NCBI GenBank assembly: GCA_964617195.1
Contig: CAZTVK010000019.1
Coordinates: forward strand, 225,019-289,018
Length of the DNA: 64,000 nt
Direction: 5' to 3'
Source: an uncultured Methanosarcinales archaeon
GTDB lineage: Archaea > Nanobdellota > Nanobdellia > Woesearchaeales > ARS49
Positions within the stretch are counted from its first letter, which is position 1, and the number at the start of each line of letters is the position of its first letter. The notes beneath the pieces were generated by a model. That model ran no database searches. It worked only from the letters and a program-made list of their open reading frames with translations, and was not told the origin of the DNA. Positions 1 to 64,000 of this stretch are shown in pieces. The translations under genes were made by a program, and so were the position numbers.

Positions 1-153
1 GAAATAGACCTAGTCGTGCCGTGCAACAACAAAGGCAAAAAGTCACTCGGACTATTGTTCTACATTCTCGCAAGAGAATACCTGCGCCAGCGCGGACAAC
101 TAGCAACAGACCAAGAACCAACATTCACCGTCGAAGAATTCACGGATGAATAA
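1..153 (+). CDS. 3' end of an upstream gene (partial, open at window start), unknown product
   Basis: Frame 1 is open from nt 1 to TAA at 151-153 (…TFTVEEFTDE*); no start in window; followed by T-rich tract. Confidence 0.35.
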   Translation, partial: EIDLVVPCNNKGKKSLGLLFYILAREYLRQRGQLATDQEPTFTVEEFTDE

Positions 154-158
154 TTTTT

Positions 159-854
159 TTATTCAATTTTTTTAACTCCTTTCTCAACAATCTCAAACTC
201 AACTTCCTTCTCACCAGCAATACTCCTGTGCTTTCTCAGAATAATCCTGCGCTTGCCATTATGCAAAGACTCCAACTCCAACAAACACTTGCTCGTGTAC
301 AACAAAATATCCCCGCCAACAATCTTAACACGACTGCCCTCAAAAGAAGCATACACCTGAGACGTGAGCAAAATCGGAATATTATGCTTTCGTGCGATCT
401 CATTCAACGCCAACATCTGCAAGCTCAAATCACGATTATAATTGTTATCCTCCTTAAAACTACGCTGAAGCCTATACAACATGGTCATCGTGTCAATAAC
501 AATCAAGCCAATTTTGGAATTCACCAGTTTCTTAATCATATCAACAGATTTATTCTGCTCATCAAAAGACATCGGGCGCAAAAATACCATCCTGTCAAGA
601 AATTTCTTGTACTCAGGCAAAATTTGCTTCAAACGCGCAACACTAAAACCACCCTCAGTATCAACAAAAATAACCTTCTTACCCTGCTTGGCAACATCCA
701 CAGCAGCCAACAAAGCCAAATTAGTCTTCCCAACACCAGCAGGACCATAAATTGTGGTAATGGCATCTGCCTCAAAACCACCTTCCAACAGGTCATCCAA
801 GAACCCAACCCCCGAAGACACCCTTTTCGTGTTCATACCCTTGACGTGTTTCAA
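159..854 (-). CDS. radB: RadB-like RecA-superfamily recombination ATPase
   Basis: 231 aa; Walker A GPAGVGKT, Walker B-like IVIDT, RadA/RadB/KaiC-like layout and size typical of archaeal RadB. Confidence 0.7.
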   Translation of the reverse strand: MKHVKGMNTKRVSSGVGFLDDLLEGGFEADAITTIYGPAGVGKTNLALLAAVDVAKQGKKVIFVDTEGGFSVARLKQILPEYKKFLDRMVFLRPMSFDEQNKSVDMIKKLVNSKIGLIVIDTMTMLYRLQRSFKEDNNYNRDLSLQMLALNEIARKHNIPILLTSQVYASFEGSRVKIVGGDILLYTSKCLLELESLHNGKRRIILRKHRSIAGEKEVEFEIVEKGVKKIE

Positions 855-894
855 GTCAAAAACCTTTATAAAGCCTCCTCTTTCAGACTAACAC

Positions 895-2370
895 ATGAGT
901 AAATCGTGGGTGGGGCTTACAACAGTAGTGCTATTCATATTAGCTGCCAGGCTATACTTCGCCTTCCAAACACCCTATTACACCTCAGACACAGCATACC
1001 TGGAAATCAGATCAATAGAAAGCCTGATGCAAGGCCAACTCCTCTGGCAAGACCCACTAGGCAACGGAGGAAGAACTCTTATCAGAAGCCCAGTGTTTGA
1101 CGCAATCCTGGCATTTTTCGCACTCTTCATACCATACGCGCTCAAAATAATACCAAACATCTTCGCATCACTCCTCATAATTCCGGCATTCCTGATAGCA
1201 AAAAAACTAACAGACAACACGAACATATCACTCTTCTCAGCACTGCTCGCAGGACTAGTCCCAGCATACTTCTCACACACATTCAACCACGTAGCAACCC
1301 ACACGCTATCTCTGACCCTTTTCTTTTTCCTAGTCTACGCCTGGCTCAACATACCATCAAGACCATGGATTTACACATTCCTCACAGTCCTCCTCGTATT
1401 CGTATTCCTCAGCCCGCTATCAATAATCCTAGTATTAAGCATCGGAGTATACCTCGTTCTAGCAGCGCTTGAACAAATCAAACCAAAAGCAGCAGAATAC
1501 GAACTCGGACTCTTCTCAATATTTTTCGCACTATGGGCACAATTCCTCCTATACAAAAAACTAATACTCTTCCACGGACCAAGAATAATCTGGCAAAACA
1601 TACCAAACGAACTCTTTTCAGCATTCTACTCAAACGTCACAATACTAGGAGCAATAGCACAAATAGGAATCTTCCCTCTAGTGGACGGAACATACGCGCT
1701 TTACAAAACGGCATTCAAAGAACCACGCAAAGAAACACTAATGCTTTTGAGTATAACAATCGTCTCAGCGCTAACACTCTGGTTCAAACTAATCGACATC
1801 ACCACAGGATTCATGCTCCTCGGAACAACACTCGCCATAATATTCTCCAAATCACTAATCATTACAAAGAACTATTTCAATGAAACAAAAATCAGAAAAT
1901 ACACACCGATGATACTCACACTGATCGCAATATCAGCATTCGCCACAACGGCCTACCCAGCATACACGCAAACACAATCACAACTACAACAAACCATAAC
2001 CCATGAAGAAGTCACGGCACTTACTGAACTCCAAAACATAACACCAGAAAACGCAGTGTTCATGGCACCAGCATCATACGGAAACTACATAACAGCAATC
2101 GCAAAAAGAAAAAACGTAATCGACACATACTTCTTCCTCCAGCCACGCGCAAACGAAAGATACCAAGATGCAGCGCGCATATACAAAACAACATTCGAAA
2201 CAGAAGCAGTAGAACTTCTAGACAAATACAAAGCGATGTACATAGTAGTGCCTCCGGGAACGAAAGACCTCGCCTATGGAAACGGGCTATGCTTCAAGAG
2301 AATACACGCCACAAACATAATCATATACAGAAAAGACGCATCCTGTGAAGTCAAGGTGGTCGCACGATGA
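895..2370 (+). CDS. Multi-pass membrane protein, GT-C-fold glycosyltransferase-like (STT3/PMT/ArnT superfamily-like), paralog 1
   Basis: 491 aa; ~10 predicted TM helices N-terminal, soluble C-terminal domain; first loop D-x-x-Y…R motif; paralogous to next ORF; no WWDYG motif. Confidence 0.5.
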   Translation: MSKSWVGLTTVVLFILAARLYFAFQTPYYTSDTAYLEIRSIESLMQGQLLWQDPLGNGGRTLIRSPVFDAILAFFALFIPYALKIIPNIFASLLIIPAFLIAKKLTDNTNISLFSALLAGLVPAYFSHTFNHVATHTLSLTLFFFLVYAWLNIPSRPWIYTFLTVLLVFVFLSPLSIILVLSIGVYLVLAALEQIKPKAAEYELGLFSIFFALWAQFLLYKKLILFHGPRIIWQNIPNELFSAFYSNVTILGAIAQIGIFPLVDGTYALYKTAFKEPRKETLMLLSITIVSALTLWFKLIDITTGFMLLGTTLAIIFSKSLIITKNYFNETKIRKYTPMILTLIAISAFATTAYPAYTQTQSQLQQTITHEEVTALTELQNITPENAVFMAPASYGNYITAIAKRKNVIDTYFFLQPRANERYQDAARIYKTTFETEAVELLDKYKAMYIVVPPGTKDLAYGNGLCFKRIHATNIIIYRKDASCEVKVVAR

Positions 2371-3725
2371 AAATACATATTTTCAGCATATTCGTACTAG
2401 CGCTTGTAATGATAATGCTACCACTACATCTCAGATTCTCACACCACAATCCAACACTAGCAGGAACAGAACCATACTACCACGCCCGCATGGCCATCCA
2501 ACTCTCAGAAGGCAAAATTCCAACAACAGATACGGCAATCATTTCAGGAAGACCATACACGCTAAACCCATATCATGTGATTCTGGCAGCAGCATACAAA
2601 CTACTAGGACCCCTTGCATTCAACCTTCTCCCACCAATATTCGCACTCCTGAGTTTCATCTTCGTATGGCTGCTAACAAAAAGACTAGCAATACCAGAAC
2701 ACGTACAACCATGGATACTTCTCGCATACGCTTTATCACCACCACTACTAGCAACAAGCATAATCGGAAACCCATACTCATTTGTTTTAGCATTACTCAC
2801 AGGAGGCGCCCTTCTGCTCCTAAACCATTGGTGGATACTAGGAATGATCGCAACAATAATCGCAGCACTATCAGGACCAGTATACGCCATCGCAGCAATA
2901 GCATTCCTGCTAATCCTAATCCTCACAGTAAAAAAAGAAACAAAAAACCTCTCAATAACAGCCTTCATATGTTTCATACTACTAATACTGAACTATTCAC
3001 CAGCATACGTCCCGCACGACAGAGGAATACTACAATACATCAGCGACCTTGGAGGAACGTACGGGTTCAGCATATTCGCGCTAATGCTCGCAATAGTAGG
3101 AGCAATCCTGATCTGGGAACACAAACAAAAATACTACGGAGCCTACGCAGTCTTCATGATATTCCTAATCTCAAGCTTCTTCTTCCCAGGAATGCTAGTC
3201 TTCGCAAACATACTAGTCTCAGGCCTCGCAGGAGTAGCCCTGGCATCACTTGCACAAAGAAAATGGAAACTCACATTCCTCAGACAAGCAGCACTGCTAG
3301 TACTATTCTGCGGACTATTATTCAGCAGCATATCACACGCAGTAATACTCGCGGACATGCCACCAACGATGTCATTCTTCAAAACAATAGAGTTCAAACC
3401 CGGAGTAATACTCACCCATGAAAAATACGGGTTCTGGATAGAATCAGCAGGACACACAGCAGTCATAGACCAACTATGGAAAGAACTTCCAGATGCGGAA
3501 GACCGCATATGGGACACAGCAGCACTCTTCAGCTCAACAGACCTGCAAAAAACAAAAATACTCCTGCAAAAATACAACATAACACACATACTGATAACAC
3601 CTGAAATGCAGCACGGACTCTTATGGGAAAGAGAACAAGACGGTCTTGATTTCCTCGTCGAAAACAGCGAAACGTTTAAAAAACTAGAAACAGGCTCAAA
3701 TACCAAGGTGTGGAGAATCAGATGA
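2367..3725 (+). CDS. Multi-pass membrane protein, GT-C-fold glycosyltransferase-like, paralog 2
   Basis: 452 aa; ATGA overlap with previous gene; same architecture; first-loop motif EPYYHARM resembles AglB/STT3 EL1 (DPxYHxR) but no WWDYG. Confidence 0.5.
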   Translation: MKIHIFSIFVLALVMIMLPLHLRFSHHNPTLAGTEPYYHARMAIQLSEGKIPTTDTAIISGRPYTLNPYHVILAAAYKLLGPLAFNLLPPIFALLSFIFVWLLTKRLAIPEHVQPWILLAYALSPPLLATSIIGNPYSFVLALLTGGALLLLNHWWILGMIATIIAALSGPVYAIAAIAFLLILILTVKKETKNLSITAFICFILLILNYSPAYVPHDRGILQYISDLGGTYGFSIFALMLAIVGAILIWEHKQKYYGAYAVFMIFLISSFFFPGMLVFANILVSGLAGVALASLAQRKWKLTFLRQAALLVLFCGLLFSSISHAVILADMPPTMSFFKTIEFKPGVILTHEKYGFWIESAGHTAVIDQLWKELPDAEDRIWDTAALFSSTDLQKTKILLQKYNITHILITPEMQHGLLWEREQDGLDFLVENSETFKKLETGSNTKVWRIR

Positions 3726-4348
3726 AAAAACAAACACTATTAACAACAATCCTGCTCGTCTGCGTAGTATTCGTACTCGGAATAATTTTAGGCAACTCCT
3801 GGAACAGCGCAGAAACAACAGAAGTATCAAAAGTATTGCGTCAATCAGAACTCGACGCGGAAAGCTTTCTGGCAGAACAAGAACTCTTTGAAAGCTTTGA
3901 AACAAATTGCGCACTAGCCGAAAAACGCCTGAGCTCGCTCAGCGAAGAACTATTGAAATTAGGCAAAGTCCTAGGCGCAGACGATGCCCAAGAAAAACTC
4001 GGAGAGGAAAACTACGGCTTCCTGAAAAGAAAATATCACTTGATGCAAATACGCACGTACATTCTGGACAGAAAATTACAAGAAGACTGCGGAAGCAAAA
4101 CAAACGTCATACTATACTATTTCAAACGGAAAGACGCGCCCAGCGAACAACAAGGAAAAATACTTGACGAACTAGTAGGACAATACCACCTGCACGTCTT
4201 CGCAATCGAATACAGATACTCAAAAGAACTGGAATTCTTGGAAGACTATTACGAAATAAAAGACGCGCCAGCACTCGTAGTGAATTTCGACAACACGAAA
4301 ACAGGACTGGTCACCAAAGAACAACTAATCCCGCTCCTCCATGGATGA
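3710..4348 (+). CDS. N-terminally membrane-anchored extracellular protein with degenerate thioredoxin-like fold; paralog of N-terminal module of the next gene
   Basis: 212 aa; one N-terminal TM (LLTTILLVCVVFVLGIIL); shares FLKRKYxL…ECxK…YFxxxD…QGxIL…APxLVVN pattern and two conserved Cys with 4341..6464. Confidence 0.5.
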   Translation: MENQMKKQTLLTTILLVCVVFVLGIILGNSWNSAETTEVSKVLRQSELDAESFLAEQELFESFETNCALAEKRLSSLSEELLKLGKVLGADDAQEKLGEENYGFLKRKYHLMQIRTYILDRKLQEDCGSKTNVILYYFKRKDAPSEQQGKILDELVGQYHLHVFAIEYRYSKELEFLEDYYEIKDAPALVVNFDNTKTGLVTKEQLIPLLHG

Positions 4349-6464
4349 AAAAATAAAAATACTCGGCAGAAGCCTACTTCTGACAATATTGATCTTCGCC
4401 GCAGGAATACTGCTCAACCACACTTTTGACGCATTCAGAATATCAATCATAGAAGACGTCATGACAGAACACGAAATAAACACAGAAGCGTATAGAGTAG
4501 AACGCTTCTTCACAGAAACCTTTGGAGAAGAACAATGCGACATGATGGTAGCCAGAATCTCAGACCTGAAAAAAGAAGTCAGAAAAGTAGGAGAAGACCT
4601 GGGAAGCTACTCGCGCTTCAGCTTCTTCAGACGAAAAGACTACGATTATTTGAAACGAAAATACTTTCTCCTGGAATTAAGATTTCTAGCACTAATACAA
4701 AAAATCAACAAAGAATGCGACAAACCATACCTCCCGATAATATTCTTCTACGAAATAGACCAAGACGAAAGCGAACGCCAAGGATTCATACTCCAAGACC
4801 TAAGCGAAGACTACGACCAGAACCTGATAGTGCTAACCCTTGACAAAGACTACGAAGATGAGCCATTAGTAAAAATACTCGCTGAAAACTACAACGTCAC
4901 ACAAGCACCAACGATAATAATAGATGAACAATCAATCCCAGGACTCGTTTACACAGGACAACTCAACGCGAGCATACAAAAATTCTTAAAACGCGCAGAC
5001 CCATACGCGCAAAGCATAAATTTCAATCTCGTGCCAGAAGCAGCCGGCATAGACAAACAACGACTGCTAACCCAGCTCGAAAACATTGCCAGCAATGAAA
5101 AAGCAGACCTATGGGCGCGAGCAGACGCCACACTCATCATCGGAAGATTGACAACCAATGATACACTTATCTGCGAAAGCCTACAGTTCTACGACCAAAT
5201 AAACAGCACAAGCCACGAAGAAAAAGCATTAATCTATGAAACCAGCGCCTCACTCGGCTGCGGAAGAAACAGACAGGCATTCCTGAAAGCAGCAGCAAAA
5301 GAATGGAAAGCAACCGGAAACACCTTCCGCGCAGAACTCCTCGAAAAAATATCAACAGGAACAAGACAAAAAATCAATTTCGACAAAGCAAACAACGCCA
5401 ACACAACAGTAATCACCGGATACAACACACCAATCACGCCAAAACTTGTGAAAACAAACGCAAGTTCAGTCATCATAGGAAAAACAACAATAACACTGGA
5501 TAAGGACAGCGTTATTATCTCTCAAGACGACCGCGTTTACCGCGACTGGCTAAGCGGACAAGTAGCAAACCCATACGGGCCAACAATACTAACAACATTC
5601 TCAGAAAGACTGACGTATAACCAGACAGAATTACTTCCAGAAATAGGATGGCACGAAGGCGGAAGAATAAAAGAGCTCAAAACCATAAATTTCACGCACA
5701 TACCAGCAGTCGGAACACTAGTCGCCCGCAGCAAAGACAGATGGTTTGCGGTAGACAACAATGGAACCTTCAGATTTGAAGTGCCAATCGACAAACTAAG
5801 CTATCCAACCACGCGTTTCCTACGCAGAGATTTAGCAGTAATAATAGACACCCATGGCGTAAACATGCTCGTCGAACAAGCAATAAGATACAACGCAACA
5901 ACAGTAGTCAGCGACTGCGACCATCCAGGAAAAGTCTACGCGGCAAAATACCTAAGCGAACACGGAATTTCAGTTGTTTGCTTCCCAGACAAATACGCAT
6001 ACCTAGCACTCGGACACAACCTGTCTCTAGTTGGCAGCCCTCCAACCGAAATCACACAAGACAAAGCAGTCATCGGAAACAGACCAATCAAAATAACAAC
6101 CAAAGACAAAATCGTCATTGCAAACTCAACAGACACAGCATACGCACTCTGGTACTACCAAACACCAGCATCATACTTCGAAACACTGACTACTGCCATT
6201 CCACTCAATGTCACGTACGTCAGCCTTGACAGTTTCGGACAAATGGACAAAATAACAGACAAAGCACGCGAAATCAAAGCCACAATCATAGCCACTCGCA
6301 TCTTCAACAGCGATGATTATTCAGCAATCAAAAAATGGCTTGACGAAAGCCCAGAAAGAAAAGTCATACTCTTCCACAGCTCTTCATACCCCTACGGACA
6401 AAAAATATTCAGAGAATACACAAACCAAACAACATTCGACGATCCAAACCCAGAATTCATATGA
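4341..6464 (+). CDS. Large membrane-anchored extracellular protein (surface protein candidate), N-terminal module paralogous to previous gene
   Basis: 707 aa; N-terminal TM anchor; >12 N-x-S/T sequons in ~500-aa C-terminal region; no recognisable catalytic motifs. Confidence 0.55.
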   Translation: MDEKIKILGRSLLLTILIFAAGILLNHTFDAFRISIIEDVMTEHEINTEAYRVERFFTETFGEEQCDMMVARISDLKKEVRKVGEDLGSYSRFSFFRRKDYDYLKRKYFLLELRFLALIQKINKECDKPYLPIIFFYEIDQDESERQGFILQDLSEDYDQNLIVLTLDKDYEDEPLVKILAENYNVTQAPTIIIDEQSIPGLVYTGQLNASIQKFLKRADPYAQSINFNLVPEAAGIDKQRLLTQLENIASNEKADLWARADATLIIGRLTTNDTLICESLQFYDQINSTSHEEKALIYETSASLGCGRNRQAFLKAAAKEWKATGNTFRAELLEKISTGTRQKINFDKANNANTTVITGYNTPITPKLVKTNASSVIIGKTTITLDKDSVIISQDDRVYRDWLSGQVANPYGPTILTTFSERLTYNQTELLPEIGWHEGGRIKELKTINFTHIPAVGTLVARSKDRWFAVDNNGTFRFEVPIDKLSYPTTRFLRRDLAVIIDTHGVNMLVEQAIRYNATTVVSDCDHPGKVYAAKYLSEHGISVVCFPDKYAYLALGHNLSLVGSPPTEITQDKAVIGNRPIKITTKDKIVIANSTDTAYALWYYQTPASYFETLTTAIPLNVTYVSLDSFGQMDKITDKAREIKATIIATRIFNSDDYSAIKKWLDESPERKVILFHSSSYPYGQKIFREYTNQTTFDDPNPEFI

Positions 6465-7867
6465 AACGAAACTATTCGCTCTACATAATTCTCGCTCTAG
6501 CATTAATCATACGCCTCATCTTTGCATTCTCATGGCACGAAGTCTGGTGGGACTCAGGAGTCTACATCGGCATGGGAAAACACCTGTATTCTGGAGGAGA
6601 AAACGGGCTATGGGAACACATACGCCCACCACTCCTACCAATAATGCTAGGCTTCCTATGGAAAACAGGCCTTTCACCAATACTCTTCGGAAGACTATTA
6701 GAAATAATATTCATGCTAGGCACAGTCTGGCTGACATACGAACTCGCATTACGCTGGTTTGAAAACAAAACAGCAATCATCGCATCACTTATCATCGCGC
6801 TCAGCCCAATATTCTATTATCTCAGCTTCCACCAATACAACGAAATCCCAAGCACATTCTTCGTACTACTCGCAATCTGGCTCTCACTCAAAGAAAAACA
6901 TTTCCTCGCAGGAATCTCAACAGGAATAGCATTCCTATCAAAATTCGCACCAGGAATGTTCGCAGGAATAATCATACTCTATCTCGCCATCAACAAAAAA
7001 TGGAAACCAACAATACTAACAGGAACAGGATTCGCAATAATAACATCACCCTACTTCATCTACAGCTGGATAGCATATGGAAGCCCGCTCGCAACCTTTT
7101 CAGCAGCACAAGACGCCATTGCTAACGTACTCGGCTGCAACGTATTACGCCACCAGCCATGGCACCAATACTTCTCATGGCTAATATTCAGCGAAACAAA
7201 ACTACACCTTCTAGCCATCATCGGCATATTCGCTCTTTACAAAAAATGGAAAAAACAACACTTACTATTTGTTTTCAGCTTAATCATACCATTGCTATAC
7301 TTCACACAACTCAACTGCAGAGACTACCGATACATCACACTCTTCCTGCCATTTGTTGCCATACTCACAGCACTAGGCATTGCCTGGATATACGAACAAT
7401 TCAAAGTAAAGAAGAACTTGGCATTTGTTATACTCACCATTCTCTTATCAGCATGGATGCTTAACACAACAATCAGATATTACTACGCAAATGAACTCCA
7501 ACAACCAGACACAACAGCAGAAGAATACTTCCACTATCTCTCAGACAAAAACATTACAGGAGAAATCTGGACAGCAAACCCAATTATTGCAGCTTACACT
7601 GACGAAAAACTTGAGAAAATCTATTATCCGGTCTATGACCAAGACGTGCAGAATAGATTCATTGATTACGTCACACTACATAATAAAAAAATCGGCGCAG
7701 TTCTCCTCGACAATTGCGGAGGAGGAATAATTTGTCCTTCTGCTGACCAGAATTGCTTGCAAAAAACAGAACAACTCATCAATCTTCTCGACAAAACATT
7801 CACAAGAACATTCGACAAACAAACAGGAAGATGCTGGTACAGAGTCTGGCTCATTTCTTCAGATTAA
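6461..7867 (+). CDS. GT-C glycosyltransferase, PMT/ArnT-like (GT39/GT83-like), dolichyl/polyprenyl-phosphate-sugar dependent
   Basis: 468 aa; multi-TM; first-loop motif HEVWWDSG resembling PMT DE(V)HFG motif; C-terminal soluble domain similar to the two upstream paralogs. Confidence 0.6.
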   Translation: MKRNYSLYIILALALIIRLIFAFSWHEVWWDSGVYIGMGKHLYSGGENGLWEHIRPPLLPIMLGFLWKTGLSPILFGRLLEIIFMLGTVWLTYELALRWFENKTAIIASLIIALSPIFYYLSFHQYNEIPSTFFVLLAIWLSLKEKHFLAGISTGIAFLSKFAPGMFAGIIILYLAINKKWKPTILTGTGFAIITSPYFIYSWIAYGSPLATFSAAQDAIANVLGCNVLRHQPWHQYFSWLIFSETKLHLLAIIGIFALYKKWKKQHLLFVFSLIIPLLYFTQLNCRDYRYITLFLPFVAILTALGIAWIYEQFKVKKNLAFVILTILLSAWMLNTTIRYYYANELQQPDTTAEEYFHYLSDKNITGEIWTANPIIAAYTDEKLEKIYYPVYDQDVQNRFIDYVTLHNKKIGAVLLDNCGGGIICPSADQNCLQKTEQLINLLDKTFTRTFDKQTGRCWYRVWLISSD

Positions 7868-8294
7868 TAATATCCCCGATAGTCAAAGGACCAGAAGTCT
7901 TCTTCGCAGCCTCGGCCTTTTCCTCCTCCTCAATCTCAACCAGCTTAATCTTCAACGATCTCTCCAATTTCTTCGCCAAATCAATAGGCGGAACAAACAA
8001 ATCACTCTCCAACTTGTGAATCATGCTCTCTTTCTCATTCAACTTCAAAGCAAACTCCTTCTGCGTCATCCCAGACTTCTCGCGAGCAGAACGAATCCTT
8101 TGCGCATAATCAGACACGACAACCTCAGAAGGCTCAACAGCCTTCTGGACCTGAGAACTCTTAGCAGCATGCATCACAGGCTTCTGGAGCATCTTGCCAT
8201 ACTTACCACACGCAGCGCAAACATTCAGCTCAGAGCCTTCCACTTTCGCGCGAAACAGTTCTGTCTCCTTACCGCACAACTCACAAACAGTCAT
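7851..8294 (-). CDS. mbf1: Archaeal multiprotein bridging factor 1 (aMBF1): Zn-ribbon + HTH_XRE
   Basis: 147 aa; N-terminal C-x2-C…C-x2-C ribbon, HTH (TQKEFALKLNEKESMIHKLE), acidic/Lys C-terminal tail; TATA ~25 nt upstream on minus strand. Confidence 0.75.
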   Translation of the reverse strand: MTVCELCGKETELFRAKVEGSELNVCAACGKYGKMLQKPVMHAAKSSQVQKAVEPSEVVVSDYAQRIRSAREKSGMTQKEFALKLNEKESMIHKLESDLFVPPIDLAKKLERSLKIKLVEIEEEEKAEAAKKTSGPLTIGDIINLKK

Positions 8295-8357
8295 GCAAAT
8301 CCAACAGCCAACGCACTATAAAAACATTTTGCCTTGACCACTACAAAATAGTGGCGT

Positions 8358-9476
8358 TTGTTTTTAAAAACCCCTGTGTTTGAAACACACATGGACGACG
8401 TGCTAGAGGAACACATACGTATAAGTGCAGAAAAAGGCCTTTCACGAATCGAAATCAAACAATTCCTTCTAAAAGCAGGCTGGCCAGAATCACAAGTAAC
8501 AACATACCTTGAAAAAAGCTTCAAAAAACTCGAAAAAGGCACAATATTAAGAGCGCACGGACTCTCAAAAAACTTTGAAGACCACCAAGTCCTCTCAAAT
8601 ATCGACTTTGAAATCAAAAGCGGAGAAATCTTCGGCCTAATCGGAATGAGCGGAGCAGGAAAAACAACACTGCTCAACCTATTAGTAGGATTCCTCAGAC
8701 CAGACCAAGGAGACGTCGTAATGGCACTCCAAGACGGCACAACACGAAGCGTATACAAAAATCCGCATTTAATCAGGCAACACATAGGATTCTCAACACA
8801 AACACCAAGCTTTTACGGAAAACTAACAGTAAGAGAAAACCTCGAACACTTCGCAAAACTCTACCACCTAACAGAACCAGACCTGACAAGACGCTGCAAC
8901 GCACTCCTAGACCTCGTCGGCCTAAAAGACGCAAGAGACGCAACATCATCACACCTCTCAGGAGGAATGCAAAAAAGACTAGACATAGCCTGCGCACTAC
9001 TGCACGACCCAAACATACTAGTCCTAGACGAGCCAACAGCAGACCTCGACCCAGTACTAAGAAAACAATTCTGGGAACTAATAAAACAAATCAACCAAAA
9101 AGGAACCACGATAATACTAGCATCACACTTCCTCGCAGAAATAGAACTCCTCTGCAGCAGAATAGCAATACTGCAAAACAAAACAATAGCCGAACTAGGA
9201 ACAGCAGAAGAGCTAAGAAACATCTACTCCAAAAACTACGAAATATACCTAACCACAAAAACACAAGACTACACCAAAATACTGGCAGAACTCGAAAAAA
9301 GAAAACGCTATTTCGTCAAAGCAACACAACAAGCAGGAGAACTAATCATAGAAACACCAGTCCCAGAACAAGTCCTGCCAATACTATCTTCCTGCCTTGA
9401 GAAAGAAAAAATACAAAGCCTGCACGTCGAAAGACCAACACTAGGCAAAGTCTTCGAAGCAGTGGTGCGACGATGA
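8358..9476 (+). CDS. ABC transporter ATP-binding protein with ~55-aa N-terminal helical extension
   Basis: Walker A GMSGAGKTT, signature LSGGMQKR, Walker B ILVLDEP, H-loop; alternative ATG start at 8391. Confidence 0.85.
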   Translation: MFLKTPVFETHMDDVLEEHIRISAEKGLSRIEIKQFLLKAGWPESQVTTYLEKSFKKLEKGTILRAHGLSKNFEDHQVLSNIDFEIKSGEIFGLIGMSGAGKTTLLNLLVGFLRPDQGDVVMALQDGTTRSVYKNPHLIRQHIGFSTQTPSFYGKLTVRENLEHFAKLYHLTEPDLTRRCNALLDLVGLKDARDATSSHLSGGMQKRLDIACALLHDPNILVLDEPTADLDPVLRKQFWELIKQINQKGTTIILASHFLAEIELLCSRIAILQNKTIAELGTAEELRNIYSKNYEIYLTTKTQDYTKILAELEKRKRYFVKATQQAGELIIETPVPEQVLPILSSCLEKEKIQSLHVERPTLGKVFEAVVRR

Positions 9477-11260
9477 ACTCAGACGTACTAGAACTAGTAA
9501 AGAAAAACCTGAAAAACCTAATCAGAGCAAAAGCAGGATCACTCGTCGTAATACTAGGACCACTAATCGTAATCTTCCTCGCAGGACTCGCGTTCGACAA
9601 CAGCAACGCTTACGCAGTAAAAATAGGAACATACACACCAGAACCAACAGACATCACAACAACATTCCTAGACCAGCTAAGAACACAATTCAAAGTAAGC
9701 GAGTACGAAACAGAAGAAGACTGCGTAGACGCCATCAAAAAAACAGACATCAACACGTGCATGTCCTTCTCACCAGACTTCACAATAGGAAAACCGCCAC
9801 AAAACCAAATCACATTCTACGTAGACTATTCACGCATAAACCTCGTATGGAGCATAATGCAAACCATGACCCAGAAAGTCGGAGAGAAAACACTCCAAGA
9901 AAGCCAAAGTTTGACAAAACTGCTCATAGACACCCTTGAATTCACGCACAACAAAATCAAAGACGAACGAGAAATCATAGTCAAACTAGCAACAGAAAAC
10001 GAACTAATGAACAAAAACGTCCAAGACCTCGCAGCAGAACTCGGCGACATGAGCCTGGAATTTAACGAAAACGAATTCGGAGTCCAGAACATAACCAGCG
10101 CAAAAACACAAGTCAAACAATGGATGGAAAGCACACTCACAATAAGCGAAAAAGGATTGTCAAAAGCAACAAACTTCATCAGCGCAGCAGACGCACTAGT
10201 AAAAGGCTCAGCAGCAGGACAACAAGTAAAAGACAAACTCCTCGAAAACTTCCAAAAAAGCTTAGACGAAATCAAAAAAGCCAAAGCAGAACTCGCTGAA
10301 ACAAAAAACCTCACCAAAGAATCATTCCTCAGATTTGACAAACAAATGATAGAATTAACAGAAACCATCACAATGACAAAAGACAGACTAAATGAAGCAG
10401 ACACCAGCAGACAATTAGGACTAAGAGTGCTCGAAGCCATAACAAGCCTACTTGACAAAAGCCTGATCAGCATAAGCGACGTACAACAAGCACTAAACGA
10501 CATAGACAATCGGATAAGCGCCATAGAAATCAAAGACCCAGAAGCAATCACGCAGCCAATCGTCACTTCAATCAAGCCAATAGTACAAGAAAAAACCTAC
10601 CTCAACTACCTCTTCCCAATACTCAGCATACTAATCATAATGTTCACAGCCCTGCTGATCACGCCAACACTAATCATGCTTGACAAGAACAGCCCTGCCA
10701 GCTTCAGAACATACATGACACCAGTAGCAGACACCAGCTACGTAATATCAAACTTCATCACAGCCTCAATACTGCTTTCCCTGCAAACAATAATCGTACT
10801 AGCAATCGCGAGCGTATTCTTCACCAGCCAAGTTATTTCTAATATCCCAGAAGCATTAGTGCTACTAGTCATCATCAACTCAGTTTTCATCCTAATAGGC
10901 ATGATAATCGGCTACGCATTCAACAGCGAAGAAGCAGCCACACTAGGAGGAGTAAGCATCGGAGCAGTCTTCCTCTTCCTCAGCGACGTAATCATCCCAT
11001 TAGAAAGCATGCCAGAATCATTCGCATACATCGCCAGCTTCAACCCATACGTTCTAAGCAGCCAACTACTCAGAAGAGCACTAATCTTCGACCAAACATT
11101 ACTCAGCATGCTCGGAGACATAATAATAATGCTAGGATACATCGTAGCCCTCGCAATACTCGCAACCGGCATTTACCTGCTCACCAGACGCTATTCAATG
11201 CAACAACTAATGAAAGCAATCACGCCAGTATTTGCGCGCGTAAGATTCAAGAAAAAATAA
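9473..11260 (+). CDS. ABC-2 family permease with large extracytoplasmic coiled-coil domain (YhgE/Pip-like)
   Basis: 595 aa; TM1, ~330-aa helical extracellular domain, 5 C-terminal TM helices; ATGA overlap with ATPase. Confidence 0.7.
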   Translation: MNSDVLELVKKNLKNLIRAKAGSLVVILGPLIVIFLAGLAFDNSNAYAVKIGTYTPEPTDITTTFLDQLRTQFKVSEYETEEDCVDAIKKTDINTCMSFSPDFTIGKPPQNQITFYVDYSRINLVWSIMQTMTQKVGEKTLQESQSLTKLLIDTLEFTHNKIKDEREIIVKLATENELMNKNVQDLAAELGDMSLEFNENEFGVQNITSAKTQVKQWMESTLTISEKGLSKATNFISAADALVKGSAAGQQVKDKLLENFQKSLDEIKKAKAELAETKNLTKESFLRFDKQMIELTETITMTKDRLNEADTSRQLGLRVLEAITSLLDKSLISISDVQQALNDIDNRISAIEIKDPEAITQPIVTSIKPIVQEKTYLNYLFPILSILIIMFTALLITPTLIMLDKNSPASFRTYMTPVADTSYVISNFITASILLSLQTIIVLAIASVFFTSQVISNIPEALVLLVIINSVFILIGMIIGYAFNSEEAATLGGVSIGAVFLFLSDVIIPLESMPESFAYIASFNPYVLSSQLLRRALIFDQTLLSMLGDIIIMLGYIVALAILATGIYLLTRRYSMQQLMKAITPVFARVRFKKK

Positions 11261-11272
11261 CTGTCGTCCAAA

Positions 11273-11307
11273 AAGGCTGCCTTGGCCCTTCGGGGCCGGG
11301 CGGTCTT
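11273..11307 (+). terminator. GC-rich bulged hairpin with cUUCGg tetraloop followed by T/C-rich tract (terminator or RNA stability element)
   Basis: aaggcugcc/ggcggucuu outer stem, ggccc-uucg-gggcc inner stem; 13 nt after permease stop; GC-rich in AT-rich spacer. Confidence 0.4.
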
Positions 11308-11320
11308 CCTTCTCGAAAGC

Positions 11321-11330
11321 TATTTAAATC
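11321..11330 (+). promoter_or_regulatory. TATA box (tatttaaatc) with purine-rich BRE-like upstream, for leaderless cysS
   Basis: Located 21-30 nt upstream of cysS ATG. Confidence 0.4.
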
Positions 11331-11350
11331 GTCATATAGCACGGTAGATT

Positions 11351-12787
11351 ATGAAGTTTCACAATACACTGACGAGAAAGAAAGAAGAATTCAAGCCAAT
11401 AGACAAAAAACTCGTCAGAATGTACACCTGCGGGCCAACAGTGTACAATTACATTCACATCGGCAACCTGCGCACTTTCCTATTTGAAGACCTGCTCAGA
11501 AGATGGATAAAATACCGCGGTTATAACATCAAACAAATCATGAACCTCACAGATGTAGATGACAAAATCATTCGCGATTCACAAAAAGAAGGCGTTTCGC
11601 TCAAAGAATTTACTGAACGTTATGCGAAAGCATTTTTTGATGACATCAAAACACTCAACATCGAACCAGCAGAAGTATATCCGAACGCAACTGACTATAT
11701 TCCTGAAATGGTTGCCATGATACAATGCCTGCTTCAGAAAGAAATCGCTTACAAAACAGACGACGGCATATATTTCTCTATTTCAAAATTCAAAAATTAC
11801 GGACAATTGGCAAACATTGACGTCACCAAACTTGAAGCAGGAGCATCAGGCAGAGTAAAAGCGGACGAATATGAGAAAGAAAATGTTGCAGATTTCGCGC
11901 TCTGGAAATTATGGGACGAAAAAGACGGCAAAGTCTTCTGGGAAACAGAAATAGGCAAAGGAAGGCCAGGATGGCACATCGAATGCTCGGCAATGAGCGC
12001 AAAAAACCTGACTGACGCATTCTCAGGAAGCATATTCCACCCGGAAAAATTCGAAACTATTGACATACACACTGGCGGAGTCGATAACATTTTCCCACAC
12101 CACGTTGACGAAATAGCACAAACAGAAGCATGCATAAGCAAGAAATTCGCCAACTACTGGCTGCACTCAGAGCACTTATTGGTAGACGGCAAAAAAATGT
12201 CAAAATCACTCGGAAACTTCTACACCTTGCGAGATTTAATCGCAAAAGGATACAACCCCATAGCAGTCAGATACCTATTACTATCAACCCACTACAGACA
12301 AAAAATGAATTTCACACTTGAAGCGCTCGAAGCGGCGACAGTCGCGGTACAAAGACTGAACGACTTCATGCTCAGATTAAAAGAAGCACATGGCAGCAAG
12401 AATAACGCCGAAGTACACGACGCAATACAGAAAGCGCGATTACAATTTGAAAAATCACTTGATGACGATTTAGAAATGAGTCCAGCGCTCGCGTCAATTT
12501 TTGATCTAATGAACATAATAAACAGGCATCTTGACTCACACGAGCTCAGCAAACAAGACGCAGAAGCAGTCGCTAAATTCATGGAAGACGCCAACACAGT
12601 GCTTGGAGTGCTGGTAAAAGAAGAAAAACTATCACCAGAACTACAAAAACTAGTTGATGACCGAGAAAAAGCACGACAAATCAAGAATTGGTCACGCACA
12701 GACGAATTACGAGACGAACTTAAAAAACACGGAATATCAGTCGAGGACACACCACATGGACAACGATGGAAAAGAATTTTTTCGTAA
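11351..12787 (+). CDS. cysS: Cysteinyl-tRNA synthetase
   Basis: 478 aa; HIGN (HIGH) and KMSKS motifs, class I CysRS N-terminus CGPTVYNYIHIGN. Confidence 0.95.
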   Translation: MKFHNTLTRKKEEFKPIDKKLVRMYTCGPTVYNYIHIGNLRTFLFEDLLRRWIKYRGYNIKQIMNLTDVDDKIIRDSQKEGVSLKEFTERYAKAFFDDIKTLNIEPAEVYPNATDYIPEMVAMIQCLLQKEIAYKTDDGIYFSISKFKNYGQLANIDVTKLEAGASGRVKADEYEKENVADFALWKLWDEKDGKVFWETEIGKGRPGWHIECSAMSAKNLTDAFSGSIFHPEKFETIDIHTGGVDNIFPHHVDEIAQTEACISKKFANYWLHSEHLLVDGKKMSKSLGNFYTLRDLIAKGYNPIAVRYLLLSTHYRQKMNFTLEALEAATVAVQRLNDFMLRLKEAHGSKNNAEVHDAIQKARLQFEKSLDDDLEMSPALASIFDLMNIINRHLDSHELSKQDAEAVAKFMEDANTVLGVLVKEEKLSPELQKLVDDREKARQIKNWSRTDELRDELKKHGISVEDTPHGQRWKRIFS

Positions 12788-13646
12788 GCGTTACGAACAA
12801 CTTGGCGGGGAAATCGCCGACATAAAAACACTCTCAACACTGCGAGTTAACACACTAAAAATAACGGCAAAAGAACTAATTGCGCGGCTTGAAAAACTAG
12901 GAATCAAACTAGAACGCGTACCAATCACAAAAAACGGGTATACAGTACAAAGCAAATTCTCACTCGGAGCAATAACAGAATGCCTGCTCGGCTACTATTA
13001 CCTCCAAGAAACAGCATCACAATTACCGGTAGAAGTCCTAGACCCAAAACCAACAGACATCGTGCTTGACGCATGCGCAGCACCAGGGGGAAAAACAACA
13101 CAACTCGCCGCGCACATGGAAAATCAAGGAACAATCGTCGCATGCGAGCTCAAACCACACAGAATGCCAAGCCTGCTAATGAATTTAGAACGCTGTGGAG
13201 TCAAGAACACAACAGTATTTGAAGGAAACGCAGTACTCGCAGGCAGACTTGGAGTGCAATTCGACAAAATACTACTCGACGCGCCCTGCGCGGGAAACTA
13301 TCTGACAGAACCAGGATGGTTTGAGAAAAGAACACTAGGAGGCATACAAATCAGCAGCAACATACAAAGAAGACTGCTTTCAGACTGCATAAACATGCTC
13401 AAACCAGGCGGACAACTCGTTTACAGTACCTGCTCACTAGAACCAGAAGAAAACGAGATGAACATCGACTGGGCACTCAAAAACCTACCAGTTCGATTAG
13501 AAAAAGTCAACCTGCAAATCGGAGACCCAGGCCTTACCAGCGTCTTCGGAAAAAAATTACACCCGGAAATAGCGCTATGCAAACGCTTCTGGCCACACAA
13601 AACAAAAACAGAAGGATTCTTCATCGCAAAAATGGTGAAAATATGA
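12756..13646 (+). CDS. NOL1/NOP2/Sun-family RNA (cytosine-C5)-methyltransferase (Trm4/RsmB-like)
   Basis: Motif I DACAAPGGKT, catalytic Cys motifs (PCAG, TCS); likely ATG at 12756 overlapping cysS 3' end; ORF track start 12654 lies inside cysS. Confidence 0.8.
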   Translation: MDNDGKEFFRKRYEQLGGEIADIKTLSTLRVNTLKITAKELIARLEKLGIKLERVPITKNGYTVQSKFSLGAITECLLGYYYLQETASQLPVEVLDPKPTDIVLDACAAPGGKTTQLAAHMENQGTIVACELKPHRMPSLLMNLERCGVKNTTVFEGNAVLAGRLGVQFDKILLDAPCAGNYLTEPGWFEKRTLGGIQISSNIQRRLLSDCINMLKPGGQLVYSTCSLEPEENEMNIDWALKNLPVRLEKVNLQIGDPGLTSVFGKKLHPEIALCKRFWPHKTKTEGFFIAKMVKI

Positions 13647-14116
13647 ACCCCAAAAAAATGAACCTTGACGAATTCCTCAAACCATTCGGCATAAAGAAAA
13701 AACTAGACTCGCAAATCGTCAGCAGATCATACTTCATCGTCAAAGACAAGAATTTTCTAGGCAAAAACCCGGCCTATAGCGGTGAGTGTATCGCACACAT
13801 ACGCGGACCAGTACTTATCCCTTCCATTGATTTCCTACAACAAATCGGCAAAGAAGCAAGAAGGCACGTCATCATCAACTCAAAAGCAGAATGGCTATTC
13901 ATCTGCGGAAGAGACATATTCGCAAAAGGAATAACCGCACACAACAATCCAGAAGTTGGCGACAGAGTAGTCATCCTAAACCAGCACAAAGAATGCCTCG
14001 GCTACGGAGACATGACAGCCCCCTTTACAGACACAAGAGTCGTCATCAAAAGACTATTTGACATCGGAGACCTGCTCAGAAGAGAAAGAAAGAGCAGGAA
14101 GGTCAGACAACAATAG
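13643..14116 (+). CDS. PUA-domain RNA-binding protein (separate gene following the methyltransferase)
   Basis: ~157 aa from ATG 13643 (ATGA overlap with MTase stop); PUA-like GDRVVILNQHKECLGYGD pattern. Confidence 0.6.
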   Translation: MNPKKMNLDEFLKPFGIKKKLDSQIVSRSYFIVKDKNFLGKNPAYSGECIAHIRGPVLIPSIDFLQQIGKEARRHVIINSKAEWLFICGRDIFAKGITAHNNPEVGDRVVILNQHKECLGYGDMTAPFTDTRVVIKRLFDIGDLLRRERKSRKVRQQ

Positions 14117-14147
14117 CTTTTTAAACCTGTTCTCAAGACGATAAACT

Positions 14148-16538
14148 ATGGCTGACCGATACGAACCAAAAGTCGAAGAAGAAAAATGGATGCACTTCTG
14201 GGAAAAAGAAGGCATTTTCACCTTTAATCCTGAACAAAAAGGAGAAGTGTACAGCATAGACACACCTCCACCAACAGTATCGGGAAGCATGCACATCGGA
14301 CACGCATTCTCATACACACAACAAGACATCATAGCACGCTACAAAAGACTACGAGGCTACAACGTATTCTACCCATGGGGAACAGACGACAACGGACTGC
14401 CAACAGAACGCCTTGTTGAGAAACTGAAAGGAGTTAAGGGCAGCAAAATGGACAGGCAAGAATTCATCAAACTATGCGAGCAAACACTAGCAGAAATCAT
14501 GCCAGCATTCACACACGACTGGAAAAGAATAGGCATGAGTTGCGACTTTAAACTAGCATACAGCACAATAAACGCAAACTCCAGAAGAATAAGCCAATGG
14601 AGCTTCCTAGACCTGCAAAAAAAAGGAAGAGTCTACCGAAAAAACGCGCCATCACTATGGTGCCCGCTATGCGAAACAGCAATCTCACAAGTAGAATGCC
14701 AAGACGTAGAAAAAAACAGCACATTCAACGACATAGTCTTCAAACTAGACGGAAAAGACCTAGAAATAGCAACAACAAGACCAGAACTAATACCAGCCTG
14801 CGTCGCAGTATTCGCACACCCAAACGACGACCGATACAAAAAATTATTCGGCAAAAAAGCAATCACGCCAGTATTCAACAAAGAAGTACCAATAATGCCA
14901 GACGAACGAGTAGACCCAGCCAAAGGAACAGGAATAGTCATGTGCTGCACGTTCGGAGACCAAACAGACATCGCATGGTATCTCGCCTATAACTTACCAC
15001 TCATCAACGCAATAAGCAAGAATGGCGTAATGACAGAAGCAGCAGGGAAATATCAAGGACTCAAAATTCACGAAGCCAGAAAAGCAATCCTCTCAGACAT
15101 GAAAACAACAGGACTGCTCAGAGCACAAAAACCAATCAAACACGCAGTCAAAGTACACGAAAGATGCCAAACAGAAATAGAAATCATCCAAAGCAAACAA
15201 TGGTTCATCAAATACCTCGACCTTAAAGACAAACTCCTAGAATGGGGAGCCCAACTCAACTGGAACCCAGACTTCATGATACACAGATACAACAACTGGG
15301 TCAAAGGACTACAATGGGACTGGCTCATTTCCAGACAAAGATTCTTCGGAGTCCCATTCCCAGTATGGTATTGCAAACAATGCGACGAGCCAACATTCGC
15401 AGACGACAAAAAATTGCCAATCGATCCACTGAAAGACCAACCACCAGTCAAACAATGCCTGAAATGCAAGTTCACAGAGTTTATCGGCGAAAAAGACGTC
15501 CTAGACACATGGGCGACAAGCAGCATGACACCACAACTAGCAATACAAATGGTGCCAGAAAAATATAGGGCGAAATTGTATCCAATGAGCTTACGCCCAC
15601 AAGCACACGAAATCATCAGCTTCTGGCTGTTCAATACTTTGGTCAAAAGCCAATTACACTACAACGTCAACCCATGGAAAGACATCGTCCTATCAGGCTA
15701 CGTAACAGACCCACTCGGCGAAAAAATGTCAAAAAGCAAAGGAAACGTCGTAGCCCCACAAAAAGTCCTTGAAAAATACAGCGCAGACGCCATGCGATAC
15801 TGGGCAGGCGGAAGCAAACTAGGAGAAGACATCGCCTACCAAGAAAAAGAACTCGTAACTGGAGATAAGTTCGTAACAAAACTCTGGAACGCAGCCAAAT
15901 TCACAAACATGCACTTAGAAGGATACGACCACAAAGGAACCTCAATAGAAACACTAGACCTCTGGATACACGCACGCCTCGCAAAAGCAATCAAAGAAGC
16001 AACAGAAGCCTTTGACAACTACGAATACTTCAAAGCAAAACAAGCAATAGAAGCATTCTTCTGGAAAGACTTCTGCGACAACTACCTAGAACTCATTAAA
16101 TCAAGAATGTACGAGCCAAAATCACCACAACACAAAAAAAGCGCACAACACGCGCTCAATACATGTTTATCAGCCATCGTACGGTTAATGTCACCATTCA
16201 CGCCATTCATAACAGAAGAAGTCTATAGCCTGTATTTCAAACAAAAAGAAGGCCACAAAAGCGTACACTTGTCAAACTGGCCTGAAATTCCTGCAATTAA
16301 CGAAAAAGCAGAACAAGCAGGCAATATTGCAGTTGTTATTCTCGCCGCAGTACGCAAGAAAAAATCAGAAATGAAAGTATCCATGAAAGCGCCAGTCAAA
16401 AGACTAGTTATCGATACAAAAATCGACATTTCAGGCGTACTGGACGATTTGAAAGCAACAACAGCAGCAGAAAAAATAGAAATAGGCAAAGCAACAGAAG
16501 AATTAACACCAGACGTCAAAATAACAGTAGAGTTCTAA
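14148..16538 (+). CDS. valS: Valyl-tRNA synthetase
   Basis: 796 aa; TPPPTVSGSMHIGHA (PPP + HIGH) and KMSKSKGNVV; GTDDNGLPTE; class Ia editing-type architecture. Confidence 0.75.
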   Translation: MADRYEPKVEEEKWMHFWEKEGIFTFNPEQKGEVYSIDTPPPTVSGSMHIGHAFSYTQQDIIARYKRLRGYNVFYPWGTDDNGLPTERLVEKLKGVKGSKMDRQEFIKLCEQTLAEIMPAFTHDWKRIGMSCDFKLAYSTINANSRRISQWSFLDLQKKGRVYRKNAPSLWCPLCETAISQVECQDVEKNSTFNDIVFKLDGKDLEIATTRPELIPACVAVFAHPNDDRYKKLFGKKAITPVFNKEVPIMPDERVDPAKGTGIVMCCTFGDQTDIAWYLAYNLPLINAISKNGVMTEAAGKYQGLKIHEARKAILSDMKTTGLLRAQKPIKHAVKVHERCQTEIEIIQSKQWFIKYLDLKDKLLEWGAQLNWNPDFMIHRYNNWVKGLQWDWLISRQRFFGVPFPVWYCKQCDEPTFADDKKLPIDPLKDQPPVKQCLKCKFTEFIGEKDVLDTWATSSMTPQLAIQMVPEKYRAKLYPMSLRPQAHEIISFWLFNTLVKSQLHYNVNPWKDIVLSGYVTDPLGEKMSKSKGNVVAPQKVLEKYSADAMRYWAGGSKLGEDIAYQEKELVTGDKFVTKLWNAAKFTNMHLEGYDHKGTSIETLDLWIHARLAKAIKEATEAFDNYEYFKAKQAIEAFFWKDFCDNYLELIKSRMYEPKSPQHKKSAQHALNTCLSAIVRLMSPFTPFITEEVYSLYFKQKEGHKSVHLSNWPEIPAINEKAEQAGNIAVVILAAVRKKKSEMKVSMKAPVKRLVIDTKIDISGVLDDLKATTAAEKIEIGKATEELTPDVKITVEF

Positions 16539-16939
16539 AAATTCGTAACCATGCCATTAATCTTCTTCTCAATATCATGATAACTAAGCTTGGCAAGCTT
16601 AGCAGAACGAATACGCTCTCTCACTGAAGCCAAAAACTTAGCCAGCCTCTCCTGCACCAAATCCTCCTCCTGCTTAATGCGCAACACCAAAGCACCAGCC
16701 AAAGGATGATCATCAAGAGAAGACTCCTTATGTTGCTCCTTCAACTTAGTCCTAATCTCAGAAAGCATATCCATCGCCTGCTTTCCAGGATCAGTAATAG
16801 AAAACTGCTTAACCAAAGCCTTCTCCTTACCATCACTAAACACAACTCTGACCTTCACCTGGTCAAGCTGAGAATAATAATCAACAATATCAACCTTCTT
16901 AAAGTCAACATCTACTGCTTTCATGTTCCCAATGGTCAC
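16535..16939 (-). CDS. Hypothetical protein
   Basis: 134 aa ORF with own TATA (atttatatag) ~25 nt upstream on minus strand; no recognisable motifs. Confidence 0.45.
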   Translation of the reverse strand: MTIGNMKAVDVDFKKVDIVDYYSQLDQVKVRVVFSDGKEKALVKQFSITDPGKQAMDMLSEIRTKLKEQHKESSLDDHPLAGALVLRIKQEEDLVQERLAKFLASVRERIRSAKLAKLSYHDIEKKINGMVTNF

Positions 16940-17004
16940 TGAATCTCTATATAAATATTGCTCTACACAAATATTAATAAAACATCATAACGTCGATAAA
17001 CAAC

Positions 17005-18192
17005 ATGTGGGCAAACAAACACAAACCAGAACTAGAGAATATCCCGCACGACACCAAACAATTATACGACTTTGTTACAAATTATGCTAAACAAAAGAAA
17101 AAAGCACTCTTATTGTACGGGCCAACCGGCACTGGAAAAACAGCGGCAGTAAACGCACTCGCACGACGAACAGGACTCGAACTCATCGAAGTAAATGCTT
17201 CAGACTACCGAAATGCCGATGAAATAAATTCAAAAATCGGAAACGCATTGAAACAATACAGCTTATTCTCAGCAGGAAAAATCGTTCTAGTAGACGAACT
17301 AGACGGAATAGCAGGAAACGAAGATCGAGGAGGCGTCTCAGCACTGGCAAGCCTCATTGCAGAATCCAAATTTCCCATCATTCTCATAGCAAACGACCCA
17401 TGGAACAGCAAATTCAACACTATTCGAACAAAAAGCACACTCGTTGAATTCCCAGCAATCACCATGACGGCAATGATACCAGCATTACAACGCATTCTAC
17501 AAAAAGAAAACATCACAGCAGACGACGTAATCGTAAAAACAATCGCTCGCAGAAGCGGCGGAGACTTACGAGGAGCAATAACAGACCTGCAAACACTCTC
17601 ACTAGCAAACGCGCTAACTGTTCAAGGCCTAGAAACACTCCACGAAAGAGAACACTCAGAAAGTATCATGCAAGCACTAGTCAAAATATTGAAATCAACA
17701 GACCCAGTCGTAGCAGTAAGCGCACTAGACCTAGTAGATGAGGATATCGACGAATGCTTTTTGTGGATAGATGAGAATCTGCCAAAAGAATACAAAAATC
17801 CGCAAGACCTGGCACGCGCATACGAGATGTTGTCAAAAGCAGACATTTATCGCGGAAGAATCAGAAGATGGCAATACTGGCGTTATCTAGCTTATGTTGA
17901 TGTTCTAATAACAGCAGGCGTTGCGGTAGCAAAAGACAAAAAATCAATAACATTTATCACATACAGCAGAACACAAAGACTGCTAAAACACTGGATGGCA
18001 AACCAAAAATACGCACGGCGCAAAAGAGTCGCTGAGAAACTGGCAGCCGCAACCCATTGTTCAAAGAAAAAAGCACTACAAGACACACTGCCATACGTCC
18101 ACAGACTCTACCAATTAAAACATCCAAGCGCAGAAATGATAACAGAGGAATTAAAGCTGGATGAAGAAGAGCTAGAATGGCTGAATAAATAA
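17005..18192 (+). CDS. rfcL: Replication factor C large subunit
   Basis: 395 aa; Walker A LLYGPTGTGKT, RFC box NASD, Walker B VDELDGIAGNEDRGG typical of RFC large subunit. Confidence 0.75.
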   Translation: MWANKHKPELENIPHDTKQLYDFVTNYAKQKKKALLLYGPTGTGKTAAVNALARRTGLELIEVNASDYRNADEINSKIGNALKQYSLFSAGKIVLVDELDGIAGNEDRGGVSALASLIAESKFPIILIANDPWNSKFNTIRTKSTLVEFPAITMTAMIPALQRILQKENITADDVIVKTIARRSGGDLRGAITDLQTLSLANALTVQGLETLHEREHSESIMQALVKILKSTDPVVAVSALDLVDEDIDECFLWIDENLPKEYKNPQDLARAYEMLSKADIYRGRIRRWQYWRYLAYVDVLITAGVAVAKDKKSITFITYSRTQRLLKHWMANQKYARRKRVAEKLAAATHCSKKKALQDTLPYVHRLYQLKHPSAEMITEELKLDEEELEWLNK

Positions 18193-18447
18193 CTACTTAT
18201 GCCCGTGACCGCCAAGATAAATATGCTTGATCTTATCAGTCTTCATGATTGATTTATCACCATGCAAAGCAACCCTGCCTTCTTCAAGAACGTAAATGTG
18301 GTCTGCAATCTCACACGCAGCCTTAGCATTCTGCTCGACCATTATGATTGCAGTGCCCTCCTTGTTAATATCCTGAATTTTCCAGAAACCTTTAAAAAGC
18401 ACTCTCGATAGCTTTTTCTTATGGCCACATATGAAGACGTCGTCAAT
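18193..18447 (-). pseudogene. Remnant C-terminal fragment of an ABC transporter ATP-binding protein (LivF/LivG-like)
   Basis: Translation …EGTAIIMVEQNAKAACEIADHIYVLEEGRVALHG matches D-loop/H-loop/C-terminus of branched-chain ABC ATPases; N-terminal ~160 aa (Walker A, signature) absent, displaced by glyS start; ORF begins with GTG. Confidence 0.55.
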
Positions 18448-19905
18448 CTAGCACTAAGAAGAAGCCTATTCTACCCAGCAAACGAGATTTACGCAAATGC
18501 ACCAGCAGGATTCTACGACTTCGGACCCTACGGAGCGACCATCAGGCGAAAAATCGTGGAACTCTGGAGAAAACACCTAGTGCAAAAAGAAGAATTCTTA
18601 GAACTAGACGGCGCGATAACAATGCCAGAAGACGTATTCAAAGCGTCAGGGCATTTGACAAACTTCAACGACCCAATCACACAATGCAAAAAATGCAACA
18701 CAATACACAGAGCAGACAAACTCTTGGAAGAAACAACCAAAAAACCATACAAAGAATCAGCACCACTAGAGGAACTCACGGCAGCATTGCGAGAGCACAA
18801 TCTCAAATGCCCAAAATGCAAAGGAGACTTAATGGACGTAAAACGCTTCAACATGATGGTAAAAGCGGATATTGGCGTATCAACAAAAGCAGCATGCTAC
18901 CTTCGACCAGAAACATGTCAAACGATATTTGTTGATTGGTCAAGGATGGTAAGATCGATGAGGGTAAAGCTGCCAAAAGGAGTGGCGCAAGTCGGAAAAT
19001 CATTCAGAAACGAAATCTCACCAAGACAAACACTATTACGACAAGTAGAATTCTCGCAAATGGAAGCAGAAGTATTCTTCGACCCAGAACAAATCAACGA
19101 AATAGAAAGATGGGAAGAAGTCAAAAATTACGCACTACGCATAATGAAAGTAGGAAGCGACAAAACAGAATATATCCCAGCAGAAAAACTAGTCAAAGAT
19201 AACGTCGTATCAGGCAAAATTATCGCTTATTACCTAGCAAGAACACAACAATTATTCGAAAAATGCGGAATACCAACAGAAAAAATGAGGTTCAGACAAC
19301 TAGACGACAAAGAAAGAGCATTCTACGCAAAAGAAGGCTGGGACTTCGAAGTCGAAACATCACTAGGCTGGGTAGAACTAGTAGCAAACAACTACAGAAC
19401 AGACTATGACCTCAAAGGACACATGGAAGGAAGCAAAACAGACTTACAATTCGCAACACCAGAAGGCAGAAAATTCATACCACACATCTGGGAAATCTCA
19501 ATAGGCCTGGACAGAACATTCTACGCAACACTAGAAATGGCATACAGACAAAAAGACGACAGAATATGGCTATCACTACCACCATCACTAGCACCAATAC
19601 ACGTAGGCATATTCCCACTCATGGCAAACGAAAAAGCCAAAGACCTAGTCAAGAAAGCAGAAGAAATACGAGAAGAACTCCGCGAATGCTACGAAGTACA
19701 ATACGATGACAGTGGCAGCATTGGTAAAAGATACGCGCGAATGGACGAAATAGGAGTGCCATGGTGCATCACAATAGATTTCGGCTCAGTCACAAATGAT
19801 GACGTAACAATCAGAGCAAGAGACACTGCAGCACAGAAAAGAGTAAAAATAAGCGAACTAAAAGATACACTATACCAATTAATAACAGGAAAAATGCACA
19901 TTTAA
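18421..19905 (+). CDS. glyS: Glycyl-tRNA synthetase (archaeal/eukaryotic class II type)
   Basis: 494 aa; N-terminus RRSLFYPANEIYANAPAGFYDFGPYG matches GlyRS signature (RRGFFWPSFEIYGG..GFYDYGP); Zn-like CKKC…CPKC insertion. Confidence 0.8.
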   Translation: MATYEDVVNLALRRSLFYPANEIYANAPAGFYDFGPYGATIRRKIVELWRKHLVQKEEFLELDGAITMPEDVFKASGHLTNFNDPITQCKKCNTIHRADKLLEETTKKPYKESAPLEELTAALREHNLKCPKCKGDLMDVKRFNMMVKADIGVSTKAACYLRPETCQTIFVDWSRMVRSMRVKLPKGVAQVGKSFRNEISPRQTLLRQVEFSQMEAEVFFDPEQINEIERWEEVKNYALRIMKVGSDKTEYIPAEKLVKDNVVSGKIIAYYLARTQQLFEKCGIPTEKMRFRQLDDKERAFYAKEGWDFEVETSLGWVELVANNYRTDYDLKGHMEGSKTDLQFATPEGRKFIPHIWEISIGLDRTFYATLEMAYRQKDDRIWLSLPPSLAPIHVGIFPLMANEKAKDLVKKAEEIREELRECYEVQYDDSGSIGKRYARMDEIGVPWCITIDFGSVTNDDVTIRARDTAAQKRVKISELKDTLYQLITGKMHI

Positions 19906-19916
19906 GAGGGAACAAA

Positions 19917-20204
19917 ATGGAAATCAAAGACCTACAAGCAGGACAAGGAAAAATTGACATTACGGTAGAAGTAGCCAGCGTAGATGCTCCAAGAGCATTC
20001 GACAAGTTTGGAAAAGCAGGAAAAGTGGCAAATGCCAAAGCAAAAGACGCAAGCGGCGAGATAACACTCACACTCTGGAACGAACAATGCGACTTAGTCA
20101 AAGCAGGAATGAAAGTCCACATAATCAACGGCTACGTATCAGAGTTCAGAGGAGAAAAACAACTAGGCACAGGAAAGTTCGGAAGACTGGAAGTTGTGCA
20201 GTAA
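19917..20204 (+). CDS. OB-fold nucleic-acid-binding protein (SSB/RPA-like single OB domain)
   Basis: 95 aa; pattern typical of tRNA_anti/OB-fold proteins (GKIDITVEV…GEITLTLW…GMKVHIINGYVSEFRG). Confidence 0.55.
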   Translation: MEIKDLQAGQGKIDITVEVASVDAPRAFDKFGKAGKVANAKAKDASGEITLTLWNEQCDLVKAGMKVHIINGYVSEFRGEKQLGTGKFGRLEVVQ

Positions 20205-20235
20205 ATTATTTTGTTTCTTCTTTTAACAGAAAACC

Positions 20236-20243
20236 TTTTAAAG
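20236..20243 (+). promoter_or_regulatory. TATA box (ttttaaag) for tRNA-Phe
   Basis: ~25 nt upstream of tRNA 5' end. Confidence 0.4.
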
Positions 20244-20267
20244 CTTTCATAGAGAGAAACGCTTGAT

Positions 20268-20341
20268 GGGAGTGTAACTCAGCCCGGGAGAGTACACCGC
20301 TGAAGACGGTGCTGTCGCTGGTTCAAATCCGGCCACTCCCA
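20268..20341 (+). tRNA. tRNA-Phe (anticodon GAA)
   Basis: 74 nt cloverleaf: acceptor GGGAGUG/CACUCCC, D-loop with GG, anticodon stem CACCG/CGGUG with loop CUGAAGA, T-loop UUCAAAU, discriminator A; CCA not encoded; oligo-T follows. Confidence 0.9.
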
Positions 20342-20348
20342 TTTTTTC

Positions 20349-22514
20349 TTAATTAATCGCCATCACAGCGCCGCTCACAATTCTCGAAGCGATAATGTTG
20401 AACAACAACATCACAACACCAGAAATAAAACAATACAACAAAGTGCTTTTAATCAAATTATTGCCGAGCAAATAACGCTCCTGCAGCTTATCAGCGCCAT
20501 TCTCAATTCCATTAGACAAAACAGTCAAAATGTACACTATCTGGAAAACATAAATTCCAACAACAGCCTGGAAATAATAAGTAGGAACACCATCACCAAA
20601 GAAGTTAGCCAACGCGCCAATCTGAGTGCCAGCCTGCTCCTCGCCCAAATTAGTGATATTCTTCGACAAATTACCCAAAATGTAAGTAATCATAGAGGTA
20701 ATTCCGATAACAATCCCTGAAATAGCAGGCGTCAAGAAAGCAATCTGAGACTTCATGTCAGAAATGATATCGGCCATCAAATCCTTCAACCGCTCGTTCA
20801 CCTTATGAATCTCCTTAATGTAACGCGCAATATTCAACAACGCCTGCGCAGCAATCAAAGGACCCTTCTTAACGCTCTCAATAAGCACTTTCATGGAAGA
20901 CTGAATAATCGCGCTCGGGAAAGCAGCCAAAGCACCCTGCTGCGGGTTAAAAAGAGCATCGCGCACACTCATGCCCAATCTGCTAATATTCGTAGCAACC
21001 AACTTGAAGAACCGACCAGAAGTTGATTCTTCCATAACTTCAGCAACTTTCTGGAACGCAATCTCGGCAGGCAAACCATCACCCAAACGGTTACCAAGCT
21101 GGAACAAAGCAGAAGAAAACTCGTCCTCCAATTTTTTCGCTTCCTCGCGAATCTTAATCACGTTCTGACTGCGCAGCCTATAGTACAAACCAAAGCTCAT
21201 AGCCAGACTAATCGGGAAAAACAAAGACAACAAACTCGCGCCAAGCCCGAACGGACCAATAATCAAGTCCTCAACCTTCATGCTTTCCTTATAGCCCAAC
21301 AACTCAAAACCAGCAAAAGAAATATCATAGGTTGGATTAACAAAATAAATAATCAAAGGCGAAAGTGCAAGAACAAGCATTGCAAAACCGACAATAAGCG
21401 CGATAAAAAAAGGAGGAATCACTATTTCAGCACCACCAACCTTTATTATAACATTATTATACTTCTTCAAAGCCGGATTAATCTCAGAAATATCCGTATC
21501 ACCATAACCAGTCGGCCTCTTAGACAAAACATTCTTGCCCATAAAGTAAACAGTCAAAGGCAACACGACATTATACAATGCAGCAATATGATACCAGGAA
21601 ACTCCCTCCATAAAACTAATCATCAAAGGCAAAATTACCAGGCCCAAAATAGGCAGGATGACTCCCAACATGTGCAGCATGGTGATAGGACCCTTCAAGT
21701 TCTGCGCGTAATGCAACATCTTCTCATACGTCTCATCAAGAATAACATCAAGACCCTTGTCCAACAAGCCCAAACGCCTCTCCTCAGAAGTCTCATACAA
21801 AGAGCTCTGCACAAGATGGAAAGACTCAACAAACTCCATGTTAGACGAACGCCAACTCTCCAAATAAGACGAGAGAGAATCCTTGATGTTCTCAAACCTA
21901 CTGTTCTCAACATCCCAAATGACCTTGCGCAAGTCCAAACTCAAAGGAGGAGCCAAATGCTCGGAAGCAAACTCAATAGCGAGCTCCAAATTGGAAGTAT
22001 GACGCATGTACGTAACAACATAAAAAATGCACAACACCATCTGATTACTAGACTTCATCCTCCACGTATTAGCCATGAACTCAGGAGTCTTTTGCAACAA
22101 AAAAATACCGGAAATACCAATGGCAAGACCAAACAACGTGAAAAAAATACTGTTCAACACAAACAGAGAAAATATCAAGCTAACAAAAATGAACGCAACA
22201 GGCACAACAATGCTCGCAGCCAACACGCCAGCAGGAGTAGTCTGCAAATGAGCAATATTAATCAAATCCTGAACCTGCGCAGCCTTCTCAGGCTTAACCT
22301 TCATCTTCAACAATTTCTCACAAAAATTACACAAGTTCTCGTACGCAGTCATATGAGGAGGCAAGAGCTCCTTCCTGAAAATATTGTACTCGCGACTATA
22401 CAACTGCCCGCTTCCAGCAGAACCCTGAATGTCCAACTGCTCAGACAACTTATGCTTGTACTTCTCAATCAAATCCTGTTCAGCAGTCACTTTCTCACCG
22501 CATTCTTCAACCAC
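20349..22514 (-). CDS. FlaJ/TadC-like polytopic membrane protein of archaeal type IV pilus/archaellum assembly (T2SS-F domain)
   Basis: 721 aa; cytoplasmic helical domains alternating with TM clusters; immediately downstream of secretion ATPase gene. Confidence 0.75.
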   Translation of the reverse strand: MVEECGEKVTAEQDLIEKYKHKLSEQLDIQGSAGSGQLYSREYNIFRKELLPPHMTAYENLCNFCEKLLKMKVKPEKAAQVQDLINIAHLQTTPAGVLAASIVVPVAFIFVSLIFSLFVLNSIFFTLFGLAIGISGIFLLQKTPEFMANTWRMKSSNQMVLCIFYVVTYMRHTSNLELAIEFASEHLAPPLSLDLRKVIWDVENSRFENIKDSLSSYLESWRSSNMEFVESFHLVQSSLYETSEERRLGLLDKGLDVILDETYEKMLHYAQNLKGPITMLHMLGVILPILGLVILPLMISFMEGVSWYHIAALYNVVLPLTVYFMGKNVLSKRPTGYGDTDISEINPALKKYNNVIIKVGGAEIVIPPFFIALIVGFAMLVLALSPLIIYFVNPTYDISFAGFELLGYKESMKVEDLIIGPFGLGASLLSLFFPISLAMSFGLYYRLRSQNVIKIREEAKKLEDEFSSALFQLGNRLGDGLPAEIAFQKVAEVMEESTSGRFFKLVATNISRLGMSVRDALFNPQQGALAAFPSAIIQSSMKVLIESVKKGPLIAAQALLNIARYIKEIHKVNERLKDLMADIISDMKSQIAFLTPAISGIVIGITSMITYILGNLSKNITNLGEEQAGTQIGALANFFGDGVPTYYFQAVVGIYVFQIVYILTVLSNGIENGADKLQERYLLGNNLIKSTLLYCFISGVVMLLFNIIASRIVSGAVMAIN

Positions 22515-24739
22515 TCATTCCACTGGAAAAAGATGCGCTGGCTGTCCAACACACCAACTTCTTCCCGCACCTGCTCTGAAATCCTGTGGAACTCGTCATT
22601 CGCACGAATGTAAAAACCAGCCTCCAACAAATCAAAATTTTTCAGCTTGTTTGCAGTTGCTACAAGAGTCTCCTTAATCTTAGCCCTAAGCTGAATGTTA
22701 TCCCACACTGCGTCCCAATTGCCCGCCCACTCCTTAACACTGCCAGCCACAGACTTGATAACATCACTATCGCCCCTCAACAAATCATTTGTGGGAACGA
22801 GCGCATCAATCTGAGGATCATACTTGAACAAGTCAACAAAACCATTCTCGGTCAGAGGGTCGTCCTCCCACAACTTACGCACTTCAGTAATCTGAGTAAC
22901 CCTTCTGTAACGATGAATTCCATCAGGACTTCTAACAGGATTAGCAACAACAATAAGATCAGTTGCTTTGAAACTCGTTCTCGGAACTCCCAAGTCGTTC
23001 ACGACACGGTCAAACACACCATACGGACTATCACCGTGAATCGTGCCGGCAACAACATTAGCCAAAGCACCAACACGCATAGCTTCATACAATGAACGCG
23101 CTTCAACACTTCTAACTTCACCAACAATCAAACTGGAATCGCCAAGACGAAGCGTACTACGAATGCCCTCATCAGCACTAACTTCAGTCGTGCCCCTCGT
23201 CAAAGCAGACGCGACCTTCATGCTCTGCACGTTATACCCTAATTTGCGCAAAGCATCAACAGGAAGCTCCAAAGTATCTTCTATTGTAATTATTCTCGAA
23301 CGGCGCATGATATCAACCATAACCGCGCCAAGCAAAGAAGTCTTACCCGAGCTTCTAGTACCAGCAACCAAAATAGTCCTGCTTCCATCAATCAAAAAGC
23401 TCAACGCGCCAGCAGCCAACGGAGTTAACATCCTAGTATTCATGAACAACGGCAGCGTCCACGGCTTGTCACGATGACGCCTAATAGAATACGCGAGACC
23501 TGTAGGATTCAAAGGAGCAGCAATAGCAGCAACTCTAGCGCGCGCTTGAGGCAAAACAAGCTCTGTATCAAGAATAGGATTAGCCTCGTCCAACGGCCTA
23601 CCAGAAAGCATCCTCAACTTTGAAGCCCAGCTCTCACCCTCAGGAGCAGTCGGAATAATATTTGTAGTGCAATCGCCAAAATCATTATGCACAATGAACA
23701 TCGGAATCCTGCCCATAGGAGAATTAATCGTGATATCCTGCACCTTATCATCCGCAAGCAAAACTTCAATCAAACCAAAACCAACAGTGTATCTAACCAG
23801 AATTTCAGCCAAATCATCACGATCCTTATTACGCAAGTGAATGTTACGATGATTTGACAATTCCTCCAACAAATCAGTACCAACACTCGTGAACACCTGA
23901 CGCATCCGCTGAGGATCAACAAACTCAGAACGCTTCGGCTGATGCTCAGACATAATCTTCCTGGCAGCATCCAACAACTCATACTTTTCCTCAGACAGCT
24001 TGAACTCAGGAGGAACCATATGGTAAAGATACTGCACTGTTTCCGGAAGCTGGAAAATAGTAATTTCAGTCTCACCAACCTGATAACTGGCCAATTCCTC
24101 GCCTTCTGAAGGGAAAGTCGCCATCAATTTAGTAAACATGAAATCAGGCTTGATCGTCGGAGAAAACAAACGGCGATAAATCGTCCTATCACCAGGCTGA
24201 AAACCCGGCAGATACGGCTGAGCGAGCTGGATCAACTTCGTCTGCTCAAGCATGCCAATAGTCTCTTGCAATAACCTGAAATAATTCTGCAAACACTGCA
24301 CGCCATCAGGAGTAGTAATATTCGCTTCAATCTGCCGTTTCTCCTCTCTAAGCAAACGCTTCAGCTCAACATACGCAGCAACAGGATCAGCCTTAAAAGT
24401 CCGATACAAAATATTCTGAATCAACGTATATCTAGGATTAATCCAACGCGCACACTCAGGCTTAGCAAGCATGCCATAAGCAAACTTCTGCTTCACCAAA
24501 TTCTTGTAAACAACCGCAAGCTCAGAAAGCAGTGCAACCTGGCCCTCATCATACTCAAAATCACGCTTTTGCACAAAAACAAGCTGGGTAACCATTCCAA
24601 CCTCTGACAACATGTCAATGGTCATACCCATCAAACGAGGCTCATCCTCCAAGCTAGGGAAAAAAGAGCAGCCTTCACAATCTACCCTGAGAATAATATC
24701 TTCCCCTTCACGAATAATATCGTACTTTCCGCACTCCAT
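22487..24739 (-). CDS. FlaI/PilB/VirB11-family secretion ATPase (type IV pilus or archaellum assembly), long form
   Basis: 750 aa; Walker A AGTRSSGKTS, Asp/His boxes, N-terminal ~200-aa extension with CEGC motif; TATA ~25 nt upstream on minus strand. Confidence 0.85.
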   Translation of the reverse strand: MECGKYDIIREGEDIILRVDCEGCSFFPSLEDEPRLMGMTIDMLSEVGMVTQLVFVQKRDFEYDEGQVALLSELAVVYKNLVKQKFAYGMLAKPECARWINPRYTLIQNILYRTFKADPVAAYVELKRLLREEKRQIEANITTPDGVQCLQNYFRLLQETIGMLEQTKLIQLAQPYLPGFQPGDRTIYRRLFSPTIKPDFMFTKLMATFPSEGEELASYQVGETEITIFQLPETVQYLYHMVPPEFKLSEEKYELLDAARKIMSEHQPKRSEFVDPQRMRQVFTSVGTDLLEELSNHRNIHLRNKDRDDLAEILVRYTVGFGLIEVLLADDKVQDITINSPMGRIPMFIVHNDFGDCTTNIIPTAPEGESWASKLRMLSGRPLDEANPILDTELVLPQARARVAAIAAPLNPTGLAYSIRRHRDKPWTLPLFMNTRMLTPLAAGALSFLIDGSRTILVAGTRSSGKTSLLGAVMVDIMRRSRIITIEDTLELPVDALRKLGYNVQSMKVASALTRGTTEVSADEGIRSTLRLGDSSLIVGEVRSVEARSLYEAMRVGALANVVAGTIHGDSPYGVFDRVVNDLGVPRTSFKATDLIVVANPVRSPDGIHRYRRVTQITEVRKLWEDDPLTENGFVDLFKYDPQIDALVPTNDLLRGDSDVIKSVAGSVKEWAGNWDAVWDNIQLRAKIKETLVATANKLKNFDLLEAGFYIRANDEFHRISEQVREEVGVLDSQRIFFQWNEWLKNAVRK

Positions 24740-24828
24740 GATTCCCCTCTTTTACTACTAATATAAAGTCACACAAGTTTATGATATTCCCCAATAACTT
24801 TAAGACTTGAGGTATTTAAACATTTAGC

Positions 24829-25320
24829 ATGGCAGACGAAGCAATACAATATGGCGCGGAAGCGCCAACACCAGCCCAGCCAGCCAAAAAAGGGCTATTC
24901 TCAGCAAAAACACCACCTCCAATGCCAGACATCAGCGGAATGACAGACCAAATCAACTCAATGGCTGCCAGAGTGCGCATAGGAGAAGAAAGATATAGCG
25001 AAATCCGCAAAAAACTACTCCTAATAGAACAAAACATGCTATCAAACCACAAAAAAGCCATGTCTGAAATAAAAACACTGCAAACAGACCTCCTGGAAAT
25101 GAAACACACAATACAAACAGTCGAAGACAGAATAATAATGGTAATTAAAGAATTACGATTAACAGCAAGAAAAGAAGACGTAGACGTCATGAAAAGATAT
25201 CTAGACCTCTGGGACCCAGTCAAATTCATCACAGCAGACAGAGTGGAAAAACTCATTGATGAAAAACTCGGCAAACCAGAAGAACAACGCATACCGCCGA
25301 ACTATGACAGCCCGTCATAG
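24829..25320 (+). CDS. Coiled-coil protein, unknown function
   Basis: 163 aa; Pro/Ala-rich N-terminus then heptad-rich helical region; divergent from the ATPase gene. Confidence 0.45.
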   Translation: MADEAIQYGAEAPTPAQPAKKGLFSAKTPPPMPDISGMTDQINSMAARVRIGEERYSEIRKKLLLIEQNMLSNHKKAMSEIKTLQTDLLEMKHTIQTVEDRIIMVIKELRLTARKEDVDVMKRYLDLWDPVKFITADRVEKLIDEKLGKPEEQRIPPNYDSPS

Positions 25321-25365
25321 CAAAAGGTTTTAAAAGCTATCATACAAATAACCGCATAAAAAGAG

Positions 25366-26040
25366 TTGAACACAATGCCAATAATGGATATATTCAAGAA
25401 AAAGAAACCAGAAGGATCACCATACTCAATGCCAGGAGCTCAAGAAATGATGCCTCCTCCAATGGGACAAGGCATGCAAGCACCCATGGCACCATCTTCT
25501 GAAGTACCAATCTCACAAGTCGTAAGCATGCAATCACAAGGACTAACTAACAACCAAATCATACAATCATTGCAAAGACAAGGCTACCAGCCAACACAAA
25601 TCTATGACTCGCTGGCGCAGGCAGAAGCAAAAAGAAGCATAGAACCAATGGAAGTGCCGGGAGAAATGGCGCCAAAAGCAGAAATGAGAATGCCGCCCAC
25701 AACAACGCATCCTGAATCAGAAGCAATAGTGGAACAAATAATAGAAGAAAAATGGCATGAACTCCAAAAAGACCTCGGAAAAATAAACGAGTGGAAAGAA
25801 CTAATCACATCACGCATGGACAAACTCGAACAAAGCACAACAGACATGAAAATGGACCTGGACGGACTCCACAAAGCAATAGTCGCGCGCATAGGAGAAT
25901 ACGACAAGACTCTAATGGACGTAGGAACAGAAATCAAAGCCATGGAAAAAGTCTTCCAAAAAGTATTACCAGAACTAACAGGAAACATTCAAGAGCTTTC
26001 TAGAATAACAAAAAACGTGAAAGGCCCAGTAAAAAGATAA
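25366..26040 (+). CDS. Coiled-coil protein with Pro/Met/Gln-rich N-terminus and a short helix-hairpin motif
   Basis: 224 aa; MPPPMGQGMQAPMAP low-complexity; GLTNNQIIQSLQRQGYQPTQIYDSL motif; C-terminal coiled coil paralogous to previous ORF. Confidence 0.45.
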   Translation: MNTMPIMDIFKKKKPEGSPYSMPGAQEMMPPPMGQGMQAPMAPSSEVPISQVVSMQSQGLTNNQIIQSLQRQGYQPTQIYDSLAQAEAKRSIEPMEVPGEMAPKAEMRMPPTTTHPESEAIVEQIIEEKWHELQKDLGKINEWKELITSRMDKLEQSTTDMKMDLDGLHKAIVARIGEYDKTLMDVGTEIKAMEKVFQKVLPELTGNIQELSRITKNVKGPVKR

Positions 26041-26041
26041 A

Positions 26042-26599
26042 CTAGCCAGAACTCGTCATCTTACTAATAGTAAAGTAAGCAACAAGCAGAACCAAAACCA
26101 TGCCCAAAATCTTAGGATGGAACAAAGTCTGCCAGAAACCAAATTCTTTCTCAGGAGGATGCTCACCTAACGTGGCGTTTCCCCCAGCCAAATCCCTGAA
26201 GCCCTTCTCCTCATTAATAACGAAAAACAAAGAGCCAAGACCAATAATCAACATGATAGAAAGCACCCACATGCCAAAAGCGCCACCATACTCTTCACCA
26301 GTAATCGTCTCAATAACCTTCTCCTTGCTGATTCCAAAAGTCATGTAAGCAAGAACGATCAGCACGCCAAAAATAATGAACAGCACAAACCACGGCGCCA
26401 TCAAATTAATAGTCTTAATCGCAATCCTGGAAAACAAAGTCATGATAGCAGCAATAATCGCAATCAAAGCAGCCATGCCTTGCTTTTCCTTAAACCAATC
26501 ACTCTGAGAAAGAATCGCGTAAACAAGCACGAGAACTAACAAAAACGGGAAAATCCCTCCAAACTGCTGCAAAACACTAATGTCTAAAGGAGTCGCCAT
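26042..26599 (-). CDS. 4-TM membrane protein, member of tandem paralog family (P4)
   Basis: 185 aa; 4 hydrophobic helices; the most divergent of four adjacent paralogs. Confidence 0.5.
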   Translation of the reverse strand: MATPLDISVLQQFGGIFPFLLVLVLVYAILSQSDWFKEKQGMAALIAIIAAIMTLFSRIAIKTINLMAPWFVLFIIFGVLIVLAYMTFGISKEKVIETITGEEYGGAFGMWVLSIMLIIGLGSLFFVINEEKGFRDLAGGNATLGEHPPEKEFGFWQTLFHPKILGMVLVLLVAYFTISKMTSSG

Positions 26600-26601
26600 G
26601 G

Positions 26602-27291
26602 TCAGGGCTTAGTAAGCATCCACCTCTTCATAGCCACTTCCATCTTCTCTCCGCCCTCAGGCCTGATAACCCACCAGCCAACCAAGCCCATAGTTAACAA
26701 CACAACTATGAGCGCCTGGATTGCAGGATCACGAAGCCACGTAGACGTAGGAAGCCAATACGGAAACATGTTCATCAAGAACAAAACAACAAGCACGCCA
26801 ACAGCAGCAACAGCCACAAACATCTGCATCATACTAGGCATGCCAGCACCAGCCAAGCCGAGCAATAACAACACGACAAAAACAGCCATAAGCACAATCG
26901 CAGTACTAGGCAAGAATGCGCTAATCATGTCAATAGGATCCTGACCAGGAGGATAATAACCAAGAATATGAGGCATGGTAACAGACAAAGAGATAACAAT
27001 CGCGATCATAGAATTAATACGCTTGTTGCCAACCATGACGTCAACGGTTCTTGCATCGTTGCCCGTGCCAACAGTCTTTGTCTTCCCAACCAATTGTCCC
27101 TGCGCATTTTTCTCCATCACTTGCACTTGGAACAAAGGAGTTCGTTGCAAAATGGCAAAAATTAAAGTGAAAAACAACAAAGCAGGCAAGAGAAAATCCT
27201 GAAAGCCAAAGTCAGTCAAGTACTGAAACAAACTACTAAGCTGACCTCCGCCACTCGGGTACTGTTGCATAAATTGAAACAACATTTTCAC
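26602..27291 (-). CDS. 4-TM membrane protein, tandem paralog family (P3)
   Basis: 229 aa; shares SGGG…SLFQxLxDxGFxDxLLPxLLxFTxIFxILQ and YPPGQDP(I/V)D…FLPSTA(I/V)…LLLLGLAG blocks with P2. Confidence 0.55.
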   Translation of the reverse strand: MKMLFQFMQQYPSGGGQLSSLFQYLTDFGFQDFLLPALLFFTLIFAILQRTPLFQVQVMEKNAQGQLVGKTKTVGTGNDARTVDVMVGNKRINSMIAIVISLSVTMPHILGYYPPGQDPIDMISAFLPSTAIVLMAVFVVLLLLGLAGAGMPSMMQMFVAVAAVGVLVVLFLMNMFPYWLPTSTWLRDPAIQALIVVLLTMGLVGWWVIRPEGGEKMEVAMKRWMLTKP

Positions 27292-27905
27292 TTAATCTCG
27301 CCAAACATACGATTCAGCCAATCAGTAAATCCATGCGAGTTTGGCGCCGTTGGCTCTCGGATAACAAAAAAGCCAACCAGACCCATGACTAGCAGAATGA
27401 TAACCAAAGCCTGAATGGACGGGTCATGCAAGAAGCTAAAAGTAGGCCAGAAGCCAGGAAGCACGGCCATCAAGATCATCACGATCAAAAAGCCCAAAGC
27501 GACAAGAGCAACAGTCCACAACATAAAGCTCGGAACAGCGCCGCCAGCCAAGCCAAGCAATAATATAACACACAACACTGCTAATAAGATAACGGCAGTG
27601 CTAGGCAAGAACTGATTGATGATGTCAACAGGATCCTGACCAGGAGGGTAAGCCCCAATAATATGAGGAACGACAACCATAGCAGCAATAATAAAGCCTA
27701 GAACAGCGTTAATTTGCTTATCAGGCTTCTTGTCATCTCCTTTATGGAACAAAGCAATCTTCTGCAAAATACCAAATATGATTGTGAACAACAACAAGAA
27801 CGGCAATAAAGCATCAATGAAGCCCCAGTCTACCAAAGCCTGGAACAATGACTGGATAGCGCTTCCGCCGCCACCAGAATACGGTGCATATGCTTGAAAC
27901 AACAT
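27288..27905 (-). CDS. 4-TM membrane protein, tandem paralog family (P2)
   Basis: 205 aa; ATGA overlap with P3; conserved blocks as above. Confidence 0.55.
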   Translation of the reverse strand: MLFQAYAPYSGGGGSAIQSLFQALVDWGFIDALLPFLLLFTIIFGILQKIALFHKGDDKKPDKQINAVLGFIIAAMVVVPHIIGAYPPGQDPVDIINQFLPSTAVILLAVLCVILLLGLAGGAVPSFMLWTVALVALGFLIVMILMAVLPGFWPTFSFLHDPSIQALVIILLVMGLVGFFVIREPTAPNSHGFTDWLNRMFGEIK

Positions 27906-27920
27906 TCTACTCCTCCTTTT

Positions 27921-28517
27921 TTATTCACTCTTAGACTCTTTAGTTATCCAGACCATAAAGATAATGATTACGATTATTAAAACTATCGCAGCAACAGCAG
28001 CATTAGTATAGAACTGACTCAGCCAGTCCCAAAAGATTTCCAGCCAAGTACGGCCATCCTCAGCCACAATAGCATCCAAAAAGATGAAAATGATTGAAAT
28101 AGCAATGATGAACATGAACGTGGTCCTCCACGCTTTGTCAGTCGGCAAAAGCTCACCTTTCTTAATCTCATCATAAGTTCGGAAAGTGCCAATAAGCATC
28201 AAGAAAAACACTATCAACAAAAGCAACACGATAATCTCACTGCTCACCTTTGTAATAGTCTCAACCAACTTCGAGCTTGCCACAACCATGAAAGCAATGA
28301 CAAAACTGACCATCGCGTTCAGATTCTTCTTAGTAATAGCACGATCCTTGACAGTGCCCTCAGTGCCGAAAATCTGAGTTCGCTCAAGAATAGCGAACAT
28401 AATCGTAAAAACAAGAATGAATGGAAGGACAACATCATAGACACCCAATTCTTTGAAGAACTCTAACACATTGCCCAATGCAGTTTCAGCCATCAAGTCA
28501 CACTCTTTACGATTCAC
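27921..28517 (-). CDS. 4-TM membrane protein, tandem paralog family (P1)
   Basis: 198 aa; same TM topology; N-terminal LEFFKELGVYDVVLPFILVFTIMFAILERT matches family block. Confidence 0.5.
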   Translation of the reverse strand: MNRKECDLMAETALGNVLEFFKELGVYDVVLPFILVFTIMFAILERTQIFGTEGTVKDRAITKKNLNAMVSFVIAFMVVASSKLVETITKVSSEIIVLLLLIVFFLMLIGTFRTYDEIKKGELLPTDKAWRTTFMFIIAISIIFIFLDAIVAEDGRTWLEIFWDWLSQFYTNAAVAAIVLIIVIIIFMVWITKESKSE

Positions 28518-28588
28518 TATTGGATTTCGTGGTTATATAAAGCTTTCTGTGGCAACATTTATAAATCACGACGAAAGCTAAAAATACA

Positions 28589-29164
28589 ATGATAAACAAG
28601 AAAGCCTTCTCAGAAATGCGCGAATACATGGAAAAATTCGACAAACTACGAGAACAACTAATAGCAGACAGCAGAGTAATACTCAAGTCAAGCAAAGCAG
28701 CCATATACGCAGCCCACAGAGGAGACATGAAAGAAGCAGACAAACTGCTAACAGAAGCAAAAACAGTCATCAAAAGCATGGACACACTCCTAAAAAAAGA
28801 CTCAAACCTCGCAACAAGCACAGGAGCATATTCAGACGCACTAGAAGAATACACAGAAGCAAGCTGCTACGTACACTACCTGAAAACAAAAGAAATACCA
28901 ACAGCCAAACAATTAGGCGTAGACGTAGAAGTATACCTTCCAGCACTCTCAGACGTAGTAGGAGAACTAGTCAGAAAAGCCATCAACAGCAGCATACAAG
29001 GAGACTACACAACAGCACTAGAAATCAAAGACTTTGTAACAGACTTATACCAAGAACTCATGCTCTTCGACTGGAGAAACACACCAGTCAGAAAAAAGTT
29101 TGACGCGATCAAATACGGACTCGAAAAACTAGAAGACCTTTCTTTGAAGATAAAACTAAAATGA
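28589..29164 (+). CDS. Translin-family protein
   Basis: 191 aa all-helical; C-terminal YLPALSDVVGELVRKAI…GDYTTALEIKDFVTDLYQEL…RKKFDAIKYGLEKLED aligns with translin YLxGVxDLTGELMRxAI…GD…IxxFxxxIYxEL…RxKxxxLxxSLxKVE. Confidence 0.6.
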   Translation: MINKKAFSEMREYMEKFDKLREQLIADSRVILKSSKAAIYAAHRGDMKEADKLLTEAKTVIKSMDTLLKKDSNLATSTGAYSDALEEYTEASCYVHYLKTKEIPTAKQLGVDVEVYLPALSDVVGELVRKAINSSIQGDYTTALEIKDFVTDLYQELMLFDWRNTPVRKKFDAIKYGLEKLEDLSLKIKLK

Positions 29165-29808
29165 CTCACATCGCCTTTGACTGGGACGGCACAATCGCGA
29201 AAAAAGAAGTAGTCGAAGAAGCCAATGTCAGAAGATGCAAAACACTAGACATCTCCATCCCTCTGGAAAAAATGCGCGAAATGCAAAAAACACACGCGCA
29301 CTACGAAATCAACAAAGAAGCAATCAGAAAATACACAGGTGTAACAGATCCACGAATGCAGACAATCATCATGACGAACCTATTCCACCTGCACTACCTC
29401 GGCGTTGTCAATGAGTGGAAACACAAAATATTCTATAGCGGAATGGAAGACGTAATTGAAAAACTCAAAAAACAAGGCACGACAATGTCAATCGTCACAA
29501 CACTCAGAACAGACATCATAGAGCCAACCTTGGAAATGTTCGGCATGCAAAACACGTTCAGCAAAGTATACGGCAACACACCAGATCTGATCTATTCAAA
29601 AGAACAATTGCTCAGACAAGCACTTACGGACTGCGGACAAGTACACCTAATGATAGGAGACAGAGAAGAAGATATGAAAGCAGGCAGAGCAGTCAAAGCA
29701 AAAACGGCATTCGCAAGCTGGGGACACGGAGAACTAACAGACAAAAAACTCGCAGATGTCGTTCTAAAGGCGCCTAAAGATATCTATGCTTTCGCCAAAA
29801 GCTTATAA
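29161..29808 (+). CDS. HAD-superfamily hydrolase/phosphatase
   Basis: 215 aa; motif I FDWDGT, motif III K…, motif IV GDREEDMKAG. Confidence 0.75.
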   Translation: MTHIAFDWDGTIAKKEVVEEANVRRCKTLDISIPLEKMREMQKTHAHYEINKEAIRKYTGVTDPRMQTIIMTNLFHLHYLGVVNEWKHKIFYSGMEDVIEKLKKQGTTMSIVTTLRTDIIEPTLEMFGMQNTFSKVYGNTPDLIYSKEQLLRQALTDCGQVHLMIGDREEDMKAGRAVKAKTAFASWGHGELTDKKLADVVLKAPKDIYAFAKSL

Positions 29809-29832
29809 ATTACTTCTAAAACCAGAATAGAG

Positions 29833-31602
29833 ATGAAAAGAACGCACACATGCGGCGAAATCACAAAAAAAGAACTACAAAAAGAAGTAGTGCTCTGCGG
29901 CTGGGTACAAACAAGAAGAGACCACGGAGGCAAAATCTTCGTAGACCTACGCGACAGATACGGAATCACCCAAGCAGTCTTTGACCCATCACACAACAAA
30001 CAAGCACACGAAACAGCACAACACCTAGGCAGAGAATGGGTACTCCAAATAACCGGACACGTCAGACTAAGACCGCAAGGCATGACGAACACAAAAATCG
30101 TAACAGGAGAAGTAGAAGTCCTCTGCGACTCACTAACAGTCCTCAACCAATCAGAAACACCACCATTCGAAATCGAAGACCGAGAAGAAACAAACGAAGA
30201 ATTACGCCTAGAATACAGATACTTAGACCTAAGAAGACAAAGCATGCAAGAAAGATTATTACTACGCCACAACGCAGCACAAGCAGCACGAGAATACCTG
30301 TCATCGCAAAACTTCATGGAAATAGAAACACCAATACTCCAAAGAACAACACCAGGAGGAGCAAGAGTATACAAAGTACCAAGCAGAGCACACCCAGGAA
30401 AATTCTTCGCACTACCAGAATCACCACAAATCTACAAACAACTATTGATGGTAAGCGGATGCGACAGATACTTCCAACTAGCACGATGCCTCCGCGACGA
30501 AGACTTACGAGCAGACAGACAACCAGAATTCACACAAATAGACCTAGAAATGAGCTTTGTAGACGAAAAAGACGTACAAACAATCGTAGAAGGACTCATC
30601 AAACACACATTCAAAAAAGTACTCAACAAAGAAGTGCAAACACCATTCGCCAGAATGACATTCCACGAAGCCATGACCAAATACGGAAGCGACAAACCAG
30701 ACCTGCGCTTTGGGTTAGAGTTTGTTGACGTAACAGACATAGTAAAACACTCCGACTTCGGAATATTCAAATCAGTGGCAGACAAAAAAGGAAAAATATT
30801 CTGCCTAAACGCAAAAGGAGCAGGAAAGTTCACACGCACAGAAATAGAAGAACTAATCGAAATCGCCAAACTATACAAACTCCCAGGACTAGCATGGATG
30901 AAAGTAACAGGAACAAACATGCTCGAAAGCAGCATAGTAAAGTATTTCCAACAAAACATCCAAGCACAACTAATCAACGCAGTAAAAGCACAAGAAGGAG
31001 ACTTATTGCTTTTCGCAGCAGACCAATTCGAAAAAGCAGCAAACGCGCTAGGACAAGTAAGACTACACATCGGCAAAAAACTAGGACTAATCAAAGAAGG
31101 AGAATACAACTTCCTATGGGTAGTAGACTTCCCATTATACGAATGGAACGAAGAAATCAACAGCTGGCAAGCAAGACACCACATCTTCACGCATCCAAAA
31201 GACGAAGACCTAGACAAACTAGAAACAGCACCAGGAGAAGTCAGAGCAAAAGCATACGACTGCATCCTGAACGGAGTAGAACTAGGAGGCGGAAGCATCA
31301 GAATCCACAGAAAAGACGTACAAGCACGCGTATTACACGTTATTGGTCTCGAATATGAAGAAGCAGAAAAAAGATTCGACTTCCTAATGAGAGCCTTCAA
31401 ATACGGCGCGCCACCACACGGCGGAATAGCAATCGGATTCGACAGATTCGTAGCACTAATGTGCGGACTAAATGATATCAGAGAAGCAATCGCGTTCCCA
31501 AGAAACAAAGCATCAGAAAACCCGCTAGACGGCAGCCCACAAGACTGGACAGAAGAATTTTTGAAAGAACTACGAATGAAACTGGACATTGTTAAAAAAT
31601 AA
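29833..31602 (+). CDS. aspS: Aspartyl-tRNA synthetase, bacterial-type (long form with GAD insertion domain); likely non-discriminating
   Basis: 589 aa; N-terminal OB domain (RTHTCGEI…VLCGWVQTRRDHGGKIFVDLRDRYG), class II motifs 1-3 (FRDEDLRADRQPEFTQID; GGGSIRIH; GFDRFVALMCG). Confidence 0.9.
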   Translation: MKRTHTCGEITKKELQKEVVLCGWVQTRRDHGGKIFVDLRDRYGITQAVFDPSHNKQAHETAQHLGREWVLQITGHVRLRPQGMTNTKIVTGEVEVLCDSLTVLNQSETPPFEIEDREETNEELRLEYRYLDLRRQSMQERLLLRHNAAQAAREYLSSQNFMEIETPILQRTTPGGARVYKVPSRAHPGKFFALPESPQIYKQLLMVSGCDRYFQLARCLRDEDLRADRQPEFTQIDLEMSFVDEKDVQTIVEGLIKHTFKKVLNKEVQTPFARMTFHEAMTKYGSDKPDLRFGLEFVDVTDIVKHSDFGIFKSVADKKGKIFCLNAKGAGKFTRTEIEELIEIAKLYKLPGLAWMKVTGTNMLESSIVKYFQQNIQAQLINAVKAQEGDLLLFAADQFEKAANALGQVRLHIGKKLGLIKEGEYNFLWVVDFPLYEWNEEINSWQARHHIFTHPKDEDLDKLETAPGEVRAKAYDCILNGVELGGGSIRIHRKDVQARVLHVIGLEYEEAEKRFDFLMRAFKYGAPPHGGIAIGFDRFVALMCGLNDIREAIAFPRNKASENPLDGSPQDWTEEFLKELRMKLDIVKK

Positions 31603-31623
31603 TAGGTTTTGCAATTATAACAA

Positions 31624-31646
31624 GGGGGCCTTAACGCCCGGCCCCC
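31624..31646 (+). terminator. GC-rich hairpin (gggggcc-uuaacgccc-ggccccc) followed by UUU
   Basis: 7-bp perfect GC stem 22 nt after aspS stop, before gatC. Confidence 0.4.
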
Positions 31647-31665
31647 TTTGGAACCCCCGACGCTC

Positions 31666-31950
31666 ATGGACATAACCCCAGAACTAGTAAAAAGAGTAGC
31701 TGCAAACGCACGGCTGAATCTGAAAGACACAGAACTCAAACAGTTCGCAACAGAAATGAAAGAAATTCTCGCAACATTCGAAAAACTCGCAGAAGTCAAA
31801 ACAGACAATATAGAGCCAAGCTTCCACCCAATACCTGTAAAGAATGTCGTACGCGAAGACAAACCAGGAAAATGCCTTGACAGAGAAGAAGCACTAGCTC
31901 TCACGCCCCACAAAAAAGACAAATACTTCAGAGGGCCAAAAACAATATGA
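31666..31950 (+). CDS. gatC: Aspartyl/glutamyl-tRNA amidotransferase subunit C
   Basis: ~94 aa from ATG 31666 (ORF-track start 31648 is TTG inside the hairpin); GatC-like ITPELVKRVA…LNL…E…F; ATGA overlap with gatA. Confidence 0.75.
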   Translation: MDITPELVKRVAANARLNLKDTELKQFATEMKEILATFEKLAEVKTDNIEPSFHPIPVKNVVREDKPGKCLDREEALALTPHKKDKYFRGPKTI

Positions 31951-33353
31951 TAAAACAATTCGTCAAAGACGCAATCTCAGGAAAAATAAACATAGTAGAA
32001 CACACAGAAAAAGCAATAGAGGAAGCAGAAAAAATCAACAAAGAATACAAGTATGTCACAGCATGGGCCGACGCAGTTGAACGAGCAAAAGAATTGCAAG
32101 AACAAGTCAAAAACGGAACAGCACACGGAAGACTATTCGGAGTCCTAATTTCTGTCAAGGACAACATCTGCGTCAAAGGAGTAGAAAGCACAGCAAGCAG
32201 CGCCATACTGAAAGGCTACAAACCAGTATTCAACGCAACAGTAATCGAAAAATGCCTGCGCGAAGGAGCAATAATACTCGGCAAAACAGTCCAAGACGAA
32301 TTCGGATTCGGAGGATTTGCAGTCAATGTAGGCAAAGGCTTTGAAAAACCGTTAAACCCAATAGACAAGAAAAGAACAACAGGCGGAAGCTCAGGAGGAG
32401 CAGCAGGACTCACAAAAAAAGCAACATTCCCACACCTAGCATTATCAGAAAGCACAGGAGGAAGCATAGTCGACCCAGCATCATTCTGCGGAGTAGTCGG
32501 CATCTGCCCAACCTACGGACGCGTCTCACGATACGGACTCATCGACTACGCAAACAGCCTGGACAAAATCGGAACAATGGGACTAACAGTAGACGACGCA
32601 GCGCTGTTGCTAGAAATAATCTCAGGACACGACGCAAAAGACAGCACATCAGCAGAAATCCCAGTACACCCACTAGACACGGCCGGAGCAATAAACGGAC
32701 TAAAAATAGGAATAGTCACGGAAGCATTCGAGGGAGTGGACGCTAACGTCAGAAAAGCAGTAATGGAAGCAATCTACAAACTAGAACAAAAAGGAGCACG
32801 AAGAATAGAAATTTCACTTCCAATCTCAATGAAATACGGACTCGCAGCATACTACACTTTAGCCATGACAGAAGCAAGCACCAACCTCGCAAAATACTGC
32901 GGACTACGCTACGGAGCAACAGACCAACTAACAGGAACATACAACGAATACTTCACACGCGTAAGAACCAACAATTTCGGAGAAGAAGCAAAAAGAAGAC
33001 TATTGCTAGGAACATTCGCCAGAATGGCAGGATACCGCGATGCATTCTACAAAAAAGCAGCACAAGTCAGAACCTTAATACTCAAAGAATACGCTGAAGC
33101 GTTCAAAAAAGTCGACGTTTTGATAACGCCAACAATGCCAATCGTCGCGCCAACATTCGACGAAATCAAAAAACTAACACCACTCCAGAATTACCTGATG
33201 GACATTCTTACTGTTTCTCCAAATCTTGCAGGACTGCCGCACATTACAATACCATGCGGTCAACACAACAACCTGCCAATCGGCCTGATGATAACCGGAC
33301 CACACTTCGCAGAACAAAAAATAATACAGGTAGCAAAAGCACATGGAAACTGA
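31947..33353 (+). CDS. gatA: Asp-tRNA(Asn)/Glu-tRNA(Gln) amidotransferase subunit A (amidase)
   Basis: 468 aa; amidase signature GGSSGGAAG, Ser-cisSer-Lys triad context. Confidence 0.9.
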   Translation: MIKQFVKDAISGKINIVEHTEKAIEEAEKINKEYKYVTAWADAVERAKELQEQVKNGTAHGRLFGVLISVKDNICVKGVESTASSAILKGYKPVFNATVIEKCLREGAIILGKTVQDEFGFGGFAVNVGKGFEKPLNPIDKKRTTGGSSGGAAGLTKKATFPHLALSESTGGSIVDPASFCGVVGICPTYGRVSRYGLIDYANSLDKIGTMGLTVDDAALLLEIISGHDAKDSTSAEIPVHPLDTAGAINGLKIGIVTEAFEGVDANVRKAVMEAIYKLEQKGARRIEISLPISMKYGLAAYYTLAMTEASTNLAKYCGLRYGATDQLTGTYNEYFTRVRTNNFGEEAKRRLLLGTFARMAGYRDAFYKKAAQVRTLILKEYAEAFKKVDVLITPTMPIVAPTFDEIKKLTPLQNYLMDILTVSPNLAGLPHITIPCGQHNNLPIGLMITGPHFAEQKIIQVAKAHGN

Positions 33354-34716
33354 TATTATAATAGGACTAGAAATTCACGTACAGCTCAAAACAGCCACAA
33401 AACTATTCTGCAGCTGCCCAACAGAATCAGCAGAGCCAAACACGGCAATCTGCCCAACCTGCCTAGGACACCCAGGAAGCAAACCAACACTAAACGCAAA
33501 AGCACTAGAGTACGGCACAAAACTCGCGCTATCACTCGGCTGCACAATCGCGCCAACAGTAGTCTTTTCCAGAAAAACATACTTCTACCCAGACCTAGTC
33601 AAAAACTTCCAAATAACACAATACGAAGTTCCACTCGGCAGCAACGGACAAATAGTGCTGGAAAACAAAAAACTCATCACAATACAACGAGTCCACATAG
33701 AAGAAGACCCAGGAGCATTAATCCACGAAGCAGGAAGCTCACTTATTGATTATAATCGAAGCGGCATACCATTATGCGAGATTGTAACTTTGCCAGACAT
33801 GAGCTCTCCAGCAGAAGCACGCGAGTTCATGAAAAAACTACTGAACGTGCTCGGATATCTAGGAATATTTGACCAGAACACCTGCGTCATAAAAGCAGAC
33901 GCAAACGTCTCAATCAAAGAAAAAGGCTACACGAGAGTAGAAATCAAAAACATCACAGGATTCAAAGAAATAGAACGCGCACTAAACTACGAAGTTCAAA
34001 GACAAAAACAACAAGACGTCAAAAGAGAAACAAGAGGATGGGACGCAGACAAAGGAACAACATATCATTTGCGAAGCAAAGAAACAGAAGAAGACTACGG
34101 CTACATCGTAGAACCAGACTTGCCATTATTCGAAATCTCGCAAGATTGGATACGAAAAATACAAGCAACAATCCCAGAACTCGCAGAACAACGCGCACTA
34201 CGCTGGATGAAAGACTGGAAAATAGACCAAGACGACGCCAGAATAATCGCTTCAGATTTAGACGTCGCAGTACTGTTTGAAACAATCGCGAAAAAAACAG
34301 ATCCAATACTGACAGCACGCTGGATCAGAAGAGAAGTACTCAGACTATTGAACGACAAGAAAAAAGAATTACGAGAAACAGCGTTTGACGTGGAAGGACT
34401 AACTGAACTATTGCAATTATTCGCAGACAAAAAAATAAACAACAGAGTAGCCCAGCGCCTCATAGAACAGCTTGCTGACAAGAAATTCTCACCAGCAGCA
34501 TACGTCAAAGAACAGAATTTAACGATGGTCGCAGATGAAGGTGCACTAGAAGCTGCCTGCAAAGACGCAATCGCGAAAAATCCAAAAGCAGTTGAAGACT
34601 ACAAGAAAGGAGAGCAGAAATCGATTATGTTCTTGGTTGGACAGGTTATGAAGCAGACCAAAGGAACAGCATCAGCGCAAGTGATTCAGGAATTGTTGAA
34701 ATCGCTTCTGAAGTAG
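33343..34716 (+). CDS. gatB: Asp-tRNA(Asn)/Glu-tRNA(Gln) amidotransferase subunit B
   Basis: 457 aa; GatB N-terminus IIGLEIHVQL…KLFC…C, C-terminal YqeY-like tail. Confidence 0.9.
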   Translation: METDIIIGLEIHVQLKTATKLFCSCPTESAEPNTAICPTCLGHPGSKPTLNAKALEYGTKLALSLGCTIAPTVVFSRKTYFYPDLVKNFQITQYEVPLGSNGQIVLENKKLITIQRVHIEEDPGALIHEAGSSLIDYNRSGIPLCEIVTLPDMSSPAEAREFMKKLLNVLGYLGIFDQNTCVIKADANVSIKEKGYTRVEIKNITGFKEIERALNYEVQRQKQQDVKRETRGWDADKGTTYHLRSKETEEDYGYIVEPDLPLFEISQDWIRKIQATIPELAEQRALRWMKDWKIDQDDARIIASDLDVAVLFETIAKKTDPILTARWIRREVLRLLNDKKKELRETAFDVEGLTELLQLFADKKINNRVAQRLIEQLADKKFSPAAYVKEQNLTMVADEGALEAACKDAIAKNPKAVEDYKKGEQKSIMFLVGQVMKQTKGTASAQVIQELLKSLLK

Positions 34717-34753
34717 AATAAATCTTATATAGTGGATTATCTTCTAAAATTCT

Positions 34754-35230
34754 ATGGGAGAACTTGAAGAACTGATAGAAAAACTTCAAACAGAAGAAGG
34801 AAAAATCGCAGCAATTGTCGATGCTGTTGAACGTAAGCTGATTACCAATCCAGATTATATTGAGCGCACATTCCAATTTTATGTGAATTTAGGGATAACT
34901 GACCAGTACAGTGCAATTGATGGACTGAAGAAGCTTGATTTACCGCAATATTCAGAAAGAATTATTGATGCTTTAGAAAACATGAAAGAATATGTAGAAG
35001 CTGCAGAATTCGCCCAAAAAAACGGATTTCTTGAGCGAGCTATAATTAACTATGAACGTTCAGGCAACTTTGTTTTCGCAGCGAAAAACTGTGAAGAACA
35101 CGCCATGCAAATAAAAGCTGAAAATCCTGATGAAGCCATCAAATACTCCGTGAAAGCTGAAAATTATCTTGAACTCGCAAAAGCACTTGGCCACGAAAAA
35201 GTCATAGCTCTTTTTGAAGAGAAGCGCTAG
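34754..35230 (+). CDS. Hypothetical all-helical protein
   Basis: 158 aa, no recognisable motif. Confidence 0.4.
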   Translation: MGELEELIEKLQTEEGKIAAIVDAVERKLITNPDYIERTFQFYVNLGITDQYSAIDGLKKLDLPQYSERIIDALENMKEYVEAAEFAQKNGFLERAIINYERSGNFVFAAKNCEEHAMQIKAENPDEAIKYSVKAENYLELAKALGHEKVIALFEEKR

Positions 35231-36429
35231 TTCTGGAACAAATTATCCAGTTCAGAATGCAATCTTGACTCGAAATCAGCGTTTCTCTCGCCTTCCAACT
35301 TCTCAGAAGACAACGAATGCATCAGTTTCTTGGCAAGCTCAACATCATCCGCAGAGAATTTGAACTGAGAAGCATGCTGTTGCAACAATGAATGCTCAAC
35401 CTCCTCAACATTAGCCTCCTTCACCATAATAACTTCCAAATCCTTGCTAGTAAAGGCATTCGTATTCTTCATCACAAAATAAGCCTTCCTAGCGTAAACC
35501 TCATGGAAAACATCATTCCAACGAACATCAGCAGGCCTGCCCTGACGCAAACAACCAGAAACACGAACAGCCACAATAGAATTAGCCAGACTATACTTGC
35601 CAAGCTCAATCATAATCAACGCCTCAACCTCAGAAGGAGTCTTACCGTCAGCATCAACAGAAACGCACACAGCAGGATGCACAACAAGAGGAACATGCAA
35701 CACGTTCCCATTCTCCACAATCACAAAACTACCATGCTTCAACTTCTCAACCTCAGAAAAATTATTAGGAAAAATAGGACCAGGGTAAACAATGTTCTTG
35801 TACTTGCCAATAGTTTGCTTATCAACCACGTGCACATGACCGCCAGCATAATAATCAAAACCAGCAGGCATCAATGAAACAGCCATCGCGTCCATCTGCT
35901 CCAAATCCTTAGGCTTCAACTCAGCCAAAGCACTATGAAACATGAAAATTTTGAAACCAGGCTCACTCTCAAGATGCTCTTTAGCCAAATGATAATAATA
36001 TCCCTTCTCAAGACCGCCCTTCTTGCCAAGCATACCAGTAATCTTAACACCAGTCTTCTGATCAACAGTAAAATGCAATTTGATTTTGTTATCAGGAGTT
36101 TCCTCACCACGCGCAACATTAACCGCAAGACCAGCATGCTCAAGAACATCCAACATGGTCTTGCCACTAGGACTAAAATCATGACTGCCGGCAATATAAT
36201 ACACAGGAATCCCAGCATCCTTAACTTTCTTCAACTGCTCAACAGCCATCTTCAAACTATCAATGCCTGGCACAGCAGTATTAAACAAATCACCAGAGAT
36301 GAGAATAAAATCCACTTTTCCAGCAAGACATTTTTCAATCGCCATTATGAAACTCTTGCTATTCGCATCACGCAGCCGAGGCTCACGCCAACCACCAATA
36401 TGACAATCAGACAAATGAGCGAACTTCAT
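35227..36429 (-). CDS. mre11: Mre11-like DNA double-strand-break repair nuclease (calcineurin-like metallophosphoesterase)
   Basis: 400 aa; phosphoesterase motifs I DCHIG, II GDLFN, III GSHD, IV FHSA, V GGHVH. Confidence 0.8.
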
Positions 36430-37925
36430 AACTTCAACCCAGCAAAACTCTGACGAGGCTTACTTACAACTTTATGTTCTTCATGCAAAATCTTGATAGG
36501 CGTGGCAAAACTCAAGAAATTACTCGTCACAATAGCCTCGCCCTTATCCAAACTCGCAATCATACGATCATCACTTGACAAGTCCTGCGCAGCACTCTCA
36601 ATAATGGCCTGACGCTCAGGCTTCAACTCAATACCAAGAATAATTTTCGTATTAATATTAGCAAGAACTTCCCTTGGAATCAAAGAAGGCAACTGCGTAA
36701 TCGCAATCAAGCCAACATTAAACTTTCGACCTTCACGCGCAACAGTAGAAAACACATTCGGACCTCTCTCCAACACGTCCTTGCCAAGAACACGAGGAGC
36801 CTCCTCCAAAACAATACTCACAACAGGCTTGCTCTTCATCTCATGCAAAGAATAAGTCTTATGCCGCTCCAAAACCATATGCGCAATCATGCTGCCAATC
36901 AAAATCTCAACATTACCATAAAAAGAACTCGTGTCCATGACAACAGTCTTTCCCGACTCAAGCGCATTCACAATATCAGGAACAGTAGTCTGGCCAGCAC
37001 TAGTATCAAACACGCCATGACAAGAAATATTCTTCTCATCATCAACATCCAAACGCAACAACTGCATTAAAGTACGCTTGACAACAGCCAAAGTCCCCTC
37101 GTGAAACTGCTGGCGCAACTCATGCTCCCGCAAAACAGCCTCAACCCAAGAATCCTTGTAAGCCTGATAATACGCAGTCAGGGCCTGACGCTGAGCATCA
37201 GTCCACTCAACAGCACCATCAAAATGACGCGGATTAAGCTGGCCAAGATGAACCTTCAAAGTCCTTCCACCCGGAGGAGGATTATACGGAGTATAGTAAA
37301 CAATCTGTTCACGCGCACCAGGATGCTTCTGCAATTTCTCATAATACTCATCATGAGGGTCAAGCACCAGCATAGCGCAATAATCCTTGTCAAGAGCATC
37401 CCACAACAAATTAGTCATCAACACGCTCTTGCCACGACCAGTCGTGCCAGCAATCAGAATATGATGGCTTAAAGCCAACCTGCCATCAACCGAAACAGGA
37501 ACCTCCAACACCTTAGAACCACTCCTCAGCTTACCAAGAAATAACGGATTGTGAGGAGTCGTGATAAAAGAAACATCACTTGCCTGAATTTCGCGAACCT
37601 TACTAAAAAAGGTAGGCAGGGTCTTAGCAGAACGCGCATTCTTTCCAGAAATAAAAGCCAAATTCTTCAAACGAGCAAGCACATAAGTTCGCAATTTAGC
37701 ATCCATCAGCTCTAACTTCTCATCCTCCTCCAATTTCAAACCAGAAATAAGCTCAAGATGCTGCTGGGTCAACTGAGAACCATATAACAAATCAAAAGCC
37801 TGCAATAACATCTGTCCATTCGATGTATCAGCAATCAGAAGCTCACCTAACTCCAACGCCTGCTCGTTCTTCTGGCGGACGAGAATATTTCCAAACTCTC
37901 CCCCAATAATCAACCCTTTAGTCAC
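36426..37925 (-). CDS. herA: HerA-like FtsK/HerA-superfamily ATPase/helicase
   Basis: 499 aa; Walker [11 protein letters not shown], HerA-type LVLDPHDEY block; ATGA overlap with mre11. Confidence 0.75.
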
Positions 37926-38013
37926 AATAAAAACTGGTTTTCAGCACTATATATTATTTGCGCGACTGGAAAATAGATTTAATAAAAGAAAAAGATAGAA
38001 AGAAAAAAATAAT

Positions 38014-38247
38014 TTATCTGCGGCCGCCGCGTGCCATCTTTGCACGTGAAACATCGCCTGCCTTGTCGACAAAGTACAAGAATCCTGATTGCTTCTTTAC
38101 GCCGACTTTTGAAACTTTTTCAACTTTGCCAGCTTTTCCTTTTCGACCGCGTGCCATCTTTGCCCTGGAAACATCTCCTGCTTTGTCTACAAAGTATAGA
38201 TAGCCTGTTGCTTTCTTTACGCCAACTTTTGCTACTTTTTCTGCCAT
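38014..38247 (-). CDS. Small Lys/Arg-rich protein made of two tandem ~35-aa repeats (nucleic-acid-binding/chromatin protein candidate)
   Basis: 78 aa from ATG 38247 with GGAGG 4-11 nt upstream; repeats KVGVKKxxG(Y/F)LYFVDKAGDVSRAKMARG x2; ORF-track start at 38412 is an upstream extension without RBS. Confidence 0.55.
   Translation of the reverse strand: MAEKVAKVGVKKATGYLYFVDKAGDVSRAKMARGRKGKAGKVEKVSKVGVKKQSGFLYFVDKAGDVSRAKMARGGRR
38031..38245 (-). repeat. Two diverged tandem copies (~85% identical) of a ~105-bp unit inside the small basic protein gene
   Basis: cgtgccatctttgc(a/c)c…caaagta…ctttacgcc(g/a)acttttg… occurs at 38031 and again at 38151. Confidence 0.7.
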
Positions 38248-38342
38248 TTTGTTTTCCTCCGTCTTTTTTAAGAAGGTCTTAGAAAATAACCTTCCCCCGT
38301 CGATATTCTTTATCTGACTATTTTTAGAAAAACGCCTGATGT

Positions 38343-38552
38343 TTATAAAGTTTTCTTTTTTCTCGTCGGTAAACTCGCTTTTTTGTCGAGTTTCTCGTCG
38401 TGAACGAACCATTGAGGCTTAAGCAATTTTCTCAATTTCTCCGCCTGCTCAAGCCCGTCCTTATAGATAGCAGTGATTTCTTCTCTAGTTGGAACTGGAA
38501 TTTTTTCCAATTCTTTCGCCCGTTCCATCGCTTTACGCACTTCTTTTTTCAT
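38343..38552 (-). CDS. Hypothetical small charged protein
   Basis: 69 aa, Lys/Glu-rich, upstream of the basic repeat protein on same strand. Confidence 0.4.
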   Translation of the reverse strand: MKKEVRKAMERAKELEKIPVPTREEITAIYKDGLEQAEKLRKLLKPQWFVHDEKLDKKASLPTRKKKTL

Positions 38553-38670
38553 TTGAGTTGTTTAGACGCTATAATCTTATAAATTTATCGAAGCTAACAC
38601 CTCTTAACTCAACGAAAACTATATATACTACGCCGTAGGCTAAATTAATGTAACAAAAAAGGTGGGTTTG

Positions 38671-39300
38671 ATGCTGCAAAAAATAAAAAAATTCTTCACA
38701 AATTTCTTTGGCGGAACAAAACAAAACTTCAAACTCGGACTTTACGGACCACCAAACTCCGGCAAGACAACACTCGCAAACAAAATATGCATTGATTGGA
38801 CAGGAAAAGAAATGGGCAAAGTGAGTCCAGTAGCCCACGAAACTAGAGAAATCGGAGTAAAAGAAAACGTCACCATCAAAAGTAAAGATGGAAAAGAACT
38901 CATGTTCTCACTTATCGACACGCCTGGCATCGCAACAAAAATCGACTATGAGGACTTCATGAAAGCAGGAATGTCAGCAGGCCAGGCAAAAAAAAGAGCA
39001 AGAGAAGCAACAAAAGGAGTCATCGAAAGCATCAAATGGCTTGACGAAGTAGACACAGTAATGGTCGTGCTTGACGGCACACAAGACCCATACTCACAAG
39101 TAAATGTCACGATCATCGGCAACCTGCAGGCAAGAAACATACCAGTGCTCATCGTGGCAAATAAAGCAGACCTGAGAAAGTGCAAAGTCAAAAAAGTCCA
39201 ATCAGCTTTCCCACAATACGAAGTTCTAGGAGTAAGCGCCAAATACGGCAAAAATATCGACAAATTATACGAAAAACTATTCGAGCTCGCGAGAAAATAA
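38671..39300 (+). CDS. Small GTP-binding protein (MMR_HSR1/EngB-like)
   Basis: G1 GPPNSGKTT, G3 DTPG, G4 NKAD; likely ATG 38671 (ORF-track start 38662 is GTG). Confidence 0.75.
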   Translation: MLQKIKKFFTNFFGGTKQNFKLGLYGPPNSGKTTLANKICIDWTGKEMGKVSPVAHETREIGVKENVTIKSKDGKELMFSLIDTPGIATKIDYEDFMKAGMSAGQAKKRAREATKGVIESIKWLDEVDTVMVVLDGTQDPYSQVNVTIIGNLQARNIPVLIVANKADLRKCKVKKVQSAFPQYEVLGVSAKYGKNIDKLYEKLFELARK

Positions 39301-39301
39301 A

Positions 39302-39727
39302 ATGGTAACAATACAATTCGTACCCTACACGGAAATCGAAGGATTAACCGGACTCGGCAGGATCAGAAAACTCCTTAACATAGCAAAGATGAACAAAATA
39401 GTATTGCTCCAAGGACGCTTAAGAAAAGAAGAAGAAGCAGAACTAATCAAAACAACAATGGAAGAAATCGACAAAAAATTCAAAGGCATAGAACTCGCAG
39501 TAATCAACCCATCACAAACAGCGCAAGATGGTCTGCAAAAATTCAAATACGACCTTCTAGGATTATTCCTGGGAGAAAGCCAAGGCCTCACAATCATCGG
39601 ACCATCAAACATAGTCAAAAGCATCAAAAAAGATCCGAACAAAATAGAACTGCTCACATCGGAGGTATCGGCAAAAAGATTCGCCGGAACTTCCTCTTAT
39701 AAGTCGGAGGCGCGCAAGCGCAAATAA
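39302..39727 (+). CDS. Conserved archaeal protein of the GTPase-associated pair (DUF2073-like)
   Basis: 141 aa; immediately after the GTPase stop; conserved gene-neighbourhood in archaea. Confidence 0.45.
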   Translation: MVTIQFVPYTEIEGLTGLGRIRKLLNIAKMNKIVLLQGRLRKEEEAELIKTTMEEIDKKFKGIELAVINPSQTAQDGLQKFKYDLLGLFLGESQGLTIIGPSNIVKSIKKDPNKIELLTSEVSAKRFAGTSSYKSEARKRK

Positions 39728-39729
39728 CA

Positions 39730-40110
39730 ATGCCGCACCAGTGCGTCAGATGCAGCATCTTCTATGAAGACGGCGCAAAAGAAATCCTCAAAGGATGCCC
39801 ATGCGGAGCAAGACTCTTCTTCTTCATAAGAAAAGAAAAACTCGAAGCGGCAAGGAAAGTCCTCCCAACAGAACTGCCACCAGAACAGAAAAAACAAATA
39901 GAACAGGACGTCCTGAACTTAGTAGGATACACAGAAGACACGCCAGTAGTATTAGACTTTGAAAGCGTCAGAGTAGTCGAGCCAGGCAAATACGAGCTAG
40001 ACCTAGTGCAATTATTCAAAGGAGCACCATTAATATTCAAGCTCGAAGAAGGAAAATACGTTATAGATATAGTGGAAAGCTTCGAACGGTTACGAAAACC
40101 TAAAAAGTGA
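39730..40110 (+). CDS. Zn-ribbon protein (C-x2-C…C-x-C) of the same conserved triad
   Basis: 126 aa; HQCVRCS…GCPCG motif. Confidence 0.5.
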   Translation: MPHQCVRCSIFYEDGAKEILKGCPCGARLFFFIRKEKLEAARKVLPTELPPEQKKQIEQDVLNLVGYTEDTPVVLDFESVRVVEPGKYELDLVQLFKGAPLIFKLEEGKYVIDIVESFERLRKPKK

Positions 40111-40269
40111 GAAAAGTAAAAGTCGCGAAATAATCAGAATAGACGATTTTTACTATCCTCGACTTTTGCCCATTTATATATGAAATTTGACAAAAGTCAA
40201 GGAAAAGTAAGATTTATATATTAGAAGCAGTTAAGATTGACTATTACGTTTAAATGAGGTGACCGTCAA

Positions 40270-40758
40270 ATGGAAGAAGAACACCGAGGAATTGCACTCG
40301 TCATTCTTGGAATAATAGCAATCATCGCAGTTATCGGCCTTGTGCTCATGTTCTCAGGAGCAAAGAAAAGCACAGGAGCTATCTTTACAAGCGCTACAGA
40401 CGGCACGTACGTCTGCCCAATAGCCACAGAAGTGGGACAACCACAATGGTTCCCAGTCCTAGCAGGACCATACGAGAACCAGGCATTCCTAGAGAGATGG
40501 ATTGCAGCAGGTTACGAATGCCTCCCGGCAGCAGGCGCAACACAATTTGACGAGTACAGCTATTCAACCTGGTGTTGCAGAAACCCAGTCGTAGGCCAAG
40601 CAGGAATCAACCCGCAAGTCCTAGACAGAGGCGACACGTCACTTGACACCCGAAGAGGATTCGGAGTGCCAGTCGGCAGCAACCAATACGGCGGATCATA
40701 CCCTGTAGAATATCCATACGGATCAGGACAGGAAAACCCGCCACGACTCGGTCCATAA
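40270..40758 (+). CDS. Small secreted/membrane-anchored Cys-containing protein with class-III (prepilin-like) N-terminal signal
   Basis: 162 aa; MEEEHRG-IALVILGIIAIIAVIGLVLMF (charged-G-21 hydrophobic), 4 Cys, Gly/Pro/Tyr-rich C-terminus; locally elevated GC. Confidence 0.5.
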   Translation: MEEEHRGIALVILGIIAIIAVIGLVLMFSGAKKSTGAIFTSATDGTYVCPIATEVGQPQWFPVLAGPYENQAFLERWIAAGYECLPAAGATQFDEYSYSTWCCRNPVVGQAGINPQVLDRGDTSLDTRRGFGVPVGSNQYGGSYPVEYPYGSGQENPPRLGP

Positions 40759-41019
40759 ATGCGTTTTTATTTTTTAATTCTTATTTCTATTTTTTTTATA
40801 AGCACAATAGCTGTAATAACAGTAAACTCAATCACAGGCAACATTGCAGTAATAGCAGGCTGCCCGTCAAGATGCACCTACTTCCCATTTGAAACACAAG
40901 AAGACCTTGCACGCATTCAAAGCAGAATAGCAGAAAACTTCTTCATATACGACGTATACAACTCACCAGGCTATGGAACTGAAGGAGAATACGTAATATG
41001 CGCCTGTCCAAAAAACTAA
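40759..41019 (+). CDS. Small signal-anchored Cys-containing protein
   Basis: 86 aa; hydrophobic N-terminus, 4 Cys (GCPSRC…CAC). Confidence 0.45.
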   Translation: MRFYFLILISIFFISTIAVITVNSITGNIAVIAGCPSRCTYFPFETQEDLARIQSRIAENFFIYDVYNSPGYGTEGEYVICACPKN

Positions 41020-41940
41020 TTATTCCTCGTCAATAACAAGCCTGGCAACATTATTCGTCAAAGTCACCATAGTCCTGAACAATTCAGAAACGCCAGGGGG
41101 CAATTCTCCAGCTTCCTTCAGCAAATTCTCACGCTGCAAGGCAACACCATCAGCCACTTTCTTATCACGAGTAAAGTACGCCTTCATGACGTCCAAATAA
41201 CTCTTCTCAACCTTCTGAAGAACACCCTTAATCTTATCCTTCTTCTTCTCCTTAACCAAATAATCAGCCAACTGCTTAGCGCAATCAGCATAATTCTCCA
41301 GATTAATAGTCAAGTAATAGTAGCTCAGCACTTTATCGTTCGACAACTGGAAAAAGTCAGCAATCTGCTTATTCCGCAAAGAACTCTTCAACAAACGCAT
41401 CAACAAGAAGTAAGCACGATTAACCTCATAATCGCGAACAAAAACACTCTGCGCCAACTCAGCATTATCCAGAGAGCCAATACCGTCCTGAATCATGCTA
41501 CGCACAAGCATATCCATCCTGCGCAACGTCTTATCAATGCTGATTTCCTTCAAATTCAACAAGTCCTTAGCAACAATGCTGTTAGTAGTCTGGTCAGCAA
41601 CCTCCAACGCCACAAAATCGTGCAACATCTTCCGAATATCCTTAGTAAGCCTAGTCACACTCTGACCATTCAGAATAATAGTGTTGTAATTGTTGATATA
41701 CGCGCTAGTAATCTCGCGCTGAATAGTACTCAACTCCTTATCGTCAACAGGAATAGTAATCTCCTTCTGAGGCACCTGTTCATCCGCCTTACTTTCAGGA
41801 GTTATAGTGAGCTCCTTATCACCTTTCTCGTACAAATACACCAAATCGCCTTTCTTCAATTTATGACGATCAAGCCATTCTTTAGGAAGAGAAATCGTAT
41901 GCGAAGCCTGTCCTGCCTTAACCAGTCTACGAATAATCAT
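41020..41940 (-). CDS. Transcriptional regulator: AbrB/SpoVT swapped-hairpin DNA-binding domain fused to PhoU-like domains
   Basis: 306 aa; N-terminal MIIRRLVKAGQASHTISLPKEWLDRHKLKKGDLVYL (AbrB/MazE-like), remainder helical PhoU-like repeats. Confidence 0.7.
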   Translation of the reverse strand: MIIRRLVKAGQASHTISLPKEWLDRHKLKKGDLVYLYEKGDKELTITPESKADEQVPQKEITIPVDDKELSTIQREITSAYINNYNTIILNGQSVTRLTKDIRKMLHDFVALEVADQTTNSIVAKDLLNLKEISIDKTLRRMDMLVRSMIQDGIGSLDNAELAQSVFVRDYEVNRAYFLLMRLLKSSLRNKQIADFFQLSNDKVLSYYYLTINLENYADCAKQLADYLVKEKKKDKIKGVLQKVEKSYLDVMKAYFTRDKKVADGVALQRENLLKEAGELPPGVSELFRTMVTLTNNVARLVIDEE

Positions 41941-42019
41941 GTGTTCACCTTTTTAGTCGTACTATCGTACTTATGATACCATAAGTATATATAAATCTTT
42001 TGCCATGATAAATTTGATA

Positions 42020-42260
42020 CTGGCGTATCAGAAACCGCGAGGTTTCTGAGTACTCTCGGAATTCTGGCGAATTCCGAAGTATCACAACAACACGCAACGA
42101 AAGTTGCAGCATCACTCACAGGGCAGGTCTCAAAGGCCTGCCACTTCAAACTCATGCCAAGGAAACTCGCAGAATTTCCTGGTCATCAAAAATCGTGATT
42201 TTCAATGCAAACCCCCCAAAACAAATTGGCGCACCCCCACCTTTTTCTAGCGCCAATTAA
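42020..42260 (+). ncRNA. Candidate structured non-coding RNA or structured 5' leader (seven consecutive hairpins)
   Basis: Hairpins at 42028-42049 (9 bp, GCGA loop), 42057-42076 (8 bp), 42094-42107 (GAAA loop), 42122-42142, 42157-42182, 42188-42202, 42225-42257; TATA box 41986-41996 ~25 nt upstream; 5' tggcg and 3' cgcca could close the domain. Confidence 0.35.
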
Positions 42261-42272
42261 AACCGAGCTAGA

Positions 42273-43361
42273 ATGAACACTATCACAAACCCACAAACGC
42301 TTGAACGAGTCGACAATTTTCTTAGAAACATCACCAAACAAGACAAAATATGCATAATACACGACACAGACCCAGACGGAGTATGCTCAGCAGTAATAAT
42401 GGCGAAATGCATAGAACGCCTGCACGGAAAGAAAATAGACGTGAGAATTCCACTCGACAAAAAACAATACGGAATAACAGATAAAATGATGAAAAAAATT
42501 AAATCAAAAAAAATAACCAAGCTCATAACAACAGACTTCAGCGCAGAACACAACATACCAGTCCTGAAAGAAATAGAAAAACAAGCAGAAATACTCGTCG
42601 TCGACCACCACAAACTCTATGCAGACTACAAAAGCGACAAAACAATACTCTACAAACCACAATATTTCACAAACATAGAACCAAGCACCTATTGCACGGC
42701 CAAACTCGCATACGACGCAGCAAACAGAATGGTCGACGCAAAAGACTTGGACTGGGTAGCAGCAACAGCATGCATCGCAGACATCGCCACAGCACCCTGG
42801 AAAAAATGGCTATCAAACGTTTTCAAAAAATACAAAGTAAAAATGAAAAAAGAACTCTTCCAAACAGAAATCGGACAAGTAGCAGCCACAATCAGCAGCA
42901 CAGAAGTCTATGATGTCAAGCTCGTCCCACAATGCTATGACGTCTTCTATAAAGCAAAAAAGCCAAAAGACATCCTCACATCAAAACTAGGCAAGTACAA
43001 AAAAATAATCGACAAAGAACTGAACAAAAACCTTGTCCTATTCGAGAAAAAAGCAGAAAAACACAAAGAACTGCGCATCTATGAACTAGTTTCACCCTAC
43101 AGAGTCCACTCACCACTCAGCACAATCCTAGGACTCAAACACCCACACAAAACAGTCATAATCATTAACAAGACAGGAAACCCAATATCAGTCAGCGCCA
43201 GAAGACACGACAGAAAAATAGCAGTCAACAACCTGCTCGAAAAAGCGATCAAAGGTTTCGCAGGAGCAAACGCCGGCGGGCATGCACCAGCAGCAGGAGC
43301 AGGCTTCCACAAAAAATACTTATCAACATTCAGAAAGAGGCTCATACAATGGAACCAATGA
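42273..43361 (+). CDS. DHH-family phosphoesterase (NrnA-like nanoRNase/pAp phosphatase)
   Basis: 362 aa; motif I HDTDPDG, DHH motif VVDHHK, DHHA1-like C-terminus GGHAPAAG. Confidence 0.7.
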   Translation: MNTITNPQTLERVDNFLRNITKQDKICIIHDTDPDGVCSAVIMAKCIERLHGKKIDVRIPLDKKQYGITDKMMKKIKSKKITKLITTDFSAEHNIPVLKEIEKQAEILVVDHHKLYADYKSDKTILYKPQYFTNIEPSTYCTAKLAYDAANRMVDAKDLDWVAATACIADIATAPWKKWLSNVFKKYKVKMKKELFQTEIGQVAATISSTEVYDVKLVPQCYDVFYKAKKPKDILTSKLGKYKKIIDKELNKNLVLFEKKAEKHKELRIYELVSPYRVHSPLSTILGLKHPHKTVIIINKTGNPISVSARRHDRKIAVNNLLEKAIKGFAGANAGGHAPAAGAGFHKKYLSTFRKRLIQWNQ

Positions 43362-43457
43362 AAGTCGGAATGGCAGTAGCAAGCATAATTGTCGTAATGG
43401 CAATATTCGCAAGCATGCTTATCTTGAGCGGCAGATTTGTTTTTATCACGTGAACTC

Positions 43458-44543
43458 ATGAAAGTTCTAATATATTCTGGCAGCAACTGGAACGGACTGT
43501 GGTCGCACAGCCATGAACTTGCAAAATATTTTGCAAAACACACCAAAGTAATCTTCCTCAGCGTGCCATCCTGCCAAGACCCAGCACATCCAAACATAAG
43601 CAAGAAAACAGAATATCCAATACCGAAGAACACAACAGTCGTATTCTCAGACAAAGTATTCCAAAAATACACGCTACTGTATCTCATCTACACACAGTTC
43701 TACACTATAACAAAGTTTTTCTCCCTGCCAAAAGCAGAGCACTTCTTCCTCTACAACACATACGACATCCCATTCTTCATACTGGCAAAGATTTTCGGCA
43801 AGAAAGTACACTTTATGTACATAGACGATTACCCGGCACTCGCAAAGCACCCACTCCTCAAAGCAATCGCCACAATCGGAACTTGGCTATTCCTCAAATT
43901 CAGCAAAGACGTATTCTGCACGGCCAAAGTTCTCGAGCAAAAAGCAAGACTACACAATGACGAAGTCTACTACGTACCAAACTCGGTAAATCTGGAAGAT
44001 GCAAAGGATATTCGCCCCAAAACAAGAAAAGAATTCATCATAGGATTCGTAGGCACAATAGGGCACTGGGTGAGAACAGACCAAATACTCGACATAGCAC
44101 GCGCATTCAAAGACGCAAAAATATGGATAGTGGGATCAGGAGAAGGGCTTGCAACACTGCAAAAACACAAAAAACAAGAAAACCTAAAAAACCTAGAACT
44201 CTTCGGATTCGTATCCCATCAAAAAATGTACGAGCACATGTCCCAATTTAACATAGCCATAATCCCGTTCTACATAAACGAGATAACAAACGCAGTATCA
44301 CCAATCAAACTATTCGAATACTGGCTTGCAAAAAAGCCAGTCGTGTGCACGAAAACAACAGAACTCGCACAATTCAAAGGCGAAGTGTTATATGCAAACA
44401 AGAGCGAAGAATTTATTAAACAACTCAGGATGCTTAAAAACAATTCCAAACAAAGAAAGAAGCTGGCAGAAAAAGGATACAGTCTGGTAATGGAAAAGTA
44501 CAACTGGAACAAAATGATAGAGGTTTACCAAAAAGCACTATGA
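43458..44543 (+). CDS. Glycosyltransferase family 4-like
   Basis: GT-B C-terminal domain with EX7E-like block (EITNAVSPIKLFEY); ATG 43458 (ORF-track start 43437 is TTG). Confidence 0.7.
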   Translation: MKVLIYSGSNWNGLWSHSHELAKYFAKHTKVIFLSVPSCQDPAHPNISKKTEYPIPKNTTVVFSDKVFQKYTLLYLIYTQFYTITKFFSLPKAEHFFLYNTYDIPFFILAKIFGKKVHFMYIDDYPALAKHPLLKAIATIGTWLFLKFSKDVFCTAKVLEQKARLHNDEVYYVPNSVNLEDAKDIRPKTRKEFIIGFVGTIGHWVRTDQILDIARAFKDAKIWIVGSGEGLATLQKHKKQENLKNLELFGFVSHQKMYEHMSQFNIAIIPFYINEITNAVSPIKLFEYWLAKKPVVCTKTTELAQFKGEVLYANKSEEFIKQLRMLKNNSKQRKKLAEKGYSLVMEKYNWNKMIEVYQKAL

Positions 44544-45700
44544 AACTCTGCATTGTTGTCGGAACACGGCCAGAAATTATCAAAATGGCGCCCGTTATTC
44601 GCGAGTGCCAACGCAAAAAAATAGATTTCTTCATACTCCACAGCGGACAGCACTATGACTACAAAATGGACAAGCTGTTCTTCGAAGAACTCGAGCTACC
44701 ACAACCAAAATACAACCTAAGAGTAGGCTCACAACCATTCAGAAAACACGTTGGCATGATGATGAAAGGCATGATGAAAGTCTACCTAAAAGAGCAGCCA
44801 GATGCAGTAATCGTTCAAGGAGATACGATAACAATCCTAATGGGCGCCATGGCAGCAAAAAGATGGGACATACCGGTCGCACACCACGAAGCCGGACTCA
44901 GAAGCTACGACCTTTCCATGCCTGAAGAAATAAACAGAACACTAACCGACCACCTTTCCGAATTCCTCTTCGCACCAACCCAAGACGCCATCAAAAACAT
45001 CAAAGAAGAAGGGCTAAACGCAAAATACCACTCAAAAACAGGAAATACCATCGTTGATGCGGTCTTACAAAACATCAAACTGGCAGACAAAAAAGTAAAC
45101 ATACTCAAAACTTTTCACTTGCAATCCAAAAAATACTTTTTAGTAACCGCGCACAGGCAAGAAAACGTCGACAGACCACAGCGATTACAAGGAATTCTTA
45201 CAGGACTCGGAAAAATAAAACAAGCCTATCCTGCTTATAAAATAATTTATCCAATGCATCCCAGAACAAAGAAAAAAATTGCAGAGTTCAAACTTGTAAT
45301 TCCGAAAGGAATACAGGTCACAGAGCCAGTCGGCTTCCTCGAATTCCTCCAACTAGAAAAAAACGCAGCGCTCTGCATAACAGACTCAGGAGGCGTCCAA
45401 GAAGAATCGAGCATCCTTCATACCCCCTGCGTAACAATACGGGATAACACCGAACGGCCAGAAACCATCAAAGCAGGCATGAACGTGCTGGCAGGAACAG
45501 ACCCAGACAAAATACTTTCCTGTGCCAAAACCATGCTGAACAAAAAAATAAAGTGGAAAATGGTATTCGGTGACGGTCATGCAGCAGAAAGAATAGTTGA
45601 AGAACTCGTACTACAAATAAAGAAAAGAAAAAGCCTCACAGAAAGAATGAAGTGGATAATGCGGCTTCTCAAGAAAAATATAAAATCATTCCTTGGGTGA
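44540..45700 (+). CDS. wecB: UDP-N-acetylglucosamine 2-epimerase (non-hydrolysing)
   Basis: 386 aa; N-terminus VVGTRPEIIKMAPV…HSGQHYD, typical WecB/MnaA family. Confidence 0.9.
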   Translation: MKLCIVVGTRPEIIKMAPVIRECQRKKIDFFILHSGQHYDYKMDKLFFEELELPQPKYNLRVGSQPFRKHVGMMMKGMMKVYLKEQPDAVIVQGDTITILMGAMAAKRWDIPVAHHEAGLRSYDLSMPEEINRTLTDHLSEFLFAPTQDAIKNIKEEGLNAKYHSKTGNTIVDAVLQNIKLADKKVNILKTFHLQSKKYFLVTAHRQENVDRPQRLQGILTGLGKIKQAYPAYKIIYPMHPRTKKKIAEFKLVIPKGIQVTEPVGFLEFLQLEKNAALCITDSGGVQEESSILHTPCVTIRDNTERPETIKAGMNVLAGTDPDKILSCAKTMLNKKIKWKMVFGDGHAAERIVEELVLQIKKRKSLTERMKWIMRLLKKNIKSFLG

Positions 45701-45703
45701 ATT

Positions 45704-46711
45704 ATGAATCTAAAATATAACAAGGAACTAGCACTCAACTGGCTCAGGCGCTCACAACGCATGACAGGCAAAGGATTCAGCGCGTGGTACATACCAATAC
45801 TGGGCTGGGCGCAATCATACCCTGAAACCACAGGATACATCATACCAACAATGCTGCGTACAAGCAGCAAGGAAGACAAAAAAATAGCCCAACAAGCAGG
45901 AGACTGGCTTCTCACAATGCAAATGGAAAACGGAGCCATGCCTTGCATAGGAACAACAATCCCACTCGTATTCGACACAGGACAAGTAATATTCGGAATG
46001 ACGGCACTATACAAGGAAACACACAACAAAAAATATCTTGAATCAGCAAAAAAAGCCGGAGACTGGATAATAAAACAACAAGACTCAAAAGGATACTGGA
46101 TCAAGCACGCGTACCAAAACATGCCCCACACGTACTACTCGCGCGTCTCATGGGCGCTGCTCGAGCTTTGGAAAGTCACTAAGGATAAAGCATACAAACG
46201 ATCAGCAGAAAAACAACTCACATGGGTACTCAAACAACAACAGCCAAACGGATTCTTCCACTATAGCGGATTCTTCAGAAAAGATTTGGCAGTACTACAC
46301 ACAATAGCGTACACACTAGAAGGCCTAATAGAATCAGGAAAAATACTCAAAGACAAAAAACTACTTGATGCTGCCAGAAAAACCTGCAACGTACTTGTAA
46401 AACTTTCACCAGACGGAATACCCTACGGTCACTATGACGACCAGTGGCGGCCCAAGCTTACAGGCAGATGCATAACCGGAATTGCCCAAACAGCCCTGTG
46501 CCTGATTAGACTAGACACACGATACAAGCCAGCCGCAGAAAAAATGCTTAAGTACCTATGCGACGTACAAAACAAATCAAATAATCCGAACGTACGAGGA
46601 GCCCTTCCTGGTAGCGTGCCATTTTGGGGTTGGTATATGCCGTTCAGATACATCAATTGGGCAGCAAAATTCTTCATAGACGCCATAGATGCTTATCAAG
46701 CTAAGATTTAA
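45704..46711 (+). CDS. (alpha/alpha)6-toroid repeat protein (prenyltransferase/terpene-cyclase-like QW repeats)
   Basis: 335 aa; repeated GDW(L/I)…Q…NG…W motifs. Confidence 0.4.
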   Translation: MNLKYNKELALNWLRRSQRMTGKGFSAWYIPILGWAQSYPETTGYIIPTMLRTSSKEDKKIAQQAGDWLLTMQMENGAMPCIGTTIPLVFDTGQVIFGMTALYKETHNKKYLESAKKAGDWIIKQQDSKGYWIKHAYQNMPHTYYSRVSWALLELWKVTKDKAYKRSAEKQLTWVLKQQQPNGFFHYSGFFRKDLAVLHTIAYTLEGLIESGKILKDKKLLDAARKTCNVLVKLSPDGIPYGHYDDQWRPKLTGRCITGIAQTALCLIRLDTRYKPAAEKMLKYLCDVQNKSNNPNVRGALPGSVPFWGWYMPFRYINWAAKFFIDAIDAYQAKI

Positions 46712-46736
46712 ATAACAAACGCTCCCAGTAAGAAGC

Positions 46737-47930
46737 ATGAAAGTCTGTGTTATTGGCCTAGGGTACATAGGACTGCCCACAGCCCTTCTACTTGCAAAAG
46801 GCGGTCACGAAGTAGAAGGCTACGATCTGATAAAAGAAAAAATCGCAATTCTAAACAAAGGAGAACTGCCCTTCCAAGAAAAAGGACTTCCAGAACTCTT
46901 CGCAGAAGCGAAAAAGAAATTCAAAGCAACAAGCACACTTGCAAAAAATTATGACGCTTTCATAATCTGCGTCCCAACGCCGCACACCAAACAAAACACC
47001 TGCGACCTTGAATATGTCGAGTCAGCAATACGCTCTATAATTCCGGCGCTCAAGAAAAATGCAATAGTAATACTTGAGTCAACAGTCGCACCAGGAACAA
47101 CCACAAACGTCGTAAAACCAATACTTGAGCAAACAGGTCTGAAGGCAGGAAAAGACTTCCAATTGGCGTGCGTCTGCGAAAAAGCAATACCAGGAAACAC
47201 TATAAATGAAATGATAAATAACGCTAGGATCATAGGCGGTTATGACGAAGCAAGCAAACAAAAAGCACAAGAAGTCTACAAAGCTTTTGTCAAAGGAGAA
47301 ATAATCCTGACGGACTGCACAACATCAGAAACAGTAAAACTCGTGGAAAACACATATAGAGACATCAACATCGCGTTTGCAAACGACCTGGCAAAAATAT
47401 GCGCCAAACTAGGCATAAACGTCTGGGACGTCATAAAATATGCAAATATGCACTCACGAGTTAACGTACACCAGCCAGGACCAGGAGTAGGAGGACACTG
47501 CATAGCAATAGACCCATGGTTTTTGGTAGAAAAACACCCAAGCGAGCTGGTCAAAGCAGCTCGAACAATCAATAACTCAATGCCAAAACACGTGTTCTCA
47601 TACATACAAAAAATGGCAAAAGGAAAACCAACAATAGGCATACTCGGAGTTGCGTACAAGAAAAACGTTGACGATTCACGAGAAACACCAGCACTAGAAC
47701 TAATACGGTTGATAAAAGAAAAAGGCTGGAATATAACTATAAACGACCCATTGGTTAAACGCTTTGAACACCCGCTGGATGATCTAGGCAAAGTGCTCAA
47801 AGCAGATATTGTAGTAATAGTCACAGACCACGACGAATACAAAAAAATAGACTTTTCAAAAGTCAAAACAGTGGTAGACACAAGAAACATGGGAATCAAA
47901 AACAGCCACCTGCTAGGAAGGGACTTCTAA
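46737..47930 (+). CDS. wecC: Nucleotide-sugar 6-dehydrogenase (UDP-ManNAc/UDP-GlcNAc dehydrogenase, WecC/WbpA-like)
   Basis: 397 aa; NAD fold VIGLGYIGLPTA, catalytic Cys region GGHCIAIDP. Confidence 0.85.
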   Translation: MKVCVIGLGYIGLPTALLLAKGGHEVEGYDLIKEKIAILNKGELPFQEKGLPELFAEAKKKFKATSTLAKNYDAFIICVPTPHTKQNTCDLEYVESAIRSIIPALKKNAIVILESTVAPGTTTNVVKPILEQTGLKAGKDFQLACVCEKAIPGNTINEMINNARIIGGYDEASKQKAQEVYKAFVKGEIILTDCTTSETVKLVENTYRDINIAFANDLAKICAKLGINVWDVIKYANMHSRVNVHQPGPGVGGHCIAIDPWFLVEKHPSELVKAARTINNSMPKHVFSYIQKMAKGKPTIGILGVAYKKNVDDSRETPALELIRLIKEKGWNITINDPLVKRFEHPLDDLGKVLKADIVVIVTDHDEYKKIDFSKVKTVVDTRNMGIKNSHLLGRDF

Positions 47931-48865
47931 TGAAAACAGTACTCGTAACAGGAGGCGCAGGAGCCATCGGCATAAACCTTGTTAACGGACTTCTTGATAA
48001 AGCAGAAAAAATCATAGTAGTTGACGACCTGTCCTCAGGGCATTCAGAGTTCCTAACAAGAAACAAAAAAATAGAGTTCATAAAAGACTCGATAACAGAT
48101 GGTGAGCTCTACGAAAAACTTTCAAAACAACCCATTCAAATTATCTTTCATCTAGCAGCGCACTTTGCCAACCAAAACTCAGTCGAACACCCACGACGGG
48201 ATTTGAAGGTAAACGGCTTGGGAACATTAAAACTGCTAGAATTTGCCGTCAAAAATAAAATTGAAAAATTCGTCTACATTTCATCATCCTGCGTGTACGG
48301 CAACAACCACGACGCAGCGGAAGAAGACCTCAGCAAAATACAACTCGACACGCCCTACGCCATAACAAAATACCTCGGGGAACACTACACTTCATTTTTC
48401 CACGAATATCACAAGCTCAACACAGTCATACTGCGCGTGTTCAATTCATTCGGGCCAGGAGAACTCGGAGGAAAATACAGAAACGTCATACCTAATTTCA
48501 TTGACAATGCTATAAAAGGAAAACCACTCACCATTACCGGCACGGGCAACGAAACACGCGATTTCAACTGGGTAGGAAACGTCGTACAGGCCTGCATATT
48601 GGCAGCAACAAAAGAAAAGGCCAACGGGCAAATGTTCAACATCGGCTCAGGCGTTGAGACAAAAATTATTGACATAGCAAAAACGATACAACGACTGTCA
48701 AAAAATAAGACGCGAATCATATTCAAGCCACGCCGAGACTGGGACAAAGTCCTAAGAAGAAAAGCCAACATAAAACAAGCACAAAAGCTACTAGACTACA
48801 AACCAGAAATAAATCTTCAAAAACACTTCAAAATAACATATGACTGGTACGTTAAACACAAATGA
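47930..48865 (+). CDS. NAD-dependent nucleotide-sugar epimerase/dehydratase (extended SDR)
   Basis: 311 aa; TGGAGAIG Rossmann motif, YxxxK (YAITK). Confidence 0.8.
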   Translation: MKTVLVTGGAGAIGINLVNGLLDKAEKIIVVDDLSSGHSEFLTRNKKIEFIKDSITDGELYEKLSKQPIQIIFHLAAHFANQNSVEHPRRDLKVNGLGTLKLLEFAVKNKIEKFVYISSSCVYGNNHDAAEEDLSKIQLDTPYAITKYLGEHYTSFFHEYHKLNTVILRVFNSFGPGELGGKYRNVIPNFIDNAIKGKPLTITGTGNETRDFNWVGNVVQACILAATKEKANGQMFNIGSGVETKIIDIAKTIQRLSKNKTRIIFKPRRDWDKVLRRKANIKQAQKLLDYKPEINLQKHFKITYDWYVKHK

Positions 48866-49893
48866 AAAAAATAAAGTTCGCCATAATCGGATGCGGAAAA
48901 ATAGGAACAAGACATGCAGAAAAAATGCAATTAGTTCCGGAAGCAGAACTTTACGCTGTCTGCGACGTAATAGAAGCACGAGCCAAAGCCGTAGCAGACA
49001 AATACAAATGCAAATACTACACAGATTACCACGAACTACTGAAAGACAAAAAAATAGAAGTCGTTAACGTCTGCGTGCCAAACGGATTACACGCACAAGT
49101 GTCAATAGATGCAATGGACGCAAAGAAAAACGTTCTCTGCGAAAAACCTATGTGCATTACATTAAAAGATGCAGACAAAATGGTCGAAGCACAAAAAAAG
49201 AACAACGTCAAATTCTTTCTAGTAAAACAAAACAGATACAACCCGCCAATTGTAGCGCTAAAAGAGGCTGTTACAAATAATAAGCTCGGCAAAATCTACA
49301 TGGTAAACAGCACAGTATTCTGGAACAGAAACCAAGCCTACTATGACGAAGAAGCCTGGAGAGGCACAAAAAACATGGATGGAGGAACATTATACACGCA
49401 ATGCAGCCACTTCCTAGACCTCATGCTCTGGCTCGGCGGAGACGTCAAAAGCATACACGCTAAAATGGAACTCTACAACCACGACATAGAAACAGAAGAC
49501 ACAGGAGTAGTGCTGCTAAAATTCAAAAACGGAGCACTTGGAGTATTACAATACACCACCTGCGCCTATGAAAAAAACATGGAAGGCTCCCTCACAGTCA
49601 TGGGCACAAAAGGCAGTGCCAAAGCAGGCGGGCAATACCTCAACGAAATGGAATACTGGAACGTTGAAAACACGCCAATGCCAAAAATAGAAGAAAGCGC
49701 AGAGCCAAACACATACGGAACGTACCAAGGCTCAATGTCAAACCACGACAAAGTCATCGCGCACGTTGCAGATGTACTCTTACACGGCGGAAACCCAGGA
49801 GTACCAGTAGAACAAGGAAGATACTCAGTCAAAATAATGGAAGCAGCATACAAATCAGCACAAACAGGAAAGGAGATAGTGTTCAATGACTGA
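48862..49893 (+). CDS. Gfo/Idh/MocA-family oxidoreductase (WbpB-like UDP-GlcNAcA 3-dehydrogenase candidate)
   Basis: 343 aa; IIGCGKIGTRH Rossmann, EKP motif. Confidence 0.85.
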   Translation: MKKIKFAIIGCGKIGTRHAEKMQLVPEAELYAVCDVIEARAKAVADKYKCKYYTDYHELLKDKKIEVVNVCVPNGLHAQVSIDAMDAKKNVLCEKPMCITLKDADKMVEAQKKNNVKFFLVKQNRYNPPIVALKEAVTNNKLGKIYMVNSTVFWNRNQAYYDEEAWRGTKNMDGGTLYTQCSHFLDLMLWLGGDVKSIHAKMELYNHDIETEDTGVVLLKFKNGALGVLQYTTCAYEKNMEGSLTVMGTKGSAKAGGQYLNEMEYWNVENTPMPKIEESAEPNTYGTYQGSMSNHDKVIAHVADVLLHGGNPGVPVEQGRYSVKIMEAAYKSAQTGKEIVFND

Positions 49894-50470
49894 CGTCAAG
49901 CTAGGAAAAGGCACAGAAGTACAAGACTTCGTCATAATAGGAGTTTTACCAAAAGAAACAGGCAACAACACTAAAACCATAATCGGCAAAAACTCAGTCA
50001 TACGCTCACACACAGTCATCTACGCAGGAAACAAAATAGGAGACAACTTCCAAACAGGACACGGCGTTAACATACGCGAATACAACACCATTGGAAATAA
50101 TGTCTCAATCGGAACACATTCTATTATCGAACACCACGTAAAAATAGAAGACAACGTACGAATACACAGCGACGCGTTCATTCCAGAATATTCCATTCTA
50201 AAAAAAGGCTGCTGGATAGGCCCAGGCGCAATATTCACCAACGTACGCGTACCATTGGACCCAGAATCAAAGAAAAAAATCAAAGGGCCAACAATAGAAG
50301 AAGGCGCAATAATAGGCGCAGGAGCAATAATCCTTCCCGGAATTACCATAGGAAAAAACGCCCTTGTCGGAGCAGGCTCAGTCGTCACAAAAGACGTTCC
50401 TGCAGGCGCCGTTGTAGTCGGAAACCCGGCTAGAGTAGTCAAGAAAAAAACAGAGATAACAAAAAAATGA
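49886..50470 (+). CDS. Hexapeptide-repeat N-acetyltransferase (WbpD-like)
   Basis: 194 aa; left-handed beta-helix repeats [LIV]G.N..I. Confidence 0.8.
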   Translation: MTDVKLGKGTEVQDFVIIGVLPKETGNNTKTIIGKNSVIRSHTVIYAGNKIGDNFQTGHGVNIREYNTIGNNVSIGTHSIIEHHVKIEDNVRIHSDAFIPEYSILKKGCWIGPGAIFTNVRVPLDPESKKKIKGPTIEEGAIIGAGAIILPGITIGKNALVGAGSVVTKDVPAGAVVVGNPARVVKKKTEITKK

Positions 50471-51555
50471 TACCACTAGTGGATTTGAAAGCACAGTACG
50501 CCACAATCAAAAAAGAGATTGACACGGCCATACAAACAGTCCTCAACAACACTTCTTTTATTCTCGGAGAACACGTAGAAGAATTTGAGAAGAACTTTGC
50601 CAAATACAACAACGCAAAACACTGCGTTGCCCTAAAAAGCGGAACAGCAGCATTACACTTAGCCCTTCTAGCACTCGGCATCAAACCAGGAGATGAAGTA
50701 ATCACAATATCCCACACTTTCATCGCAACAACAGAAGCAATCATACACTCCGGAGCAAAGCCAGTCTTCGTCGACATCAGCCCAGACACTTACCTCATTA
50801 ATACGGACCAAATAGAAAAAGCAATCACGCCAAAGACCAAGGCGATACTGCCAGTAGACATCTACGGGCAAATGGCAGACATGAAGACGCTTAGAAAAAT
50901 CTGCGATAAGCATGGACTTAAGCTAATTGAAGACGCAGCACAAGCCCACGGCGCAGAACAAAACAACGAAAAACCAGGAAAATACGCAGATGTAGCTGCA
51001 TTCAGCTTCTACCCAGGAAAAAACCTCGGCGCATACGGAGACGCAGGCGCAATAATCACAAATAACAACGCACTAGCAGAAAAAATAGCCATGCTTAGAG
51101 ACCATGGACGAAGAAAGGGTGCCAAATACGAACACGAAATCGTCGGCTACAACGAACGCATGGACGGCTTGCAAGGGGCTGTTCTTAATGTAAAACTCAA
51201 ACACCTCGACGCCTGGATAAACAAGCGAAGAAAAATCGCACAACAATATAACAAAGGACTAAACATACAAACACCAGTAGAAGCGCTAGGAAACAAACAC
51301 GCCTACCACTTATACGTCGTCCAGCACGAGAAAAGAGACGCACTACTTGAACACCTAAAGAAAAAAGACATCCAAGCAGGCATACATTACCCAATATCAC
51401 TGCATTTACAGCAAGCGCACAAGGATCTTAAAATAAAAAGCGCATATCCAGCCACTGAAAAAGCAGCAAAACGAATACTCTCACTCCCCATATATCCTGA
51501 AATGACAGACGAACAAATAGCTTTAGTCATAAAAGCGGTGAACGAATTCAAATGA
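50467..51555 (+). CDS. DegT/DnrJ/EryC1/StrS PLP-dependent sugar aminotransferase (WbpE-like)
   Basis: 362 aa; family-typical blocks incl. AFSFYPGKNLGAYGDAG and PLP-Lys region. Confidence 0.85.
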   Translation: MIPLVDLKAQYATIKKEIDTAIQTVLNNTSFILGEHVEEFEKNFAKYNNAKHCVALKSGTAALHLALLALGIKPGDEVITISHTFIATTEAIIHSGAKPVFVDISPDTYLINTDQIEKAITPKTKAILPVDIYGQMADMKTLRKICDKHGLKLIEDAAQAHGAEQNNEKPGKYADVAAFSFYPGKNLGAYGDAGAIITNNNALAEKIAMLRDHGRRKGAKYEHEIVGYNERMDGLQGAVLNVKLKHLDAWINKRRKIAQQYNKGLNIQTPVEALGNKHAYHLYVVQHEKRDALLEHLKKKDIQAGIHYPISLHLQQAHKDLKIKSAYPATEKAAKRILSLPIYPEMTDEQIALVIKAVNEFK

Positions 51556-52688
51556 AACTCGTCGTCTTTCCAACAGACCCAGTTGAAAGCTATGCCAGAA
51601 AAGGAGAAGTCAAACAAGGATACTACAACCCAGGCAACTTCTTCGACGAAATACACATAATCAACCTCGCACACCAGGACAAAACACTTGACTATTCGGT
51701 AATATCCCAAATGTGCGGCAAAGCAAAATGCCACATCCACTACATGGGACCATGGAAACCCGGCAACATCAGCGCACTCAAGAAAAAAATCATACGAGAA
51801 ATACAAAACATACAACCAGACGCAATACGCGCATACGGCTTACTATTTGAAGGCTACTTCGCCTCACGTGCAGCACGCGCGCTCAATATCCCGCTCGTCA
51901 TATCACTCCATGACAACTACAAAGAATATTTCAAATTCTCATGGGTATTAGAAAAAAACATCCCTAAATGGCTGTTCTTCAAATACTGGCAATACTTCGT
52001 GCTCCCAAGCATAGTACACACCGCAAGCTACGTCATCGCCGTCTACCCCCACGCCATCAGAGGCGTACCAGCAACCATACGCTGCCCATACCAACTAATT
52101 TACAACAAAGTCTACGCAAAACGATTCAAACCAATTAAAGTCAAAAAATATTCACAATTTACGGCAGTCACTGTGGGCAACTTGTTGCACATGAAAGGAA
52201 CATCTGTTCTTTTAGATGTCATACACGGAACAGACGTACGCCTGATAATATTAGGTCAAGGGCCATTAAAACAACAGCTTGTTGAAAAAGCAAAAAGAAA
52301 TGGCGTTGAAAATCAAGTAGAATTCATCGACTCAATACCGAACAAAGACCTGCCAGCATTCTACAACAAAGCACATTGCTTTATAACAGCAATACGACAA
52401 GGAGGCATCGGCATACCAATGATAGAATCAATGGCGTGCGGGCTGCCAATAATACACGGACGACCAATGTACATCGACCATCCAGACCTCTACAACGGAA
52501 AAAACATGCTATTAGTAGACAGCACTCAAGAAGCGCTCAGCAAAGCGCTCACACAGTTCAAAAACAACACAAAAATAAGACAACAATACGCCAAAGAAGG
52601 ACTCAAAACCTTCAAAGAAATCGAAGGCAAGAAAATGGAGAAAAAAGAGGCGGACGTGTACAGGCAAGTTCTCAAGAAAGCTTTATAA
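51552..52688 (+). CDS. Glycosyltransferase family 4
   Basis: 378 aa; C-terminal GT-B motif GGIGIPMIESMACGLPII. Confidence 0.7.
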   Translation: MKLVVFPTDPVESYARKGEVKQGYYNPGNFFDEIHIINLAHQDKTLDYSVISQMCGKAKCHIHYMGPWKPGNISALKKKIIREIQNIQPDAIRAYGLLFEGYFASRAARALNIPLVISLHDNYKEYFKFSWVLEKNIPKWLFFKYWQYFVLPSIVHTASYVIAVYPHAIRGVPATIRCPYQLIYNKVYAKRFKPIKVKKYSQFTAVTVGNLLHMKGTSVLLDVIHGTDVRLIILGQGPLKQQLVEKAKRNGVENQVEFIDSIPNKDLPAFYNKAHCFITAIRQGGIGIPMIESMACGLPIIHGRPMYIDHPDLYNGKNMLLVDSTQEALSKALTQFKNNTKIRQQYAKEGLKTFKEIEGKKMEKKEADVYRQVLKKAL

Positions 52689-52690
52689 GT

Positions 52691-53299
52691 ATGCTGGAGA
52701 GCAGATTTATCATGATAAAAGTACACCCAACAGCAGAAGTACACCCGGACGCAAAAATAGGCGATGGCACAACAATCTGGAATCACGCACAAGTCAGGGA
52801 AAAGGCAATCTTGGGAAAGAATTGCATTCTAAGCAAAAATGTCTATGTTGACATTGACGTCAAAATAGGCAATAATGTAAAATTACAGAATAATGTCTCT
52901 GTCTACAAAGGCGTCACCATAGAAGACGACGTATTTGTTGGCCCAAATGCGGTCTTTACCAACGATTTGTATCCACGTGCGATAATCTGGGATGAAATAC
53001 GCTTACAAACAACACTAGTCAAAAAAGGAGCAAGTATAGGCGCAGGATCAATCATCATCTGCGGCAAACGTGTTATCGGCGAACATGCAATGGTTGGCTC
53101 AGGAGCAGTAGTCACCAAAAACGTCCCCGCACACGGACTTGTCCTCGGCAATCCAGCACGCCTTGTGGGCTTTGTGTGCACGTGCGGCTACCGATTACAC
53201 GAAAAAACAAAACAGCAACACTCATACCTCATGCACTGTGCGGCATGCAAGAAAGAGATTGATATTCCACTTACCGATTATAGTTTACTGAAAAAATGA
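52691..53299 (+). CDS. Hexapeptide-repeat sugar N-acetyltransferase (second copy)
   Basis: ATG 52691 just after GT4 stop (ORF-track start 52376 is an out-of-context upstream extension); beta-helix repeats; C-terminal Cys cluster. Confidence 0.8.
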   Translation: MLESRFIMIKVHPTAEVHPDAKIGDGTTIWNHAQVREKAILGKNCILSKNVYVDIDVKIGNNVKLQNNVSVYKGVTIEDDVFVGPNAVFTNDLYPRAIIWDEIRLQTTLVKKGASIGAGSIIICGKRVIGEHAMVGSGAVVTKNVPAHGLVLGNPARLVGFVCTCGYRLHEKTKQQHSYLMHCAACKKEIDIPLTDYSLLKK

Positions 53300-54393
53300 T
53301 ACCCATCTCAAAACCACTCATCGGCCCAGAAGAAGAAAAAGCAGTACTTGAAGTCCTCAAATCAGGCATGATTGCACAAGGGCCTAAAGTCAAAGAATTC
53401 GAAGAAAAATTTGCAGCATACTGCGGCTCCAAACACGCGATTGCCATGAACTCAGGCACAGCAGCATTGCATGCCTGCATGCACGCACTCGGTCTCAAGC
53501 CAGGAGATGAGGTTATTACAACACCATTCACATTTGTGGCCAGCGCAAACAGCATCCTAATGCAAGGCGCCAAGCCAGTCTTTGCAGACATTGAAGAAGA
53601 AACATTCAACCTCGACACAAAACAAGTTGAAAAGAAAATAACGCCAAAAACCAAAGCCATTCTTACGGTCAACCTCTACGGCCAAATCTGCCACGCACAA
53701 GCATTCAAAGACCTTGCAAAAAAACACAATCTTAAATTAATCGAGGACGCCTGCCAGTCAGTCGGAGCAGAAGCAGACGGCATGAAGTCAGGCGTCATAG
53801 GCGATATTGCTGCTTTTTCCTTCTACGCCACTAAGAACTTAATGTGTGGAGAAGGAGGCATTGTAACTACAAACAATGCAGAATGGGCAGAACTCTGCAA
53901 ACGTTTCAGACACCACGGACAAAGTGAGCAGACACGCTATGAATACTATGATATTGGCTATAATTACCGCATGATGGACCTCGTAGCAGTAATCGGACTG
54001 GCACAATTGGCCAAAATAGATAATTTTACAAAAAAAAGAATAGAAAATGCCACAAAGCTGACAGAAGGGCTAAAAAACATCAAAGAAATCGTAGTGCCAA
54101 AAATACTTCCGAGCAACAAGCACGTCTTCCACCAATACACAATCAAAGTATTGAAAGACAGAGACAAACTTCTTGCACACCTCAAAGAAAAAGGAATAGG
54201 CGCAGGTATTTACTATCCGAAACCACTGCACTTGCACCCACACTTTGCAAAACTCGGATACAAAAAAGGAGATTTCCCAGTGTCAGAGCGAGTTTCAGAA
54301 CAGGTATTATCATTGCCAGTGCATCCAGCGTTAACAGAAGAAGATATTAAGATGATAATTAAAACAATCAAAGACTTCTATGAAAAAGCCTAA
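53296..54393 (+). CDS. DegT-family PLP-dependent sugar aminotransferase (second copy)
   Basis: 365 aa; paralogous to 50467..51555. Confidence 0.85.
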   Translation: MIPISKPLIGPEEEKAVLEVLKSGMIAQGPKVKEFEEKFAAYCGSKHAIAMNSGTAALHACMHALGLKPGDEVITTPFTFVASANSILMQGAKPVFADIEEETFNLDTKQVEKKITPKTKAILTVNLYGQICHAQAFKDLAKKHNLKLIEDACQSVGAEADGMKSGVIGDIAAFSFYATKNLMCGEGGIVTTNNAEWAELCKRFRHHGQSEQTRYEYYDIGYNYRMMDLVAVIGLAQLAKIDNFTKKRIENATKLTEGLKNIKEIVVPKILPSNKHVFHQYTIKVLKDRDKLLAHLKEKGIGAGIYYPKPLHLHPHFAKLGYKKGDFPVSERVSEQVLSLPVHPALTEEDIKMIIKTIKDFYEKA

Positions 54394-55354
54394 TCTCTCA
54401 TTGAAAGGAAAACATGTTTGCGTAACCGGCGGTGCCGGCTTCATTGGCAGCCATGTCGTCGATGCAGTTATAAAAGAACGGCCTGCGTCGATTATCGTAC
54501 TCGACAATCTCTTTCTTGGAAAAGAATCTAATTTGGAGGATGCAAAAAAAGCATATCCCTTGCTTGTTTTCTACAAAATTGACGTTTCAGACTACTCCGC
54601 AACCAAAAAAATCTTTGACAAGCACACCATTGATGTGGTATTCAATCTCGCTGTCCAACCACTGCCCTATTCACTCGAGCATCCACGCGAATGCTTCATG
54701 ACCAATTGCGGCATTACAGCAAACATCTGCGAATTATGCAGGCAGAAGAAGATTACACTGATTCACTTCTCCTCATCAGAGGCGTACGGCACTGCAAAAA
54801 CATCCATTATTGACGAAGACCATCCACTTGATCCAATAACACCCTATGCGGCCAGCAAATCAGGAACAGACCACCTAGTTCTTTCGTACATCAGAACATA
54901 CGGTTTGGATTCCGCCATTGCAAGACCGTTCAACACATACGGTCCGCGACAGAATGAAGGCTCCTATGCGGGTGTCATACCTGCAACAGCCAAAAAACTG
55001 CTTAGCGGTAACCAGCCGGTTATATATGGAGATGGAAAGCAAACGCGCGATTTTGCCTATGTAGAAGACACTGCACAAGCGGCGATTGCCATCTATGCAC
55101 ATCCAGAAACCAGAGGCAGAATATTGAACATCGCGACCGGAGAAGAAGTGACCATTCACGAACTCATACAAACGATACAGAAAATAATGGGGGATAAACA
55201 GGCGATAGCGTTTGAGCCAGACCGTCCCGGTGATGTCCGACGGCTGCGAGGCGACGCGCGTCTTCTCAATACATTAGCAGGATTCAAGCCGCGCATAAAG
55301 TTGGCAGAAGGCCTGAAGAAAACAATTGATTGGTATAAAAAGACGCTAAAGTAA
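54380..55354 (+). CDS. NAD-dependent sugar-nucleotide dehydratase/epimerase (extended SDR)
   Basis: 324 aa; VTGGAGFIGSH, YAASK. Confidence 0.8.
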   Translation: MKKPNLSLKGKHVCVTGGAGFIGSHVVDAVIKERPASIIVLDNLFLGKESNLEDAKKAYPLLVFYKIDVSDYSATKKIFDKHTIDVVFNLAVQPLPYSLEHPRECFMTNCGITANICELCRQKKITLIHFSSSEAYGTAKTSIIDEDHPLDPITPYAASKSGTDHLVLSYIRTYGLDSAIARPFNTYGPRQNEGSYAGVIPATAKKLLSGNQPVIYGDGKQTRDFAYVEDTAQAAIAIYAHPETRGRILNIATGEEVTIHELIQTIQKIMGDKQAIAFEPDRPGDVRRLRGDARLLNTLAGFKPRIKLAEGLKKTIDWYKKTLK

Positions 55355-55355
55355 C

Positions 55356-56363
55356 CTACATCTTTACGAGAATTTTCTTTGTCCCTGAATTAAGAATTGC
55401 CAATGCAACTTCAACTGCCCGTGCGCCGTCTTCAACCGTTACTTGCGGTTGGATGTTTTTTGTAACAATATCCAAGAAGTGTGAAAGCTCCCTGCTCAAT
55501 GGTTCCTGATTCCTGATAGGATACTTTATTACTTTTCCCTCGCTCACTTTTCCGCCAAACTGTAGTCCTTTGAAGTAATCGGGACTGAGCGGCGTCAGTT
55601 CAGCACCTTCAGCATTCTCATAAAACCATACTTCTTGATTCTGGTAATCTACAGAAAGAATTCCCTTTGTGCCATAAATTTCAATGCTTCTTATACGGCG
55701 CGGAGAAACCCAACTGAATTCACAAGAACCCTTTACTGCGTTTTCAAGCTCCAACATCACGTTTGCATAAATCTCCTGTTCCTTCTCGAACAACAGCTGC
55801 GCGAAAACGCTTGAGATGTGACCGATAAGGTGTTCAACAATATCAACATCATGGACTGCGAGATCAATCAGCACACCTTGTTTTGTGCCAATCAGGCGCT
55901 TTGGATACGGGCCGTTTCTACGCGTCTGGAACAGGTATGGTTTTCCAATATCCTTGATCAGTTCCTGCATCTTTGCAACAGCAGGATTAAACCGCTCAAT
56001 ATGCCCAACCAGCACCTTTGTTTTTGACTTTTTCACCGCCTTTATTATTGCTTCAACATCATCCATGGAGTGCGCCAGCGGCTTTTCGCACAGGATAGCC
56101 TTGCATTTGTCAAGGCACTGTAGCAGTACAGACTTATGTGTTGATGAAGGTGTTGCGATAATTATGCCATCAGGTTTTTCATTTGCCAACATATCAGCCA
56201 AGTCCTTGTACGCTGCACCAATCCCGTATCGAGCAGCAATACTGCCACGTTTTGCATCATCAACTTCAACAACGACAATCCGCGGAGCACTTTCAAGGCT
56301 GGCAAGTACACGGATGTGGTTGGAACCCATTGCGCCGGTTCCGATTACTGCAATGCAAGTCAT
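55356..56363 (-). CDS. Gfo/Idh/MocA-family oxidoreductase (second copy)
   Basis: 335 aa; N-terminal Rossmann VIGTGAMGSNH, EKP. Confidence 0.8.
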   Translation of the reverse strand: MTCIAVIGTGAMGSNHIRVLASLESAPRIVVVEVDDAKRGSIAARYGIGAAYKDLADMLANEKPDGIIIATPSSTHKSVLLQCLDKCKAILCEKPLAHSMDDVEAIIKAVKKSKTKVLVGHIERFNPAVAKMQELIKDIGKPYLFQTRRNGPYPKRLIGTKQGVLIDLAVHDVDIVEHLIGHISSVFAQLLFEKEQEIYANVMLELENAVKGSCEFSWVSPRRIRSIEIYGTKGILSVDYQNQEVWFYENAEGAELTPLSPDYFKGLQFGGKVSEGKVIKYPIRNQEPLSRELSHFLDIVTKNIQPQVTVEDGARAVEVALAILNSGTKKILVKM

Positions 56364-57109
56364 CGTTTCTTCCGTGCTTTAAAGAAAAGCACATGGCCGA
56401 ATTTTTTCAATGGAGAATTTCCCAAAACCTTATCCAACCCGAAAAGAAAATTTGGGAACTTGACAAGAATGTCAGGATAGCTGAACCGGCATGAGCGGAC
56501 TTCTTCTATCTCGAGCCCTGCTTTTTCAGTAATGCTTACGGTTTTTGAATAAGGACGATAGACACAATAATCAATCTTCCTTTCCGTACCCTGCAAAGTA
56601 CGTAAAACTTTCACTGGGAAACGCAGAACATCATTTATCCATTTTGCGCGCCGATTTGGAGTTGAAAAGACGAATATTCCGCCTGGCTTCAGCGTCCTCT
56701 GCACTTCCTTAAAGATTTTCTTCCAACTTTCTTCTTTCAGAACGTGCACCAGTACATCAATGCAGACTACCACATCAAAGTAATTATCCTTGAAAGGAAG
56801 GTTTGTACCGCTGGTAAGCGCCACTTCATCGTACCCGCGCTTTTTCGCGATTTCTAACCGCTCTTTGCTGATATCAACGCCAATGATGTGTTTCGATTTC
56901 TGCGCGCGCAAAAAAGGATACCATGCACCTATCGAGCATCCCAGATCAAGAACTCTGTCCTTTTTTTCTCCGTGAAGAAGTTTTGCTACAATGCGCTCGC
57001 GTGTCTTCTTGTCATATGCGCAAAAACGCCTGTCAGTATCAAGATTCGTGTCTTCCCACGTATTGCCTATCTTGTTGATATTTTCATATTCGTCTTTTCC
57101 CATGCTCAC
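56360..57109 (-). CDS. Class I SAM-dependent methyltransferase
   Basis: 249 aa; motif I VLDLGCSIGAW, motif post-I, FDVVVCIDVL. Confidence 0.7.
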   Translation of the reverse strand: MSMGKDEYENINKIGNTWEDTNLDTDRRFCAYDKKTRERIVAKLLHGEKKDRVLDLGCSIGAWYPFLRAQKSKHIIGVDISKERLEIAKKRGYDEVALTSGTNLPFKDNYFDVVVCIDVLVHVLKEESWKKIFKEVQRTLKPGGIFVFSTPNRRAKWINDVLRFPVKVLRTLQGTERKIDYCVYRPYSKTVSITEKAGLEIEEVRSCRFSYPDILVKFPNFLFGLDKVLGNSPLKKFGHVLFFKARKKR

Positions 57110-57147
57110 AAGTCTACTCAGGGGCGTATTTAAATCTAACGTCTATC

Positions 57148-58227
57148 TTATTTTCGCACAGCGTCTTCATAATGGCGGATTAATTTAGGAATCAGCGCAT
57201 CAGGGCTGTGATATTTCAGCATCCAATCACGCGCCTTCATGCCTATTTTCTTAAGCTCGCGTTTGTGGTCGTATGCACTAGATATTTGCTCAATAATATC
57301 TTCTTTTGTTTTCGCATTAAGTACTGGAGGCATATCGTGATAGCATTCTTTGCCAATCTCCTCGTCAAAATACACCATGACTGACTTTGCACACGACATC
57401 GCCTCTGCTGTGGAAAGACCAAATGAACCGAGCTTGAACTGGTCAACAACAACGTCCGCAGCATTGTACCATTCAATTATCTGCTCCTTACTCAAGAGCG
57501 GAAGAATAGTGATTTTTTTCTCAAGGTTCAATTCCTTGATCAATTCCAATGTTTTGTCCCTGTTGTATGAGTGCGACTTCGGACCAAGATCCACCATAAC
57601 CAAGCGAGCACTTTTCTTCTGACCTATGATTTCAGCAAATCCATGCAATAACATGTCAGTTCCTTTCCCGTTCCAGTCCCATCGCGAACCGCAAAACAAA
57701 AGCAACTGTTCAGAGAATTTTTCCCTCAACGCAGTCTTTCGCGGTGAATATTTATCAGTATCAATACAGAATGGAAAATACTCTGCATTAGTCAGCTTAA
57801 GCTGGTGAACTTGTTTAATTGTATCAGGATTTGTGAAAAAAAGCACTTTTGATCTGCGATATGCTCTTCGCAAAAAGAAACCGCCAACAGTATTTGAGAC
57901 AGCCATCTCACGCAAATCGCTCCCTGTGCTGTGTGAAAACAAGGGCGCTGAGGCGAATTGGCAATACGCTGGTGAAACTGTATACGCATGGATAATATCG
58001 TACCTTTTCAATTTCTGCCTTGCCTGAAATGGAAGCATCCATTGAGGACCCATGTTCCATTCATAGACCCACTCGGGAACAGAACCATCTTCATGCGTCG
58101 GCAGCGCAGTTTTGGTTGTATTCTTATACATGTTAACAAACAAATCAGCTTCAATACCTCTTTTTCTCAGCTCTTTCACAATCGAATAAGCCACATTGCC
58201 CAAATTACCTACGTGCGCAATTCTCAT
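57148..58227 (-). CDS. Glycosyltransferase (GT-B fold, GT4-like)
   Basis: 359 aa; GT-B two-domain pattern, C-terminal E…E region. Confidence 0.6.
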   Translation of the reverse strand: MRIAHVGNLGNVAYSIVKELRKRGIEADLFVNMYKNTTKTALPTHEDGSVPEWVYEWNMGPQWMLPFQARQKLKRYDIIHAYTVSPAYCQFASAPLFSHSTGSDLREMAVSNTVGGFFLRRAYRRSKVLFFTNPDTIKQVHQLKLTNAEYFPFCIDTDKYSPRKTALREKFSEQLLLFCGSRWDWNGKGTDMLLHGFAEIIGQKKSARLVMVDLGPKSHSYNRDKTLELIKELNLEKKITILPLLSKEQIIEWYNAADVVVDQFKLGSFGLSTAEAMSCAKSVMVYFDEEIGKECYHDMPPVLNAKTKEDIIEQISSAYDHKRELKKIGMKARDWMLKYHSPDALIPKLIRHYEDAVRK

Positions 58228-59057
58228 CCGAGCACCTTCTGAAGACCTTCTCGAAGCGACGTTTTTGGAGTAAATACGAGAAGTTTGCGCATTGACGTGA
58301 TATCAGCAACCATATCAAGGTTGGGTTTTACGTTTTTAGAAAAAACAGGTTTCTTTCCCAATAACTCGCCCGCACTATTAGCTATTTCCTTAATTTGCAC
58401 CGCGCTTCCTGCTATCAATATACGCAATGGAGGATTTCGAAGCAAGCAGAGCCGCTTCAATGCTTCTGCAACATCTTCGATATATGTCACGGAGAGTCGC
58501 GGACCTCCGTCTTCGTTTGTTGCAATTGGCTGCTGTTCCTGCACTTTTTTGATCAAACGAGGAACCAGACGCTGCGGCGATTGTCCAGGGCCATACGGGA
58601 AGAACAAATAAGCAATTGACACTTTGAAATGTCTCTGATACTTGAGAACTTCTTTCTCAGCAGCATCTTTGCTTTCAGCATACTTGTCAACGGGGCTTCG
58701 AACAGTATTTTCCGTGATTGGAAAATTTGAACGCTGAAACACGCCTCCAGTAGAAATGTAAATGAATTTTTTAACGTGAGCCTTTTTTGATGCCTTCAGC
58801 AACATTTTCGTGCCTCCGACGTTGATCCGATACCCTTTTCCTGGTTGGCTTTTAAACATCTCAGGCAAGGCAGTCGCAACATGCACAACAACATCGATGT
58901 TTTTCAAGTCAACTTTTTTTTGTTTCGCCAAATCTATCCGAATCAATCCTTGTTTTTTCTGACTGCTCGTGCCGCGCACTTGAAAAAATGCTGATAATTT
59001 TCGTGCAAGAGCAGTGCCTACAAACCCTGAGACGCCTGTGATTAATACTGTTTTCAT
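58224..59057 (-). CDS. NAD(P)-dependent sugar epimerase/reductase (SDR, RmlD-like size)
   Basis: 277 aa; ITGVSGFVG Rossmann, YAESK. Confidence 0.7.
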   Translation of the reverse strand: MKTVLITGVSGFVGTALARKLSAFFQVRGTSSQKKQGLIRIDLAKQKKVDLKNIDVVVHVATALPEMFKSQPGKGYRINVGGTKMLLKASKKAHVKKFIYISTGGVFQRSNFPITENTVRSPVDKYAESKDAAEKEVLKYQRHFKVSIAYLFFPYGPGQSPQRLVPRLIKKVQEQQPIATNEDGGPRLSVTYIEDVAEALKRLCLLRNPPLRILIAGSAVQIKEIANSAGELLGKKPVFSKNVKPNLDMVADITSMRKLLVFTPKTSLREGLQKVLG

Positions 59058-59069
59058 AGATACACCATC

Positions 59070-60059
59070 TTAAATGTTCTTGACAATCATTTTTTTCATA
59101 TTTCGAATAATTGCATTCTTCCATCCGCTTATCTCCTTCGTAAACGTGTACACTTCACAAAAACTTCCGCCCCATTTCTGCTTAAACCTGTAAATTCCCT
59201 CTTCTTTCGAGCCGGGAGCTGGCTTTGGGTTACAGCCGCCTAAATCATAAACTTTGTATCCTTTTGCATGGCCCCAACAAATGATTTCCCACTTCAGCAA
59301 GTCATTCGCATACAAAGTCTTGTACTGTTCATCACGACCGGCGCCGATCTCTCTGATAAAACCGCCCTTATGCATAACTCCCATACCTGCAATAATTTTC
59401 CCTTGGTATTCGGCAAGAAAAACATTGTAGTCAGGACCAAAATGCTTGCAACAGTTTAAAATGTCCTGATACGGCCCGGTTGCAAAGCCCAACTTTTTCC
59501 TGCTAGACTTCAACAAATTGTAATAGCCTTCAAAATCAGTTTCTGAAACAGCAACACGAACCGTCACGTCTTCGCGCTTTGCCTTATTCACCAGCTTCCG
59601 CGCCTCTTTCTTCACATTTTTCAACAATGTTGCCTCATCCTTTGACAAATCAACCAGAAAAGTCCCCCATATCTGTTTTTCAAAACCGTTAGCTTCCAAT
59701 ATATCAATCAACAAGGCATCCTGCGGTCTGCGCAAGTCATTCACAAAAAAAGAAACACAGCCAAGCTTTCGTGCAAAATCAATCCCCTCTTTTACAAAAT
59801 CCTCAGCATCACCAGTTGGGCTGCCATACGCATGCAGAGAGCTGAAAAACCAGCCAATCGGCTTCAGCCAATGAAACTGAGGAGCGCGCGCAACCAAATT
59901 CTGCCTTATCAAAATCCAGTACCCGGTACTGCGCGCAATAAAAACAGGGGAACTCTCTGAATTCAAGCCAGCCCAGCTCTCTGACGCATACAAACTACCA
60001 CCATGGACTTTCCCATCCGGGTATTTCTCAATACGAACATTCATAGAAACCTGATTCAC
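59070..60059 (-). CDS. FemAB-family/GNAT-fold aminoacyl- or acyl-transferase-like protein
   Basis: 329 aa; tandem GNAT-like halves typical of FemAB/BioF2-like (Acetyltransf_6) proteins. Confidence 0.45.
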   Translation of the reverse strand: MNQVSMNVRIEKYPDGKVHGGSLYASESWAGLNSESSPVFIARSTGYWILIRQNLVARAPQFHWLKPIGWFFSSLHAYGSPTGDAEDFVKEGIDFARKLGCVSFFVNDLRRPQDALLIDILEANGFEKQIWGTFLVDLSKDEATLLKNVKKEARKLVNKAKREDVTVRVAVSETDFEGYYNLLKSSRKKLGFATGPYQDILNCCKHFGPDYNVFLAEYQGKIIAGMGVMHKGGFIREIGAGRDEQYKTLYANDLLKWEIICWGHAKGYKVYDLGGCNPKPAPGSKEEGIYRFKQKWGGSFCEVYTFTKEISGWKNAIIRNMKKMIVKNI

Positions 60060-60063
60060 GTAA

Positions 60064-60729
60064 ATGTTTATAAATTCAGTGGCTACAATTAATACGATGT
60101 ACTGGAAAATACGAGCACTCTGGAAAAAATACCCTAACTACTTCTGGGGAGACCAATTAGATGTACGATACTATTTATGTGAACAGATTTCGAAGCTTAA
60201 AAGAAAACGCATACTTGACATTGGCTGCAACATAGGAATCATTTCAGGATGTGCAGACAAAACAAACGCTATAATCGGAATTGATACTGACAGAAAATCA
60301 ATCGCAATCGCAAAGAGCCTAAATCCGCACAGCACTTATCTCTCAAAAGATTTCTGGAAATTTAAAACAAACCCTGTTGACGCAGTTTTGTTTGTGAATA
60401 TGATAGAAATATTCCAGCGAGAACAAAGAAAAAAACTCATACAACACATTGCAAGTTATCTTAGAAAAAATGGAACGCTATACCTCACAACGCCTAACAG
60501 AAACAACCCATACTACCAAAAGCATCCAAACAAATTAACACCTGAAGAATTACTTGGCCACCTAACTCCCCATTTCAAAGTTGAGCATGTCGTATTCTGG
60601 AATCCAATTAGCGTACATGCAGGCCATCTTGCTTTCTTTCCAGGCGCGTATACCCTGATGAAATGGATTTCACTCTTATTTCAAAGCAAAAAAAGCGTCA
60701 GCATTTACATCAAAGCACGAAAGCGCTAA
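60064..60729 (+). CDS. Class I SAM-dependent methyltransferase (second)
   Basis: 221 aa; motif I ILDIGCNIGIISG. Confidence 0.65.
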   Translation: MFINSVATINTMYWKIRALWKKYPNYFWGDQLDVRYYLCEQISKLKRKRILDIGCNIGIISGCADKTNAIIGIDTDRKSIAIAKSLNPHSTYLSKDFWKFKTNPVDAVLFVNMIEIFQREQRKKLIQHIASYLRKNGTLYLTTPNRNNPYYQKHPNKLTPEELLGHLTPHFKVEHVVFWNPISVHAGHLAFFPGAYTLMKWISLLFQSKKSVSIYIKARKR

Positions 60730-62207
60730 CGCTTCAAAGCCACGCGGGCAAGCTCTTTCAATTCCTTAACGTCCAACACGCGCAGCAAGAATATCAAAAT
60801 AATGTAAATTATTCCTGCAATGGCAAGCACAAGGCCCGCTTCAACGAAAACATTCAACTGCAGAATCTTTTTCAGCCAAAACATCGACCCGATCATGGCC
60901 AAACAACACAACACGTTCTTCATCCAAGACCAAACAGGAGAAACAACAGCCAAATGACGATGCAAATGCCAAGCGCTCATTATTAACAATAACAGCAATG
61001 ACAAACTTGTCGCCGCTGCAGCACCCGCAATGCCATATGACGGAATAAACAAGAAGTTCAAAACTACATTCACAATTGCCACAATGCCAACAAAGCGCGT
61101 GACAAGGCCGGGCTTTCCACTAGCATTGAAATAACTCAAATTCACCTGCGCAATAATGTTCATCAAAGCACCAATACTCAAAATCCGCAAAGGCATAGCA
61201 GCAGAAACATAATCCGCGCCGAATATTGTCTGAATAATAAGCTCGGGGAAAGTCACCATAACTGCCACAGCAGGCAGAGCAATTACGATCCCATACTTAT
61301 ACAATAATCTAAACGCCTCCTTGATACGATCCTTCAATTTCCGAGCAAGCAATTCTGAAAATAACGGCAGAGTAATCGTTGTAATAGCAGCGCTCAAATA
61401 AAGCAATAAATTGGAAATAGGAACTGCGGCATTGTAGATGCCTACATCAGCAACAGACTTCATGCGAGTCAACATCAAGGAGTCAGTATATTGCAGGATG
61501 AACGGACCAATGCCTGCCAAGAACACCTTCGCGCCAAATGAAAAAACTCTTCGCAAAAACTCGAAATTCCATTTAATCGGAACTCCCCACTGAGTCAAAC
61601 GAGCAAAAGAAGGCGCCCAAAGAACAACAATGCTTGCATAACTAAGAAGCAAGGCTAATGCCGGTGCTCTCACATTTGGAACTACCTGTAATAGGCCAAA
61701 AGTGTACACTAGCAGCAATAAAGGTTGCACGACACCCATAACTGCATACTGCCTAGGCTTCTGAAATCCAATATAGACTGAAGTAAGTAAAGCGTGCAGT
61801 GTACCAACCAAGAATACAAACGAAAACAGAATAAAAATACCACTTAAACCAGACTGTTTGAAAAAGTAAGTCTCAATAGAAGAACTCCAAAGCATAACAA
61901 ACAGAAGAATCAGCAAAGAAACAACCAAACTATACAAAGCGGATACAAGCACAGTCAACTTAATCTTTCCGTACTCCTTTTTAATCATCCATTCAGGAAT
62001 AAACTTAATCAACGCGCTTGTAGTTCCGATGTCACGGATAATAAACGCCAGAGAAAAGAAAGAAAGCATAGCATAATACAGACCATACTCTGCGACGCTC
62101 AAATTCTTAGTCAATAAAACCCTGAAAAGAAACCCGCACAAAGTCCCAATCACATACATGCCCAACACAGAACCAATTCCCCATACAGCACGGCGAAGGA
62201 ACGTCAT
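60726..62207 (-). CDS. wzx: Wzx-type polysaccharide/oligosaccharide flippase (MOP superfamily)
   Basis: ~494 aa from ATG 62207 (4-nt overlap with GT4 stop); 12-14 TM helices, polysacc_synt family pattern. Confidence 0.8.
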   Translation of the reverse strand: MTFLRRAVWGIGSVLGMYVIGTLCGFLFRVLLTKNLSVAEYGLYYAMLSFFSLAFIIRDIGTTSALIKFIPEWMIKKEYGKIKLTVLVSALYSLVVSLLILLFVMLWSSSIETYFFKQSGLSGIFILFSFVFLVGTLHALLTSVYIGFQKPRQYAVMGVVQPLLLLVYTFGLLQVVPNVRAPALALLLSYASIVVLWAPSFARLTQWGVPIKWNFEFLRRVFSFGAKVFLAGIGPFILQYTDSLMLTRMKSVADVGIYNAAVPISNLLLYLSAAITTITLPLFSELLARKLKDRIKEAFRLLYKYGIVIALPAVAVMVTFPELIIQTIFGADYVSAAMPLRILSIGALMNIIAQVNLSYFNASGKPGLVTRFVGIVAIVNVVLNFLFIPSYGIAGAAAATSLSLLLLLIMSAWHLHRHLAVVSPVWSWMKNVLCCLAMIGSMFWLKKILQLNVFVEAGLVLAIAGIIYIILIFLLRVLDVKELKELARVALKR

Positions 62208-63271
62208 TTTATATCCCTCAGCACACTCTGCATCTTGCCAACAATCACATCCCAATCGAACTTCTTGCGAACGGTTTTCTGTGATTTGGTGCCAAACTTT
62301 TCACGCAACTTAGCATTCTTAACCAGCACAGAAATTTTATTGCGCAATGCTTTTGTGTCGCCAGCTTTGACTAAAAATCCACTTTTTCCGTTGTCAATAA
62401 TCTCGCGCGTGCCGCCAACATCAGTCGCAACAACAGCCAAACCCATCGCGCCAGCTTCAAGAACGGCAGTAGGCAAGCCCTCGCCATAAGACGGATTCAC
62501 AAGAATATCCGAATTAGCAAGAACATCACGCACATCTTTAGCATCTTTCTCGCCCACAAATTTTCCACCGAGCTTTTTCAGCTCACTCTCGTACGGACCT
62601 TTGCCAACAATAACTACTTCCGCTTTCAAGCCTTTAGCAGCTTTCAGCAAATCTTGCACGCCCTTCTCCTTAATTAACCGACCAACAAATGCTATCCGGA
62701 TACCAGTATGCTTTTTTCTTTTACCATCAAAAAACTTTGTGTCAACGCCGTTGTAAAGAACATCGCACTTGCGAGCTCCTAATTTCTTCCCAAAATTACA
62801 CGACGCCTTAGAAACACCAGCAACGCGAGCATGCTTCAAAATCCACCTGCCAAAAACAGCATCAACAGTCCTGACTCCTGCCTGAATAATGAGATTATCA
62901 TACGGCTGCTGAGTACCATGCTCGACATGCAGCCAAGGAATATCATGACGGTGCGCATACAAGCCAGCAGCAAAAGACAACGGGTAAAAACGCGTGTGCG
63001 TAACAACCGCATCAACCTTTCCAATCTTTTTAAAAACATCAGACACAGGAGAAAGCTGAAGCGTAAGCCTATCAGACAACAATTCAACAGAAGGAATACG
63101 CAAAACAGAAACTCCATCAATCTTCTCATTATTCTTCAAGCCAGGCAAACTAGAAGTCACAACCCACACTTTGTGACCGCGCTTCACCAATCTTTTTGCT
63201 GTATTATGAACATAATTCTCCACGCCGCCCTTATGCGGAAGAAAATACGAAGAAAAAATAAGGATTCTCAT
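62204..63271 (-). CDS. Glycosyltransferase family 4
   Basis: 355 aa; N-terminal HKGGVE, C-terminal GEGLPTAVLEAGAMGLAVVAT EX7E motif. Confidence 0.85.
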   Translation of the reverse strand: MRILIFSSYFLPHKGGVENYVHNTAKRLVKRGHKVWVVTSSLPGLKNNEKIDGVSVLRIPSVELLSDRLTLQLSPVSDVFKKIGKVDAVVTHTRFYPLSFAAGLYAHRHDIPWLHVEHGTQQPYDNLIIQAGVRTVDAVFGRWILKHARVAGVSKASCNFGKKLGARKCDVLYNGVDTKFFDGKRKKHTGIRIAFVGRLIKEKGVQDLLKAAKGLKAEVVIVGKGPYESELKKLGGKFVGEKDAKDVRDVLANSDILVNPSYGEGLPTAVLEAGAMGLAVVATDVGGTREIIDNGKSGFLVKAGDTKALRNKISVLVKNAKLREKFGTKSQKTVRKKFDWDVIVGKMQSVLRDIK

Positions 63272-63594
63272 TTCTTTAGGGCGATTTCCCTTACTAATTT
63301 GGTAATCTCGTGCTCCAACTTGTCGATTTTCATATTTTGCTGGAAGACCAAGTAAAACAACATCATGATGGCGATGTATACTATAAGATCAATACCCCTG
63401 CCAACGCCAATCGGGCGAGACAACGCGTCAATAATAGGCGTAACAGAGACAATCAGCAAAACCGCGAACCAGACGAAAAACCAGAAAATCGCAGTCTTCA
63501 AAGGCAACTTCTTCGTCTTCCACAAAGCCATAATGCGAGCTATGTGAATCGCTGCAAAAACAAACGCTGCAATCTGAATCGGTTGTAAGCTCAT
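63268..63594 (-). CDS. Small 3-TM membrane protein (DUF2304-like, glycosyltransferase-associated)
   Basis: 108 aa; overlaps GT genes on both sides. Confidence 0.45.
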   Translation of the reverse strand: MSLQPIQIAAFVFAAIHIARIMALWKTKKLPLKTAIFWFFVWFAVLLIVSVTPIIDALSRPIGVGRGIDLIVYIAIMMLFYLVFQQNMKIDKLEHEITKLVREIALKK

Positions 63595-64000
63595 TTTGTC
63601 AACTTATGCAAAAGCATCCTGTAAAAAATCTTAATCGCGTTAAAGCTGCTCTGCCCATGCTGTTTACTATACTCAGTGTATTTAATAATTACGGGAACCT
63701 CAACAAAACGCAAGTGATTCTTCTTAATTTCAGACAAAATCTCGCTCGCATGCTCCATCTGATCCATGGAAATATCTATCTGCTCGGCGGCATGACTGGA
63801 AAATGCGCGAAAACCATTATGCACATCAGTCAGCCTAATACCGTAAAACATCCACACGACAATAATACCAGTCTTCAGCACAAGCTTGCGGAAAAACGGA
63901 ATCTCAGTACCCTTTGACAAGAAACGACTGCCCAAAGAAACATCAACCTCGCCTCTCTTCACAGGCTCAATAACTCTAGGAATGTCCTCAACACGATGCT
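63591..64000 (-). CDS. GT2-family glycosyltransferase (dolichyl-phosphate sugar synthase-like), 5'-partial in window
   Basis: C-terminal part with GT2 blocks (TDVHNGFRAF); reading frame stays open to window end. Confidence 0.7.
   Translation of the reverse strand, partial: HRVEDIPRVIEPVKRGEVDVSLGSRFLSKGTEIPFFRKLVLKTGIIVVWMFYGIRLTDVHNGFRAFSSHAAEQIDISMDQMEHASEILSEIKKNHLRFVEVPVIIKYTEYSKQHGQSSFNAIKIFYRMLLHKLTK

Follow-up and report, generated by a model that had tools for sequence, protein, structure and literature searches.

Five overlapping genes and their conservation

Five co-directional open reading frames lie on the + strand between positions 895 and 7867 of the window, by which we mean the whole 64-kb stretch of DNA analysed, and neighbouring frames overlap at all four junctions. 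Three encode multi-transmembrane (TM) proteins: P1 (895–2370, 491 aa), P2 (2367–3725, 452 aa, about 11 TM) and P5 (6461–7867, 468 aa). The other two, P3 (3722–4348 from an ATG, 208 aa, or 3710–4348 from a GTG, 212 aa) and P4 (4341–6464, 707 aa), are type-II membrane proteins with a single N-terminal TM each. Start and stop codons overlap as ATGA at 2367, 3722 and 6461, the overlap at 3722 presupposing the ATG start of P3 and not the upstream GTG. Thus, the ATGA-type coupling that an earlier note had described for all five genes holds at three junctions, and the P3/P4 junction at 4341 is instead an 8-nt overlap. A TATA-box-like element read from the sequence, TTTATAAA (864–871, + strand), lies ~25–30 nt 5' of the P1 start, within a 40-nt divergent spacer shared with radB. 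Judging from the general geometry of archaeal promoters, it is a candidate operon promoter that would yield a leaderless or short-leader mRNA. The genes for P1–P5 form one operon.

A P4 relative is encoded by 128 GTDB species. The synteny comparison proposed in the earlier note found the island present and linked in relatives: all five families occur in 32 of the 37 species loci with enough flank, and their order is identical in 28. The operon is conserved across Woesearchaeota (tiny DPANN archaea). Most of this synteny comes from genomes that share the surrounding genes (RadB, MBF1, ABC, CysRS) as well, so that much of the co-linearity is not independent evidence for function. Linkage of the cluster outlasts rearrangement and the disappearance of its customary neighbours, for instance at L077 and L085.

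In 33 of 81 loci (about 40%), including rearranged lineages and lineages without P1/P2, a GT2 gene sits between P2 and P3 and overlaps the P3 start; P3 always lies immediately 3' of either P2 or GT2 in relatives. The DxD, TED and QRxRW motifs are present in all 18 GT2 sequences examined. In NCBIfam, this GT2 scores highest against PgaC_IcaA (1e-49 to 5e-54) and next against NodC and CelA; at 169–184 bits, the PgaC_IcaA match is far under the equivalog cutoff of 422. Its PDB matches are PcManGT and BcsA. The presence of a processive synthase-type GT2 suggests a pathway for a polysaccharide and not one acting on proteins. No GT2 of this processive PgaC/NodC-like type was found in the 64-kb window, its own cluster included, and throughout the window's clade (L006–L023 and similar loci) P1–P5 are tightly coupled without it.

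The membrane proteins P1, P2 and P5

Neither P1 nor P2 has a Pfam match, the Pfam STT3 threshold not being reached. The P1 family profile, however, matches eukaryotic STT3 (3.7e-12), human STT3A (9e-10), STT3B, PglB (1.5e-6) and the C-terminal domain of AfAglB-S2 (7e-5), and its matches to STT3/PglB/AglB cover N- as well as C-terminal stretches. The P2 family profile matches AglB C-terminal domains (3e-4), with THxxYGFWIE aligned on SWWDYGNWI. When the AF2 model of P2 (pLDDT 92.7, pTM 0.90) was used as a Foldseek query, the top matches were AfAglB-L (5gmy, 1.7e-9), yeast Stt3 (6ezn_F), human STT3A and PglB (1.7e-9 to 1e-5). Thus, by profile and structure searches, P1 and P2 are miniature members of the STT3/AglB/PglB family; their two families align with each other at an hhalign E of 3e-34.

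Which motifs do these miniature proteins keep? We audited 52 orthologs of P1 and P2, with the roles of the WWD, DxD, first-loop and EL5 motifs taken from PMC7226087. The first-loop strings reported earlier were recovered at D32–R39 of P1 (DTAYLEIR), E35–M42 of P2 (EPYYHARM) and H26–G33 of P5 (HEVWWDSG). The P1 loop reads D32..Y35..R39, with D32 in 41/52 orthologs and an acid at the canonical position in 29/52. In P2, E35-P-Y-Y-H-A-R41 is in register with AfAglB D47-PWYYYR, and E35 is acidic in 42/52. An I-S-D227-x-G loop (nt 3039–3053) precedes the last four TMs of P2, with D227 acidic in 51/52; going by secondary-structure prediction and the positive-inside rule rather than by a structural superposition, this loop is a candidate TIXE equivalent. 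In PglB/AglB, two acids matching E35 and D227 sandwich the acceptor Asn (PMC7226087).

The signature of the C-terminal alpha/beta domain is altered: WWDYG is replaced by P-A-S-Y-G in P1 (nt 2068–2082) and by T-H-E-K-Y-G in P2 (nt 3414–3431). Across the 52 orthologs, neither family has a Trp at the WWD position or a conserved acid at the DxD equivalent. As the earlier note had said of the three membrane proteins, WWDYG is missing, and no string of this type occurs anywhere in the 64-kb window. Distant P1 members have an acid still at the position of the WWD aspartate (e.g., FWDEG, LDEG). Both proteins retain the GT-C membrane core, the C-terminal core domain and acidic first external loop residues, and P2 also retains an acidic residue in the EL5-like loop. 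The conserved polar loop residues of P1 are N131, E203, W233-Q-N235-x-P237, R405 and D410, of which E203 (52/52 orthologs, like G396) and the W-Q-N-x-P string are invariant, as is a Cys pair (C466/C484); those of P2 are Y37, H39, S-D-x-G and D368. P1 and P2 form an obligate adjacent, translationally coupled pair kept together across at least 52 species, and they probably act as a pair.

P5 is a PMT_2-type GT-C glycosyltransferase by its Pfam match (PMT_2, 1.5e-12, 48.5 bits against a cutoff of 26.1), with a further match to GT87 (1.6e-5) and a PDB profile match to GPI mannosyltransferase 1 (3e-4). Its first loop contains an invariant W30-D31..Y35.G37..K40..E52..R55-P56, and its C-terminal soluble domain is Cys-rich. 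The alignment of P5 with P1 (hhalign E 1.6e-10) runs into the C-terminal domain. Judged by profile alignment, P1, P2 and P5 are all homologous GT-C proteins, consistent with the three GT-C paralogs of the earlier note. Its STT3/PMT/ArnT-like label is right about GT-C homology but too generic for P1 and P2, which are derived STT3/AglB paralogs; the Pfam search it proposed retrieves a GT-C model for P5 alone, whereas recognising P1 and P2 takes family profiles and structure prediction.

How do P1 and P2 relate to the canonical enzyme? One relative (L065) has a canonical AglB (WWDFG, SDNDI) on the upstream side of the cluster, at a distance of 1.7 kb. There, P1 and P2 are thus extra paralogs and not AglB replacements, which agrees with the island having been called distinct from canonical AglB. 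No canonical AglB was found within the 64-kb window, which contains a lipid-linked-glycan assembly and flippase cluster 35 kb away from the operon.

The anchored proteins P3 and P4

P3 aligns with residues 4–208 of P4 (28% identity, BLASTP E 9e-24), in keeping with an earlier description of paralogous anchored proteins (212 and 707 aa) sharing a ~190-aa module. In P3 and in the corresponding N-terminal part of P4 (~210 residues), the TM anchor and a helical hairpin are combined with a thioredoxin fold that has S-E-(R/Q)-Q where CxxC is expected. In 63 P3 orthologs, C67, C127, Q-G and P187 at the cis-Pro position are conserved at ≥90%. The P4 thioredoxin fold (4731–4988, + strand, residues 131–216) has an invariant S144-E-R-Q147-G at the CxxC position and an invariant P190 at the cis-Pro position. 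Foldseek with the P4 AF2 model (pLDDT 88, pTM 0.83) aligned this fold with thioredoxins (TM-score about 0.7, rmsd 1.7 Å) and P4 with YbbN (Trx + TPR; 4.7e-5, 241 columns). A profile search also matches thioredoxins in the PDB, and 25 of 34 P4 members match Pfam TraF, all at scores under Pfam thresholds. Downstream, the secondary structure of the model and the span of the YbbN alignment indicate a helical-repeat (TPR-like) domain (5028–5360, + strand, residues 230–340) in which C278 and C307 are invariant.

The C-terminal domain of P4 (5448–6461, + strand, residues ~370–707, ~340 aa) comprises beta-rich and alpha/beta subdomains. About 65 residues are invariant in the alignment, and its motifs are DRVxRDW, GWHEGG, FxFExPxDKxxYPT, DTHGxNM, DHPxK, PDK and GSPP, together with YALWYYQTP, LFHSxxYPxG and FxDxNP. 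It has no relative in Pfam, NCBIfam or PDB sequences, and an exhaustive profile search retrieved only 186 proteins among 1.84e9 representatives; the 260+ homologs of P4 all come from Woesearchaeota-type archaea and none is annotated. Elsewhere, the domain is fused to PMT_2, S_layer_C, TPR, Polysacc_deac_1 and YwiC, and single-polypeptide PMT_2::P4C fusions occur in other Woesearchaeota (P0320, P0338 and a 921-aa gene of L065).

P4 contains 15 N-x-S/T sequons (more than 12 had been noted earlier) against 4.9 ± 2.0 expected; none of 2000 composition-preserving shuffles reaches 15, and seven sequon positions are conserved. This enrichment and conservation suggest that P4 is probably itself a glycoprotein. 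P3 contains no N-x-S/T sequon. Conserved Cys pairs, N-termini that follow the positive-inside rule and the excess of sequons support an outside-facing topology.

Proposed role and relation to known systems

What is the function of this operon? With a probability of about 0.5, we propose that it encodes a lineage-specific extracytoplasmic surface-glycosylation machine beside, not instead of, the ordinary AglB pathway. The machine would work at the outer face of the membrane, in parallel with that pathway. If catalytically competent, P1 and P2 would take sugar from a polyprenyl-phosphate-linked donor and attach it to an acceptor that is presumably not read as N-x-S/T, because neither the sequon-reading WWD motif nor the DxD metal site has been kept. 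P5, whose nearest characterised relatives use polyprenyl-phosphate-hexose donors, may add a hexose onto the same surface acceptor. P3 and P4, as redox-inactive thioredoxin folds on membrane anchors, would hold or present this acceptor, possibly in a complex with the enzymes, and the C-terminal domain of P4 may cooperate directly with the PMT_2 enzyme by binding or modifying the glycan acceptor. P4 and P5 are linked by an ATGA overlap here and by single-polypeptide fusions elsewhere. Counting against the proposal, two motifs regarded as indispensable in characterised OSTs are missing from P1 and P2, both of which could lack activity. With a processive PgaC/NodC-like GT2 in about 40% of the related clusters, the final acceptor may be something other than a protein.

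This GT2 makes it possible, though rather unlikely, that the ancestral function was a synthase-dependent beta-glycan surface glycopolymer pathway (e.g., GlcNAc-based). GT2 would polymerise and export the chain with P3, always translationally coupled to it, as its membrane co-subunit (PgaD/IcaD/BcsB-like), the P4 C-terminal domain would bind or modify the polymer, the three GT-Cs would add branches to it or attach it to an anchor, and GT2 would have been relocated or lost in the window's clade. The position of GT2 between P2 and P3, its intact motifs and its PgaC_IcaA match fit such a pathway, as do the missing WWD of P1 and P2 and fusions of P4C homologues to a CE4 polysaccharide deacetylase (one) and an S-layer domain (another). 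However, that match is far under the equivalog cutoff, the whole clade of the window keeps P1–P5 without GT2, and characterised STT3-family enzymes to date act on proteins; to our knowledge, neither GT-C enzymes nor thioredoxin-fold proteins are parts of synthase-dependent EPS systems. Could P1 and P2 instead be a real N-oligosaccharyltransferase, a heteromeric divergent AglB without WWD, with P3 and P4 as Ost3/Ost6-like subunits? Such an archaeal multi-subunit OST is an unlikely reading, notwithstanding the STT3-family fold and homology, the two Asn-sandwiching acids of P2, the residual acid of distant P1 members and the sequon enrichment of P4, which points to N-x-S/T glycosylation operating in these organisms. 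The DxD-type metal site is gone in both proteins, the WWD tryptophans are absent in 52/52 orthologs, P3 and P4 have no CxxC and one N-terminal TM against four C-terminal TMs in Ost3/6, and L065 has a canonical AglB alongside P1/P2. The glycan assembly and flippase cluster without an AglB in the window would fit an OST role, but absence within 64 kb of a genome carries little weight.

The same motif losses could mean that P1, P2 or both are dead pseudo-enzymes, serving as structural, scaffold or lipid-linked-glycan-binding subunits for P5 or another enzyme. P5, with its invariant first-loop Asp and its Pfam score above the threshold, would then be the sole active transferase. The variable first-loop acid (P2 E35, 42/52; P1 canonical position, 29/52) agrees with this, but strong purifying conservation of polar loop residues in both proteins and their retention as a pair in at least 52 species make it quite improbable; in other GT-C families, activity does not depend on a metal site. 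Finally, the earlier note took the two anchored proteins as probable substrates, in which case P3 and P4 would be nothing more than secreted or anchored targets of the three transferases. Both face outward, and P4 has 15 sequons where about 5 are expected, seven at conserved positions; yet we give this reading very little credence, as P3 is sequon-free, the enzymes lack the sequon-reading motif, P3 pairs with GT2 where P1/P2 are missing, and the P4 C-terminal domain, with its invariant residues and enzyme-like motifs, forms fusions with a GT-C in other species. Given the conserved CxxC-less fold, the conserved C-terminal domain and the PMT_2 fusions, P3 and P4 appear to belong to the machinery and are unlikely to be merely substrates. 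The dedicated glycosylation or surface-decoration system first suggested is supported in part: the conserved GT-C island separate from AglB stands, and a substrate role as the whole role of P3 and P4 is unlikely.

The proposed surface-glycosylation machine resembles several known systems in part. As in GtrA/GtrB/Gtr*, CsbB/GtcA/YfhO, Ppm1/Pmt and PgaCD, IcaAD or NodC, a membrane GT2 is co-encoded, here with GT-Cs in about 40% of clusters; unlike in the three-component systems, it belongs with the processive QRxRW synthases and not with GtrB/DPM1, and it is missing from the window. The CxxC-less F-plasmid TraF and E. coli YbbN/CnoX (Trx + TPR), the best Pfam and Foldseek matches of the P4 N-terminal half, are likewise redox-inactive or atypical Trx folds acting on envelope proteins, whereas P3 and P4 are membrane-anchored, archaeal and inside a glycosyltransferase operon. 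Ost3/Ost6 (TUSC3/MagT1) also combine a membrane-bound thioredoxin fold with an STT3-family partner, and their proposed holding of the acceptor polypeptide would be analogous; with S-E-R-Q for CxxC, a single N-terminal anchor for four C-terminal TMs and no sequence relationship detected between P3/P4 and Ost3/Ost6, the resemblance is a functional analogy only.

P5 shares the invariant first-loop Asp of PMT_2/GT39-GT83 GT-Cs (protein O-mannosyltransferases, ArnT) and passes their gathering score, and its weaker matches to GT87, GT22 and PIG-M suggest a polyprenyl-phosphate-hexose donor, as for the Dol-P-Man-dependent PIG-M, PimE and ALG9. Unlike these enzymes, it carries a Cys-rich C-terminal domain of its own, which can be distantly aligned with that of P1, and it is coupled to the novel C-terminal domain of P4, with fusion of the two in some species. 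In structure and profile searches, P1 and P2 match AglB/STT3/PglB best (CAZy GT66, including the short A. fulgidus AglB-S1 and AglB-S2), and with these they share the GT-C fold and C-terminal alpha/beta core, the first-loop x-P-Y-Y-x-x-R in the same register and a G-x-(W/Y)-I...R....D string after the WWDYG position. They differ in size (452–491 aa and about 11 TM against 590–970 aa and 13 TM), in having neither the WWD tryptophans nor a DxD/DxE/DxH metal motif, and in forming an obligate adjacent pair, which at least one genome has in addition to a canonical AglB.

Layout and conservation of the operon

The operon consists of five co-directional reading frames on the + strand, at the positions an earlier note on this DNA had given (895–7867): P1 (895–2370, 491 aa), P2 (2367–3725, 452 aa), P3 (3710–4348, starting at GTG 3710 or at ATG 3722), P4 (4341–6464, 707 aa) and P5 (6461–7867, 468 aa). 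By hydropathy, P1, P2 and P5 are polytopic, and P3 and P4 have one N-terminal helix each, preceded by Lys/Arg. The ATGA-type overlaps that had been described for the operon are present at the P1/P2 and P4/P5 junctions, and also at P2/P3 if P3 starts at ATG 3722, which fits ortholog lengths better than the upstream GTG; P3 and P4 overlap by 8 nt instead. A TTTATAAA element lies ~25–30 nt upstream of the P1 start, within a 40-nt spacer shared with the divergent radB. A scan for bacterial sigma-70 promoters and intrinsic terminators was uninformative, as expected since the host is an archaeon. The names carried by homologs put it in the Woesearchaeota, a DPANN group.

Is the cluster linked in relatives? 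Scanning one genome per GTDB species, we found a P4 relative in 128 species, all Woesearchaeota- or Nanoarchaeia-type MAGs, and classified the ORFs of 80 loci by family HMMs. The synteny comparison that the earlier note had proposed shows a linked cluster: among the 37 loci in which P4 is full-length and the flanks suffice, all five families occur in 32 and the exact order P1-P2-P3-P4-P5 in 28, and P1 and P2 are neighbours in every locus where both are detected. Since 27 of 42 long loci also preserve the RadB, MBF1, ABC and CysRS flanks, gene order by itself is weak evidence; we rejected synteny alone as proof of linkage and turned to overlapping codons, rearrangements and fused genes. Linkage is kept despite lost flanks and rearranged genes. 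Two loci from related genomes (L077, L085) carry a short P4 and P5 on one strand and, on the opposite strand, P3-GT2-P2-P1, GT2 being a glycosyltransferase gene of some related clusters; four more (L056, L062, L068, L070) have a second GT-C, GT2 and P3 divergent from a short P4. At L048 (8978–11080), a P4 ortholog has its usual RadB/MBF1/ABC flanks and no detectable P1, P2, P3 or P5 in the 17-kb contig, so that either linkage is broken there or the partners are very divergent.

At one locus, L065, a canonical AglB (WWDFG, SDNDI; Pfam STT3 and STT3-PglB core) is encoded 1.7 kb upstream of P1. In this locus at least, P1 and P2 are additional to AglB, which agrees with the proposal that the system is distinct from it. 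In this Woesearchaeota locus (L065 1–2135, from JAFGJW010000015.1), AglB is followed by an NDP-sugar epimerase immediately upstream of P1-P2-GT2-P3-[PMT_2::P4C], the last being a fusion to the C-terminal domain of P4 (P4C, residues ~370–707); downstream of the cluster lies a 1451-aa protein with fn3 and purple-acid-phosphatase-N domains.

Elsewhere in the window, a large glycan-assembly cluster (43437–63271) encodes four GT4 enzymes, a UDP-GlcNAc 2-epimerase, a UDP-sugar dehydrogenase, three epimerase/dehydratases, two GFO/IDH/MocA oxidoreductases, a hexapeptide acetyltransferase, two DegT aminotransferases, two methyltransferases, a FemAB-like protein and a Wzx-type flippase. It resembles a WbpABDEI-type diacetamido-uronic-acid pathway joined to the assembly of lipid-linked oligosaccharides. 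This kind of pathway requires an oligosaccharyltransferase (OST) or ligase, and no candidate other than P1/P2 is visible within the 64-kb window. On the − strand, at 20349–24739, a gene for a 721-aa protein with no Pfam match overlaps one for a 750-aa T2SSE-type secretion/pilus ATPase, a pair that may form a surface-filament or secretion module. Over the whole window (1–64000), GC skew of the + strand is negative (−0.05 to −0.36) and its AT skew is positive for the most part; GC skew is still negative at 55–60 kb despite the − strand genes there and is thus not purely a coding-strand effect.

The membrane proteins P1, P2 and P5

The three membrane proteins had been taken for GT-C paralogs. This holds, and can be sharpened for two of them: P1 and P2, homologous over their full length (hhalign E 3e-34), are derived STT3/AglB paralogs, and P5, also a GT-C protein, is related to P1 more distantly (hhalign E 1.6e-10). 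The profile search suggested earlier gave a curated family match for P5 alone, to PMT_2 (PF13231; 48.5 bits against a cutoff of 26.1, E 1.5e-12, above the gathering score), with weaker matches to GT87 and Alg9-like families. As single sequences, P1 and P2 matched nothing in Pfam, NCBIfam or PDB, and at gathering score neither reached the Pfam STT3 (PF02516) or AglB-STT3 core models. Single-sequence searches of these databases with P1–P4 gave no usable result, so family profiles were required.

With these, the STT3 affiliation of P1 and P2 emerged. The P1 profile (38 sequences, among which Pfam itself recognizes STT3 in 1, an AglB_core-like domain in 2 and PMT_2 in 11) matched eukaryotic STT3 (3.7e-12), human STT3A (9e-10), STT3B, PglB (1.5e-6) and the C-terminal domain of AfAglB-S2 (7e-5). 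The matches fall in two stretches: TM1–4 with the first loop, where 's-D-x-s-Y-f-x-l-R' of P1 aligns on 'F-D-P-Y-F-N-Y-R' of STT3A, and the C-terminal domain, where the P1 side reads '..eeGhlitalakrknviD'. The P2 profile matched crystal structures of the C-terminal domain from three AglBs of A. fulgidus, placing 'LTHeeYGFWIE' on 'LSWWDYGNWI'. When the P1 and P2 profiles were aligned by hhalign with the single AglB of L065, the WWDxG region alone aligned, at low probability. Structure prediction, also proposed in the earlier note, was run on P2 (AF2; pLDDT 92.7, pTM 0.90), and the top Foldseek matches were AfAglB-L, yeast Stt3, human STT3A and PglB (TMq 0.52–0.71), with ALG9, DPY19 and ArnT ranking below STT3-family proteins. 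Thus, the P2 model and the P1 profile both indicate a GT-C transmembrane fold followed by a mixed alpha/beta C-terminal core whose best structural matches are STT3-family proteins; the P2 model and hydropathy suggest about 11 transmembrane segments for P1 and P2, not 13.

Do P1 and P2 retain the STT3 active site? We audited 52 orthologs per family, drawn from related genomes, using published motif roles (PMC7226087). For the first-loop catalytic Asp (PglB D56, AfAglB D47, STT3A D49), E35 of P2 is in exact AglB register (E-P-Y-Y-H-A-R against D-P-W-Y-Y-Y-R) and acidic in 42/52 orthologs; the corresponding P1 position is acidic in 29/52, and D32, one residue upstream, is present in 41/52. At the second metal motif, DxD/DxE/DxH (PglB D154/D156, AfAglB D161/H163), neither set of 52 has a conserved acid, and STT3A S-Y-D-N-E-G aligns to P1 132–137, occupied by S/T, P/V and Y/L. 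For the EL5 TIXE/SVSE glutamate (PglB E319, AfAglB E360), P2 has (Y/F)-I-S-D227-x-G, acidic in 51/52 and located in a long outside loop before the last four transmembrane segments, a candidate equivalent according to the secondary structure predicted for P2 and to the positive-inside rule; P1 has W-Q-N-x-P at the EL5-like position, with no conserved acid. Finally, WWDYG, which binds the +2 Ser/Thr of the sequon (PMC7226087), is replaced by P-A-S-Y-G in P1 and T-H-E-K-Y-G in P2: Trp occurs in 0/52 orthologs of either family, as the lack of an AglB WWDYG reported earlier would lead one to expect, and only the Gly and a downstream R...D are kept. Lacking both the DxD-type motif and WWDYG, P1 and P2 fall short of GT66 OSTs in two defining features. 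We file them as STT3-superfamily members and not as AglB orthologs.

The first-external-loop acid of P5 lies in W30-D31, invariant in 19 orthologs. The surrounding HEVWWDSG (6536–6559, residues 26–33; WWDFG in one ortholog, L051 ~2054) was considered as a displaced STT3 WWDYG and rejected: it belongs to external loop 1 and not to the C-terminal domain, and is a family-specific first-loop motif whose W-D is invariant in this PMT_2 subfamily and could mislead WWDYG motif searches. A further divergent PMT_2-like GT-C, 'P5b' (~460–515 aa, no Pfam match), occurs in L039, L042, L052, L056, L062, L068 and L070, either inserted between P3 and P4 or upstream of GT2 in place of P1/P2.

The anchored proteins P3 and P4

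The module proposed to be shared by P3 and P4 is real: P3 aligns with P4 residues 4–208 at 28% identity (E 9e-24). The AF2 model of P4 (pLDDT 88, pTM 0.83) has five parts, namely a TM anchor with long helices, a thioredoxin fold (131–216), a helical repeat (230–340), a beta-rich subdomain and an alpha/beta subdomain. By Foldseek, the 131–216 segment matched many thioredoxins (TMt 0.6–0.79, rmsd 1.7–4 Å), and the best match of the whole model was YbbN, a Trx+TPR protein. Consistently, the P4 family profile matched PDB thioredoxins (4e-4), and 25/34 P4 homologs weakly matched TraF, a CxxC-less Trx-fold family. P3 and P4 131–216 show the beta-alpha-beta-alpha-beta-beta-alpha order of the fold, with P190 invariant at the cis-Pro position. 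CxxC itself is absent, its place being taken by invariant S144-E-R-Q147-G in P4 and S-E-Q-Q-G in P3. C66 and C126 are invariant in the P4 alignment, and the thioredoxin features of P4 are likewise kept in 63 P3 orthologs. Sequence and model together argue that P3 and P4 are redox-inactive thioredoxin-fold proteins facing outward.

P4C, of ~340 residues, is exceptionally conserved, with ~65 invariant residues in the alignment and motifs that include DRVxRDW, GWHEGG, DTHGxNM, DHPxK, PDK, YALWYYQTP and LFHSxxYPxG. It has no sequence relative in Pfam, NCBIfam or PDB, and a Pfam scan of all 34 P4 homologs found nothing across the C-terminal 480 residues. Searched exhaustively with the profile, 1.84 billion representative proteins yielded a family of only 186 members, in which P4C stands alone or is fused to a PMT_2 GT-C membrane domain, an S-layer domain, TPR repeats, a CE4 polysaccharide deacetylase or a YwiC-like membrane domain. 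P4C is a new extracytoplasmic domain family linked by fusions to GT-C glycosyltransferases. The PMT_2::P4C fusions P0320 (from a Woesearchaeote) and P0338 are ~920 aa long, and in L065 such a fusion takes the place of P4 in the cluster. Together with the P4/P5 ATGA coupling, this Rosetta-stone fusion is the strongest evidence that P4 works with the PMT_2 enzyme rather than serving it as a passive substrate.

P4 also carries 15 N-x-S/T sequons, where more than 12 had been noted; shuffled sequences have 4.9 ± 2.0, and 0/2000 shuffles reach 15. Seven of the positions, N185, N209, N273, N373, N427, N518 and N595, recur in half or more of 34 homologs, and presumed cytoplasmic proteins of the window have 0–1 sequons per 100 aa. 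P4 is therefore probably N-glycosylated, which implies a sequon-reading OST in these organisms. P3 has zero sequons.

Proposed function and known systems

What does the operon do? The best explanation, to which we give a probability of about 0.5, is a glycosylation module, specific to the lineage and facing outward, that runs in parallel with AglB. In it, P1/P2 would form a paired, derived STT3-type transferase acting on a non-sequon acceptor, P5 would be a GT-C dependent on polyprenyl-phosphate-hexose, P3 and P4 would serve as Trx-fold accessory subunits, and P4C would act on the acceptor glycan for P5, by binding or by modifying it. This reading starts from what is observed, namely the folds and homologies, the lost motifs, the coupling and conservation of the genes and the fusions; the activity, donors, acceptor and complex formation it assigns are proposed on computational grounds, as are all functional statements here.

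A synthase-dependent surface glycopolymer pathway is a clearly less probable reading, suggested by the GT2 of related clusters. This ~410-aa protein is encoded between P2 and P3 in 33/81 loci, its stop overlapping the P3 start (e.g., L024 8733–9977). TED and QRxRW occur in 18/18 sequences, and DxD and 3–4 TMs are seen, so that the D, DxD, (T/S)ED and Q(R/Q)xRW signature is there with its membrane segments. The best NCBIfam match is PgaC/IcaA, followed by NodC and cellulose synthase, all below equivalog cutoffs, and the PDB match is PcManGT, minimal cellulose-synthase-like; on these motifs and matches, GT2 is of processive-synthase type. The P4C fusions to CE4 and S-layer domains also favour a glycopolymer. 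However, no processive-type GT2 occurs in the whole 64-kb window, and the gene is missing from the window's clade. That P1/P2 are a true OST with Ost3/6-like partners is unlikely given the coexisting canonical AglB of L065, the missing metal site of P1/P2 and the missing CxxC of P3/P4, and we think it more improbable still that P1/P2 are pseudo-enzymes or scaffolds. The earlier note saw probable substrates in P3 and P4. The likely N-glycosylation of P4 agrees with this, whereas P3 offers no sequon and P4 is tied to PMT_2 by fusion and ATGA coupling; that both are mere substrates seems very improbable.

A bolder reading, which we regard as doubtful, is a Woesearchaeota multi-subunit OST-like complex in which a minimal STT3 heterodimer without WWD/DxD, a PMT_2 enzyme and redox-dead Trx-fold P3 and P4 would transfer glycans to a non-sequon surface acceptor. 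If true, archaea would have a machine built of STT3 and thioredoxin-fold subunits that either is ancestral to the eukaryotic arrangement or stands apart from it, and that brings a new mode of acceptor recognition and, in P4C, a new glycan-handling domain.

STT3/AglB/PglB enzymes are defined by their WWDYG and DxD motifs, and to our knowledge all characterised members are single-purpose N-oligosaccharyltransferases. Here, a minimal STT3 pair without either motif is conserved in >50 Woesearchaeota species, in an operon with PMT_2 and CxxC-less Trx-fold proteins. Because the pair is so conserved and tied into an operon, the STT3 scaffold may have been turned to another reaction or acceptor. DPANN archaea are believed to rely on contact with their hosts through the cell surface, and we know of almost nothing on how their envelopes are constructed; the operon is a concrete, testable candidate for such a role. 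In literature on DPANN/Woesearchaeota AglB, OST and glycosyltransferases, we found no description of the cluster. We rate GT-C-based envelope glycosylation as a known sort of system, and the unusual STT3 derivatives, the accessory proteins and the domain family as new. The closest known relatives are AglB/STT3/PglB for P1 and P2, PMT_2-type and Dol-P-Man-type GT-Cs for P5, and the CxxC-less Trx folds of the TraF and YbbN kind for P3 and P4-N (the P4 module paralogous to P3), each differing in at least one defining feature or in architecture. Ost3/Ost6/TUSC3/MagT1 have a luminal Trx domain followed by four TMs, whereas P3 and P4 have one N-terminal TM and no C-terminal TMs; Ost3/Ost6 resemble them by analogy alone.

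What the first reader, a model, noticed from the sequence alone, without database searches (positions are those of the whole stretch)
26042..28517. Four tandem paralogous 4-TM proteins of unrecognised family next to the type IV pilus/archaellum-like ATPase locus
Four consecutive minus-strand genes (185-229 aa) share topology (4 hydrophobic helices) and conserved blocks (…SLFQxLxDxGFxDxLLPFLLLFTIIFxILQ…, loop YPPGQDP(I/V)D, FLPSTA(I/V)(I/V)LxAVxxV(I/L)LLLGLAG). They lack class-III prepilin signals, Walker motifs or known transporter signatures. Local amplification and divergence of a membrane protein family beside FlaI/FlaJ homologs suggests a dedicated membrane complex. None of the motifs I recognise assign a function.
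Basis: seen in the sequence. Interest (0 to 1): 0.65.

Follow-up and report, generated by a model that had tools for sequence, protein, structure and literature searches.

The report
Conserved three-paralog membrane operon beside pilus motor
Four neighbouring genes of a tiny symbiotic archaeon (Woesearchaeota/Nanoarchaeia) encode related five-helix membrane proteins of an undescribed family. They derive from an ancient, always-ordered three-gene set that is almost always encoded next to the organism's pilus-type ATPase motor, so they probably form an unknown membrane part of that machine.

Summary
The four minus-strand genes are real and homologous, but the description needs correcting. They have five TM helices, not four. 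They fall into three ancient subfamilies in a fixed order, A (P4), B (P3, plus P2, a clade-specific duplicate of B) and C (P1). The quoted YPPGQDP and FLPSTA blocks occur only in P2 and P3.

The family has no significant match in Pfam, NCBIfam, PADLOC, PHROGs, PDB sequences, or the PDB and BFVD folds. It is large (2661 50%-identity clusters). All named or titled hits are Woesearchaeota/Nanoarchaeia MAGs.

All 63 complete species-level loci are A-B-C or A-B-B-C.

The operon has its own promoter and is not co-transcribed with the ATPase. It still sits in a conserved block: [A B C→][←two coiled-coil proteins][long FlaI/TadA-type ATPase, TadC/FlaJ-type platform→].
- The ATPase lies within 10 kb in 88% of triplet-selected loci.
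- The triplet lies within 10 kb in 75% of ATPase-selected metagenome loci, where translin synteny has fallen to 17%.

Best reading (about 0.55): a hetero-oligomeric accessory membrane complex of a Nanoarchaeia-specific type-IV-filament-like machine. The main rival is an unrelated membrane complex kept nearby by synteny. The biochemical function is unknown.

The parts
27921..28493 (-). A 5-TM protein of 190 aa from the ATG at 28493; the ORF is open back to a GTG at 28517. Signature residues: G25, Y27, D28, L31-P32-F33, E45, K64-N65-x-N67.
27288..27905 (-). Signature residues: G28, D31, L34-P35-F36, P80-H81, Y86-P87, D91, N97, P101, G118. The D/H/Y/D cluster is predicted to lie on the outer membrane face.
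26602..27291 (-). It is a clade-specific duplicate of B (47% identical to P3). It keeps most of the B signature and has a ~30-residue K/R-rich insertion in cytoplasmic loop 1. Its start overlaps the P3 stop by 4 nt.
26042..26599 (-). Signature residues: F13, F17, P69-W70-F71, G89, P162-K163, G166. In the family, the loop between TM4 and TM5 is long, acidic and rich in glycosylation sequons.
28534..28540 (-). TTATATA box, a candidate archaeal TATA element. It lies ~40 nt upstream of the ATG of subunit A, in the 71-bp divergent intergenic region shared with the translin gene.
   Evidence: sequence reading; no promoter tool for archaea
25366..26040 (+). cc224, a soluble protein with a small N-terminal helical domain, a Pro-rich linker and a C-terminal coiled coil. 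It is convergent with subunit C, with 1 nt between the stop codons. It is the most faithfully linked neighbour of the triplet (94%).
24829..25320 (+). cc163, a soluble coiled-coil protein with a conserved C-terminal Y..LW.P..F motif. It is transcribed divergently from the ATPase.
22487..24739 (-). A 750-aa T2SSE-family secretion ATPase of the FlaI/TadA type, with a ~225-residue N-terminal extension.
20349..22514 (-). A 713-721-aa polytopic membrane protein, a divergent T2SSF (TadB/TadC/FlaJ/PilC-type) platform.

Best explanation
The four genes encode subunits of one hetero-oligomeric integral-membrane complex. Ancestrally it was A:B:C; here it is A:B:B2:C. The family is specific to Nanoarchaeia (Woesearchaeota-type DPANN archaea).

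Shown:
- The subunits are mutually homologous 5-TM proteins.
- They are encoded in an invariant order on one strand with short or overlapping junctions.
- They are preceded by a candidate TATA box, so probably have their own promoter.
- The charge distribution fits an N-out/C-in topology.
- The triplet is embedded in a conserved block: [A B C→][←cc224 cc163][long FlaI/TadA-type ATPase, TadC/FlaJ-type platform→].

Inferred: the complex is an accessory membrane component of this type-IV-filament-like machine.
- The two soluble coiled-coil proteins would act as a cytoplasmic scaffold between the ATPase/platform motor and the K/R-rich cytoplasmic loops and tails of A, B and C.
- On the outer face, B would contribute a conserved Asp/His/Tyr/Asp cluster. 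C would contribute a long, acidic, probably glycosylated loop.
- In this way the complex would anchor, align or gate whatever the motor assembles or moves through the envelope. That role is comparable in logic, not in ancestry, to the PilMNO alignment proteins or the FlaF/FlaG stator.

The actual substrate or activity is unknown.
For: Homology and order:
- The subunits are homologous to one another.
- All 63 complete species-level loci are ABC or ABBC, with tight spacing (median gaps 18 and 7.5 nt).
- The same triplet occurs in divergent lineages: L009, and L095-L097, where a 763-aa T2SSE ATPase lies ~460 bp away among different flanking genes.

Linkage, selecting on the triplet (33 loci with at least 8 kb on both sides):
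- ATPase within 10 kb in 88%.
- cc224 in 94%.
- cc163 in 88%.

Linkage, selecting on the ATPase (24 metagenome loci with at least 8 kb on both sides):
- Triplet 1.0-3.6 kb away in 75%.
- cc224 in 92%.
- cc163 in 96%.
- Platform in 83%.
- Translin, the other frequent neighbour of the triplet in the first sample, in only 17%.

The linkage also survives rearrangements: L034 has the motor upstream, and L059, L061, L071 and L074 have it inverted.

Structure and topology:
- K+R residues concentrate in loop 1, loop 3 and the C-tail in all three types.
- The C-type loop 4 has a median length of 39 aa, 5.4 acidic residues and 0.86 N-x-S/T sequons.

Neighbours: they are a genuine T2SSE ATPase and a T2SSF-type platform.

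Literature:
- Makarova et al. [quoted passage not shown] - Unexplained accessory membrane proteins recur in several archaeal T4P loci.
Against: - There is no direct evidence of physical or functional interaction. The triplet is a separate transcription unit, convergent with cc224.
- 4 of the 33 triplet-selected loci, plus L009 and L089, lack the ATPase within ~9-10 kb and are flanked by unrelated housekeeping genes.
- 6 of the 24 ATPase-selected loci lack the triplet.
- Synteny in this lineage is conservative in general. Translin (73%) and AspRS (76%) are also frequent neighbours in the first sample.
- The AF2 monomer has only moderate global confidence (pTM 0.52). No multimer model could be run.
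- No known type-IV-filament system has a comparable component.
Confidence: 0.55

Rival explanations
1. The triplet is an autonomous housekeeping membrane complex, such as a channel, small-solute or lipid transporter, or membrane-biogenesis factor. It has nothing to do with the pilus-type motor. Its position next to the motor is inherited synteny in small, slowly rearranging genomes.
For: - It probably has its own promoter, and it converges on the neighbouring genes.
- The triplet stands alone among metabolic and translation genes in L009, L033, L066, L077, L081 and L089.
- Translin and AspRS are linked almost as often as the motor in the triplet-selected sample (73-76% against 88%).
- Near-universal presence and fixed order suit a core function.
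- Automatic annotations and sub-threshold hits point vaguely to permeases or acyltransferases. Examples: JGI names; NCS1 at 20 bits for P1; Acyl_transf_3 at 27 bits for P0283.
Against: - In ATPase-selected loci the translin linkage collapses to 17% while the triplet stays at 75%.
- The linkage survives several independent rearrangements and different flanks.
- No transporter family is hit by more than one of 21 diverse members.
- There is no fold match to any solved transporter.
Confidence: 0.3
2. Subunit B is a membrane-embedded enzyme with catalytic Asp, His and Tyr residues, and A and C are non-catalytic paralogous partners. It would process or modify substrates of the machine. One possibility is a functional replacement for a prepilin peptidase. 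Another is a lipid- or glycan-modifying activity at the outer membrane face.
For: - B-specific residues D31, H81, Y86 and D91 are invariant or nearly so. They cluster at one membrane face, and most of them are missing from A and C.
- The two Asp residues are 60 residues apart.
- No A24 peptidase gene was seen among the window proteins that were scanned.
Against: - No Pfam Peptidase_A24 hit and no sequence or fold match to any solved peptidase was found. To my knowledge FlaK is in the PDB.
- The motif is P-G-x-D, not G-x-G-D.
- The charge distribution puts the cluster on the outside, whereas prepilin peptidases cleave at the cytoplasmic face.
- Only 64 kb of the genome was inspected, so a canonical peptidase may exist elsewhere.
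Confidence: 0.1
3. The proteins are unconventional filament or pseudopilin subunits. They would be cleaved after the conserved Gly that precedes TM1 and assembled by the ATPase/platform.
For: - In A and B a nearly invariant Gly is followed by x-x-D and a hydrophobic helix (G-x-x-D-x-x-LPF).
- Cognate pilins were reported as not identifiable for a nanoarchaeal ATPase (PMC4858521).
Against: - The N-terminal segment is about 20 residues, net acidic (K+R 0.5-1.4 against D+E 1.4-3.2) and helical. The residue before the Gly is hydrophobic or aromatic, not basic.
- The proteins have five TM helices and no globular domain, so extracting them from the membrane into a filament is implausible.
- Subunit C lacks the motif.
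- A conventional candidate with an 'HRG|IALVILG...' signal exists at 40270-40758.
Confidence: 0.03

Closest known systems
Uncharacterised accessory membrane proteins of archaeal type IV pilus loci. Examples from Makarova et al. 2016 (PMC4858521): arCOG07264/arCOG07329 of the Sulfolobus bindosome, arCOG10497/arCOG10500 of Thermoproteales, and the 4-5-TM partners arCOG05557/arCOG13890 of subclade 4D ATPases.
   Same: - They are small polytopic membrane proteins without a class-III signal.
- They are encoded beside a VirB11/FlaI-family ATPase, some beside a TadC/FlaJ-type platform as well.
- Their function is unknown and their distribution is lineage-specific.
- In subclade 4F a cytoplasmic coiled-coil protein accompanies the system, and a nanoarchaeal ATPase of that clade has no identifiable pilins.
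   Different: - The present family is a fixed trio of paralogues with its own operon.
- It co-occurs with a full-length platform, so it is not a TadC substitute (hhalign against the platform gives 0.2% probability).
Alignment or stator subcomplexes of type IV filament machines: PilM/N/O(/P) in bacteria and FlaF/FlaG (ArlF/G) with ArlX or ArlCDE in archaella.
   Same: - Proposed role by analogy: non-motor membrane components that connect the cytoplasmic ATPase/platform to the envelope.
- They are accompanied by coiled-coil cytoplasmic scaffold proteins.
   Different: - Those proteins are bitopic or monotopic with globular domains.
- A, B and C are 5-TM proteins with almost no soluble domain.
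- There is no detectable homology.
Archaeal prepilin/preflagellin peptidases (peptidase A24: FlaK, PibD, EppA).
   Same: - Similar size (~200-240 aa) and polytopic architecture.
- Two conserved Asp about 60 residues apart in subunit B. The comparison with FlaK/PibD rests on my own knowledge.
   Different: - No Pfam PF01478 hit and no PDB sequence or fold hit.
- The motif is PGxD, not GxGD.
- The Asp residues are predicted on the outer face.
- A and C lack the second Asp.
Ion-driven stator units (MotA/MotB, ExbB/ExbD, ZorA/ZorB).
   Same: - A hetero-oligomeric small membrane complex.
- An invariant Asp and Pro in a TM helix of A and B.
- Neighbouring long coiled-coil proteins. cc224 gives weak coiled-coil-type hits to ZorA tails (E=0.002).
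   Different: - There is no homology.
- The Asp sits at the predicted outer end of TM1.
- The ZorA hit covers only coiled coil and is probably compositional.

Membership tests
Type IV pilin / archaellin (class III signal peptide proteins) | A short, positively charged leader ending in [KR]-G/A, followed by a single hydrophobic helix and then a globular domain. | tested here: not met
   - The N-terminal segment is net acidic (K+R 0.5-1.4, D+E 1.4-3.2).
- The residue before the conserved Gly is W, L, Y, I or F.
- There are five TM helices and no globular domain.
T2SSF / TadB-TadC / FlaJ platform proteins (PF00482) | A cytoplasmic helical T2SSF domain, detected by Pfam PF00482 or the EpsF/PilC fold. 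| tested here: not met
   - For P1-P4 there is no PF00482 hit.
- hhalign of the family against the neighbouring platform family gives 0.2% probability.
- The neighbouring 721-aa protein does show the feature: 7/19 orthologues hit PF00482 (best E=4.5e-5), and Foldseek matches 2vmb_B with prob 1.00.
Peptidase A24 (prepilin peptidase FlaK/PibD) | Pfam PF01478. Two catalytic Asp, the second in a GxGD motif. Active site at the cytoplasmic face. | tested here: not met
   - No Pfam hit at E<=1.
- No PDB sequence or fold hit.
- The motif is P-G-x-D.
- The Asp residues lie on the K/R-poor side, predicted to be outside.
Known transporter families (NCS1, ECF S-components, ABC TMDs and others) | A score above the curated threshold of a Pfam or NCBIfam model, reproducible across family members. 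| tested here: not met
   - The best hit is NCS1 TIGR00800 at 20.3 bits against a cut-off of 353, for P1 only.
- Among 21 diverse members, no NCBIfam model is hit by more than one.
TMEM127 (PF20517) | Pfam gathering score of 25.3 bits over the 113-position model. | tested here: inconclusive
   - A few family members (P0220, P0229, P0234, P0279; P0250 just below the cut-off) reach 25-29 bits. The match covers ~55 residues, two TM helices.
- The window proteins do not match.
- It is most likely a hydrophobic-composition match.
T2SSE secretion ATPase (neighbour at 22487-24739) | Pfam PF00437 above its gathering score, and similarity to FlaI/TadA. | tested here: met
   - PF00437 scores 54.7 bits against a cut-off of 24.9.
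- The NCBIfam FlaI model scores 124 bits and TadA 118 bits. Both are far below the equivalog cut-offs, so it is a member of the superfamily but not an archaellum FlaI orthologue.
Obligate hetero-oligomeric complex encoded by the A-B-C operon (the claim made here) | Co-presence, fixed gene order and tight or overlapping junctions across distant genomes. Physical interaction. | tested here: inconclusive
   - The genomic criteria are met. 63/63 complete loci are ABC or ABBC, the median gaps are 18 and 7.5 nt, and P3/P2 overlap by 4 nt.

The most novel reading that the evidence does not exclude
The A-B-C complex, the two coiled-coil proteins, the long ATPase and the platform together form a previously undescribed envelope machine specific to Nanoarchaeia. 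It would be pilin-independent or pilin-poor. In this reading the 15-20-TM hetero-oligomer is the actual membrane conduit or anchor, driven by a type-IV-filament motor. These obligate symbionts would use it to attach to a host cell or to exchange material with it (lipids, DNA or metabolites).
Probability: 0.12. Interest if true: 0.85.

Novelty: new variant of a known kind. Interest (0 to 1): 0.6.

Why it matters
- DPANN archaea such as Woesearchaeota depend on host cells. How they attach to hosts and import what they cannot make is largely unknown.
- Their type-IV-pilus-like ATPase/platform pair is one of the few recognisable surface machines they encode. An earlier census could not find cognate pilins for a nanoarchaeal ATPase.
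- This work defines a large unannotated family (about 2,700 50%-identity clusters). All named or titled hits are Nanoarchaeia. It forms an invariant three-subunit membrane module that is tied to that motor together with two coiled-coil proteins.
- That gives a concrete, testable set of candidate parts for the missing membrane side of the machine.
- Even if the linkage proves to be only syntenic, the family is a near-universal, lineage-specific membrane complex of unknown function. It merits a family definition.

Tried and rejected
Searches that found nothing consistent or significant:
- Pfam, NCBIfam, PADLOC and PHROGs scans of P1-P4, and of 21 diverse family members.
- A profile of the family against all PDB sequences. 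The best hit was a 37-residue YajC TM peptide at E=0.017, which I treat as chance.
- Foldseek of the AF2 model of P3 against the PDB (best E=3.2) and BFVD (best E=0.96).
- The IMG/VR scan found no relatives, so a viral or mobile origin is unlikely.
- Literature searches found no description of this family.

Libraries and jobs that were not available:
- A concatenated A+B+C paired alignment for a pseudo-multimer AF2 run was prepared.

Ideas considered and rejected:
- The triplet as a fragment or derivative of the platform protein (hhalign 0.2%).
- The TMEM127 Pfam flag on some homologues. It is borderline (25-29 bits on two TM helices) and probably compositional.
- The NCS1 hit of P1, which was not reproduced in any other member.
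- The apparent A-B fusion protein P0079 (365 aa) as a Rosetta-stone argument. It is a single cluster, and the fusion contradicts the N-out/C-in topology, so it may be a frameshift or gene-calling artefact.
- The profiles of cc224 and cc163, which gave only generic coiled-coil matches.
Full report
**What is in the window**

Four back-to-back minus-strand ORFs occupy 26042-28517:
- P1: 26042-26599, 185 aa.
- P2: 26602-27291, 229 aa.
- P3: 27288-27905, 205 aa.
- P4: 27921-28517, 198 aa.

The junctions are tight: 15 nt between P4 and P3, a 4-nt overlap between P3 and P2, and 2 nt between P2 and P1.

Pairwise BLASTP shows that P2 and P3 are clear paralogues (47% identity, E=8e-60). P4 is related to both through its N-terminal half (E about 1e-9 to 1e-10). 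P1 is only marginally similar (E=2.5e-4 to P4).

Homology of all four was established with independent profiles:
- An HMM built only from P3-type sequences hits all 74 P4-type proteins from other genomes (median E=3e-22) and 49 of 73 P1-type proteins.
- Profile-profile probabilities between the three types are 98.5-99.9%.

So the observation 'four tandem paralogues' is correct.

**Corrections to the description**

1. The proteins have five TM helices, not four.
   - An AlphaFold2 model of P3 (37-sequence alignment, mean pLDDT 82, pTM 0.52) has an N-terminal amphipathic helix (14-25). It has TM helices at 28-49, 62-82, 91-118, 126-147 and 161-181, and a C-terminal amphipathic helix.
   - Hydropathy gives five segments in all four proteins.
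2. The quoted motifs YPPGQDP(I/V)D and FLPSTA...LLLGLAG exist only in P2 and P3.
3. P4 most likely starts at the ATG at 28493.
   - This Met is conserved in 95% of orthologues.
   - A TTATATA box sits at 28534-28540, too close to the upstream GTG for that to be the start.
4. The array is a separate transcription unit. Two plus-strand genes lie between it and the ATPase, and it converges on the first of them with 1 nt between the stop codons.

**Family and distribution**

None of the four proteins reaches the threshold of any Pfam, NCBIfam, PADLOC or PHROGs model.
- Among 21 diverse family members, no NCBIfam model is hit by more than one. The 20-bit NCS1 match of P1 is therefore chance.
- A few homologues carry a borderline TMEM127 flag (25-29 bits over two TM helices), which I regard as compositional.
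- The family profile finds nothing in PDB sequences.

The family is nevertheless large. A profile search of 1.84 billion cluster representatives gave 2661 proteins at E<=1e-3 and 1452 at E<=1e-10, nearly all 180-230 aa.

All named hits, and all 80 loci recovered from species-representative genomes, are MAGs or SAGs labelled Woesearchaeota, Nanoarchaeia, Nanoarchaeota or Nanobdellota. Some carry generic 'uncultured archaeon' or, apparently wrongly, 'uncultured Methanosarcinales' labels. No relatives occur in IMG/VR viral contigs.

**The real unit is an ordered triplet**

Type-specific HMMs were applied to the 80 species loci:
- Every complete locus is either A-B-C (51 loci) or A-B-B-C (12 loci). 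A is the P4 type, B the P3/P2 type and C the P1 type.
- All genes are on one strand, with median gaps of 18 and 7.5 nt.
- The only loci with fewer members are cut by contig ends.
- The four-gene form is confined to a minority of loci that includes the window's closest relatives.

More divergent lineages again show A-B-C: L009, and L095-L097, at about 30-45% identity over part of the length.

So there was no recent 'local amplification'. The triplication is old. P2 is a later duplicate of B that retains most of the B signature residues.

An invariant order of paralogous small membrane proteins with coupled junctions is the genomic signature of subunits of one hetero-oligomer. This is an inference; physical interaction was not tested.

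**Anatomy of the subunits**

K+R residues concentrate in loop 1, loop 3 and the C-tail in all three types, and are scarce in the N-tail, loop 2 and loop 4. This predicts N-out/C-in.

Signature residues:
- A and B share a nearly invariant G-x-x-D-x-x-L-P-F at the outer start of TM1.
- B alone has P80-H81, Y86-P87, D91, N97 and P101. Together these form an Asp/His/Tyr/Asp cluster on the predicted outer face.
- C lacks these residues. It has P69-W70-F71 and P162-K163.

In the family, C also has a long variable loop 4 (median 39 aa) with 5.4 acidic residues and 0.86 N-x-S/T sequons on average. This is consistent with an exposed, glycosylated loop.

**The neighbours**

- **ATPase (22487-24739).** It is a T2SSE ATPase (PF00437, 54.7 bits). 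It matches FlaI (124 bits) and TadA (118 bits) models far below equivalog thresholds and carries a ~225-residue N-terminal extension.
- **Platform (20349-22514).** It gave no Pfam hit itself, but four lines of evidence identify it as a divergent TadB/TadC/FlaJ-type platform.
  - 7 of 19 orthologues hit T2SSF, with best E=4.5e-5.
  - Some homologues carry precomputed PF00482 or a JGI 'TadB' name.
  - The AF2 model has pLDDT 77.6 and pTM 0.73.
  - That model contains a domain matching the EpsF cytoplasmic domain 2vmb_B (prob 1.00, TM 0.73, rmsd 3.0 Å over 121 columns). It also matches, more weakly, a chain of the type IVa pilus machine model 3jc8, probably PilC.
- **Coiled-coil proteins (24829-25320 and 25366-26040).** Both are soluble coiled-coil proteins with no family assignment.

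The triplet family is unrelated to the platform (hhalign 0.2%).

**Is the linkage meaningful?**

*Selecting on the triplet.* In 33 species loci with at least 8 kb on both sides:
- ATPase within 10 kb: 88%.
- cc224: 94%.
- cc163: 88%.
- Platform: 70%.
- But also translin 73% and AspRS 76%, so general synteny is a real confounder.

Three observations argue for more than synteny.
1. The block survives rearrangements and changes of flank.
   - L006 has different upstream genes.
   - In L034 the motor has moved upstream, and L059, L061, L071 and L074 have it inverted.
   - In L096 the ATPase is convergent ~460 bp away among TraB/PRC genes.
2. Where the ATPase is not nearby, cc224 can still stay with the triplet (L033, L077).
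3. The reverse experiment keeps the linkage.
   - 80 metagenome loci were selected only by the ATPase (51-61% identical to the L096 ATPase).
   - In the 24 with at least 8 kb on both sides, the triplet is 1.0-3.6 kb away in 18 (75%).
   - cc224 is present in 22, cc163 in 23 and the platform in 20.
   - Translin is present in only 4 (17%).

The canonical arrangement [A B C→][←cc224 cc163][ATPase platform→] is therefore conserved well beyond the point where the housekeeping synteny has decayed.

Against an obligate association:
- Four of the 33 triplet-selected loci, plus L009 and L089, have a stand-alone triplet among unrelated genes. These include a PEP-utilising enzyme, arginine decarboxylase, Dus, thioredoxin-reductase-like, arginase, CorA and GatA.
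- 6 of the 24 ATPase-selected loci lack the triplet within 10 kb.

**Interpretation**

The best-supported reading (confidence about 0.55) is that A, B (B2) and C form a hetero-oligomeric membrane complex. It would act as an accessory component of a Nanoarchaeia-specific type-IV-filament-like machine. The coiled-coil proteins would act as a cytoplasmic scaffold.

The heteromer part of this statement is considerably firmer than the link to the machine.

This fits what Makarova et al. 2016 (PMC4858521) found:
- a nanoarchaeal T4P-type ATPase without identifiable pilins;
- an intracellular coiled-coil protein in that ATPase clade's halobacterial loci;
- recurrent, unexplained accessory membrane proteins in archaeal T4P loci.

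Rivals:
- An unrelated housekeeping membrane complex kept nearby by synteny (0.3).
- A catalytic B subunit with pseudo-enzyme partners (0.1).
- Unconventional pilin-like subunits (0.03). The acidic leader, the non-basic -2 position and the five TM helices argue against this.

No literature describing the family was found.

**Verdict**

The finding is real and the family is genuinely unannotated. The details given (4 TM, shared motifs, local amplification) were wrong.

I rate it a new variant of a known kind: a type-IV-filament-type locus with a novel three-paralogue membrane module. Interest is about 0.6.

Noticed in passing
window 40270-40758 (+): A 162-aa ORF starts MEEEHRG|IALVILGIIAIIAVIGLVLMF..., which looks like a class-III (type IV pilin-like) signal. 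It is followed by an 86-aa hydrophobic-start ORF at 40759-41019. Neither has a Pfam hit. It could be a pilin for the nearby ATPase/platform.
   Followed up: partly
window 39302-40110 (+): Two adjacent genes match the origin-associated proteins OapB (E=4e-17) and OapC (E=1e-22). A replication origin may therefore lie nearby, although the cumulative GC skew shows no turning point in the window.
   Followed up: no
window, whole length: On the plus strand A exceeds T (AT skew +0.13 to +0.45, except 56-60 kb) and C exceeds G (GC skew -0.05 to -0.36) throughout. This holds largely regardless of gene orientation. T-rich membrane genes on the minus strand explain part of it. The persistent negative GC skew suggests that the window lies in one replichore.
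   Followed up: partly
L025:5890-9672 (+): The orthologue of the long ATPase is a 1261-aa ORF in this genome, against ~750-800 aa elsewhere. This suggests an intein or other large insertion.
   Followed up: no
L004:17936-18562, L010:17678-18304, L089:8318-9283: LAGLIDADG homing-endonuclease ORFs lie just downstream of the platform gene or of the triplet in several relatives. There is none at the corresponding place in the window.
   Followed up: no
protein P0079 (365 aa): One cluster representative is an apparent A-B fusion joined by a ~20-residue S/T/Q/N-rich linker. With five TM helices in A and an N-out B, this is topologically awkward. It may be a frameshift or gene-calling artefact, or it may mean the predicted topology is wrong.
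   Followed up: partly
window 895-6464 (+): Four consecutive ORFs of 491, 452, 212 and 707 aa have no Pfam match. Two have N-terminal hydrophobic anchors. They lie upstream of a PMT_2/GT87-type glycosyltransferase (6461-7867). They may be surface or envelope proteins.
   Followed up: no
window 35227-37925 (-): A Mre11-like metallophosphatase (400 aa) and a HerA/DUF87 ATPase (499 aa) form a pair that is also conserved in the syntenic relatives (L001, L004).
   Followed up: no
window 21588-22613 (+), 24816-25292 (-), 30432-31958 (-): Long antisense 'shadow' ORFs of up to 508 aa overlap real genes (the platform, cc163 and AspRS). They are low-complexity artefacts of the skewed composition, not genes.
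   Followed up: no

Follow-up and report, generated by a model that had tools for sequence, protein, structure and literature searches.

A widespread family of small, basic two-repeat proteins in archaea and bacteria and the palindrome that recurs upstream of its genes

The locus and its gene

The window analyzed here, that is, the entire stretch of 64,000 nucleotides of DNA from an uncultured archaeon, carries on the minus strand, at 38014..38247, a small gene that starts with an ATG at 38245-38247, ends with a stop codon at 38014-38016 and encodes the 77-aa product MAEKVAKVGVKKATGYLYFVDKAGDVSRAKMARGRKGKAGKVEKVSKVGVKKQSGFLYFVDKAGDVSRAKMARGGRR. The N-terminus and the length of this protein are conserved in its homologs, and public assemblies include the same gene call; the 78 aa given in the sequence-only reading, an earlier description of this DNA made without database searches, is one residue too many by translation. 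The Shine-Dalgarno sequence GGAGG noted in that reading is indeed present on the minus strand, at 38256..38260, 8 nt 5' of the ATG, and a similar element lies no more than 20 nt from the start in 76 of the 79 loci of the family that we compared. A mechanical list of open reading frames prolongs the same frame to 38412, for a total of 132 aa; this longer frame was dropped because every homolog begins with MAEKV or MAQKV after the Shine-Dalgarno element and public gene callers also give 77 aa. The protein, of 8.3 kDa, is strongly basic, with a pI of 10.65, 22 lysines and arginines against 6 aspartates and glutamates, and a net charge of +16 over its 77 residues.

The gene consists largely of two copies of one unit. 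The first DNA copy (38147..38241, minus strand; residues ~3-34, with predicted strands E3-6, E16-20 and E26-30) and the second (38027..38121, minus strand; residues ~43-74, with predicted strands E42/43-46, E56-60 and E66-70) make up the direct repeat family D1, which has a period of 120 nt, or 40 codons, and 81% identity across 95 nt. When the repeats are aligned by codon, over 33 codons, they are identical at 85% of the protein and 79% of the DNA positions, and where the residue is the same, 59% of the codons are identical as well; the similarity between the two halves of the gene is far beyond chance. The tandem duplication proposed from the sequence is thus real, at 85% amino acid identity, and only its dimensions have to be revised, from a unit of ~35 aa and ~105 bp to repeats of 33 aa spaced at 40 codons. 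The duplication is common to all family members seen, and a single consensus describes both halves. Between genomes, across the 79 loci, first repeats are no closer to each other (mean identity 0.72) than they are to second repeats (0.69), which implies that both halves are under equal constraint, as expected if their jobs are identical. The repeats agree in codon more often inside one gene (0.53) than from genome to genome (~0.40). In a few genes they are freshly homogenized, as in that of locus L039, where they share 95% nucleotide identity; together, these observations point to occasional intragenic conversion.

Along the window, the gene order is AspRS, GatA, GatB, an unknown open reading frame, Mre11 (35227-36429, minus strand), HerA (36426-37925, minus strand), the small gene, a 69-aa gene and then, divergent from the small gene, a GTPase with OapB and OapC (38662-40110, plus strand), beyond which lie unknown open reading frames, a PhoU/AbrB regulator (41020-41940) and a DHH phosphoesterase. 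The adjacency to herA and mre11 that had been pointed out earlier is confirmed, the small gene being directly upstream of this pair. Right after its stop codon, between the gene and herA, a T-rich tract with A/T-rich short repeats (37981..38013, minus strand) is a probable oligo-T terminator of the archaeal type. The 69-aa gene directly upstream (38343..38552, minus strand), which is also called in public assemblies, belongs to no Pfam family and has homologs in the same place, at 30-57% identity, in ~10 archaeal loci.

In ~15 loci of Woesearchaeota, the flanks are the same and the small gene occurs in either orientation relative to herA; the occurrence of both orientations indicates that it is its own transcription unit. 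There is no conserved operon partner, and the neighbors are housekeeping genes that vary by lineage. DNA repair genes are among them, namely, herA-mre11 in ~15 archaeal loci, Hef in 2 and uvrA in 6 bacterial loci, but we take this association to be weak because it amounts to only three independent contexts and because of the two orientations relative to herA. A replication origin, considered because OapB and OapC are adjacent, was rejected: there is no GC-skew switch, and no Orc1/Cdc6 gene is encoded within 8 kb on either side.

A large, unnamed family in both prokaryotic domains

The search of 5.8 billion cluster representatives recovered 2,715 relatives, in ~2,700 clusters at 90% identity, and each of the best 120 of these 2,715 has two repeats, a length of 75-130 aa and 67-100% identity. 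When 1.84 billion representatives at 50% identity were searched exhaustively with a profile, 1,151 clusters were obtained, 437 of them below 1e-10, and no single-repeat homolog was seen among the best 150 of the 1,151 cluster representatives. With one genome taken per GTDB species, at least 569 species encode a family member, and the homologs of the species listed are 62-91% identical to the window protein. The titles of the archaeal records name Woesearchaeota, Nanoarchaeota/Nanoarchaeia and 'Nanobdellati', and those of the bacterial records name Elusimicrobiota/Endomicrobia, Omnitrophota, Planctomycetia, Myxococcota, Bdellovibrionota, Nitrospirae, Pseudomonadota and others. A second search, started from a Bdellovibrionota-type member, added 1,162 further matches, unnamed and all from uncultivated lineages. 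The median pI of the family is 10.5. One homolog (P0271) is encoded on a contig of 1,125,857 bp that its sources name Ca. Endomicrobium trichonymphae, so that an endosymbiont seems to have kept a family member in its genome.

Mis-binning as the source of the bacterial matches was excluded by the bacterial marker genes on the same contigs. In Endomicrobiia, the gene lies beside glmU-prs-rplY(L25/Ctc)-pth; six loci titled Omnitrophota or Planctomycetia share the order nadX-gene-uvrA; and PanC together with UvrA or, elsewhere, ClpB, TilS or Omp85 are further bacterial markers on such contigs. One locus with a 'Babeliaceae' title (L021) looks archaeal, having a promoter of the TATA type.

Every source annotates the family as 'hypothetical', and one homolog (P0096) carries the precomputed accession PF27482; we found no paper that mentions PF27482 or the YLYFVDK motif, and no title or abstract that describes the family. 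Pfam and NCBIfam give nothing significant for the window protein, and no ribosomal or RNA-binding family in particular; PHROGs give marginal matches only (E ~1e-3 to 1e-4), to unnamed families; PADLOC has no match to the small protein, nor does a tblastn search of 50,697 phage and 72,556 plasmid records. The genomic contexts of the family are those of chromosomal housekeeping genes. The sequence-only reading had named homology to a ribosomal protein and a lack of conserved homologs as the findings that would speak against it; there is no ribosomal homology in Pfam, NCBIfam or PDB chains, and conservation, with relatives and species in the numbers given above, is strong.

Many relatives extend the two-repeat module with long C-terminal tails rich in alanine, lysine and arginine, similar to those of histone H1, and some carry additional domains: a Mrr_cat restriction endonuclease behind a transmembrane segment (P0198), a region that matches the candidate-defense models PDC-S18/S11 (P0200), a HIT domain (P0203) or zinc ribbons with GAF (P0138). 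Other long relatives are transmembrane proteins or contain a TPR-like region and, as judged by eye, nitroreductase-like and OmpA-like regions. Several of the long 'fusions' resemble artefacts of frameshift or read-through. The nuclease fusions and the H1-like tails are consistent with a DNA-binding module.

Predicted structure

Two AlphaFold models, with pLDDT of 89-91, give three beta-strands per repeat, arranged symmetrically between the repeats, in a predicted topology of 3+3 strands and no helices. Judging from how residues alternate along the strands, V5, L17, F19, A29 and M31, with their equivalents in the second repeat, probably form a hydrophobic face that is buried, and Y16, Y18, V20, R28 and K30 an aromatic and basic face that is exposed. 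Foldseek found no relative in the PDB or BFVD; its top matches are weak (E >= 0.5, TM ~0.3) and consist of propeller fragments and alpha-crystallin domains. Neither a sequence search nor a profile of 75 family members matched any PDB chain sequence, ribosomes included. The small, basic protein of two repeats described in the sequence-only reading is genuine and conserved and, by prediction, all-beta, with nucleic-acid binding as the best-supported, predicted function.

A palindrome upstream of family genes

The word CGACG/CGTCG recurs upstream of family genes in both archaeal and bacterial loci. Over the 200 nt that precede each of 79 genes, CGWCG occurs 102 times, or 6.4 per kb, compared with 1.5 per kb in the rest of the loci, and this upstream count is fourfold that of the next 5-mer of the same composition. 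The core is flanked by T-n-Y and R-n-A whichever way it is read, which yields the 11-bp palindrome TNYCGWCGRNA. The full 11-mer was observed 24 times upstream against 0.8 expected, a 29-fold excess, and full palindromes make up 24% of the CGWCG cores upstream but 3% of those in the background (Fisher p = 8e-12); 26 of the 72 full sites in the loci fall in the 250 nt before the ATG. Upstream of 602 other genes of the same loci, again over 200 nt, the shorter form YCGWCGR has a density of 0.50 per kb. The excess amounts to 6-fold in bacterial-titled loci (4.6 versus 0.76 per kb) and 16-fold in archaeal-titled loci (5.2 versus 0.31 per kb), and two or more upstream sites precede 24 of the 79 family genes, compared with 1.2% of the 602 other genes.

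About half of the loci contain no recognizable site within 200 nt, and the protein is equally conserved in these, so that autoregulation through the motif would not be the whole of its function. Operonic copies that lack a promoter of their own (nadX-gene-uvrA, with gaps of 13-28 nt) have no sites. In the core-less loci, degenerate half-sites, at 3.1 per kb versus 1.95 per kb, are not convincing. A scan for covariation between residues and sites gave p = 0.004 at best over 66 tests, which is not significant, and no residue change tracks the sites. Nor is there a sign of a regulon: TNYCGWCGRNA has a single match in the window (38361-38371), the other two CGWCG clusters of the window (~9425-9544 and 33113-33158) are coding and inconsistent in layout, and the density of the palindrome in the background of the loci is near chance. 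The idea that the sites are decayed copies of the coding repeats was discarded, given that, by eye, no similarity extends past the palindrome and a period of 120 nt does not account for the spacing.

Sites, promoters and leaders

In the window, three sites, all read here on the strand of the gene, bracket a putative promoter. The TATA box TTTATAAA (38342..38349, minus strand; -102..-95 from the ATG) marks this promoter by its sequence, and most archaeal loci have a TTTATAAA/TTTATATA box in about the same position. The full palindrome TACCGACGAGA (38361..38371, minus strand) lies just upstream of BRE/TATA; a distal site, TCACGACGAGA (38393..38403, minus strand), with one mismatch to the palindrome, is 32 bp away from it; and a proximal site, TATCGACGGGG (38295..38305, minus strand), which has the YCGWCGR core and is off the full palindrome in one flank, is centered ~45 nt downstream of the first TATA base. 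The 69-aa gene extends into this region, where its 3' end shares sequence with the two distal sites and its stop codon with the TATA box. Among the 45 site centers of archaeal loci, 21 are located in the 30 nt before TATA, 16 are 10-55 nt after it and none is within the first 10 nt from the TATA start.

The bacterial promoters are otherwise unrelated to the archaeal ones, TTGACT-18-TAGAAT as against TATA, and each of the seven bacterial loci whose -35 hexamer is recognizable has a site 11-15 nt upstream of that hexamer. In four Elusimicrobia-type loci, the -35/-10 spacer contains a second site, and there is often a third at the Shine-Dalgarno element; in one locus (L062), a promoter scanner independently calls TTGACT-18-TAGAAT at that same place. 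The spacing of adjacent sites has a mean cosine of 0.47 at a period of 10.8-11.0 bp, a value that 1 in 20,000 random sets equaled, with p ~0.04 when the spacings are collapsed to unique values; background pairs of the same word are unphased (0.15).

Between the promoter and the gene, a leader hairpin (GGGAAGGUU / GACCUUCUU, with a 9-nt loop; 38270..38296, minus strand) is predicted at -13.5 kcal/mol (z = -1.6) and is followed by an A-run and the Shine-Dalgarno element. Other archaeal leaders form comparable hairpins of different sequence (mean z = -1.6 over 41 loci), whose stems vary with pairing kept, as in GAAGGT/ACCTTC, GGGGGC/GCCCC and AGGCT/AGCCT; in some clades, GACG/CGTC make up the stem. 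RNAalifold returned zero consensus pairs for 13 leaders, the length-variable hairpins being beyond what MAFFT could align, and a search of Rfam with the leader gave only a chance miRNA match below the threshold.

A predicted self-regulating DNA-binding protein

We put at about even the chances that the family consists of pseudo-dimeric proteins that read a sequence in double-stranded DNA and regulate their own genes, perhaps with an architectural role in addition. One two-fold symmetric motif accompanies the gene in both domains, at regulatory positions of two unrelated types of promoter and in phase with the helix, and most simply it would be the binding site of the component that these loci share, namely, the product of the gene; furthermore, the two equivalent halves of the protein match the two half-sites in symmetry. 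From this we infer that the protein binds the motif, each repeat taking one half-site; the sign of regulation suggested below is likewise read from where the sites lie.

Under this interpretation, the monomer of these all-beta, basic proteins of ~75-95 aa would itself be a pseudo-dimer of two near-identical three-stranded repeats, and the conserved aromatic and basic face of each repeat (Y16/Y18 and R28/K30, with their equivalents) would contact one half of the palindrome. Several sites on one face of the helix would bracket the core promoter of the gene, in archaea just upstream of BRE/TATA and ~10-55 nt past it, and in Elusimicrobia just upstream of -35 and within the -35/-10 spacer. The protein would thereby control its own synthesis, in the simplest form by repression at high occupancy, which the sites in the spacer and downstream of TATA suggest; a site just upstream of -35 or of BRE could equally fit activation when occupancy is low. 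Non-specific affinity for DNA may come from the basic linker and tail, and the protein may also be architectural, that is, nucleoid-associated, or a wider regulator.

The principal alternative, which we regard as unlikely, is that these are non-specific chromatin proteins that coat or bend DNA by virtue of their charge, with the palindromes bound by another factor or serving the promoter alone. Many features of the family would be at home there: the small size and the extreme pI (10.65 in the window, close to the family median), the strong Shine-Dalgarno element in 76 of 79 loci, the H1-like tails of many members, the apparent retention in the endosymbiont genome (P0271), the half of the loci in which no site is recognizable and the lack of any regulon sign, with a background density near chance and one full copy in the 64-kb window. 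Yet, the second factor would have to exist in DPANN archaea as well as in several bacterial phyla and to follow the gene across domains, and no shared component other than the product of the gene is known. The symmetry of the site also matches the internal symmetry of the protein. The two accounts overlap, in that many nucleoid proteins autoregulate. An RNA-binding protein, be it a chaperone or one associated with ribosomes or mRNA, that regulates translation of its own mRNA by binding a structured 5' leader, in the manner of CspA and many ribosomal proteins, seems to us rather improbable. It would make sense of the archaeal hairpins in front of the A-run and the Shine-Dalgarno element (mean z = -1.6 over 41 loci), whose stems change while the pairing is kept, of the GACG/CGTC stems of some clades, of the RG/RGG-rich linkers, of the conserved G-aromatic-x-aromatic strand, which we liken to RNP-type surfaces, and of the one member fused to a HIT domain. 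The sites themselves fit it poorly, because each is a palindrome, with no role within a single RNA strand (as RNA, an 11-mer of this kind would be unable to pair with itself, and transcripts presumably do not include the sites upstream of -35), because they are located upstream of -35 and TATA, and because their spacing follows the helical repeat of DNA. Moreover, the leaders have no Rfam match or consensus structure, the protein has no similarity to ribosomal or RNA-binding families in Pfam or NCBIfam, and it is unchanged between bacteria and archaea despite the difference of their ribosomes. Given that, in the clade of the window, the two distal sites overlap the 3' end of a real upstream gene and that the archaeal hairpins are there, control at the RNA level or RNA binding retains some likelihood.

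Very improbable, in our judgment, is a third possibility, that the family does not bind nucleic acids at all and is a portable beta module for binding proteins or membranes, or a propeller-like ring, to which the upstream motif is unrelated. The varied fusion partners (transmembrane segments, zinc ribbons, GAF, HIT, TPR-like, nitroreductase-like and OmpA-like regions) could be taken in this sense, as could the propeller fragments and alpha-crystallin domains at the top of the Foldseek results and the [FY]-x-D-x-x-G hairpin motif, which is generic to many beta-repeat families. However, these structural matches are all insignificant (E >= 0.5, TM ~0.3), several of the long fusions look artefactual, and this reading would offer no account of the charge of +16, of the nuclease fusions and H1-like tails or of the symmetric, phased motif at the promoter of the gene. 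The suggestion of the sequence-only reading that this is a novel chromatin or RNA-binding protein survives, then, as far as predicted nucleic-acid binding is concerned, but the evidence favors sequence-reading binding of double-stranded DNA with autoregulation over a generic chromatin or RNA role. A bolder extension of the autoregulating DNA binder, which is doubtful although worth stating, would have a new helix-less fold of 3+3 strands that reads a CG palindrome and a self-contained module of gene plus operator that has passed between Archaea and Bacteria and functions at promoters of both the TATA/TFB and the sigma70 type; such a protein could be a principal chromatin protein or global regulator in Woesearchaeota and several uncultivated phyla.

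Significance

A small, basic, self-regulating DNA-binding protein is a familiar kind; the family, its predicted fold, its spread across domains and its travelling operator are, as far as we could determine, undescribed in the literature found. The family is large and strongly conserved across both prokaryotic domains, has no recognizable fold relative and is unnamed in databases, and, for want of cultivated organisms, next to nothing is known of the small proteins that organize DNA or regulate genes in DPANN archaea and candidate bacterial phyla. The target for experiment is concrete, namely, the 11-bp palindrome at the promoter of the gene itself: a gel shift would need no more than the 8-kDa protein and a DNA duplex of 40 bp, and the protein with the duplex TTCGACGAA would suit NMR or crystallography. 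If the prediction is true, this would be a new mode of DNA recognition by a beta-sheet and a rare case of a regulator and its operator being transferred together between Archaea and Bacteria.

Comparison with known DNA-binding proteins

The proteins first brought to mind, by the sequence-only reading as well, are Sul7d (Sso7d/Sac7d) and Cren7, which bind DNA without sequence specificity. They are similar to the window protein in size (~7-8 kDa), in being lysine-rich and all or mostly beta and, in all likelihood, in binding DNA via the face of a beta-sheet. The resemblance does not go deeper: the PDB profile search gave no match, hhalign against manually entered Sso7d and Cren7 sequences gave a probability of 0.1% each, and neither was among the Foldseek results. 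Sul7d and Cren7 are five-stranded SH3-like barrels of Crenarchaeota (Thermoproteota), whereas the window protein has 3+3 strands from an internal duplication and its family, not crenarchaeal, belongs to DPANN archaea and many bacteria, where it is linked to a specific palindrome. Cren7 has been seen as a small beta unit turned DNA binder (PMC5906684), which for the family described here is an evolutionary analogy only.

With regard to nucleoid-associated proteins that have H1-like tails, such as Hc1 and HU with a PAKKA tail, the likeness is that they, too, are small and basic and that many relatives of the window protein are tailed with alanine, lysine and arginine; the core folds are unrelated, and there is no homology. 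Autoregulation is common among nucleoid proteins. In general design, AbrB/MazE/SpoVT and MraZ come close, being small, beta-rich, autoregulating DNA binders that act as a dimer or, in MraZ, as an internally duplicated pseudo-dimer and that bind repeated sites at their own promoters; they presumably also have in common with the window family a hairpin with a D-x-x-G-type turn. Nevertheless, the AbrB model PF04014, which does pick up the AbrB domain in the neighboring PhoU-type regulator (41020-41940), has no match to the window protein even at E <= 10, and an AbrB-like barrel is not among the Foldseek matches of this protein, which has no predicted helices. The cold-shock domain and the OB-fold have no Pfam match either, and their five-stranded barrel differs from 3+3 strands.

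In mechanism, the nearest analogy for one repeat would be with the GCC-box domain of AP2/ERF and the N-terminal domains of the Tn916 and lambda integrases, which read DNA with a three-stranded beta-sheet. The AP2 model in Pfam gives no match to the window protein, and what would be shared is the set of three antiparallel strands whose arginine and aromatic residues could recognize GC-rich bases in a groove. The AP2/ERF-type domains are single-copy and have an added alpha-helix, whereas the window protein combines two helix-less copies in tandem with the palindromic target proposed here.

The gene's own codons and its leader

The coding sequences of the small basic gene's homologs present another facet of the palindrome TNYCGWCGRNA, the putative operator enriched upstream of these genes. 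In six of the genomic loci carrying homologs (L006, L010, L016, L043, L071 and L073), full palindromes occur within the gene, and the only ones found there all coincide with the codons for the invariant Y-F-V-D-K motif, spelled TTC-GTC-GA(C/T)-AA. The most conserved codons of the gene, therefore, can themselves spell the putative operator. In the window copy (38014-38247, minus strand), the same motif is encoded by TTT-GTC-GAC and TTT-GTA-GAC, without the CGWCG core.

The leader of the window copy contains a hairpin (38270-38296, minus strand) directly 5' of the A-run and the Shine-Dalgarno sequence, and many archaeal loci share this arrangement, with the hairpin immediately preceding both elements. 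Among the archaeal hairpins, pairing is preserved while the stem sequence varies from locus to locus; in some clades, the stem reads AAGACG…CGTCTT.

Flanking genes

Further upstream on the same strand lies a 69-aa open reading frame (38343-38552, minus strand), whose stop codon overlaps the small basic gene's TATA box. Homologs keep this position in about 10 Woesearchaeota loci, at 30-57% identity; their helical core (…AKELEK.P.PTKEEI…KLLKP.WFV) is conserved, and their basic tail varies. This frame is a real conserved small gene; it matches no Pfam family.

Divergently transcribed upstream of the small basic gene is a plus-strand block (38662-40110) that encodes an MMR_HSR1 GTPase followed by the origin-associated proteins OapB (PF09846) and OapC (PF09845). 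The presence of OapB and OapC hints that a replication origin may lie nearby; however, the cumulative GC skew is monotonic over the whole 64-kb window, with no origin-type switch, and no Orc1/Cdc6 gene was found within +-8 kb.

A different neighborhood recurs in six loci with Omnitrophota or Planctomycetia record titles (L034, L040, L045, L046, L051 and L056), where the gene is closely packed on one strand between nadX, encoding Asp dehydrogenase, and uvrA. On the upstream side the gap is mostly 13-28 nt (120 nt in L034 and 113 nt in L051), on the uvrA side it is 35-199 nt, and the three genes probably form a single operon. The bacterial record title of L021 ('Babeliaceae bacterium'; gene at 841-1080) is likely to be misleading: its 2.9-kb contig carries an archaeal-style TTTATATA box upstream of the gene and a palindrome-site layout of the archaeal type, and probably represents a piece of an archaeal genome that was mis-binned into a bacterial metagenome-assembled genome.

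Composition of the window

Strand asymmetry is strong and persistent across the window (1-64000), with AT skew reaching +0.45 and GC skew staying below zero everywhere, at -0.05 to -0.36. The excess of A over T arises because most genes are on the plus strand; a coding strand richer in C than in G, however, is unusual. Adjoining GatA/GatB, the window also encodes an aspartyl-tRNA synthetase (29833-31602, plus strand) with a GAD insertion domain, a feature typical of the bacterial-type enzyme, here placed in an archaeal (DPANN-like) context.

Repeat homogenization and domain fusions

In the Endomicrobium sp. locus L039 (6001-6237), the two repeats share 95% nucleotide identity, and 97% of codons at same-residue positions are identical, far above the family mean. 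Such uniformity in sequence indicates that gene conversion within the gene, or a renewed duplication, took place recently.

Among the relatives recovered by the profile search, the two-repeat module is also fused to other domains. The partners are a HIT domain (P0203), a combination of zinc ribbons, GAF and a prokaryotic RING finger (P0138), a region matching the candidate-defense models PDC-S18/S11 (P0200), and an Mrr_cat restriction endonuclease (P0198).
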